DNA of 32,000 nucleotides from Candidatus Kuenenia stuttgartensis (GCF_900232105.1 NZ_LT934425.1:2760001-2792000); one strand, 5' to 3'. Shown: positions 1-32,000, counted from the stretch's first letter. The notes: a model not told the origin generated them from the sequence alone. Program-made: numbers and translations.

Positions 1-831
1 CCAGAAATTCACTCCTCCACCCTTGTAGGTGAGGAAATTATCGTTACCTGCCGCCTGCGTGTTATATTCATATCCAGTTTTAAATCTGATTACATTTTTA
101 TCAGGAATACCTTTCAGCACCACATTCACAGCGCCACCGGATGCATCGCCCTGTTGATCCGGTGTAAATGTTTTGCTTACCTGAATGCTTTCTATTACTT
201 CCGTAGGAAATTGGTCCAACTGTACGGCACGTTTATCCGGGTCCGCGGTAGGCAGCCGCACGCCGTTCATTTGTGAACTGACATATCTGTCCGGCAGCCC
301 TCGCACGACAGCAAATTTGCCGTCTTGCACCGTAGCGCCCGATACAAGACTCAATGCACTTGCCGCATCAGTCACTCCTGCCTGACGTAGCCATTCTGAA
401 CTAATGGAATCCAGAAGTGCCGGGCTTTCAGCACGAAGCTCCATAAGGCCCGCCTCTGTATCTCCTGTACGAATATCCTCAACAATAAACTCTTCCATAT
501 CCGTAAACTCTCCCGACAATGAAACTTCAACTTCCGTCATCTTCCCTGGAGAAACCACCACATTTGCCTGCACCTGACGGGTATAACCGCTTTTCGAAAA
601 GATAAGCGTATAGCTGCCTGGAGCTACATGGTCAAACAAATATATTCCTTCGTCTGTAGCAATTATCTTATCTCCCGTTTCTGCAATAGTAACCTGTACA
701 GTAGCCAATGGCGCATCAAACTCCTTGTCATACACAATCCCACGAATTGAGCCTTTCTGTTGAGCGAAAGCAACACCTGCAAATAATAATGACAAGATGA
801 TGCTTAAACAGCCACTCCGTTTATTCGTCAT
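1..831 (-). CDS. TonB-dependent outer-membrane receptor, N-terminal part (signal peptide, carboxypeptidase-regulatory-like domain, plug); continues past the window edge
   Basis: Absent from the ORF track because it runs off the window. My minus-strand translation from ATG at 831-829 gives MTNKRSGCLSIILSLLFAGVAFAQQKGSIRGIVYDKEFDAPLATVQVTI..GSYTLIFSKSGYTRQ..EEFIVEDIR..LVSGATVQDGKFAVVRGLPDRYVSSQMNGVRLPTADPDKRAVQLDQFPTEVIESIQVSKTFTPDQQGDASGGAVNVV. It stays open for 277 codons down to position 1. The GxY..SKxGY beta-sandwich followed by plug-type motifs is typical of SusC/RagA-like TBDRs. Confidence 0.85.
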   Translation of the reverse strand, partial: MTNKRSGCLSIILSLLFAGVAFAQQKGSIRGIVYDKEFDAPLATVQVTIAETGDKIIATDEGIYLFDHVAPGSYTLIFSKSGYTRQVQANVVVSPGKMTEVEVSLSGEFTDMEEFIVEDIRTGDTEAGLMELRAESPALLDSISSEWLRQAGVTDAASALSLVSGATVQDGKFAVVRGLPDRYVSSQMNGVRLPTADPDKRAVQLDQFPTEVIESIQVSKTFTPDQQGDASGGAVNVVLKGIPDKNVIRFKTGYEYNTQAAGNDNFLTYKGGGVNFW

Positions 832-881
832 TTTTAAACAAATCTACCTTTTCTGCCAGAATTCAAACTAATCATTTTATA

Positions 882-1245
882 GGAGCATTCCTGATTTTTT
901 GTAACAGTTTAGATTTTTGGAAAAACAAAAATGCTCGTTCCCAAGCTCCGGCTTGGGAACGTAATTGCGTTGGGAGCTCTAGCTTCCATTTAGCAAGTAA
1001 GCGAAGCTTTGCGTATTATTCGGTTCAAAAGAGGTCTCCAAATATCTTGGGTAACATACTGAAAAGCCTCCAAGCTGACATCATGGGTTCATTCCCTTTT
1101 CCATTCGAAGCTGGAGCTTCTCAAACAATCCCGTTCCCAAATCGGAGCTTGGGAACGAGCGGTTTTTTTCATAGGACTAAAGTGTTACAATCTTTTGTAA
1201 AAAAACAAAATGTGTGAAGATATACAAAAAATCGGGAATGCACCC
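882..1245. repeat. Mosaic/nested MITE block: outer family-A termini enclose GTAAC..TTTAG-type termini and a complete family-B element
   Basis: The left end GGAGCATTCCTGATTTTTTGTAACAGTTTAG (882-) is the inverted complement of the right end ACAAAAAATCGGGAATGCACCCC (-1245). ATTTTAT flanks both sides (874-880 and 1246-1252). The inner GTAACAGTTTAGATTTTTGG and CTAAAGTGTTAC termini bracket the family-B copy. Confidence 0.7.
934..1160. mobile_element. MITE family B (about 227 bp), with long terminal inverted repeats each containing the hairpin CGTTCCCAAGCTCCGGCTTGGGAACG
   Basis: Left end CTCGTTCCCAAGCTCCGGCTTGGGAACGTAATTGCGTTGGGAGCTC. Right end GAAGCTGGAGCTTCTCAAACAATCCCGTTCCCAAATCGGAGCTTGGGAACGAG. 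It has no ORF. A second copy lies at 17806-19465. Confidence 0.7.
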
Positions 1246-1306
1246 CATTTTATTTGCATAAGTACGTTTTATATTTATAGGGTTAAGAAATAATTTATTA
1301 TTTTAT

Positions 1307-2551
1307 TCACCAGGGATCGCCAAGTCCCTCTTTAATACCGCGTATTCTGCCCCACAATTCAACATCAGGCTCTACACCATGCAGCGCCATAGATAAACAG
1401 GCGGCAGATAAATCTTCTGCCCGTGGTCTGGAATTGGGATTTTCAACGCCTTCCTGAATCGCCATCGCATATATTTGAAGCGCTTCCTCTGTGTTACCCA
1501 TTGCCTGATACGCTTCGGCTAATGGCAGCAACGCTCCTGCCCGGTAGATAGTAATTATTTTTTCTTTCTGCAAATTATAAAAATTAAGGATATCGCCGGC
1601 ATCTGCCATTGCTTTTTGCCTGTCACCTGCCAAATAACGCAGCCTGGATACCCTGGACATAAGTGAAACATAATGTTCAGGCCGCCATTGTGCTGAATCA
1701 ATAATCGATTGCGTTTCATTTACCAATTCAAGCGTCTTCGGCTGGTCGGCATGGTCCAGCGCAAATCCTGCCAGTCCCATAAGTAGATCAATGCGCTTAA
1801 ATACCGGAAGTACTTCCCATGATGCTTTAAGCTTCTCTTCCGCCAGCATACGCCACCCCTTGTTTTCATAAAATCTGTTAAATAATTTAGCGCAAGCCTC
1901 CAATGCATTTACGATTGCGTCATAATTTCCAGATTCAATCCATGCATCCAGCGCATCCATTTGTTTCTCAAAATGATCTTCACTGGCAATCATCGCCCGA
2001 ACGCCAGCAACTTTTCCGGACGCAGCATTTTCTACTCCCGATGCATATTGTGCAGACTTCTCTGTTTCACCAAGCAGCAGGTAAGCATTAGCAATTTTCA
2101 CTTTTATATGTACTTTGCGCCATTCTTCGGCAGAGGAAGAGACCTGATCTGCAAGGTCAATGTACTGCATCGCTTCGTCAGTGTAACCATTTTTAGCGCA
2201 ATAAAATGCAACATCACCGTAACCGGAACCGCGGCGCCAGTTGTCAATATGTTCAATAAAACCAATAGCGAGGAAAGGCTGATTCAGCTCAAGACAAGCC
2301 GCCGCCGCTTTTTCCTGCATGCGCGACCTATCTTTAATATGTGGCTTAACAGGAATTGCTGACGACGTTTCAAACGCAAGGACAAGCAATTCTCTTTGGT
2401 AAGCAGCCAGGGGTTGGTCCTTTAGCGTCTCTACCAAAAGTGTTGTATGCTGTTCTGCAGCGTTGTCGGTATCGTACCTGCCGCAGCCCAACGTAAATGA
2501 GAATAGCAGGAAAACAATCCTTAAGAGGATATATCTTGATCGTATTGTCAT
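1307..2551 (-). CDS. Lipoprotein with TPR-like helical repeats, function unknown
   Basis: 414-aa ORF. The N-terminus MTIRSRYILLRIVFLLFSFTLGCG has a lipobox (FTLGC). The body is alanine/leucine-rich and helical-repeat-like (..AYQAMGNTEEALQIYAMAIQ.., ..ANAYLLLGETEKSAQY..). It is co-oriented between the beta-helix gene and the TonB receptor gene. Confidence 0.7.
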   Translation of the reverse strand: MTIRSRYILLRIVFLLFSFTLGCGRYDTDNAAEQHTTLLVETLKDQPLAAYQRELLVLAFETSSAIPVKPHIKDRSRMQEKAAAACLELNQPFLAIGFIEHIDNWRRGSGYGDVAFYCAKNGYTDEAMQYIDLADQVSSSAEEWRKVHIKVKIANAYLLLGETEKSAQYASGVENAASGKVAGVRAMIASEDHFEKQMDALDAWIESGNYDAIVNALEACAKLFNRFYENKGWRMLAEEKLKASWEVLPVFKRIDLLMGLAGFALDHADQPKTLELVNETQSIIDSAQWRPEHYVSLMSRVSRLRYLAGDRQKAMADAGDILNFYNLQKEKIITIYRAGALLPLAEAYQAMGNTEEALQIYAMAIQEGVENPNSRPRAEDLSAACLSMALHGVEPDVELWGRIRGIKEGLGDPW

Positions 2552-2736
2552 TTTATATTAATGGTTTTAAGAAAAAGGGTTCGATGTCCGTTAGCCGGAC
2601 GTATATCCAGAAAAGTGCGGTAAATACCTTTGTCATTTGCGTCATTAGTTACTCGCCTTATGTAAAACAGGGGAAAACGGACAAAAATAATCTGTCAGCG
2701 CCTCCCATTCCTTATGCAACACGAACAACTCTGTGC

Positions 2737-2761
2737 GGGTTCAGGTTACAAACCTGAACCC
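2737..2761. repeat. REP-like palindrome GGGTTCAGGTTACAAACCTGAACCC (family-C terminal hairpin, solo copy)
   Basis: It is a perfect 10-bp stem. The same hairpin occurs at 6586-6609, 6864-6887, 7346-7374 and 22292-22316, and a copy split by an IS occurs at 22464-22474 plus 24077-24080. It lies just downstream of the 2793-4706 minus-strand gene. Confidence 0.8.
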
Positions 2762-2792
2762 ACCACAGTATTTAATCCACAACCGTACTTGT

Positions 2793-4706
2793 TTATTTCT
2801 TCACCTTGACCTTCAGTTTTTCTTTCAGGCTGTCTGATTGAAAGGTAATCACCGCTTTACCTTTTTTCTTAGCAGTAACGGTAAATACAGCCTCACCGTT
2901 TTCATCTGTCTCTTCACTGTTTGACGATATACTTACACGTTTTTTACCTGCACGATTTAGCTTCGTTTTAACCGTATTGCCTTCTACGGCATTTCCGTCT
3001 TCGTCTGCCAACGTTATGGCCACATCAGCGCTATCACCCTTATTCAGGGTTAGGCTAGACGGCGATACCGTTATCGATTTTACCGGGTTTACGTCAGGAT
3101 TTTCGTCGTCATCGGAAACGATCATTCCGTATGCGTACGCAGCAGTCCAGCCCTGCATCCAATTATCATCCGCACTGAAAGCGCCGCGAAATTGAACAGG
3201 TGTGAAAAACCCGTCATTAGGTGCAGTACCCGCACTAACAAGGGCGTCATTAGCGGCACGTGGGTCTACAGATTTTACAGGAAGGACGCCTTTGCCTTCT
3301 GAGGAAGTAAAACTTGTACCACGGGTTAAGCTAACAATAGGCATATCCTTATCATCGGTACCGGTAACCACCACGTTGTTCTTTCCGGAATTACTGCCGC
3401 CGTTAGTTGTTACGCCGACTGTGTCAGCGTCCGTATATGCATCCGCATGAAGGTTCCTGAAGAACACACTGTCTGTAATTTCTGCAAGTTTACCTGACGT
3501 CTGGGCTGTATAAAGCTTACTGGCGTTATTGAAAGCAGCGGAAGGACATCCGCCACAATCATTCACAGTGGAAGTAACTGTGTAATCTGTCGTCCACGTA
3601 TTCTCCCATGACAATGTGCCGTTATATCCATAGCCATTAGCGCCGTCACCATCATCATTGTCGGCTTTTACAAGTTTTTCTCCCAGATCCATAAATATGC
3701 AGTTTCGAAACTGCACCCGGGCGTTGTCACGCCATGCGGTTCCATGGTCACCATCAAGTGGATTGCCAATAACTGTGGCATTATAAATTACGGATGTAGT
3801 AACTGGCTGAGCGTCAGAATCTTCAGCGCCATCCATTTCAAAACAGTTGTCGCCTACACCGGAACCTTGTTTTGCATCGACGCTGTAGCCCTGAACAACA
3901 AAAAGAAACTGTGCTTTACCGCGCCAGCCCTGGTCAACGTCAAAACTGTCGTCACCAACGTTCCAGATGCTGACGTATTTCAGATTAACCGTACCGCCCC
4001 AGATTTCAATACCATCATCCACATTGTTCATAATCTCAACATGATCGATATCGGTTTCACGCCCGATACCGCCCAGCGATAAACCGTTGAGCTCATTACC
4101 AAGGCCAATCACTCTCCCTGCATATCGTAAGGACAAATAGCTGATGGAACCGCTGTCATCATTGTCATCTGCGCCGCCATACAATGAGTAATTAGCATCC
4201 GTAAGGCCTTCCATTTGCGCCTCATTTAGCCCTGAAGGATCTTTAGTGTTACTACCCACCTGAAGACCTTTGGAGTGGGAAGCGGATATTACTCCTTCAC
4301 CCATAATAGTCAGATTCCCCCACTCATTTGCGCCTTCACGCCATGTGCCGGTTTTGGGGTCGCCGCCGCTGGGGTGGCTGGAATCTTTTTCCCATGTAGC
4401 CACATCGTCGGTAGAGGTCATTATTACCGGGTTGTCTTCTGTGCCGTTTACGAAGATTTTTGCGCCGCGTGCTACCGCCAGACTGCCTCCAGCGTCTGTA
4501 GTGCTGGCAATGACTGTCCCTGCCTCTATCGTAAGACTAGCGCCAGGCAAAACAAAGATTTGGCCTTCTAACCGGTATACGTTGTCAGCAGTCCATGTAG
4601 TAGAAGTATCAATATTTTTTGACACTTTTACTGTGGCGGCGCTGGCAGCACTTGTAAAGAAAAGTGTTGTCAACGCTGTCAATACGATCTTTCTCATATT
4701 CTTCAC
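2793..4706 (-). CDS. Secreted protein with a probable right-handed beta-helix region and a C-terminal bacterial Ig-like (Big) domain
   Basis: 637-aa ORF with GTG start 4706 preceded by AAAGGAGAA. Signal peptide MKNMRKIVLTALTTLFFTSAASA. The N-terminal motif TTWTADNVYRLEGQIFVLPGASLTIEAGTVI resembles a family often found beside TonB receptors. The C-terminal ITVSPSSLTLNKGDSADVAITLADEDGNAVEGNTV..GEAVFTVTAKKKGKAVITF is Big-domain-like. Confidence 0.75.
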   Translation of the reverse strand: MKNMRKIVLTALTTLFFTSAASAATVKVSKNIDTSTTWTADNVYRLEGQIFVLPGASLTIEAGTVIASTTDAGGSLAVARGAKIFVNGTEDNPVIMTSTDDVATWEKDSSHPSGGDPKTGTWREGANEWGNLTIMGEGVISASHSKGLQVGSNTKDPSGLNEAQMEGLTDANYSLYGGADDNDDSGSISYLSLRYAGRVIGLGNELNGLSLGGIGRETDIDHVEIMNNVDDGIEIWGGTVNLKYVSIWNVGDDSFDVDQGWRGKAQFLFVVQGYSVDAKQGSGVGDNCFEMDGAEDSDAQPVTTSVIYNATVIGNPLDGDHGTAWRDNARVQFRNCIFMDLGEKLVKADNDDGDGANGYGYNGTLSWENTWTTDYTVTSTVNDCGGCPSAAFNNASKLYTAQTSGKLAEITDSVFFRNLHADAYTDADTVGVTTNGGSNSGKNNVVVTGTDDKDMPIVSLTRGTSFTSSEGKGVLPVKSVDPRAANDALVSAGTAPNDGFFTPVQFRGAFSADDNWMQGWTAAYAYGMIVSDDDENPDVNPVKSITVSPSSLTLNKGDSADVAITLADEDGNAVEGNTVKTKLNRAGKKRVSISSNSEETDENGEAVFTVTAKKKGKAVITFQSDSLKEKLKVKVKK

Positions 4707-5120
4707 GATATATTTCTCCTTTAAATCATAGTTTTATTAATTACTGTTTAGCGCATCAGTATAGCTCCATTATTTTCATACGATTTTCTGTTTCATTCGT
4801 GCCTCCTTTCATTATTTTATTATTCGTTTTTGTTCATTTAATATTTAAGTCCACCGATGGCCTGATTTATTGAGCGCCAATCTGCATGAAGCGGATTGTG
4901 AGCATCACATACGTGAAAATGTAACTTTTATTTATTAAGAGAATATGAAGGATTTGTTAATTTTGTGTTAAGATTGAAAACGGGATGGATGGGATACAAT
5001 TACAAAAGGGGTAGCCGTGATTTACCCATCTGTGATTTGTTGTTTACATATTTCATAATAATGTAGCCATTTAAACAATCCGTACATTTGAATCTTTGTC
5101 GTACGGAGTTTTTACGAACG

Positions 5121-5263
5121 GGGGGCATTCCCGATTTTTTGTAACCGTTTATTGGGCCAGGACGACATAACGCTGACAGGGTTCAGAACCCTGTCAGCGT
5201 TAACACTACGGCAATATTTCATTAAAACATGGCGGAAGTCTCAAAAAATCAGGAATGCACCCT
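5121..5263. mobile_element. MITE family A (143 bp), TIR GGG(G/T)GCATTCC(C/T)GATTTTTT, with an internal hairpin CTGACAGGGTTCAGAACCCTGTCAG
   Basis: The termini at 5121-5140 and 5244-5263 are inverted complements. Flanked by TTACGAACG and TTATGAACG, an imperfect 9-bp duplication. An inverted, shorter copy lies at 10629-10752. Confidence 0.75.
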
Positions 5264-5289
5264 TATGAACGGGCACACTTCTTTAGTTG

Positions 5290-5533
5290 GTAACAATTTA
5301 GCTTTTTGAAAATCCAATATATAAAAAACAATATAACCCCGTTAGGGGTGGTCTGTTTGTAGCTCAATAAAATTCAATAGGGTAAATAGCTCCATAGGAG
5401 CGGCCTGTGTATGATTCATAGATAAACAGGCCGCTCCTGACGGAGCTAGTACCTCTTCATCCTTATCTTGCTACAAACAGTTCGCTCCTATGGAGCTTAT
5501 AGATAATACGTTTTTCGAAAACTAAATTGTTAC
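5290..5533. mobile_element. MITE family E (244 bp), TIR GTAACAATTTAG(C/T)TTTT(T/C)GAAAA, with an 8-bp TSD TTTAGTTG
   Basis: Left TIR at 5290-, right TIR ending 5533. The direct repeat TTTAGTTG is present at 5282-5289 and 5534-5541. The interior is a long imperfect hairpin (CTGTTTGTAGC..GCTACAAACAG; GCTCCATAGGAGCGGCCTGT..ACAGGCCGCTCCTGACGGAGC). It has no ORF. Confidence 0.8.
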
Positions 5534-5595
5534 TTTAGTTGTTATTTTATTTCACCTTTACCTTGCTATACGTTATAACACGTGCCTTATTTTAT

Positions 5596-6162
5596 TTAAC
5601 TATAATGGGACATTAATTTTGTCTGCTTCTCTTCTATCTGACAGGTAAGCTTGTTAAGGCATTCAACCGCCCTATTGTGCCGCTTTGCAATGGCACTCAC
5701 CATGTCTTTCACAAATTCCGGAAGTTTTTCGAGTTCCATTTCCAGTGTTTTTGCCGCAGTCATTTTTGTTTCATGGTCTTGCAGTATCTGGAATAAAACA
5801 ACCAGCCGGCTGTAGATTTCAGCAATAATTGTGAGATTTTTATCCATTGCATACAGATTAGCCTGTACGTCCTTTGGTAATTCATGAAAAAACCTCATAA
5901 AGGAATCTCTTCCGATCATTTCCACCATAACGTCACCTTCTGCAACAACGGAAGTAGTTCTCCTTGGTTCTCCGAGAAAACCCGTTTCCCCAAAAATATC
6001 CCCTTTGTTTAATGTGCCGATAACCACTTGCCTTCCATCAACTTTTTTCATCATCCTTGCCTTCCCCTCCCTAAGCACAAAAGCAAAGTATGCCCATGTG
6101 TCCTCCTCCATAATAAATTCACCGTCTTTTACTTTCTCTATTCTTGAGTACATTTTTTCCAC
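5596..6162 (-). CDS. Cyclic-nucleotide-binding domain protein with no recognisable DNA-binding domain
   Basis: 188 aa. GTG start 6162 lies 6 nt after AAAGGAGG. The CAP_ED signature reads GDIFGETGFLGEPRRTTSVVAEGDVMVEMIGRDSF. The C-terminal ~70 aa are helical/coiled-coil-like, without an HTH. Confidence 0.8.
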   Translation of the reverse strand: MEKMYSRIEKVKDGEFIMEEDTWAYFAFVLREGKARMMKKVDGRQVVIGTLNKGDIFGETGFLGEPRRTTSVVAEGDVMVEMIGRDSFMRFFHELPKDVQANLYAMDKNLTIIAEIYSRLVVLFQILQDHETKMTAAKTLEMELEKLPEFVKDMVSAIAKRHNRAVECLNKLTCQIEEKQTKLMSHYS

Positions 6163-6495
6163 TATCTGCCTCCTTTCTGTTTTAATGTTTTTTAGCCATC
6201 ACGGTACAAAAATATATAAAGCGCTGGTTGTACATAACGATTTAGTTTTCTCAATATTTTTTCAATGCGGGATTATTCAAGTGTGCCTGGCATATATTTC
6301 CACAAAATGTTTTCCGTATTGCAAACTTTCGTTTGCCGGTTTGAGCTGACGAGTGGGATTTCGCAATTTATCAATCAACAATATAAGCAACGTACTATGT
6401 AATTTCTAAAAAGCATAGTACACGGTAAATATTAAGGGAGTATTAAGGAAATGTTAATATTGTATTAAACCGCAAGGGGATAATAAGCAGATTTT

Positions 6496-6580
6496 GTAAC
6501 GCTTTAGTTTTTTGAGAAATTCCAATAATAGCGGTGTTTGCAGCATAGTGTAGGGGCGAGGCATTTGCTATAAATGGTTC
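6496..6580. repeat. Left half of a family-D MITE (GTAACGCTTTAGTTTTTTGAGAAATTCC..), ending where the family-C element begins
   Basis: It aligns with the left half of the complete family-D copy at 10134-10284 (..AATAATAGCG(G/A)TGTTTGC(A/C)GCATAGTG(T/C)AGGG(G/A)CGA(G/A)GCATTTGCTATAAAT..). The right half is missing. Confidence 0.6.
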
Positions 6581-6585
6581 CAGGC

Positions 6586-6887
6586 GGGTTCAGGTTTGTA
6601 ACCTGAATCGATGCGTTTATGCGGATAATGGGGCCATGTACTGAGGTAAAACTCCAATGCCTAAATAACAAAATCCGTAACACTTTAGTCTTTTAGAAAA
6701 CTCCAACAACAATCATTTGTAGTGCGACGAGGTTAGTCGTACTACAAATGATTATTTCCAGTTTCAAAAGACTAAAGTGTTGCCAAAATCCCTGTTTGGA
6801 ATTTTGAATTTATTTGTCATTTCCTCTGTCAATAGAAGGTGTGATTGAAAGTATAAAACGTTTGGTTCAGGTTACAAATCTGAACCC
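6586..6887. mobile_element. Family-C element (hairpin-bounded, about 190 bp core) carrying a nested family-D MITE
   Basis: Roughly 85 percent identical by eye to 22292-22474 once the 6677-6791 insert plus duplication is removed. It is bounded by GGGTTCAGGTTTGTAACCTGAA(T/C)C and GGTTCAGGTTACAAATCTGAACCC. Confidence 0.75.
6677..6783. mobile_element. MITE family D (107-bp short form) inserted in the family-C element, with an 8-bp TSD CAAAATCC
   Basis: TIRs are GTAACACTTTAGTCTTTTAGAAAA and TTTCAAAAGACTAAAGTGTTGC. CAAAATCC occurs at 6669-6676 and 6784-6791. The uninterrupted homologous site in the other family-C copy reads CACAAAATCCCTGTTTGG (22370s), so the empty site is visible. Confidence 0.85.
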
Positions 6888-7060
6888 GTAGAGAGGTAGT
6901 ATAAAGAAATATAGAAAGGGAATATAGGGCCACACCTTGATTTATGATTATAGAGATAAAATTGCTATGCGCGTAACAAAGATTAAATAACTAATCAAGG
7001 TGTAGCTACAAATTAACCTGCAAATTAACCTGACAAAAGCAAAAGGGGACATTGTAGATA

Positions 7061-7225
7061 TTAGCCAGCCTTGTCACCTTTATATTTCCTGAAATTATTT
7101 ATAAGACTTGAAAATGAATCCGGTTTATATTTCTTGAAATCCTCCTCATCAACAAATACATAATCAAAGCGTGCTTTCTTTTGTGAAGCGTTGATATCTT
7201 CGCACCATTTTTTTAAACGAGCCAT
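7061..7225 (-). pseudogene. 3' remnant of a helicase / type III restriction Res-like gene, truncated upstream by a MITE terminus
   Basis: My translation gives (IEDPDVLLK)MARLKKWCEDINASQKKARFDYVFVDEEDFKKYKPDSFSSLINNFRKYKGDKAG*. The frame is open upstream only to a stop (TAA on the minus strand) inside the CAATTTAGTTTTTTGAAAA repeat end at about 7247-7270. The ..WCE.IN....W.Y.LV.E..F tail recalls the C-termini of Res/DEAD-box restriction subunits, from memory and not searched. Confidence 0.35.
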
Positions 7226-7345
7226 TTTCAGGAGAACATCCGGGTCTTCAATTTAGTTTTTTGAAAAAAAATCGCAACTATTCAGGCACACGTGTAAATG
7301 AATGTAACCACAGATTTCACAGATTAAAAAAATCGTAAATTTCCG

Positions 7346-7374
7346 GCGAGTTCAGATTACAAACCTGAACCCGC
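7346..7374. repeat. REP-like palindrome (family-C hairpin, solo copy)
   Basis: GCGAGTTCAGATTACAAACCTGAACCCGC. The right side ACAAACCTGAACCCGCGAAT matches the sequence reconstituted by removing the IS110 element at 22475-24076. Confidence 0.75.
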
Positions 7375-7470
7375 GAATAAAAGTCTTCTCTATCAAGAAG
7401 GGATAAGGGGTGTGTTATAAATTACGCGGAATAGTTACAAAAAATCTACCTATAGTATTCGCAGTTCAAC

Positions 7471-10104
7471 CTACACCGTATTATTAAATACACGCTGTAC
7501 AGAAGATAATACCTCTTCCAGTTCGTAAGGACTTGTTATAATGAAGTCAAATGCTAATAGTTGCCCGTTCTTGTATTTTTCTTTAATATCAGGAATCCCG
7601 GCGAGGATGCCAATCTTTGGTTTCTTTTCCACTGTTTCTATAAACTTTATGATATCCCACACAGAGACGTCAGGTAATCCGATATCACAGAGCATAAGGT
7701 CAAAGCACTCTTTTGATAACAAATCGATGGCCTTACGTCCCTCGTTAACATATTGAACGATATATCCATTATCAGAAAGAAGGTTTTCCAGAATTTTGCC
7801 AATAGCCAGTTCATCTTCTACCAAAAGGATACGATACTTACTCTTTCTTTTTTTACCGGCGTCGTCTTTCGATGAAGGCTGTGGTGGTAACTCTTCTGCC
7901 GTTGCAGGGAATTTCAGGGTAAAAGTACTGCCTTTCCCAGGCTGGCTCTGCACTTCTATTGTTCCCCCGTGCCGTTTGACAATACCATACACGACGCTCA
8001 TTCCCAGTCCCATCCCCTTTTTCTTAGTAGTAAAAAAAGGATCAAATATCTTTGCCTTTACTTCATCAGTCATGCCTGTTCCAGTGTCGGCGATACTGAG
8101 AAAAACATAGCCTTCTTTTTCCCATGTGGAAAGTGAAATAGTTCCTCCTTCAGGCATTGCGTCCAGCGCATTCAGGAAAATATTTAATACTACCTCCCTT
8201 AATTCCGGGGAATTGCCCTTTATATTCGGCACGTTCTTAAGGCAATCCGTATTCAATTGATATTTTAAGCCTTTACCTTCGGCAATGTTCTTCCACAATG
8301 GCTTGGTAAAAACTATTATATTATTGACTAAGCTGTTCATATTAACCTGGATCATTTTCCGGGGGTCGACAGACGTGCTGGTAAACTCTTTCATTCTGCG
8401 AACGACTTCAGCGCCGTCTATGCATTGTTCGCGAATAATAGAAAGCGCTTGCAGCAATTTTATCCTGCCCTTGCTTTCTTTTATCAATAGTTGGATATTT
8501 GCGTCAATGACTGCGAGGATGTTATTTAATTCATGCGCAATGCCGGAGGCCATCACACCCAACCCTTGCAGTTTTTGCGCATGGAGAAGTTCTGTTTCCA
8601 TCTTCTTTAAATCGGTTATATCGGTAGAAATACTTCCGATTGCATACATAATGCCGTCAGCCTTGAATATGGGAAATTTGACGGAAATAAAGGTGTGTTG
8701 CCCGGTATCGGAGTCCACTTGTATTTTATATTGTACCGGTTGTTTCGTTTCAAAAACCTTTTTATCGTGTATTACAATTTCATCTGCTGCTTTTCGGGGA
8801 AGGATATCATGTACGGTCTTTCCTGCAACTTCCTCTGTTTTTTTATGGATAAAATTTTCATATTCTTTGTTAATCAGAAGGTAGCGACCATTCATGTCAA
8901 TTATTGATATGAGGGCAGTGGTGTTGTTGATGATTGAACGATATTTTAGCTCGCTTTTAACCAGTTCAGACATGGTATGGCTGCTATACTGTATTTCTCT
9001 CTCAATGGTATCTGCCATACTATTGAAGCTGTTTGCAAGCTCTCCTAATTCGTCATTTCTGCGCAGAGAAACCCTTCCTTTAAAATTCCCCGCAGAAAAT
9101 GACTTTGTAGCGGCTTTTAATTTTTGAATAGGCCTTGAAATTGATGCGGCGAATAGCGTCCCTGTGCAAGATACAAGTAAACAAACGGAAACGCCTAAAA
9201 CCAAAGATATGATTCCCAACGTTTTTAAAGAGGCAAACAACTCTGCCTTATCGGTTTCAGCCAGTAATATCCACTGACAATCAGGAATGTCAATTGAAAC
9301 CCCAACAACCTGTCTTTCCCTGTAATCAGTATAAATCCCTACCATCTCCTGTGATGATTCCAGTATTTTGCGAACCGGTTCGGTATCCACTTTCTGCTGC
9401 AATGGCGCATCTTTAACAAATCGTGATTCCGTAATCATAATCTTGTCTCTGTTTACAAGATAAACCTCCCCGGTATCTCCAATATTCCTGTAATCAGTGA
9501 AGATTTCATTTATTGCCGATACATCAAAGCAGGCAATAAGATATCCTAACGGTTCTTTACGGGAGATTCCAAGATGGTGTATGGGGGATATTATATGAAA
9601 ACCTTTCATCCCGCACAAAGAGCAGAAATGGAGAGGATAAAGGTATACCTTTTTCTGTGTAAAATCCATGTTGGTTAAAAGTTTTTCTTCCGTGTAGATA
9701 TTTTTTCCGGCCATTTTTTCATCTGTTGATACAATAACGTTATATTCAGTATCTACTATATGAATACCTAACATGTGAGTATCTATGGGCAACTTGGCGG
9801 TTTTTAAGTACTTAGTTAATGATTGTATGATAGTGCTGCGGTATTCCCCATGCGTTATTTTTTCGAGACTTTCTCTTATATATCCGTCGCTGCAGAAATC
9901 AATTACCCTGTTCTCTTTCGAAGCAATGCACAAGAGTAAATAATTTTTTTTTGCTTTTGCAAGTGCTGTGAATCTGTTTATTTCACGGTCACGGATTTCC
10001 GTTCTGAGATACAGATAATACATCGTTGTAATGAGGGCAATTGGTATGAGTGCGGCGCAAAGCCCGAATAGCAATATTTTCCATTTTATGTTAAATGATT
10101 TCAC
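7471..10104 (-). CDS. Hybrid sensor histidine kinase (TM, Cache-like extracytoplasmic domain, TM, HAMP, PAS, HisKA, HATPase_c, receiver)
   Basis: The ORF is open to a GTG at 10140. A better start is GTG 10104 (VKSFNIKWKILLFG..), 8 nt after AGGGAGGAA. HAMP: SRPIQKLKAATKSFSAGNFKGRVSLRRNDELGELANSFNSMADTIE. H-box: GIAHELNNILAVI. ATPase: DTGTGM..KGMGLGMSVVYGIVKRHGG. Receiver: YRILLVEDE..DLMLCDIGLPD. Confidence 0.9.
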   Translation of the reverse strand: MKSFNIKWKILLFGLCAALIPIALITTMYYLYLRTEIRDREINRFTALAKAKKNYLLLCIASKENRVIDFCSDGYIRESLEKITHGEYRSTIIQSLTKYLKTAKLPIDTHMLGIHIVDTEYNVIVSTDEKMAGKNIYTEEKLLTNMDFTQKKVYLYPLHFCSLCGMKGFHIISPIHHLGISRKEPLGYLIACFDVSAINEIFTDYRNIGDTGEVYLVNRDKIMITESRFVKDAPLQQKVDTEPVRKILESSQEMVGIYTDYRERQVVGVSIDIPDCQWILLAETDKAELFASLKTLGIISLVLGVSVCLLVSCTGTLFAASISRPIQKLKAATKSFSAGNFKGRVSLRRNDELGELANSFNSMADTIEREIQYSSHTMSELVKSELKYRSIINNTTALISIIDMNGRYLLINKEYENFIHKKTEEVAGKTVHDILPRKAADEIVIHDKKVFETKQPVQYKIQVDSDTGQHTFISVKFPIFKADGIMYAIGSISTDITDLKKMETELLHAQKLQGLGVMASGIAHELNNILAVIDANIQLLIKESKGRIKLLQALSIIREQCIDGAEVVRRMKEFTSTSVDPRKMIQVNMNSLVNNIIVFTKPLWKNIAEGKGLKYQLNTDCLKNVPNIKGNSPELREVVLNIFLNALDAMPEGGTISLSTWEKEGYVFLSIADTGTGMTDEVKAKIFDPFFTTKKKGMGLGMSVVYGIVKRHGGTIEVQSQPGKGSTFTLKFPATAEELPPQPSSKDDAGKKRKSKYRILLVEDELAIGKILENLLSDNGYIVQYVNEGRKAIDLLSKECFDLMLCDIGLPDVSVWDIIKFIETVEKKPKIGILAGIPDIKEKYKNGQLLAFDFIITSPYELEEVLSSVQRVFNNTV

Positions 10105-10133
10105 TTTTTTTTCCTCCCTTCTGCAAAAAAAAC

Positions 10134-10284
10134 GTAACACTTTAGTCTTTTGAAAAATTCCGATAATAGCGATGTTTGCCGCATAGTGCAGGGACGAAGC
10201 ATTTGCTATAAATTGCCATAAATACGTTCATACCCAAACGGGCAAATGCTTCGCCCCCTACTTTTTAAAAGACTAAAGTGTCAC
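10134..10284. mobile_element. MITE family D (151-bp long form), TIR GTAACACTTTAGTCTTTTGAAAA
   Basis: Termini at 10134- and -10284 (TTTTAAAAGACTAAAGTGTCAC). Internal hairpin GGGACGAAGCATTTGC..GCAAATGCTTCGCCCC. Flanked by an A-rich near-duplicate, AAAAAAAC and AAAAAACC. It lies 30 bp upstream of the kinase start. Confidence 0.75.
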
Positions 10285-10628
10285 AAAAAACCAAAGGGGA
10301 TTTTCAGGTTGATTCCAGTAGATACCGGCGCTTGTCGTTTGCTTATATAATTGATCATCACGAATATCTCCTCCCTTTACTGGTTCAATGCTATCTGTTC
10401 CATAAATTAACATTTTTGAATTGCGCACCTTTCATTAGTTTCTCCTTTGCACTTACGTGATAATAGGCTTTCTACTCAGGTTTCAAAGTCATGTATTACG
10501 GAAAAAAACAAAAAAACCACCGATAGTTTTATGCAAAACATACACGTTATTTGAAGAAGGCAACGGGTGTGTACACGCAGAAGATGCTTTTTTAATATCG
10601 GTAGATAAAGGTATTTGTTTAATAATTA

Positions 10629-10752
10629 GGGTGTATTCCCGATTTTTTGTGATTTCCGCCATGTTTTAATGAAACGTTGCAGTAGTGTTAACCCTGACAG
10701 GGTTGTTTTGCCCCGACTCCATGAACGCTTACAAACAATCGGGAATGCACCC
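10629..10752. mobile_element. MITE family A (124 bp), inverted relative to the 5121-5263 copy
   Basis: GGGTGTATTCCCGATTTTTTGT..ACAAACAATCGGGAATGCACCC. The interior CCGCCATGTTTTAATGAAA..GTAGTGTTAAC(C/G)CTGACAGGGTT matches the reverse complement of the 5121 copy. No clear TSD. Confidence 0.7.
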
Positions 10753-11215
10753 GTCAACATGTGCATTAATAATTATCACGTGGAAAGGGTAGATTTAAAC
10801 TGTTTTAAGGGAAGTGCTGCGTATACTATACTATAAAGCTACATTGTTACTAATTTTTTATTTTGCGGGAATATATCCCGGTTCTTATTTGTCATAAGAT
10901 TATATTTGGCATTTTTACGCCCTTCGTTCCCACGCAGGAGCATATGGGCAAGTCCTGCCAGTCACAAATTTGCGTCTTGTATTTAATTTGGTATCAAATA
11001 AAATTCCACCAGTTCAGGAGTTCTGAATTTATAAAAGGTATTTGTGAATAACAGACTCCCCGTATTTTCTCTTATGTGCTATCCTTATAATCTGTTATGG
11101 AATAATTTGGGAATCTGCGGTTCTCTTATCTCTCTTCAAACCCGGCGTATTTAAGATAAATAATCGGTAATGATTTTTAATATCATCACTTTTTTAATTT
11201 TGCTTATAACAAAAC

Positions 11216-11758
11216 GTGAACCAAAAAGACTCCCTACTTATTCATATAGATGCTCTATACAGATCGGCACTGTATCTCGTCAAAAATGAACATAACGCAT
11301 ATGATCTGGTCCAGGAAGCCTATTTAAAGGCATTCAAATCTCTCCGGAATGGCGAAATAGTTAATAATGAAAGGGCATGGTTGTTTAAAATATTAATGAA
11401 TACCTTCATCAATCAATATAGAAAAAGTAAAACAGAACCTTCTTTGGTTGATTTTGACAGCATTGAGTCCTTTCATAAATCAATAAAAGAAGAGGTATTA
11501 ACGCCCTCAAATACAGAGAATGAGGCAGCATTTGATGAGTTACTTGACTCAGATGTGAAAAAAGCGCTTGAAGAATTACCCGATGATTTTAGACTGGTCG
11601 TCTTACTTTCGATAGTAGAGGGCTTTTCCTACAAGGAGATTTCCAAAATGCTTAACTGCCCAATCGGGACAGTAATGTCCAGGATCTATAGGGGACGAAA
11701 GTTGTTAAAGGAAAAATTGACAGGTTATGCAAAAAAACATGGCTACGAAAGAGAATAA
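11216..11758 (+). CDS. ECF-type RNA polymerase sigma-70 family factor
   Basis: 180 aa with GTG start. Region 2: AYDLVQEAYLKAFKSL..ERAWLFKILMNTFINQYRK. Region 4: LPDDFRLVVLLSIVEGFSYKEISKMLNCPIGTVMSRIYRGRKLLKEKL. The stop is 3 nt before the anti-sigma start. Confidence 0.9.
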   Translation: MNQKDSLLIHIDALYRSALYLVKNEHNAYDLVQEAYLKAFKSLRNGEIVNNERAWLFKILMNTFINQYRKSKTEPSLVDFDSIESFHKSIKEEVLTPSNTENEAAFDELLDSDVKKALEELPDDFRLVVLLSIVEGFSYKEISKMLNCPIGTVMSRIYRGRKLLKEKLTGYAKKHGYERE

Positions 11759-11761
11759 GAA

Positions 11762-12631
11762 ATGAATTGTACCGATGTAAGAAAATATTTTTATGCCTTT
11801 CTCGACAACGAACTCGATGTGGAAAGGAATATCGAGGTTTTGTCGCATATTAATATGTGCCATGCATGCGGCGTGAAAATAGAAAGGGAAAGACTGCTTC
11901 AGGAAAGAGTGAAAGAAACTGTTTGTAAGATAAAAGTCCCTGCATACCTTGAGCAAAAAATTTTTAGGAGTGCAGAAAGCCGTCCTAACTTTTTTGCTCA
12001 ATTTATAAAGAATTTCTCGTTGAGAGGCAGATTCGTATTAGTCTCTGGCATAGCAACCGCAATAGTTCTTATTGCTTGTTTTTTCGTAATACAAAATAAG
12101 CTGAAGAAAGATAATATTTTTTACCTCACGGAGTCAAAGTATCACGACTATATAATGAAGCAACTTGTTCCAGACATACGTTTACAGAATGCCGGAGAAA
12201 TTATAGGACGCCTTCAAAATCGAACCGGCCTAAGTGTAATCCTGCCTGGCATTGAAGAAAATATGCAGATACAGAATGCAAAAGCTATTGTGGATTACTT
12301 TCAAAAACAAACTGGTTTAACGGTAACGCTCCCTTTTATGAAGGGAAATGTACAGTTGGTGGGTGCGTCTTTGACTAATATTAACGGCAAAAATGTACCC
12401 CTGGTTTTTTACATGCTTGATGATACCCCAATTACGTTGGCTGTGGTTTGTAATTCCGACATCACTTTTAGAAAAATGAAAGAGGTCGTAGCTGATAAGA
12501 TGGTGGTATATACAGGTACCGGTTTTTGCGGCTCCTGCCAGATTGTTGGATGGAAAGAGACTGGCGCTCAGTACGTTATGGTATCGATGTTAAATAGTGA
12601 AAAAATGATAAAAGCGCTTACAAAGGTATAA
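11762..12631 (+). CDS. Membrane-spanning anti-sigma factor with an N-terminal zf-HC2 (ZAS) motif
   Basis: 289 aa. MNCTDVRKYFYAFLDNELDVERNIEVLSHINMCHACGVKIE contains H29-x3-C33-x2-C36. A single TM lies at about residues 91-110 (FVLVSGIATAIVLIACFFVI). The C-terminal ~180 aa are extracytoplasmic, with a second CxxC (FCGSC). The position directly after the ECF sigma gene supports the call. Confidence 0.85.
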   Translation: MNCTDVRKYFYAFLDNELDVERNIEVLSHINMCHACGVKIERERLLQERVKETVCKIKVPAYLEQKIFRSAESRPNFFAQFIKNFSLRGRFVLVSGIATAIVLIACFFVIQNKLKKDNIFYLTESKYHDYIMKQLVPDIRLQNAGEIIGRLQNRTGLSVILPGIEENMQIQNAKAIVDYFQKQTGLTVTLPFMKGNVQLVGASLTNINGKNVPLVFYMLDDTPITLAVVCNSDITFRKMKEVVADKMVVYTGTGFCGSCQIVGWKETGAQYVMVSMLNSEKMIKALTKV

Positions 12632-12782
12632 AAACGGACCATGAATGACAAGAAATTTTTAATATTTAAGATGCGGCTCTAATTCTATATCTTTAACCTT
12701 TTTTATTCGATATCGGAGGTATCGGGATTTTAAAATTACTGTTTATTTATATTTTAATTAGTTTGGAAAGAAAGGATGTATC

Positions 12783-13142
12783 ATGATTATAAAAAAGAAG
12801 TCTCTGCTTTCTGTGACACTCGGTGTGGCATTTTTTATTGCATCTGCGTTAGTCACCGTTGTATCTGCTGGGGCCAATCCATTCGCACCCGGCGATGCAA
12901 CCACCTTCAAAACCGATATGGAGAAAAAAACAGAAGGGAAATGTGGTGAGGGTAAGTGCGGTGAAGGAAAATGCGGCAGTGATGAGAAAAAGAAGGAAGG
13001 AAAGTGCGGTGAGGATAAATGCGGCGGCAATGAGAAAAAGAAAGAAGGGAAATGTGGCGGTGACGAGGGGAAAACAGAAGGTAAATGCGGTGAAGGCAAA
13101 TGTGGCGGTGATGAGAAAAAGAAAGAAGGAAAGTGCAGTTAA
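12783..13142 (+). CDS. Sec-exported cysteine-repeat peptide: nine (E/D)GKC(G/S) units, an HvfA/bufferin-like putative metallophore precursor or periplasmic thiolate metal-binding peptide
   Basis: 119 aa. Signal peptide MIIKKKSLLSVTLGVAFFIASALVTVVSA. The repeat region reads TEGKCGEGKCGEGKCGSDEKKKEGKCGEDKCGGNEKKKEGKCGGDEGKTEGKCGEGKCGGDEKKKEGKCS. The repeats use different synonymous codons (GAAGGGAAATGTGGT, GAGGGTAAGTGCGGT, GAAGGAAAATGCGGC..), so they are conserved at protein level. RBS AAAGGA lies 6 nt upstream. A terminator hairpin follows. Confidence 0.8.
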   Translation: MIIKKKSLLSVTLGVAFFIASALVTVVSAGANPFAPGDATTFKTDMEKKTEGKCGEGKCGEGKCGSDEKKKEGKCGEDKCGGNEKKKEGKCGGDEGKTEGKCGEGKCGGDEKKKEGKCS

Positions 13143-13169
13143 TTAAAATAAACCGATGCCGAATAAAGT

Positions 13170-13214
13170 GGGCTTACGTGGAGGAACCACAATTCCTTTG
13201 CGTAAGCCCTTTTT
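13170..13214 (+). terminator. Intrinsic terminator after the repeat-peptide gene
   Basis: GGGCTTACG-tgg(AGGAA ccacaa TTCCT)ttg-CGTAAGCCC followed by TTTTT. It starts 28 nt after the stop codon. Confidence 0.65.
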
Positions 13215-13301
13215 AGGCGTTCCTTCGCTGTAAGCTGATGTCTCGAATGTTTATTACATTTTGATTTACATGGAAAAAGGTATACTTGCGAAGGTTAATC
13301 T

Positions 13302-13925
13302 ATGCGCATTAAAAAACACAATGTAAAATGCTTACTGCGAGGAAAACATAATGTATTTCCTCGCAGTAAGCATGGGTCTGAGAGCATCGGCAGGCGCACA
13401 TTTCTTTCGGGCGCTGCCGGTTTTATTGCCACACTGCTTTTGTCCCCGGTGATAGCAAGGACTGTTAAAAGCCACGCATCTGCTTTGACAGAAGACCCGT
13501 GGCAAACCCTGTCCGTAGTGCAAGACCATCTCTTTCCTTCGGAAGCAGATTCTCCGGGGGCAAAGGAAATCAATGCGATTTCGTATTTGCGCAATATGCT
13601 CGCAGATCTGGTGACGGATACTGATGAGAAGGAATTTATACTGAATGGCGTCGGGTGGTTGAATGAACTGGCGATTGAAAGGCACGAAGCCGTTTTTGCA
13701 GATTTGCCGCAGTTGCAGCAATCAGATTTGCTGCAACAAATTTCAAAAACCACCGCCGGCAGAAATTGGATTTCTAAGCTAATTTCTTATCTGCTGGAAG
13801 CCTTGTTAAGCGATCCTGTGTACGGAGGAAACCCGGACGGCATAGGATGGAAGTGGCTTGAACATCGGCCAGGTTATCCACGGCCGCCGACGAATAAACG
13901 TTATTATGACCTGCTAAAAATATGA
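13302..13925 (+). CDS. Gluconate 2-dehydrogenase subunit-3-like small subunit with a twin-arginine (Tat) signal
   Basis: 207 aa. Tat motif IGRRTFLSGAAGFIATLLLSPVIA. Family-typical WQTLSVVQDHLFPSEADSPGAKEINAISYLRNML and SDPVYGGNPDGIGWKWLEH. The stop overlaps the GMC start (ATGA at 13922-13925). Confidence 0.85.
   Translation: MRIKKHNVKCLLRGKHNVFPRSKHGSESIGRRTFLSGAAGFIATLLLSPVIARTVKSHASALTEDPWQTLSVVQDHLFPSEADSPGAKEINAISYLRNMLADLVTDTDEKEFILNGVGWLNELAIERHEAVFADLPQLQQSDLLQQISKTTAGRNWISKLISYLLEALLSDPVYGGNPDGIGWKWLEHRPGYPRPPTNKRYYDLLKI
13328..13373. repeat. Perfect 18-bp inverted repeat with a 10-nt spacer, inside codons 9-24 of the Tat small-subunit gene
   Basis: ATGCTTACTGCGAGGAAA (13328-13345), acataatgta, TTTCCTCGCAGTAAGCAT (13356-13373). 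Read directly from the sequence. Confidence 0.8.
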
Positions 13926-15607
13926 ATACAGATTTTGACGTGTGTATAGTAGGAAGCGGCGCCGGCGCCGGCCCCGTAGCGCTCACCCTTGCAGAATCGG
14001 GTTATTCGGTGGTTGTCCTTGAAAAAGGCCCCTGGTTTAAGGAAGAGGATTTTTATAAGGATGAGCTTGCCAGTCGCAGACGCGATGTTTACACGCCGAA
14101 TCTGCAGGATGAACAGCATGTAATTGAAGAACCGGATGGACTGGGTGGATGGGACTGCGAGCCAACCTCTGTTTCCGGATGGAATTTCTGGAGGGGCTGT
14201 TGTGTTGGCGGTTCCTCAAATTTTATGAGCGGATTTTTTTTCCGGATGAAACCCGAAGACTTTCGCTTGCTTTCAACCTTCGGCCCGATAGATGGCGCTA
14301 ATCTTATAGATTGGCCCATCTCCTACGAAGACCTTGAACCGTATTATACGAAGGTAGAATCGATTGTCGGCGTATCGGGCAGTGTTGTGCCGCATCCACT
14401 TCTTGAACCGCGTTCTACCGGCAATTTCCCTTACCCGCCTACGCTGGAACACCCCATTTCCGGATTGTTTGATACTGCCTGCCGCAAACTCGGATTACAC
14501 CCATTACCGACTCCGCGTGCAATTCTATCCAACAGCGCCATGAAACGGCAAAGCTGCGGCTATTCGGGGTGGTGTGGCAGTTATGGCTGTTCAACCGGCG
14601 CTAAAGGCAGCTCCCGGGCAGCATTACTAAATCCTGCCCTTGAAACCGGCCGTTGTGAAATCAGGCCGCATGCCAAGGTATATAAACTTACGACCAATGC
14701 TCAGGGCAAAGTGATTGCGGCGGAGTACTATGACAGGGATGGCAAGCAACAACGAGTCGATGCAAAAATATTTGTTGTCGCATGCCAGTCAATCGAAACC
14801 GCGCGTTTATTGCTGTGTTCTACAGGAACGCGTCATAAAAACGGTCTGGCAAACAATACCGGGCAGGTAGGCAAAAATCTTATTTTTTCAGCGGGTGGCA
14901 CGGGAGGGGGAGACCTTATCTATAAAAAACTTGGCAGGACAATTACAGAGTCATTGAAATTCCAGGGACTGTTCCTCAACCGCAATTTGCAGGACTGGTA
15001 TTTTATCGATAATCCAGTATGGGGAAGGATGCAAAAGGGTGGAACCATTGATTTTCTGCTGGAACACCCTGGCCCAATCGCAAAGGCGATAGACCTGAAA
15101 TGGGACGATCATGGCAACCTGATATGGGGGAAACCGTTAAAACAGGCATTAAAAAAACACTTTACCGAAATGCGCGAGTTTAAATATGAAATCTTTTGCG
15201 ATTGGCTGCCTACGGATAACTGCTTTGTCTCCCTTGATACGAAAGTGAAAGACAAGTGGGGAACACCGGTAGCCAGGGTAAGGGTTGGTTATCACCCGCA
15301 CGACATCAAGATAGGTAACTATCTCGCGAAAAAGGCAACATATATTATGAGGACAATGGGCGTAAGAAACGTCTATTCTAACATAAGCGGTTCGCCGCCG
15401 CCTAACCTGGCGGCAGGCGGCTGCCGGTTTGGAAATGACCCGAAAAATTCCGTGCTTGACCCTGATTGCCGTGCCCATGATGTTGAAAATCTTTTCGTTA
15501 CCGATGGGAGTTTTATGCCAACGGGGGGAAGCATTCCTTATACATGGACAATTTATGCAAACGCCTTCCGTGTTGCAGATAAGATTGTGAAACAACTTGG
15601 TGGATGA
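13922..15607 (+). CDS. GMC-family FAD-dependent oxidoreductase (catalytic subunit, no signal peptide of its own)
   Basis: 561 aa. The Rossmann motif is DVCIVGSGAGAGPVALTLAESGYSVVVLEKG. The C-terminal GMC_oxred_C-type region reads HDVENLFVTDGSFMPTGGSIPYTWTIYANAFRVADKI. It is translationally coupled to the Tat small subunit. Confidence 0.9.
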   Translation: MNTDFDVCIVGSGAGAGPVALTLAESGYSVVVLEKGPWFKEEDFYKDELASRRRDVYTPNLQDEQHVIEEPDGLGGWDCEPTSVSGWNFWRGCCVGGSSNFMSGFFFRMKPEDFRLLSTFGPIDGANLIDWPISYEDLEPYYTKVESIVGVSGSVVPHPLLEPRSTGNFPYPPTLEHPISGLFDTACRKLGLHPLPTPRAILSNSAMKRQSCGYSGWCGSYGCSTGAKGSSRAALLNPALETGRCEIRPHAKVYKLTTNAQGKVIAAEYYDRDGKQQRVDAKIFVVACQSIETARLLLCSTGTRHKNGLANNTGQVGKNLIFSAGGTGGGDLIYKKLGRTITESLKFQGLFLNRNLQDWYFIDNPVWGRMQKGGTIDFLLEHPGPIAKAIDLKWDDHGNLIWGKPLKQALKKHFTEMREFKYEIFCDWLPTDNCFVSLDTKVKDKWGTPVARVRVGYHPHDIKIGNYLAKKATYIMRTMGVRNVYSNISGSPPPNLAAGGCRFGNDPKNSVLDPDCRAHDVENLFVTDGSFMPTGGSIPYTWTIYANAFRVADKIVKQLGG

Positions 15608-15636
15608 TTGAACGTTTTTATGATGAAGGAGGTGGT

Positions 15637-17661
15637 ATGCCCAGAGATATACCGGTAGGGAACGGTTCAATGTTGGTTACATTTGACTCCGAGTATCAGA
15701 TACGTGATATTTATTATCCGTATGTTGGCAGTGAGAATCATACGATTGGCCATCCGTGCAGAATGGGTATTTGGGTGGATGGACATTATAGCTGGGTGGA
15801 CAGCGAGTGGCAAAAAACGCTGACGTATAAAACGGATACACTAGTTACTGACGTAAAGGCAAAAAATGACCGGCTGAAAATAGAACTTCAGATGTACGAC
15901 ACGGTCGACTTCCATCTGAACATATTTGTAAAGGAAATCATCATCAGGAATCTTGATGGGAAAGATCGTGAGATCAGGCTGTTTTTTTATCATGATTTTC
16001 ATATTTATGGCAATGAGATCGGTGACACGGCGTATTATGACCCGGATACCATGTCAATTATTCATTATAAATCCCAGCGTTATTTTTTAGTTAATTGTTG
16101 CGACCCATCCAAGTGCGGAGTAGACCATTTTGCCACCGGCGAGAAGGAGATGCATGGTGCGGAAGGTACGTGGAGAGATGCGGAGGACGGTTTTTTGAGC
16201 GGCAATCCCATTGCTCAGGGGTCAGTGGACTCTACAATCGGCATTAACCTCCATATAAAGGCACACGGGGAAAATTTAACCCATTACTGGATTGCTGCAG
16301 GCAGGAAACATAGCGAGGTGGTAGCGCTCAACAAGAGTATCTGGGAAAAAACACCGGAAGAACTCATTCGGCGCACGGAGAACTATTGGAAATTATGGGT
16401 AAATAAGGAATCACTGCAATTTTACGATCTTCCCGAAAGTCTGGTGTCTTTTTTTAAGCGGAGCTTGTTGATAATGAGGACACAGATTGATAACAATGGC
16501 GCGATTATTGCGGCAAATGATTCTGATATTACCAAGTTCGGGAAAGACACCTATTCCTACATGTGGCCTCGCGATGGTGCCCTCGTTGCATACGCGCTTA
16601 TACAATCTGGATACAGTGATGTATCAAAACGTTTTTTTCAATTTTGCGCGGATGTTATTTCTCCGGAAGGCTATTTACTCCACAAATATAATCCTGATCA
16701 ATCTCTTGCCAGTTCATGGCATCCGTGGTTCAAAGACCGGAGAAAGAGCCTTCCGATACAGGAAGATGGCATTGCGCAGGTAATTTGGGCATTATGGCAT
16801 CATTACGATAAATTCAGAGATATTGAGTTTGTGAAGCCCCTGTACCGGCATTTAATCATGAATGCCGCAGAATTTATGGTGAAATTCAGAGATGAAGAGA
16901 CGGGATTGCCTCTTGCCTCATACGATTTATGGGAAGAGCGATATGGGGTGCATACCTTTACCGTATCGGCAGTGATCGCGGGACTAAGGGCGGCTGGAAA
17001 TTTTGCCTGCGCCTTCGGGGAAGAGGAATTCGGCACAAAATATTATGAAATAGCGGATAAAATCAAAGACGCCCTTATTGCGAATTTTTATAATAAAACG
17101 GAAGGGCGTTTTGCGAGGATGGGAACAAGGAACGCAAAAGGGTATGATTTGGATATGACTGTAGATGCAAGTCTTTACGGGCTTATTGCATTTGAGACAC
17201 TTGCCCCTGGCCAACCGATGGCTGTATCAACAATGGAGGCTGTTAAGAAGAGTCTCAGGGTAAACACTTCTGTCGGCGGCATAGCGCGATATTCCAATGA
17301 TTATTATCAGCGAGTAAATACCGGCAGAGAAGGCATTCCTGGGAATCCGTGGTTTATCTGTACTCTATGGATGACGGAATACGATATCATGCGGGCCGGA
17401 AATCTTGATGAATTGAATGAGGCACTGTCAGGTCTGGAATGGGTTGTTGGCAAGGCGTTGAAATCCGGAGTCCTGGCAGAACAGGTAAATCCGTTTACCG
17501 ACGAACCTCTCTCTGTATCCCCCTTAACATGGAGTCATGCGACATTTGTTACTGCCTTACTAAAATACATGGAGAAGAAAGAACGGCTGTTAACCTGTAA
17601 GTCATGCGGCCATTCTCAGTATTATATGCACCGTCAGGTACAAAAACCCTGTAATGTATAA
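15637..17661 (+). CDS. Glycoside hydrolase family 15 protein (glucoamylase / glucodextranase / trehalase type)
   Basis: The ORF is open from 15604, but ATG 15637 follows GAAGGAGGTGG. The N-terminus is MPRDIPVGNGSMLVTFDSEYQIRDIYYPYVG. The catalytic-domain motifs are YSYMWPRDGALVAYAL and DLWEERYGVHTFTVSAVIAGL, plus LTWSHATFV. It has an unusual Cys-containing tail, LTCKSCGHSQYYMHRQVQKPCNV. Confidence 0.9.
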   Translation: MPRDIPVGNGSMLVTFDSEYQIRDIYYPYVGSENHTIGHPCRMGIWVDGHYSWVDSEWQKTLTYKTDTLVTDVKAKNDRLKIELQMYDTVDFHLNIFVKEIIIRNLDGKDREIRLFFYHDFHIYGNEIGDTAYYDPDTMSIIHYKSQRYFLVNCCDPSKCGVDHFATGEKEMHGAEGTWRDAEDGFLSGNPIAQGSVDSTIGINLHIKAHGENLTHYWIAAGRKHSEVVALNKSIWEKTPEELIRRTENYWKLWVNKESLQFYDLPESLVSFFKRSLLIMRTQIDNNGAIIAANDSDITKFGKDTYSYMWPRDGALVAYALIQSGYSDVSKRFFQFCADVISPEGYLLHKYNPDQSLASSWHPWFKDRRKSLPIQEDGIAQVIWALWHHYDKFRDIEFVKPLYRHLIMNAAEFMVKFRDEETGLPLASYDLWEERYGVHTFTVSAVIAGLRAAGNFACAFGEEEFGTKYYEIADKIKDALIANFYNKTEGRFARMGTRNAKGYDLDMTVDASLYGLIAFETLAPGQPMAVSTMEAVKKSLRVNTSVGGIARYSNDYYQRVNTGREGIPGNPWFICTLWMTEYDIMRAGNLDELNEALSGLEWVVGKALKSGVLAEQVNPFTDEPLSVSPLTWSHATFVTALLKYMEKKERLLTCKSCGHSQYYMHRQVQKPCNV

Positions 17662-17707
17662 ACAGATTGTACGGAAATTTTCACCTGAAAAATGAAAGAA
17701 ACACCCC

Positions 17708-17730
17708 TGACAGGATTTGAAACCCTGTCA
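17708..17730. repeat. REP-like hairpin TGACAGG-atttgaaac-CCTGTCA, related to the internal hairpin of family-A MITEs
   Basis: Compare CTGACAGGGTTCAGAACCCTGTCAG at 5173-5197. It lies 47 nt after the GH15 stop and may act as an mRNA 3' stabiliser or terminator, but no U-tract follows. Confidence 0.5.
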
Positions 17731-17959
17731 TGGTTAATATACAATTCTGTGAGAGGATGAAAGCATGAAATATACAAAATTTTTCATTATCGCCGCGATT
17801 TTCCTCTCGTTCCCAAGCTCCGGCTTGGGAACGCAATTGTTTGAGAAGCTCCGGCTTCGCATGGAAAAAAGAATGAAACCATGCTACCCAGGATATTTGA
17901 AAATATACTTTCATGCTTCGTTAAATCTTTAAATCCCTTCCCAGTGGGGGGCAAGGGGG

Positions 17960-19343
17960 CATAAGCGCTAACTTGTTTTAGGTATGCTCGAAGTATTTTG
18001 ATATCTGTGTTTTTCGGATTCTTGTATTTTCTGCTAAAGAACAAGCAATGTCATTCCAGCACTTAAGAACTTCCTGTAATGATAACGCTGGTTCTATAGC
18101 CCGTTTTACTTGATTAAGCATAAAAGCAAATTCACGCCATTTGCTTTTAGTCTTCTTGCTTGACAATGAAGTATCCCCAGGGGGAAAAAGACGTAGCAAA
18201 ATCTATTAGTTTTTCTGTCAAAAGAGCAACGAATAGTTTGCCATAAAGCCAAGCTTTTGAGCTATCATCATCGTATTTAGGTAAGTGTCCAAATTGTGCT
18301 ATTTGTTTAAATCTTTTAAAGACCAGTTCAATTTGCCATCGAACTCGATACCATTCTAAGATATCAAAAGCGGTAAATTGATTTTCAGGAAACGTTGTGA
18401 ATACTATTACGTACTTGGCATAAATAAGGGTCTCCGGTTTTAGTTCAATGCCCTTTTTGCTTGCATGTCTTTTAAGTTTTTTATGAGCTATTTTAATGGC
18501 TTCTTCTGTTTTGCGTATTATACAAAGACGACCTTTGACATATTCAGTATTATCAACGTTTGGAATAAAAACGTTCCATGATTTTATAGCAAGGGGTCTT
18601 TTTAAATATTGGATTTCTTTCAATAAAGGAAAGGGTTTCTTTTCTTCGCCGAATATCCGTAGAGATTGCGAATTAACTCTAACGCTAAGATAAGCGCCTT
18701 TCCTTGTTGCATGATGAATTCCTTGGCCAGTACAGTAACCTCTGTCAGCTATAATATAATCATCTTTTTTCATCGGAAACTGCCGAAAAGATTCTCCTGT
18801 GCCTTCTCCTTCAGTTCCCGTAAGTTTAAAGAAATCGCAAGATAATGAAGGAACCTCAATACTATAATGAATGCGCCAAAGACTTCCTGTTTTCCCAGGT
18901 TCCTTTACTGTTGTTGCATCAAATAAGCGAAGATGAAAATTATTCCGTTTATTAATTTGGAGGCCACGCTCACGGAATAAAGATAAACATAATTTATATA
19001 GCCATTCTTTGCTCTTTTTTAATCGCTTTAATAAGGCAACATCGGATAAATCTGCTAAGTTAGCACGCTTGGCTCGAACTACTGTTTCACGCAATGAATA
19101 GCCACATCCTAAATGAATTAATAATGTTCGAAGAAGCTTTTCTTCAGATTTATCCTTGCGCAAGCCTTTTAAAGCATTTGTATCAACGGCTAAACTTTTC
19201 CAATCGTTTGGGAAGAAAGTTCTTAGAAGATCCCAATCTTCTCTCATCATGGCTTTATCCTCCTATAGAGTGATTAGCGGGATAATTAACATAAAAATAC
19301 CATGATGAATAAAATTTGTCAATAAAACAAGTTAGCGCTTATG
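17960..19343 (-). mobile_element. IS4-family insertion sequence (1384 bp) with 20-bp perfect terminal inverted repeats and an 11-bp target duplication
   Basis: IRs are CATAAGCGCTAACTTGTTTT (17960-17979) and AAAACAAGTTAGCGCTTATG (19324-19343). The direct repeat GGGCAAGGGGG occurs at 17949-17959 and 19344-19354. Confidence 0.9.
18147..19250 (-). CDS. IS4-family DDE transposase, with the C-terminus possibly frameshifted
   Basis: 367 aa. The IS4 signature Y-x2-R-x3-E-x6-K is present as YRVRWQIELVFKRFK, and ADRGY is a DDE region motif. The remaining ~60 codons up to the IR are open in another frame (ORF 17978-18199). Confidence 0.85.
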   Translation of the reverse strand: MMREDWDLLRTFFPNDWKSLAVDTNALKGLRKDKSEEKLLRTLLIHLGCGYSLRETVVRAKRANLADLSDVALLKRLKKSKEWLYKLCLSLFRERGLQINKRNNFHLRLFDATTVKEPGKTGSLWRIHYSIEVPSLSCDFFKLTGTEGEGTGESFRQFPMKKDDYIIADRGYCTGQGIHHATRKGAYLSVRVNSQSLRIFGEEKKPFPLLKEIQYLKRPLAIKSWNVFIPNVDNTEYVKGRLCIIRKTEEAIKIAHKKLKRHASKKGIELKPETLIYAKYVIVFTTFPENQFTAFDILEWYRVRWQIELVFKRFKQIAQFGHLPKYDDDSSKAWLYGKLFVALLTEKLIDFATSFSPWGYFIVKQED

Positions 19344-19552
19344 GGGCAAGGGGGGGGATGCTAATCCCTTTAACCACTTACAAAGTTTGGACCAAATAAT
19401 TATTACGAAAGGGAAGCGGGAGCTTCCAATGCACTTGCGTTCCCAAGCCAGAGCTTGGGAACGAGCGTTTTTAAACAGATTGCATGGAAATCTTCATTTT
19501 TTATGTGAGGTGGTAATACTTCCCAAAACAACTCTTCAACAGGAGACCAGGC

Positions 19553-20230
19553 ATGAAATATACAAAATTTTTCATTATCGCCGCGATTGTTGGCTTGTTC
19601 GTCGTGTTCTATATGCTGGGCTTCAATAAGTATCTTTCATTGGAAGCCTTGCAGACAAACAGAGAGGCGTTGAATACCCTTTACCACGAGCATCGGGTAG
19701 CCTTTACGGGCGCATTTATGTTGATTTATATCATTTCAGCCGCCATTTCCTTGCCAGGAGCGACCATTCTTACATTAACAGGGGGGTTCATTTTCGGCCC
19801 CCTTCCTGGTTCTGGTATTGTAATTGTATCCGCAACAATTGGCGCTTCTTTGGCGTTTCTCGTTGCCCGGTTTATCTTAAGAAATACCCTGGAAAAAAAA
19901 TATGAACGTAATCTGAAAAAATTTAACGAAGGTATTGCAAAAAATGCCTGGAGCTATCTCCTGTTTTTAAGGCTGGTTCCGCCTTTCCCCTTTTTCCTGA
20001 TTAATATCGTCATGGGACTCACCCGCGTACCATTACGGACATTTGCCTTGGTAAGTTTCATCGGCATGTATCCCGGCACTTTTGTTTATACCCTGGCAGG
20101 CGGTCAGCTTGCAACCATCCATTCTGTAAAGGATATCGCCTCTCCCCGGTTGATAGGCGCTTTCACCCTCCTGGGGTGCTTTGCTTTAATACCAGGTATT
20201 TACAAAAAGTTAAAGGGAGCAAAAAAATGA
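19553..20230 (+). CDS. TVP38/TMEM64 (DedA/SNARE-associated) family membrane protein
   Basis: 225 aa and multi-TM. The family motifs are ISLPGATILTLTGGFIFGPLPG and LRLVPPFPFFLINIVMGLTRVPLRTF. The RBS AGGAG is upstream. The stop overlaps the next start (ATGA, 20227-20230). Confidence 0.85.
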   Translation: MKYTKFFIIAAIVGLFVVFYMLGFNKYLSLEALQTNREALNTLYHEHRVAFTGAFMLIYIISAAISLPGATILTLTGGFIFGPLPGSGIVIVSATIGASLAFLVARFILRNTLEKKYERNLKKFNEGIAKNAWSYLLFLRLVPPFPFFLINIVMGLTRVPLRTFALVSFIGMYPGTFVYTLAGGQLATIHSVKDIASPRLIGAFTLLGCFALIPGIYKKLKGAKK

Positions 20231-21645
20231 GATATGATTATCACATTATTGTTATCGGCGCAGGGAGCGGTGGATTGGTCGTTGCCTCCGGAGCGGCAAG
20301 CCTGGGCGCCAGAGTAGCATTAATCGAAGCGGAAAAAATGGGAGGCGATTGCCTGAATGCCGGTTGTGTACCCAGTAAGACATTTTTAAAGAGCGCCCAT
20401 ATAGCCAAGGCAATTCGGGATGCATCAATGTACGGCTTAACTGCAGATTTGAAGAAGGTGGATATTACCACAGTCATGGACAGGGTTAACAAGGTAATCC
20501 GTGAGATAGAACCACACGATTCCAGAGAGCGTTATGAAGGGCTTGGAGTAGATGTTATCTTAGGCTTCGGTGAGCTTCAGGATAGACACACGGTAAAAAT
20601 CGGGAATGAAACAATAACGGGCAAATATATTGTCATTGCCACGGGTTCCGAACCAGCCGTCCCGCCAATCCACGGTTTAAATGAAGTCAATTATCAAACA
20701 AATCGTACCATTTTTCATCTAAAAGAACTTCCAGGACATTTAATCGTATTAGGCAGCGGGCCTATCGGTATTGAACTAGGTCAGGGATTTCGCCATCTGG
20801 GTTCTCAGGTAACGATCATTAACCGCAGTCCGGGCTTATTCAAAAAAGATGACCCCGAAGTAGGGCCTCTTATGGAGAAACAACTGAAAGATGACGGCAT
20901 AGAGCTTCTTTTGGGGATTGTATACCGGGAGGTCAGGCAGGATAGCGATGTAATATCTGTCGAAATAGAACATGAAGGCAAGGGGCGTATTATTACCGGG
21001 GATCAGCTACTGGTAGCTACCGGACGATTACCGGCAACGAAGAATCTGGGACTTGATAAGGTTGGGGTCAGAGTAGACGAAAAAGGATATATCGTCACTG
21101 ACAAAAAACAGAAGACCTCCGTAAAAAATATCTATGCCTGCGGAGATGTAACAGGTCATTATCAGTTCACTCACATGGCCGGTTATCAGGCTGGGATTAT
21201 CATTCGCAATATAATATTCAAACTGTGCGCTAAAGTAGATTATTCAGCAGTTCCATGGACTACCTATACAAAACCGGAGGTGGCCCATGTGGGATATACA
21301 GAACCCATGGCAAGGAAGACCGGTACATATAAAAGTTCGCTGAAGGTAGACCTGTGTGCGATAGACAGGGCAAAGGCAGAAGATGACCGTGTAGGTTTTT
21401 TAAAGCTGAACCTGGGCAAAAAAGGGCGTATCATTGGAGCGACGCTTGTCGGTGAAAAGGCAGGGGAAATGATCCCAGCAATAACAATCGCCATTAAGCA
21501 GAAACTTACCGCCGGCATTTTCATGAATATGATATTCTCATATCCTACAGAATCGGAAATTCTCAAATCTGCCTCCCTGGAGGCAGCGAAACAGTCATTG
21601 AAACCCTGGATGAAGAAGGTGATTCGGGCGGTGTTGTTACGCTAA
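20227..21645 (+). CDS. Pyridine nucleotide-disulfide oxidoreductase, dihydrolipoyl dehydrogenase / mercuric-reductase-like (class I flavoprotein)
   Basis: The ORF track starts at 20176, but ATG 20227 gives MRYDYHIIVIGAGSGGLV (FAD GxGxxG). The redox-active disulfide motif is GGDCLNAGCVPSK. The NAD site is LIVLGSGPIGIELGQ. The dimerisation domain is ..FSYPTESEILK. There is no C-terminal Cys-Cys pair and no NmerA domain, so it is not a canonical MerA. Confidence 0.85.
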   Translation: MRYDYHIIVIGAGSGGLVVASGAASLGARVALIEAEKMGGDCLNAGCVPSKTFLKSAHIAKAIRDASMYGLTADLKKVDITTVMDRVNKVIREIEPHDSRERYEGLGVDVILGFGELQDRHTVKIGNETITGKYIVIATGSEPAVPPIHGLNEVNYQTNRTIFHLKELPGHLIVLGSGPIGIELGQGFRHLGSQVTIINRSPGLFKKDDPEVGPLMEKQLKDDGIELLLGIVYREVRQDSDVISVEIEHEGKGRIITGDQLLVATGRLPATKNLGLDKVGVRVDEKGYIVTDKKQKTSVKNIYACGDVTGHYQFTHMAGYQAGIIIRNIIFKLCAKVDYSAVPWTTYTKPEVAHVGYTEPMARKTGTYKSSLKVDLCAIDRAKAEDDRVGFLKLNLGKKGRIIGATLVGEKAGEMIPAITIAIKQKLTAGIFMNMIFSYPTESEILKSASLEAAKQSLKPWMKKVIRAVLLR

Positions 21646-21652
21646 CAATTTT

Positions 21653-21677
21653 AAAAATCCTGGCGGGTGGATTTTTT
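21653..21677 (+). terminator. Possible weak intrinsic terminator after the oxidoreductase gene
   Basis: AAAAATCC-tggcgggt-GGATTTTT followed by T. The stem is A/U-rich, so stability is doubtful. Confidence 0.3.
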
Positions 21678-21832
21678 ACTTTATGGGAATAAATTATGGT
21701 TTTTATTTGTCATTAATGTCATAGAAAGACAGTAATACCTGTCTTTAGGCACAATGAAGTTGTTTCTGCCCGGGGGGTGTTAGATCATTTTGATTGTATC
21801 TTATCCGAAGGGATTTTTTATAGGAGAGCAAC

Positions 21833-22252
21833 ATGTTTAAAAACATTGCGTTATCTTTATGCTTTATAATGGCCAGTGGATATGGATTTTCGTACAACAC
21901 GGTAAAAGCCCAAACACCTACCCCTACGTTAGTGCCTACACCGACACTGAAAGGTAGTGCTTCCGGTACAGTAACAGCTAAAAAATCCGGCAAACCAATT
22001 AAACGTGCAAAAGTTTCTTTGAAAAGCAAGGAACTGAATTTTAAAGACAAAACCACCACTGATAACGACGGTAAATATGTATTTTCAGATTTAAGCGCTG
22101 GCAATTATACCCTGAAGGCGAAGAAGCACGGCTTTAAGAATGCAAAAAAGAAATTTGAACTTGCAGAAGGTGAAAATGAGGTGGCCGACATTCAATTGAA
22201 AAAAGAAACGAGCGATGACGGCAATGGTGACGATGGCGATGGTGGATACTAA
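21833..22252 (+). CDS. Small secreted carboxypeptidase-regulatory-like (CarboxypepD_reg) domain protein with an acidic Gly/Asp tail
   Basis: 139 aa. Signal-like N-terminus MFKNIALSLCFIMASGYG. A TP-rich linker follows. GTVTAKKSGKPIKRAKVSLKS..TTTDNDGKYVFSDLSAGNYTLKAKKHGFK is a typical Cna-B/CarboxypepD_reg beta-sandwich. The tail is SDDGNGDDGDGGY. Confidence 0.7.
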   Translation: MFKNIALSLCFIMASGYGFSYNTVKAQTPTPTLVPTPTLKGSASGTVTAKKSGKPIKRAKVSLKSKELNFKDKTTTDNDGKYVFSDLSAGNYTLKAKKHGFKNAKKKFELAEGENEVADIQLKKETSDDGNGDDGDGGY

Positions 22253-22291
22253 GGGACTTGGAATTTTCTATTATACCGTTTAACTCCCGGC

Positions 22292-22474
22292 GGGTTCAGG
22301 TTTGCAACCTGAACCTATGAGTTTATGCGTATAATGGGGCAATGTACTACGGCAAAATTCCAATGCCCAAATCACAAAATCCCTGTTTGGAATCTGGAAT
22401 TTATTTGTCATTTGTTCTCCTATTAGAAGGCTGGATTGAAAGTATAAAACGTTTGGTTCAGGTTACAAACCTGA
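22292..22474. mobile_element. Family-C element, with its right terminal hairpin interrupted by the IS110-family element
   Basis: It begins GGGTTCAGGTTTGCAACCTGAACC and ends ..GGTTCAGGTTACAAACCTGA at 22474. The missing half of the hairpin (ACCCGCG) resumes at 24077. Confidence 0.75.
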
Positions 22475-22576
22475 TAATCATATAGAAGGCACCTCCGAGC
22501 GCACTCTTCATGGTAAAATGGAGGATACCGTGAAAGGCGATTGTTAAATAATAACAAAGTAAGGAGGGAGCGAGCA

Positions 22577-23593
22577 ATGGGATATTTCGTAGGAATAGAT
22601 TTACATGGTGATAATAATTATATTGGAATACTCGATGAGGAGGATCGGAAGGTATTCAAGAGGAGAAACCGTAATGACATCAATGAAATAAAGCGCGTAT
22701 TAGAGCCATACAAAAAAGAAATAAAGGGTATAGTAGTAGAATCGACCTTTAACTGGTACTGGATAGTGGATGGTCTGATGGAGGCAGGCTATCAGGTACA
22801 CCTGGCAAATACATCGGCAATGCAGCAGTATGAGGGATTAAAGTACATTGACGACACGAGGGATTCGTTTTGGTTGGCAAAGATGTTACGGTTAAAGATA
22901 TTACCAGAGGGATATATTTATCCCAAAGAGACGCGGTCAGTGAGGGATTTACTGAGGAAGCGGATGATGTTGGTACAACAAAGGACAGCGCATATATTGA
23001 GTATGCAAACGATGGTAAACCGTAACAAAGGAGTACCGATAAGCGGTGATACGATAAAGAAGCTGAGTAACGAAGAGGTAATGGGGATGTTCAGCGACGT
23101 GCATTTGACCATGTCAGCACAGTGCGATCACGAGGTAATAGAGGTATTAAATAAGCAGATATACAAGATAGAGAAAGCGGTATTAAAGGAGGTGAAGCTA
23201 AAGAAGCCGTATAAGAAATTGCTCAAGGTGCCTGGGATAGGCGAAATCCTGGCAATGACGATAATGCTGGAGACTGGGAACATAGAGCGATTTAGTGATG
23301 TGGGGATGTATTCATCTTATTGCAGATGCGTATCGGCAAAAAAATTATCGAATGGTAAGAGCAAAGGGAAAGGAAACCGTAAGAACGGGAATAAATACCT
23401 TGCGTGGGCGTATGTGGAGGCAGCGCATTTTCACGTAAGATTTTGCGAAAAGGGAAGGAAATGGCATCAGAGGAAGGCGTCAAAGAGCCATGTAGTTCTG
23501 GCAACGAAAGCCTTGAGCAATAAGCTGGCCAGGGCATGTTATTACATAATAAAGGAGCAAGTAAACTACGACGAGAAAAAAATGTTTGGGTAG
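22577..23593 (+). CDS. IS110-family (DEDD) transposase/recombinase
   Basis: The ORF track starts at TTG 22541, but ATG 22577 follows AAGGAGGGAG. The N-terminus is MGYFVGIDLHGDNNYIGILDE (DEDD domain). The C-terminal region is LLKVPGIGEILAMTIMLETGNIERFSDVGMYSSYCRCV..GNRKNGNKYLAWAYVEAA, typical of IS110 transposases. Confidence 0.9.
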   Translation: MGYFVGIDLHGDNNYIGILDEEDRKVFKRRNRNDINEIKRVLEPYKKEIKGIVVESTFNWYWIVDGLMEAGYQVHLANTSAMQQYEGLKYIDDTRDSFWLAKMLRLKILPEGYIYPKETRSVRDLLRKRMMLVQQRTAHILSMQTMVNRNKGVPISGDTIKKLSNEEVMGMFSDVHLTMSAQCDHEVIEVLNKQIYKIEKAVLKEVKLKKPYKKLLKVPGIGEILAMTIMLETGNIERFSDVGMYSSYCRCVSAKKLSNGKSKGKGNRKNGNKYLAWAYVEAAHFHVRFCEKGRKWHQRKASKSHVVLATKALSNKLARACYYIIKEQVNYDEKKMFG

Positions 23594-23594
23594 C

Positions 23595-23800
23595 AAGCAG
23601 ATTAGGTGGTGCAAGGAACCGGTTGCGGGTTAGGTAACCAATCCATGAAACCTGATTGGAAGTTGTTCCACCTTTTATTATGAGTTGTGCCGGTAAAGGA
23701 ATCGGCGAAAAAGAATATTCCATTCTGATCTGCCCATACCATGAGCCGTGAGGTTTTGGCCGTAGAGCCGAATATTCTGTGAATAACGATTGGACACTGG
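23595..23800 (+). ncRNA. Candidate IS110/IS1111-type bridge (seek) RNA in the 3' non-coding arm
   Basis: About 480 bp of non-coding, GC-richer sequence lies after the transposase stop. The stem GGTGG..GGAAC (23604-23619) pairs with GTTCCACC (23666-23673) and encloses a loop. That loop contains GCGGGTT (23625-23631), the complement of right target flank AACCCGC. It also contains AAACCTGAT (23648-23656), identical to the left junction. A TTTTATTA run follows. The extent of the RNA is a guess. Confidence 0.3.
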
Positions 23801-24168
23801 TATGGAACCGATGGTTTTCTGGGACAGAAGATAAGTCAGGGGCGGTGAGAAAGTCTTTCACAAAGCCTTGATCCCGATGGGTGAATGGTGCGGATGAGAA
23901 CGATACCAAAACAATTGCGAAATACCACGGGCGTAGATAAACGTGAACGGTATAGTCATTTTCGTAAACAGCAGTAAGAGCGATTCCGTACTTGGAGGGG
24001 TATTCAAAACGTGAAAATGTAGATATTTTTGCGACCGGAGATATTTTGTCCTTGACAAAAGCCTTCTAATGAGTGAACCCGCGAATGTAGTTTCCAGCGC
24101 CAGTTTTAAAAGGCTAAAGTGTTACGGCAGAAATGACATTGGGTTGCAAACCCGCCGGGGGAATTCGA

Positions 24169-24411
24169 ATGAAAATAAATCCTGCGTTATTTTTCGTTAT
24201 TGCGCTATTTCTGGTTGGGTGTGGTAATGCTCAAAAATATGATAGGCCTTCCGATCAAGGACCCTATTATCCGGAGCACCATTACTCTCCCTACTACCAC
24301 AGTCCTTACTACCATTATTATTCTCCCTATTATTATAGGCATCATCATTACCGGCGGAGTTGCGGTACATTTACGAACACTATTTACGATAATACCGCAG
24401 CTATTTATTAA
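24169..24411 (+). CDS. Tyr/His-rich mini-lipoprotein (SPYYH repeats), function unknown
   Basis: The ORF is open from 24133, but ATG 24169 follows GGGGGA and gives MKINPALFFVIALFLVGCGNAQ (lipobox LVGC). The mature 63 aa contain 16 Tyr and 7 His: ..GPYYPEHHYSPYYHSPYYHYYSPYYYRHHHYRRSCG... The repeat codons vary synonymously (TAC/TAT, TCT/AGT, CCC/CCT). It lies 33 nt upstream of DsbD. Confidence 0.6.
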   Translation: MKINPALFFVIALFLVGCGNAQKYDRPSDQGPYYPEHHYSPYYHSPYYHYYSPYYYRHHHYRRSCGTFTNTIYDNTAAIY

Positions 24412-24443
24412 CGTTTATAGACTATAACAAGGATGAATATACC

Positions 24444-26270
24444 ATGAAAACAGTTCCCCTCATAAAAAGATGCTCTGCTATTGTCTTTGTTTTAATCATA
24501 TTTCCCCTTATAGCCTTCGGAGAAACCTCTCCGTTTAAATCAGGCGCGACACTTTTAAAAGAACATGTTCCAGCGGGTGAGCTTATCCCTGTTGCAGTTA
24601 ACTTCACAATTGCCCCAAACCACCATATTTACAAGGATCAGGTTAAGATAGAAAGCGGAGATAACACTAGATTCGCGGTGGTTTCCACAGAACTTCCTCC
24701 AGGGGAAATCCGATACGATCAATTTTTTGAGAAAGAAGTAGAAGACTACGTAGGAGAAGTACTGGTAAAGTCATTCCTTCAGGTATCAAAGGATTTACCG
24801 GCCGGTTCGTATAATGTGCAACTCAAGGTACATTATCAGGGATGTTCCGATAAAGTCTGCTTTGCCCCAACGATGGATGAATTTACACTTCCGGTACAGG
24901 TGGAGTTAGCAAAATCGGGCGTTTCTAAAATACAGGAAGAAAAAATCCCGGCCGTTTCAAAACCTGTGGAAAAAGCGGAGGCCACTGGTATCCAAAAGAC
25001 TATCGAGAGCCGTGGAATTTTTGTTTCACTAATTATTATTTTCCTGGCAGGTGTGGGTCTGAGTTTTACTCCGTGCGTGTACCCTATGATACCCATTACC
25101 GTTGCCGTAATTGGCGGACAAGCTGCCGGAGGCCAGGCTACGGCCAGAAGCCCTTTAAGGGCATTTTTCCTCTCACTGATTTATGTCCTGGGCATATCCA
25201 TTGTATACTCAGCAATGGGGGTGGCAGCGGCTTCTACCGGGGCATTGTTTGGTACTGCTCTGCAAAGTCCCTGGGTCATAGGGTTTGTGGTGGCAGTTTT
25301 TGTCGCGCTTGCCATGAGCATGTTTGGGGTATATTACCTGCGGGTGCCATCTTTTATCTCAGATCGGCTTGGAACAAAAACCGGAAAGGGTATTATTGGC
25401 GTTTTTATTATGGGGTTAGTTTCCGGGATTGTTGCTTCGCCATGTATCGGCCCGGCCCTGGCAAGTTTGCTTGTTTACATTGCCAGCACGGGTAATAAAT
25501 TCATGGGGTTCTGGATGTTGTTTGTATTTGCCTGGGGATTGGGCGTGCTTTTGATTGTGTTGGGCACCTTTTCAGGCGCTATAAGGGCCCTCCCGAAATC
25601 GGGAGGCTGGATGGAAACGGTGGAGAGAATCTTCGGTCTCCTTTTAATCGGAGCCGCACTCTATTACCTGAGTTTTATCATCCCGGGAAGCGCCTTCATC
25701 ATCATCCTGAGCGTATTCTTGATTGTTACTGCGGTATTTTCCGGCGGTTTTGACCGGCTGACTCATGAAAGTACTAATTTTCAACGGGCCAAGAGATCCT
25801 TCGGACTTATAGCCTTTATCTTTGGAGCGTACTTTCTTGTGGGACATCTCATGATTAGTGGATTTATTTTGCCTCCCTTCCCGACTACCGTTTCCACTCA
25901 AGCAATCGCACAGGAAAAAATTGATTGGGTTTTAAGTGAGGAAGAAGGACTTAAACAGGCAAAGGACGAGGGTAAGGCGGCAATGATTGATTTCTGGGCG
26001 TCGTGGTGTGCAGCCTGTATGGAGTTTGAAAAACTCACTTATACTGATCCGGAAGTTATCAGGGTATCAAAGAGATTTGTGAATATTAAGATTGATTGTA
26101 CCAATAGTAACGATCCAAAGATTAAACAACTTTGGTATAAGTATGGGATTGTTGGCTTGCCCACCATCGTATTTGTAGGCAGGGATGGAAATGTACTCAG
26201 GGATAAAACTATTACCGGTTTTGTCAATCCCAGGGAATTTCTTAAAGTCATAAAAAATTTGGAACAATAA
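24444..26270 (+). CDS. dsbD: Thiol:disulfide interchange protein DsbD (N-terminal alpha domain, DsbD/CcdA membrane core, C-terminal thioredoxin domain)
   Basis: 608 aa. The alpha domain reads HYQGCSDKVCFAP. The membrane core has the conserved SFTPCVYPMIP and SPCIGP motifs. The C-terminal thioredoxin motif is DFWASWCAAC. Confidence 0.9.
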   Translation: MKTVPLIKRCSAIVFVLIIFPLIAFGETSPFKSGATLLKEHVPAGELIPVAVNFTIAPNHHIYKDQVKIESGDNTRFAVVSTELPPGEIRYDQFFEKEVEDYVGEVLVKSFLQVSKDLPAGSYNVQLKVHYQGCSDKVCFAPTMDEFTLPVQVELAKSGVSKIQEEKIPAVSKPVEKAEATGIQKTIESRGIFVSLIIIFLAGVGLSFTPCVYPMIPITVAVIGGQAAGGQATARSPLRAFFLSLIYVLGISIVYSAMGVAAASTGALFGTALQSPWVIGFVVAVFVALAMSMFGVYYLRVPSFISDRLGTKTGKGIIGVFIMGLVSGIVASPCIGPALASLLVYIASTGNKFMGFWMLFVFAWGLGVLLIVLGTFSGAIRALPKSGGWMETVERIFGLLLIGAALYYLSFIIPGSAFIIILSVFLIVTAVFSGGFDRLTHESTNFQRAKRSFGLIAFIFGAYFLVGHLMISGFILPPFPTTVSTQAIAQEKIDWVLSEEEGLKQAKDEGKAAMIDFWASWCAACMEFEKLTYTDPEVIRVSKRFVNIKIDCTNSNDPKIKQLWYKYGIVGLPTIVFVGRDGNVLRDKTITGFVNPREFLKVIKNLEQ

Positions 26271-26271
26271 A

Positions 26272-26391
26272 ATGAAGCTTAGGAAAAAAATAATTTTACA
26301 ATCTGTAATTACTTGTCCGGATTGTTGATGTCAGAAAGAAGAAACAATGCCTACTGATGCGTGTCAATTGAAAATTGTAAATCAAGACTAA
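26272..26391 (+). pseudogene. Decayed small Cys-rich (zinc-ribbon-like) gene with an in-frame TGA
   Basis: My translation gives MKLRKKIILQSVITCPDC*CQKEETMPTDACQLKIVNQD*, with TGA at 26326-26328. The CPxC-x7-MPTDAC pattern recalls, from memory, a family of small metal-binding proteins ending GDCCVFCSYG. That C-terminal part is absent here. Confidence 0.3.
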
Positions 26392-26668
26392 TATCTTCAA
26401 ATGGTATGAAGGGGATTTTATTCAAAAGGATGAAAAATTGGAAGAGTACATTGCAGGATATTTAAATCCGGAAGATGCAGCATTTATTCGAAATAATAAA
26501 GTAACGATAAAATACCTCGACTACGATTGGGGTTTGAATGAACAGGAATAAGGCGGGATAAAATATCAGGTTTTGAATTGAAGGAATATATCGTCAAAGA
26601 CTGGAAAAGATACAGTCCAAGGAGAAACTTTACAGTCAACAACAAACAAATCCGGAGGAAAAAAAGAA

Positions 26669-27796
26669 ATGAATCCCCTGTTAATGTTGAAAGAATATGG
26701 TCAAAGTGTCTGGTTGGACTACATTCAGCGTGGTCTCATCACGACCGGAGAGTTACGCCGTTTTGTGGAAGAATACGGGTTGGGGGGAGTTACCTCCAAT
26801 CCGGCAATCTTCGAGAAGGCAATCACTGGGAGCGCTGATTATGCGGATATGCTGGATACCCTGCAACAAAAAAAAGATATGGACGCTATGGCAATCTACG
26901 AGTATCTGGCGATACGCGACATTCAGGATGCTGCTGATGTACTGATGCCTGTCTATGAGAAGACTGGCAAACGAGACGGCTATGTCTGCCTGGAGGTCTC
27001 ACCATTTCTGGCCAATGAGACGCAGGGTACTATTGTTGAGGCCAGGCGGCTCTGGAAGGCCGTTGGCCGGCAGAATGTAATGGTCAAGGTACCTGCCACA
27101 TCAGAAGGTATTCCGGCTATCGAACAGCTTATCAGCGAAGGGATCAATGTCAATGTGACGCTGCTCTTTTCCCGGGAAACTTATGAACACGTAACGCAGG
27201 CTTATATCAATGGATTGGAAAAGTTAGCATCCCGCGGCGGTGATGTGAGAACAATCGCCAGTGTGGCCAGCTTCTTTGTTAGCCGCATAGATACACTTTT
27301 AGACTCCATCATTGAGGCCAGAGTTAAAACGTCTGCGCATGCAAACGAACAGGCATTGTTGCAAGGAATCATGGGGAAAGTAGCCATTGCCAACGCCAGG
27401 CTTACCTATCAGCGATATAAAGAGATTTTCCGTGGTGATCGCTGGCAGAAACTTGCCGAAAAAGGGGCACAAACGCAGCGTGTTCTGTGGGCTAGCACAA
27501 GTACCAAGAATCCGAAGTACCGGGACGTGACGTATGTCGAGGAACTCATCGGGCCAGATACGGTAAACACCATGCCATTATCTACAATTGAAGCCTTCCG
27601 GGATCATGGACGTCCCCGTGCGAGTCTTGAAGAAAATATTGTAGCCGCATACGACACGATGAAGACACTTGAGCAGTTAGACATTTCAATGAAAGAATGC
27701 ACCGACAATTTACTCCGGGAGGGGCTACGCCTCTTTGCCGATGCCTTCGGGAAATTGTTAAATGCATTGGATACGAGAGGTATAAAAGGCGCATAG
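26669..27796 (+). CDS. tal: Transaldolase (long form)
   Basis: 375 aa. The RBS is GGAGGA. The N-terminus is MNPLLMLKEYGQSVWLDYIQRGLITTGELRRFVEEYGLGGVTSNPAIFEKAI. The active-site region is NVMVKVPATSEGIPAIEQLISEGINVNVTLLFS. Confidence 0.92.
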   Translation: MNPLLMLKEYGQSVWLDYIQRGLITTGELRRFVEEYGLGGVTSNPAIFEKAITGSADYADMLDTLQQKKDMDAMAIYEYLAIRDIQDAADVLMPVYEKTGKRDGYVCLEVSPFLANETQGTIVEARRLWKAVGRQNVMVKVPATSEGIPAIEQLISEGINVNVTLLFSRETYEHVTQAYINGLEKLASRGGDVRTIASVASFFVSRIDTLLDSIIEARVKTSAHANEQALLQGIMGKVAIANARLTYQRYKEIFRGDRWQKLAEKGAQTQRVLWASTSTKNPKYRDVTYVEELIGPDTVNTMPLSTIEAFRDHGRPRASLEENIVAAYDTMKTLEQLDISMKECTDNLLREGLRLFADAFGKLLNALDTRGIKGA

Positions 27797-27798
27797 CG

Positions 27799-28395
27799 CA
27801 AGGGTCAACCTCCAGGCCCTATACCCTCCCGGATGATCTTCCCGTCAAGGCCAAAACTGCTATCGAAGACTGAAAAATCAATGGGGAAAACCGTGTTTAC
27901 CTGCTATGGGAGGTTGTTGTATGTTTGCATGCCGGGGGTTGCGTAAAAATGTCATTAAGTTAAGGTTACTTGATTAAAAACAACCCCCTTCGCGGGGGAG
28001 TGACGTGTAGTGCCAATTTGGCCCGTTTTTCTCAATGGACTCCGAACGTTCAAAAGTTTGTTGAGTACCTGACCGACCGGGAACACTGCAGGGAATAGTG
28101 CTGCTCACTCCGGTATGCCGGTGCGCTGGTCGTTGACCTACATAGTGTTTTGCTGGAAGGTGGAGTTTATTTCTACCCTGAAGATGCAGGGCACGAAGGC
28201 TGGAAGCTGCGCCTGTTGTATGAATGTGCACCACTTGCATTTCTTGTAGAACAGGCCGTAGGCCTCTCCAGCACCGGCACGCGACGGATTCCTGATATTA
28301 AGGCTGAATCTATTCACCAACGGGCACTACTGGTAATCGGCAGTACCGAAGAAGTGTCACTTTATGAGAAGTTCTTTATGAACGGTAGTCCATAA
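27799..28395 (+). pseudogene. fbp: Class I fructose-1,6-bisphosphatase remnant (about the C-terminal 60 percent) with three in-frame stop codons
   Basis: A single frame is continuous with ORF 28150-28395. It reads ..[113 protein letters not shown]. This matches the Fbp C-terminus ([42 protein letters not shown]..LHQR). Stops are at 27871 (TGA), 27961 (TAA) and 28096 (TAG). Similarity upstream of about 27960 is weak. Confidence 0.8.
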
Positions 28396-28455
28396 TATTA
28401 CGCATCAAAAAATAACAAAGCAAAAATTGATCTTAGGCTTAGAGAGGTATGTAAC

Positions 28456-29010
28456 GTGAGAATAGCGGTAAAAGCAATAAAAAAGTATCCATGGTACTTG
28501 AAACCTTTTTTTTGGAATCAAAAAAGGAAATACGGGCAGGTACTCAATCCAGGGTTGATATGGGCAAGGGTGCCCCGTTTATTTGCAACGGTAGCTCTGT
28601 TGTATAGGGCTTTTGATACAAGGCGTTCTCCCTTAACCCCGGTGTTGCGGTCTTTAGTGACCGTTCGGGTTTCACAAATTAATTGGTGTCATTTTTGTGT
28701 CGATATAAATTCGTTCACTTTAGCAAAGCGATGTGGATCGATGGAAAAAGTCAGAGAGCTGGCAACGTGGAGAGAAAGCACGCTTTTTGATGACCTTGAA
28801 AGGGCGGTTTTAGATTACGCAGAGGCAATAACTTATACTGATCGTCAGGTTACTGATGAGCAATTTGAATCATTGAAAAAACATTTTGATGACGAAGCTG
28901 TTGTGGAGATTACCGGGCTAATCGCGTTTCAGAATATGTCCAGTAAATTCAACAGCGCCCTTGACATACCACCACAAGGTTTTTGTTCACCAACGGGGCG
29001 TCGCTGGTAA
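28456..29010 (+). CDS. Carboxymuconolactone decarboxylase (AhpD-like) family protein
   Basis: 184 aa. GTG start after AGAGAGG. The CMD-family core reads LVTVRVSQINWCHFCVDINSFTLAKRCG with a CxxC. ..AVLDYAEAITYT.. is typical of AhpD-like proteins. The last 8 codons lie in a duplicated fbp-derived segment. Confidence 0.75.
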   Translation: MRIAVKAIKKYPWYLKPFFWNQKRKYGQVLNPGLIWARVPRLFATVALLYRAFDTRRSPLTPVLRSLVTVRVSQINWCHFCVDINSFTLAKRCGSMEKVRELATWRESTLFDDLERAVLDYAEAITYTDRQVTDEQFESLKKHFDDEAVVEITGLIAFQNMSSKFNSALDIPPQGFCSPTGRRW

Positions 29011-29237
29011 TCGGCAGTACCAAAGAAGTGTAACTTTATGAAGAATTCCCGGCAAAAACAAAATCCGGGATGCATTCTTTTATATTCTTGCTCAGAGTAA
29101 CATCTCAATTAATGTATTCAACGCACGGTTGTTGAGTACACGGCTCAATGTTGATTCAGCACCGGGTATAGAATATCTGGAATACCTGACACCAAAAAAC
29201 GGCCGCCCGATGATTAACGAATAAAAAGGAGAAAATT

Positions 29238-31889
29238 ATGAATTCAGAAAAAATGCGCCTTGAAGAAGATAAAAGCGGGGAAAAATCGTGGAAGAAATGG
29301 GGTCCATATGTAACGGAACGCCAGTGGGGAACCGTCAGGGAAGATTATAGTCCTCAGGGTACCGCATGGGAATATGTTTCCCACGATGCCGCACGGAGTA
29401 AGGCATTTCGATGGGGAGAAGAGGGAATCGCCGGTTTTTGTGATGACAGACAAACGATATGCCTTTCCCTTGCCCTCTGGAACGGCCGTGATACAATCCT
29501 GAAAGAACGTTTTTTTGGCCTGACAGGGAACGAAGGGAATCACGGTGAAGACGTGAAAGAATATTATTACTACCTCGATAATACCCCGGTGCATTCTTAT
29601 ATGAAAATGTTGTATAAGTACCCGCAAAAAGAATTCCCCTATACGGAGCTGGTGAATGAAAATCGACGTCGCGGAAGACATAAACCGGAATTTGAACTTA
29701 TTGATACCGGGATATTTGATGAAAATAGGTACTTTGACGTGTTTATCGAGTACGCCAAAGTTTCGCCGGAAGATATCCTGATTCGTTTTACTATTCACAA
29801 TCGGGGACCGGAAGATGCGACCGTATCCATTATACCGCAGTTGTGGTTTCGAAATACCTGGTCATGGGGACTAACAGACTTTAAACCTGAACTGTTTGCG
29901 GTAAATAAAGAAATCATCCGTGTAGAACACGTAGATCTTGGCAGCAGGTGGCTTTATTGTGATGGAGCACCGGAGCTGTTGTTCTGTGAAAATGAGACGA
30001 ATTACCGGCGGTTGTATGGGTTGTCATCTATGGAGGGTTTTTTCAAGGACGGCATTAATGATTATATCGTAAACGGGCATAAGATGGCCATAAATCCTGC
30101 AAAAAAAGGCACCAAAGGAGCGGCACATTACCAGCGCACCATTTCATCAGGTAATGCAACAAGTATTCGTTTAAGATTCTCGGGACATGCCTTGTCCAGC
30201 CCCTTTAAAAAATTTAACAAGATGTTTCAGCAAAGCATTGCGGAAGCGGATGAATTCTACGCGGACCTGCAGTCAGAAATCAAAGAGGAAGATGCAAGGA
30301 ATGTGCAGCGCCAGGCATTTGCCGGCATGCTCTGGTCAAAACAATTTTATTATTTTGATGTGCGCAGATGGTTAACGGGAGACAGCGGGCAGCCCCCACC
30401 GCCTCACGAACGGTTGGATGGACGCAATCATGAATGGGTTCATCTTCACAACGCAGACATTATTTCCATGCCTGATAAATGGGAATTCCCCTGGTATGCC
30501 GCATGGGATCTGGCATTTCATTGTCTGCCACTGGTGTTGGTTGATCCGGAATTTGCCAAAGGGCAGCTTTTACTACTCACCCGCGAATGGTACATGCATC
30601 CCAACGGACAATTGCCAGCCTACGAATGGGCCTTTAGCGATGTGAATCCCCCTGTCCATGCCTGGGCAACGTGGCGTGTCTATAAAATTGATAAAAAAAG
30701 AAATAAGGGGAAAGGGGACATTGATTTCCTGTCACGGGTCTTCCATAAACTTTTGCTCAACTTTACCTGGTGGGTCAACATAAAGGATGAGCATGGTCAT
30801 AACCTATTCCAGGGGGGCTTTCTGGGATTGGACAATATTGGCGTCTTTGACCGAAGTGCGGCATTGCCAACCGGTGGGCATATCGAACAAGCCGATGGAA
30901 CGAGCTGGATGGCTATGTATTGTCTGAATCTCATGCACATTGCCCTTGAATTGTCAATATATAATCCCATCTATCAGGATCTGGCAATCAAGTTTTTCGA
31001 ACACTTCCTCTATATCGCCGCCGCAATGAAAAATCTTGGTAACATTGGCATTAATTTGTGGAATGAGGATGATAAATTTTTTTATGATGTTCTTCATTGC
31101 CCCATAGCAAATCATAGCAAGTGTGATGTCATGCAGTTAAAAGTGCGCTCTATGGTGGGATTAACTCCTCTTTTCGCAGTTGAGACCCTTGAGCCTCACC
31201 TTCTTGAACAGGTCCCGAAGTTTAAGAAGCGGCTCGATTGGTTTCTGGAAAACCGGCCCGACCTGGCAAGTCTGATTTCCCGCTGGACAGAACCCGGTGT
31301 TGGCGAGCGGCGGCTGCTTTCGCTGCTGCGGGGACACCGGATGAAACATCTGCTTAAGCGCATGTTGGATGAAAGTGAGTTTTTGTCTGATTACGGGGTT
31401 CGGGCATTATCCCGTTATCACCTGGAACACCCCTTTGTCTTACATTTTAACGGCAATACATTTTCAGTGTCTTATCAGCCTGCCGAGTCGGACTCAGGTT
31501 TGTTTGGCGGCAATTCCAACTGGCGGGGACCCATTTGGTTTCCCATGAATTTTTTGATTATCGAGTCACTGCAAAAATTCCATCACTATTATGGAGACGA
31601 TTTCAAGATTGAATGCCCGACGGGGTCAGGAAATTTTATGACCATCAATGATGTTGCCAATGAGCTGTCGCGGCGTCTGACCCGAATATTTTTGCAGAAT
31701 AAGGATGGGAATCGTCCTGTATTCGGCTACAGTGAAAAAATTCAAAAAGACCCGCATTTTCGAAATTACCTATTGTTTCATGAGTATTTTCACGGCGATA
31801 CCGGAAGGGGTGCTGGCGCTTCTCATCAAACCGGCTGGACCGGTTTGGTGGCAAAACTGCTGCAACCCAGGGACGTCGGACAACCTTGA
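29238..31889 (+). CDS. GH63-like glucosidase (MGH1-like / mannosyl-oligosaccharide glucosidase-related glycoside hydrolase)
   Basis: 883 aa. The RBS is AAGGAGAA. The N-terminal region is [52 protein letters not shown]. The (alpha/alpha)6 region motifs are [31 protein letters not shown] and [23 protein letters not shown]. Confidence 0.85.
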
Positions 31890-31924
31890 TTCTATAGGAA
31901 TCAAAAGAAAGGCAGAGGGATTCA

Positions 31925-32000
31925 ATGAAAGCCATTGCAGTTGTACCGGGTCGGCCAGATTCATTGCATATACGGGAGATACCCAAACCAATGGTGACTG
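31925..32000 (+). CDS. Start of a medium-chain (zinc-type) dehydrogenase, glucose/threonine dehydrogenase-like; truncated by the window end
   Basis: ATG 31925 gives MKAIAVVPGRPDSLHIREIPKPMVT.., a typical MDR N-terminus. Only 25 codons are visible. Confidence 0.45.
   Translation, partial: MKAIAVVPGRPDSLHIREIPKPMVT

What the first reader, a model, noticed from the sequence alone, without database searches (positions are those of the whole stretch)
11216..13214. EGKCG-repeat exported peptide under an ECF sigma / zinc-finger anti-sigma pair, with no MbnB(DUF692)/MbnC(DUF2063)-type maturase anywhere in the window
Seen in sequence: ORF 12783-13142 encodes a Sec signal peptide followed by a Lys/Glu-rich tract. 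In that tract (E/D)GKC(G/S) occurs nine times, in three blocks separated by DEKKK/NEKKK linkers. These hold all nine Cys of the protein. Synonymous codons differ between units, so selection acts on the peptide. The antisense PSPHLPS ORF is just its mirror image. The gene has its own RBS and a strong terminator hairpin (13170-13214). It follows, in the same orientation, an ECF sigma gene and a ZAS-type anti-sigma gene. Established knowledge, from memory and not searched: signal-peptide-bearing EGKCG-repeat precursors define the HvfA / bufferin-like class of RiPP copper-binding metallophores. Their Cys are converted to oxazolone-thioamide or thiooxazole by a DUF692 multinuclear non-heme-iron oxidase plus a DUF2063 partner encoded next to the precursor. 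Sigma/anti-sigma genes are often nearby. Inference: none of the ORFs of 60 aa or more in these 32 kb looks like DUF692 or DUF2063. The peptide is therefore one of three things: (a) an orphan precursor matured in trans, (b) an unmodified metallothionein-like periplasmic thiolate buffer, or (c) the substrate of a different, undescribed maturation route. This is the most likely novel system in the window.
Basis: partly seen in the sequence, partly recalled or inferred. Interest (0 to 1): 0.85.

Follow-up and report, generated by a model that had tools for sequence, protein, structure and literature searches.

The report
Anammox cysteine-repeat stress peptide without maturase
A small exported protein built from Glu-Gly-Lys-Cys-Gly repeats in the anaerobic ammonium-oxidising bacterium Kuenenia belongs to a known family of copper-binding peptides. 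No gene for the oxygen-dependent enzyme that normally modifies them lies near it in any sequence examined, and it instead travels with a flavoprotein dehydrogenase under a stress sigma factor, so it could show whether such peptides work without that modification.

Summary
ORF 12783-13142 encodes a signal peptide followed by nine KC(G/S) units. It passes NCBIfam's HvfA-family domain model (51.2 bits against a cutoff of 19.5). No DUF692 (MNIO), DUF2063 or DoxX gene occurs in the window or in 441 kb of related anammox DNA.

The host is Candidatus Kuenenia. Orphan EGKCG genes are not new: 18 of 80 surveyed loci lacked an adjacent MNIO, and the literature reports stand-alone precursors.

Three points are new.
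1. The sigma/anti-sigma pair is anammox-specific. Its autoregulatory promoter (GGGAATA-N16-TTTGTC) is conserved in 30 distinct sequences.
2. The peptide forms a conserved unit, peptide-hairpin-TAT small subunit-GMC flavoprotein. This unit occurs in at least five anammox-type lineages and three genomic contexts.
3. Where the unit sits away from the sigma operon, a sigma-type promoter match precedes it: strong in L145-147, weak in L144. In Kuenenia it follows the anti-sigma gene with no terminator between them.

Best reading: a sigma-controlled periplasmic thiol-rich buffer for metals or oxidants, probably not MNIO-modified.

Whether Kuenenia carries an MNIO elsewhere could not be tested. This is a new variant of a known kind.

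The parts
10854..10899 (+). Autoregulatory ECF promoter of the sigma operon. The sequence is TTTTTTATTTTGCGGGAATATATCCCGGTTCTTATTTGTCATAAGA, with core GGAAT-N18-GTC at 10868-10895.
   Evidence: The motif lies upstream of the orthologous sigma gene in 30 distinct anammox sequences. Its PWM score is 60.2 bits. Only two sites in the window score >= 8 bits, the next best position scores -9.4, and shuffles reach at most -2.7.
11216..11758 (+). ECF sigma factor (180 aa). The nearest curated model is the SigH/SigR-like TIGR02947, matched below its cutoff.
   Evidence: Sigma70_r2 and Sigma70_r4_2 domains; TIGR02947 scores 172 bits against a cutoff of 251. It is 78.5% identical to the Scalinduaceae orthologue.
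11762..12631 (+). Membrane-anchored ZAS anti-sigma factor (289 aa). It has an N-terminal C-x25-H-x3-C-x2-C motif, one TM helix, and an extracytoplasmic domain with an invariant CxxC.
   Evidence: zf-HC2 domain. C3, H29, C33, C36, C256 and C259 are invariant in 13 sequences. The family has 92 full-length members; every one that carries a source name is from an anammox or Planctomycetota bin.
12632..12782 (+). Intergenic region before the peptide gene. It has no terminator and no convincing ECF promoter. It contains the RBS AAGGA at 12772-12776 and a conserved palindrome CGATA-N7-TATCG at 12708-12724.
   Evidence: No terminator was found. The best PWM score in the region is -34. It is about 80% conserved against L005 and L011, and its last ~45 nt align with L145 and L144.
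12783..13142 (+). HvfA-family EGKCG-repeat precursor-like exported peptide (119 aa). The signal peptide is 12783-12869, the NPF motif starts at 12876, and the Cys-repeat tract is 12933-13139.
   Evidence: NF050137 scores 51.2 bits against a cutoff of 19.5.
13170..13214 (+). Stem-loop with a T-run after the peptide gene. It is an intrinsic terminator or attenuator.
   Evidence: 17-bp stem followed by TTTTT; z = -4.5. An equivalent strong hairpin of unrelated sequence follows the peptide gene in L145, L144, L011 and L148.
13302..13925 (+). Gluconate_2-dh3-type small subunit with a twin-arginine signal (GRRTFL).
   Evidence: PF13618, E = 1e-19. It always follows the peptide gene in anammox-type loci.
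13922..15607 (+). GMC-family FAD oxidoreductase, the large subunit.
   Evidence: GMC_oxred_N and GMC_oxred_C domains. Anammox-type relatives are 76-96% identical. The nearest outsiders are Gammaproteobacteria at 66-69% identity.
15604..17661 (+). GH15 glycoside hydrolase. It follows the GMC gene in the K. stuttgartiensis clade and in L148, but not in L011, L144 or L145.
   Evidence: PF00723; contexts.
19553..21645 (+). VTT/DedA membrane protein plus MerA/RclA-like flavoprotein disulfide reductase (type B). This pair replaces the ancestral type-A pair that directly follows the anti-sigma gene in other anammox lineages.
   Evidence: Pfam and NCBIfam hits. Type B is 34-38% identical to type A. 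A type-A fragment is retained in L011.
21672..21717 (+). Second ECF promoter of the same type (core 21686-21713), upstream of ORF 21833-22252.
   Evidence: PWM score 46.6 bits. It is conserved in L001 and L002.

Best explanation
The gene encodes an anammox branch of the HvfA / Buf_EGKCG (captophorin Lys-Cys type) family of Sec-exported Cys-repeat peptides. It is not part of an MNIO-DUF2063-DoxX cluster.

**Gene unit.** It is the first gene of a conserved unit: peptide, strong stem-loop, TAT-signal small subunit, GMC flavoprotein.

**Regulation.** This unit belongs to the regulon of an anammox-specific ECF sigma factor. A membrane-anchored zinc-finger (ZAS) anti-sigma with a second, extracytoplasmic CxxC holds that sigma in check. 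The same regulon carries a DedA/VTT protein and a MerA/RclA-like disulfide reductase. In relatives it also carries a CopZ/MerP-like HMA protein, with thioredoxin, DsbD and AhpD-like genes as neighbours.

**Proposed expression in Kuenenia (inferred).** A thiol-reactive signal such as a soft metal or an oxidant inactivates the anti-sigma. The sigma then fires its own promoter at 10868. Transcription runs through sigma and anti-sigma into the peptide gene, because there is no terminator in the 151-nt gap. Most transcripts stop at the hairpin at 13170-13209, giving an excess of peptide over the downstream enzyme genes.

**Proposed function (inferred).** The peptide is exported by Sec. Its nine closely spaced Cys, kept reduced by the envelope thiol-reductant machinery, buffer Cu(I), Hg or Cd, or reactive oxidants, in the periplasm.

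**Modification.** I think it most likely works without MNIO-type thiooxazole modification.

**What is shown.** Family membership, the absence of a local maturase, the conserved gene unit, the promoter motif and its positions.

**What is inferred.** The inducing signal, read-through, export, metal binding and the unmodified state.
For: **Family.** NF050137 scores 51.2 bits against a cutoff of 19.5. Five of seven further anammox-type peptides also pass the cutoff.

**Host.** Candidatus Kuenenia.

**No maturase genes.** No MNIO, DUF2063 or DoxX was found in the window or in 441 kb of anammox-type loci, even at E <= 10. By contrast, 62 of 80 family loci, all of them Pseudomonadota, have an MNIO at a median distance of 17 bp.

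**Conserved unit.** Peptide, small subunit and GMC gene occur together in three contexts:
- directly after the anti-sigma gene: window, L001-4, L011 and L148 (L005 keeps sigma, anti-sigma and the peptide, but its contig ends 386 nt after the peptide gene);
- in a housekeeping context: L144;
- in a third context: L145-147.

**Hairpin.** A strong hairpin follows the peptide gene in all five lineages.

**Promoter.**
- GGGAATA-N16-TTTGTC lies upstream of the sigma gene in 30 distinct sequences.
- The window has only two sites.
- A 33.7-bit site lies 159 nt upstream of the peptide gene in L145-147.
- The top-scoring site of L144 (7.5 bits) lies 141 nt upstream of its peptide gene.
- 1.33 Mb of Pseudomonadota loci contain no site of 15 bits or more.
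- No terminator lies between the anti-sigma and peptide genes.

**Regulon character.** It includes a MerA/RclA-like reductase and an AhpD-like protein, and in L009 an HMA CopZ/MerP-like gene behind the same promoter.

**Hints against MNIO processing.**
- MNIOs use O2 (PMC13097082), whereas anammox bacteria are anaerobes (my own knowledge).
- All anammox peptives keep the NPF motif but lack the SGY motif that follows it. That motif is present in 45 of 46 MNIO-linked NPF peptides and in only 4 of 9 untruncated MNIO-less ones (Fisher p = 2e-4).

**Precedent.** Bufferin operons are controlled by the ECF sigma SigF with NrsF and respond to copper (PMC11626156).
Against: - The rest of the Kuenenia genome could not be searched, so a maturase acting in trans is not excluded.
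- The role of the SGY region in enzyme recognition is not established. Single Ala changes before the core of FonA were tolerated. The SGY correlation is also not corrected for phylogeny.
- The EGKCG units remain fully compatible with the known MNIO substrate rules.
- No expression or proteomic evidence was found.
- The peptide gene is dispensable. It is absent from the closely related L092-L099 loci and deleted in L091.
- AlphaFold gives no fold (pLDDT 43), so metal binding rests on composition and family analogy only.
- The L144 promoter match is weak (7.5 bits).
Confidence: 0.5

Rival explanations
1. This is a conventional split locus. The peptide is a genuine RiPP precursor whose Cys are converted to 5-thiooxazoles by an MNIO-PME1 (DUF692-DUF2063) pair encoded elsewhere in the Kuenenia genome. 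That pair would act when traces of O2 are present.
For: - The peptide passes the family HMM.
- Its units obey the tested substrate rules: small residue after Cys, Lys before it, and tandem repeats.
- It keeps the invariant NPF motif.
- Stand-alone precursors are common in organisms that do have MNIOs.
- Some MNIO enzymes may have more than one substrate.
Against: - No MNIO or DUF2063 was found in any of about 441 kb of anammox-type DNA held here.
- Of the best 80 of 336 family loci in GTDB genomes, 79 are Pseudomonadota and one is the Kuenenia-like L011.
- No paper links anammox bacteria with DUF692.
- MNIOs need O2 and the host is an anaerobe.
- The SGY motif is lost in all anammox versions.
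- The constant neighbour is a GMC flavoprotein, not an MNIO.
Confidence: 0.25
2. The co-conserved periplasmic GMC flavoprotein, with its TAT small subunit, acts on the peptide. It could be an O2-independent maturase that oxidises the Cys units, or a redox partner that keeps the peptide or its bound metal reduced using sugar-derived electrons. In that case the peptide would take the place of the missing cytochrome c third subunit.
For: - The peptide, hairpin, small-subunit and GMC genes are kept together in at least five lineages and three genomic contexts. They were also deleted together in L091.
- A precursor followed by a hairpin and then enzyme genes is the usual RiPP operon layout (my own knowledge).
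- No cytochrome c subunit gene accompanies the pair here, although one lies beside it in L143.
- Periplasmic redox enzymes recur next to EGKCG genes. L088 has an Oxidored_molyb gene, and PMC12452194 reports the same.
Against: - GMC orthologues that are 66-69% identical in Gammaproteobacteria have no such peptide next to them. This argues that the enzyme has an independent substrate, probably a sugar. A GH15 hydrolase follows it in two lineages.
- No GMC enzyme is known to modify Cys in peptides (my own knowledge).
- None of 79 Pseudomonadota EGKCG loci has this pair adjacent.
Confidence: 0.12
3. The peptide is matured by another anaerobic route encoded elsewhere, such as a radical SAM/SPASM enzyme of the kind that processes Cys-rich repeat peptides.
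For: - The L148 orthologue weakly resembles the Cys-every-fifth CefA model (24.4 bits against a cutoff of 30).
- An Anammoxibacter locus has a radical SAM/SPASM-methyltransferase gene two genes after the orthologous anti-sigma gene.
Against: - No radical SAM gene is in the window or next to any of the peptide genes.
- The window peptide does not match CefA at E <= 1.
- The Anammoxibacter locus has no peptide gene.
Confidence: 0.05
4. This is a decaying relic of horizontal transfer with no present function.
For: - The repeat number varies between strains (76, 98, 108, 114 and 119 aa).
- The CSTR1 copy is truncated.
- Some units have lost Cys in L005 and L011.
- The gene is absent from close relatives.
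Against: - The reading frame, signal peptide, NPF motif, RBS and downstream hairpin are kept in lineages whose GMC proteins are only 76-80% identical to the window's.
- An ECF promoter is retained upstream of the gene in L145-147.
- All length variants are in frame.
Confidence: 0.05

Closest known systems
HvfA (oxazolin), FonA (fontiphorin), NgoA (gonophorin): EGKCG-repeat 'captophorin' precursors of MNIO-PME1 clusters (PMC11252979, PMC13097082)
   Same: Sec-type signal peptide, a conserved NPF motif after it, tandem EGKCG units, and Lys/Glu-rich linkers. It passes NCBIfam NF050137.
   Different: There is no adjacent MNIO, DUF2063 or DoxX gene. It fails the HvfA equivalog model (42.6 bits against 95). 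It lacks the SGY motif. The host is an anaerobic planctomycete rather than a member of Pseudomonadota. Its constant neighbour is a TAT small subunit plus GMC flavoprotein.
Stand-alone Buf_EGKCG precursors, and sigma / ZAS anti-sigma / peptide / DoxX loci, in Pseudomonadota (PMC12452194; L084, L020, L043, L088 here)
   Same: An EGKCG peptide without a local MNIO, next to an ECF sigma and a zf-HC2 anti-sigma.
   Different: Those sigma factors form their own group. They are 35-58% identical to each other (L043 is the outlier at 30-36%) and 22-24% to the anammox sigma. Their anti-sigmas are small (76-93 aa) and lack an extracytoplasmic domain. DoxX is present and the SGY motif is retained. The association in anammox bacteria therefore arose independently.
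Bufferins Buf1/Buf2 of Caulobacter under SigF-NrsF (PMC11626156)
   Same: An exported Cys peptide metallophore that belongs to the regulon of an ECF sigma responding to metal stress.
   Different: The precursor families differ (DUF2282 and 6/12-Cys). The anti-sigma there is NrsF. The operon bufABCD carries its own MNIO, and modification has been shown experimentally.
SigR-RsrA / SigH-RshA thiol-stress ZAS systems of Actinobacteria
   Same: The best curated sigma model is TIGR02947. The anti-sigma N-terminus matches the RsrA model and carries C-x25-HxxxCxxC. The promoter GGAAT-N18-GTC is nearly the SigR consensus GGAAT-N18-GTT, which I cite from memory.
   Different: Both models are matched below cutoff (172 against 251 bits, and 36.7 against 62.5 bits). 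The anti-sigma is membrane-anchored, with a ~170-aa extracytoplasmic domain that carries a second invariant CxxC. The family is restricted to anammox lineages.
Metallothioneins and copper storage proteins (functional analogy only)
   Same: Dense Cys content that could bind soft metals as thiolate clusters. PMC12452194 draws the same comparison for EGKCG proteins.
   Different: There is no sequence or fold relationship. AlphaFold predicts disorder here.
Gluconate 2-dehydrogenase / glycoside 3-dehydrogenase type complexes (GMC FAD subunit plus a TAT 'hitch-hiker' small subunit plus cytochrome c)
   Same: PF13618 small subunit with a twin-arginine signal, overlapping a GMC large subunit gene.
   Different: There is no cytochrome c subunit gene, and a Cys-repeat peptide gene always lies upstream in the anammox-type loci.

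Membership tests
HvfA family / Buf_EGKCG (oxazolin, captophorin Lys-Cys group) precursor | Match to the curated repeat-domain model NF050137 (KCGExKCG_twice) above its cutoff | tested here: met
   51.2 bits against a cutoff of 19.5, E = 7e-14, four matched stretches.
HvfA family / Buf_EGKCG (oxazolin, captophorin Lys-Cys group) precursor | Equivalog-level match to HvfA itself (NF050188) | tested here: not met
   42.6 bits against a cutoff of 95. It is a family member, not an HvfA orthologue.
HvfA family / Buf_EGKCG (oxazolin, captophorin Lys-Cys group) precursor | N-terminal Sec signal peptide followed by the conserved NPF...SGY region | tested here: inconclusive
   The signal peptide is judged by inspection and by alignment with 64 homologues. 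N32, P33 and F34 are invariant. The nearly invariant G-Y is replaced by F-K. No signal-peptide predictor was available.
HvfA family / Buf_EGKCG (oxazolin, captophorin Lys-Cys group) precursor | MNIO (DUF692, PF05114) gene next to the precursor | tested here: not met
   None in the window or in any anammox-type locus. It is present in 62 of 80 reference loci at a median distance of 17 bp.
HvfA family / Buf_EGKCG (oxazolin, captophorin Lys-Cys group) precursor | DUF2063/PME1 partner and DoxX genes in the cluster | tested here: not met
   No hits even at E <= 10. The seeds were verified with Pfam.
HvfA family / Buf_EGKCG (oxazolin, captophorin Lys-Cys group) precursor | MNIO/DUF2063 anywhere in the same genome (maturation in trans) | not testable with these tools
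   Only +/-10 kb around a named protein can be fetched. Literature searches found nothing.
HvfA family / Buf_EGKCG (oxazolin, captophorin Lys-Cys group) precursor | Cys converted to 5-thiooxazole (-4 Da each), and copper binding | not testable with these tools
   This needs mass spectrometry and metal analysis of the native peptide.
ECF sigma / ZAS anti-sigma pair (SigR-RsrA type) | Sigma with regions 2 and 4 only, and a co-transcribed anti-sigma carrying HxxxCxxC | tested here: met
   Pfam domains. There is a 3-nt gap between the two genes. C3, H29, C33 and C36 are invariant.
ECF sigma / ZAS anti-sigma pair (SigR-RsrA type) | Equivalog match to SigH/SigR (TIGR02947) and RsrA (TIGR03988) | tested here: not met
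   172 against 251 bits and 36.7 against 62.5 bits. The anti-sigma is membrane-bound with an extra domain.
ECF sigma / ZAS anti-sigma pair (SigR-RsrA type) | Autoregulatory ECF-type promoter upstream of the operon | tested here: met
   GGAAT-N18-GTC with an upstream T-tract in 30 distinct orthologous sequences. The window site at 10868 scores 60 bits. Activity was not tested.
GMC oxidoreductase / Gluconate_2-dh3 periplasmic dehydrogenase | GMC N and C domains, a PF13618 small subunit with a TAT motif, and a cytochrome c third subunit | tested here: inconclusive
   The domains and the RRTFL motif are present. No cytochrome c subunit gene is adjacent.

The most novel reading that the evidence does not exclude
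Anammox bacteria use EGKCG-repeat peptides without any MNIO. The peptides would then be functional either as plain thiolate buffers or after O2-independent processing or redox cycling by the co-conserved TAT-exported GMC flavoprotein. That would be a new, anaerobic partner system for captophorin-like metallophores, wired into a lineage-specific ZAS/ECF stress circuit.
Probability: 0.12. Interest if true: 0.85.

Novelty: new variant of a known kind. Interest (0 to 1): 0.55.

Why it matters
EGKCG peptides are now understood as substrates of O2-dependent multinuclear iron enzymes, and their copper binding is attributed to the resulting thiooxazoles.

A lineage of obligate anaerobes keeps these peptides for long evolutionary periods, with no MNIO gene near them and with a different constant neighbour. 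This is a natural test of whether the modification is needed for function. It is also a place to look for an oxygen-independent alternative.

For anammox biology, the work defines a lineage-specific ECF sigma circuit with a very clean promoter motif. It also identifies part of the regulon: a DedA/VTT protein, a MerA/RclA-like reductase, an HMA protein, the peptide with its GMC unit, and an S-layer-like protein. This gives concrete targets for studying metal and oxidant stress, which limits anammox reactors.

Tried and rejected
1. **Whole-genome search for MNIO in Kuenenia.** No tool gives a whole genome. Literature and supplement searches for Kuenenia or anammox together with DUF692, MNIO or RiPP found nothing usable.
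2. **ECF promoter directly upstream of the peptide gene in the window.** None was found; the best PWM score is -34. At most a degenerate relic is present (GAAAT-N18-GGC here; GAAAC-N19-GTCAT in L005 and L011).
3. **First hypothesis: a recent Kuenenia-only insertion from Gammaproteobacteria.** Searches suggested this. I revised it when the same peptide-small subunit-GMC unit turned up in other contexts and more distant lineages.
4. **GMC as a general neighbour of EGKCG genes.** It is not. None of 79 Pseudomonadota loci has the pair adjacent.
5. **Shared alternative maturase next to lone EGKCG genes.** Neighbours of the Colwellia, Thalassotalea and Endozoicomonas genes are housekeeping genes, and none is shared with Kuenenia.
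6. **Structure prediction.** pLDDT 43 with no secondary structure. I therefore ran no fold search.
7. **Rfam scan of 10700-13400.** Only chance-level hits.
8. **Expression evidence.** The CSTR1 proteomics supplement has no entries for the sigma, the anti-sigma or their neighbours.
9. **Relation of the sigma to those beside EGKCG genes in Pseudomonadota.** They are unrelated ECF groups.

Full report
**Observation**

The ORF at 12783-13142 (+) is real. It encodes 119 aa. A typical Sec-type N-terminus (KKK, a ~20-residue hydrophobic core, VSA|G) is followed by NPFAPGDATTFKTDMEKKT. After that comes a Gly/Lys/Glu/Cys tract in which all nine Cys sit in KC(G/S) units.

Eight units are EGKC(G/S) and one is EDKCG. 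The units are arranged 3+2+1+2+1 with four linkers, not in three blocks.

Synonymous codons vary between units, with 79% mean nucleotide identity. An AAGGA RBS lies 6 nt before the ATG. A 17-bp stem with a T-run at 13170-13214 follows the stop codon.

The antisense PSPHLPS ORF is a mirror artefact. It also appears opposite homologous genes in other phyla.

The two upstream genes are an ECF sigma (Sigma70_r2/r4_2) and a zf-HC2 anti-sigma.

**Source organism and family**

The window comes from Candidatus Kuenenia, an anammox planctomycete. The sigma protein is identical to K. stuttgartiensis records. The region is syntenic with CP049055.1 at 3.87 Mb.

The peptide passes NCBIfam's HvfA-family domain model NF050137 (51.2 bits against 19.5). 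It does not pass the HvfA equivalog model (42.6 against 95). A 90%-identical Kuenenia protein is already named 'HvfA family ... RiPP metallophore' by UniRef. Family membership is therefore not a discovery.

The literature describes this family under several names: Buf_EGKCG, oxazolins, and the Lys-Cys group of 'captophorins'. These are Sec-exported precursors whose Cys are converted by an O2-using MNIO (DUF692) with a DUF2063/PME1 partner, usually with DoxX. Almost all known members are in Pseudomonadota.

**No maturase nearby, and how unusual that is**

Pfam scans of all window ORFs of 100 aa or more found no PF05114, PF09836 or DoxX.

I built HMMs from Pfam-verified seeds and scanned six-frame translations. 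Nothing was found in the window or in 441 kb of anammox-type loci, even at E <= 10.

As a control, I scanned GTDB genomes with a peptide alignment, which gave 336 loci. Of the best 80, 79 are Pseudomonadota and one is a Kuenenia-like planctomycete. Of these 80, 62 have an MNIO at a median distance of 17 bp from the peptide gene, and 18 do not. About six of the 18 are cut by a contig end, and about twelve are truly stand-alone. This agrees with PMC12452194, which reports stand-alone precursors.

Several Pseudomonadota loci have the layout ECF sigma / small zf-HC2 anti-sigma / peptide / DoxX without MNIO: L084, L020, L043 and L088. Others have sigma / anti-sigma / peptide / MNIO / DUF2063: L036 and L042. 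So neither 'orphan' status nor 'next to a sigma/ZAS pair' is new in itself. Those sigmas are, however, a different ECF group, 22-30% identical to the anammox sigma.

**The sigma circuit**

The anti-sigma family has only 92 members. All are full-length, and every member that carries a source name comes from an anammox or Planctomycetota bin: Kuenenia, Brocadiaceae, Scalinduaceae, Anammoxibacter.

It has the complete ZAS motif (C3, H29, C33, C36), one TM segment, and an extracytoplasmic domain with an invariant CxxC (C256, C259).

Upstream of the sigma gene, 30 distinct orthologous sequences share TTTTyTATTTTryGGGAATA-N16-TTTGTCwT, that is GGAAT-N18-GTC. From memory, this is nearly the SigR/SigH consensus GGAAT-N18-GTT.

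A PWM built from these sites finds only two sites scoring 8 bits or more in the 32-kb window. One is at 10868 (60 bits, 348 nt before the sigma start). The other is at 21686 (46.6 bits, before ORF 21833-22252). The next best position in the window scores -9.4, shuffles reach at most -2.7, and 1.33 Mb of Pseudomonadota loci contain none at 15 bits or more.

In other anammox lineages the operon continues directly into a VTT/DedA gene and a MerA/RclA-like disulfide reductase. That VTT gene starts within about 25 nt of the anti-sigma stop and often overlaps it. Thioredoxin, DsbD, AhpC and AhpD-like genes are neighbours. In L009 the same promoter also precedes a CopZ/MerP-like HMA gene. This is the profile of a thiol, metal or oxidant stress regulon.

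**The peptide's real neighbourhood**

In Kuenenia the ancestral VTT(A)-reductase(A) pair is replaced by this gene order: peptide, TAT small subunit (PF13618), GMC flavoprotein, (GH15, IS), VTT(B), reductase(B). The B pair is only 34-38% identical to the A pair.

L011 retains a fragment of VTT(A) right after the anti-sigma gene. L091 has lost the peptide CDS but keeps its terminator and scraps of the small-subunit and GH15 genes. On an anti-sigma tree the peptide is present in the K. stuttgartiensis clade and in L005 and L011, but absent from their close relatives L092-L099. It is therefore an accessory gene.

The GMC protein's nearest relatives outside the group are Gammaproteobacteria (Thiogranum, Thiohalobacter) at 66-69% identity. 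In those genomes the small subunit-GMC pair has no such peptide beside it.

The 76-80% identical GMC genes of other low-GC, anammox-type contigs are different. Each is preceded by a related signal-peptide/NPF/Cys-repeat gene:
- L148 again sits after an anti-sigma gene. Its units have drifted to GDKCG and DDKCG.
- L144 sits in a housekeeping context.
- L145-147 sit in a third context.

In all five lineages a strong stem-loop of unrelated sequence separates the peptide gene from the small-subunit gene (z = -3.4 to -4.9).

In L145-147 the only PWM hit in the locus (33.7 bits) lies 159 nt upstream of the peptide ATG. In L144 the top-scoring site of the locus (7.5 bits, core GGGAATA-N16-TTGTC) lies 141 nt upstream.

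In the window the peptide gene has no such promoter (best score -34), and there is no terminator in the 151-nt gap after the anti-sigma gene. ECF control there would be by read-through from the promoter at 10868.

That the L144 and L145-148 organisms are anammox relatives is inferred from GC content, GMC identity and the promoter motif. It is not shown.

**Modified or not?**

This cannot be settled here.

Arguments for trans-maturation:
- The units fit the tested FonBC substrate rules.
- The invariant NPF motif is retained.

Arguments against:
- No MNIO was found in any anammox DNA held here.
- The enzyme requires O2 and the host is an anaerobe (my own knowledge).
- The motif that follows NPF is lost. 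Among peptides with NPF, 45 of 46 MNIO-linked ones have G-Y a few residues later. Only 4 of 9 untruncated MNIO-less ones do, and none of the anammox peptides do (Fisher p = 2e-4, not corrected for phylogeny). Whether this region is the recognition sequence is unknown, and single Ala changes before the FonA core were tolerated.

AlphaFold gives no confident fold (pLDDT 43). Rfam finds nothing. A CSTR1 proteomics supplement does not list these proteins.

**Mechanism proposed**

The gene layout and the motif positions are shown. Every step below is inferred.

1. Thiol-reactive stress releases the sigma from the ZAS anti-sigma.
2. The sigma drives its own promoter, and transcription continues into the peptide gene.
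3. The hairpin terminates most transcripts, so the peptide is made in excess over the GMC enzyme.
4. The Sec-exported, Cys-dense, disordered peptide buffers soft metals or oxidants in the periplasm. It acts alongside the DedA/reductase, HMA and thioredoxin/DsbD functions of the regulon.

I give this about 0.5. Trans-maturation by an unlinked MNIO gets about 0.25. A direct functional link with the GMC flavoprotein, as maturase or redox partner, gets about 0.12. The main point against that last reading is the existence of 66-69% identical orthologues that lack the peptide.

**Verdict**

This is a known family in a new setting: a new phylum, an anaerobic host, a lineage-specific ECF/ZAS regulon with a sharply defined promoter, and a new conserved neighbour in place of MNIO-DUF2063-DoxX. 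I rate it a new variant of a known kind, with interest 0.55.

The single most decisive missing step is an HMM search of complete Kuenenia genomes for DUF692 and DUF2063. The second is mass spectrometry of the native peptide.

Noticed in passing
window 21672-21717 and ORF 21833-22252: A second copy of the anammox ECF promoter (46.6 bits) lies upstream of a 139-aa CarboxypepD_reg-fold protein. That protein partly matches the Kustd1514 S-layer glycoprotein model. The site is conserved in L001 and L002, so this gene is probably another regulon member.
   Followed up: partly
window 19553-21645 compared with L093:1712-3856, L009 and L007: The VTT/DedA plus MerA/RclA-like reductase pair exists in two types. 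Type A directly follows the anti-sigma gene from Scalindua to Kuenenia relatives and is 75-90% identical across them. Type B, found in K. stuttgartiensis-type loci, is only 34-38% identical to A. This looks like displacement by a foreign equivalent. L011 keeps a fragment of type A at 9665-9856.
   Followed up: partly
window 18147-19250 (-) and 22541-23593 (+): Two insertion sequences lie inside the stress-gene neighbourhood: a DDE_Tnp_1 transposase and an IS110-family transposase. The first is absent from the syntenic L002 locus. The second separates ORF 21833-22252 from the DsbD gene at 24444.
   Followed up: no
window 11762-12631 (alignment A5 columns 156-184): Kuenenia-type anti-sigma factors carry a 29-residue insertion that duplicates the 'QxQTGLxVTLP' segment. 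It is absent from the Scalindua-type proteins (268 aa). The extracytoplasmic CxxC (C256, C259) and W264 are invariant.
   Followed up: no
window 12933-13139; L001:10001-10231; L002:10001-10345: The repeat number differs between Kuenenia strains (76, 98, 108, 114 and 119 aa), and all variants are in frame. In strain CSTR1 the gene ends early at 76 aa, and the region before the terminator carries extra sequence.
   Followed up: partly
window 12708-12724: The palindrome CGATA-N7-TATCG in the peptide gene's 5' region keeps its arms in L005 while the centre varies. It could be a small RNA hairpin or a protein-binding site.
   Followed up: no
L018, L035, L037, L038, L071 (peptide at about 10001-10450): A subclass of lone EGKCG genes occurs in Colwellia, Thalassotalea and Endozoicomonas. 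They lack the SGY motif. In three of the loci (L018, L035, L071) they sit downstream of the same six-gene housekeeping block, and L037/L038 share only one neighbouring gene with them. No MNIO lies within 10 kb.
   Followed up: partly
L084:8896-11075, L088:776-3841, L020, L043: A Pseudomonadota architecture: ECF sigma, small zf-HC2 anti-sigma, EGKCG peptide and DoxX, without MNIO or DUF2063. L088 adds a TAT Oxidored_molyb gene. These sigmas form their own related group, mostly 35-58% identical to each other, with L043 the most distant at 30-36%.
   Followed up: partly
L008:2651-5224: In an Anammoxibacter contig the orthologous sigma/anti-sigma pair is followed by DUF547 and an 857-aa radical SAM/SPASM-methyltransferase fusion. 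There is no Cys-repeat peptide gene.
   Followed up: no
L011:15196-15461: A short stretch resembling part of the anti-sigma (15246-15461) lies downstream of reductase(B) and just before a DUF547 gene. A weak ECF-type site (24 bits) lies at 15196.
   Followed up: no
window 10896-11215: The sigma operon promoter lies about 320 nt upstream of the sigma start codon, leaving a long leader with no recognised RNA family. In L009 and L007 small genes (a response regulator, and ORFs of 88 and 133 aa) occupy the corresponding space.
   Followed up: no
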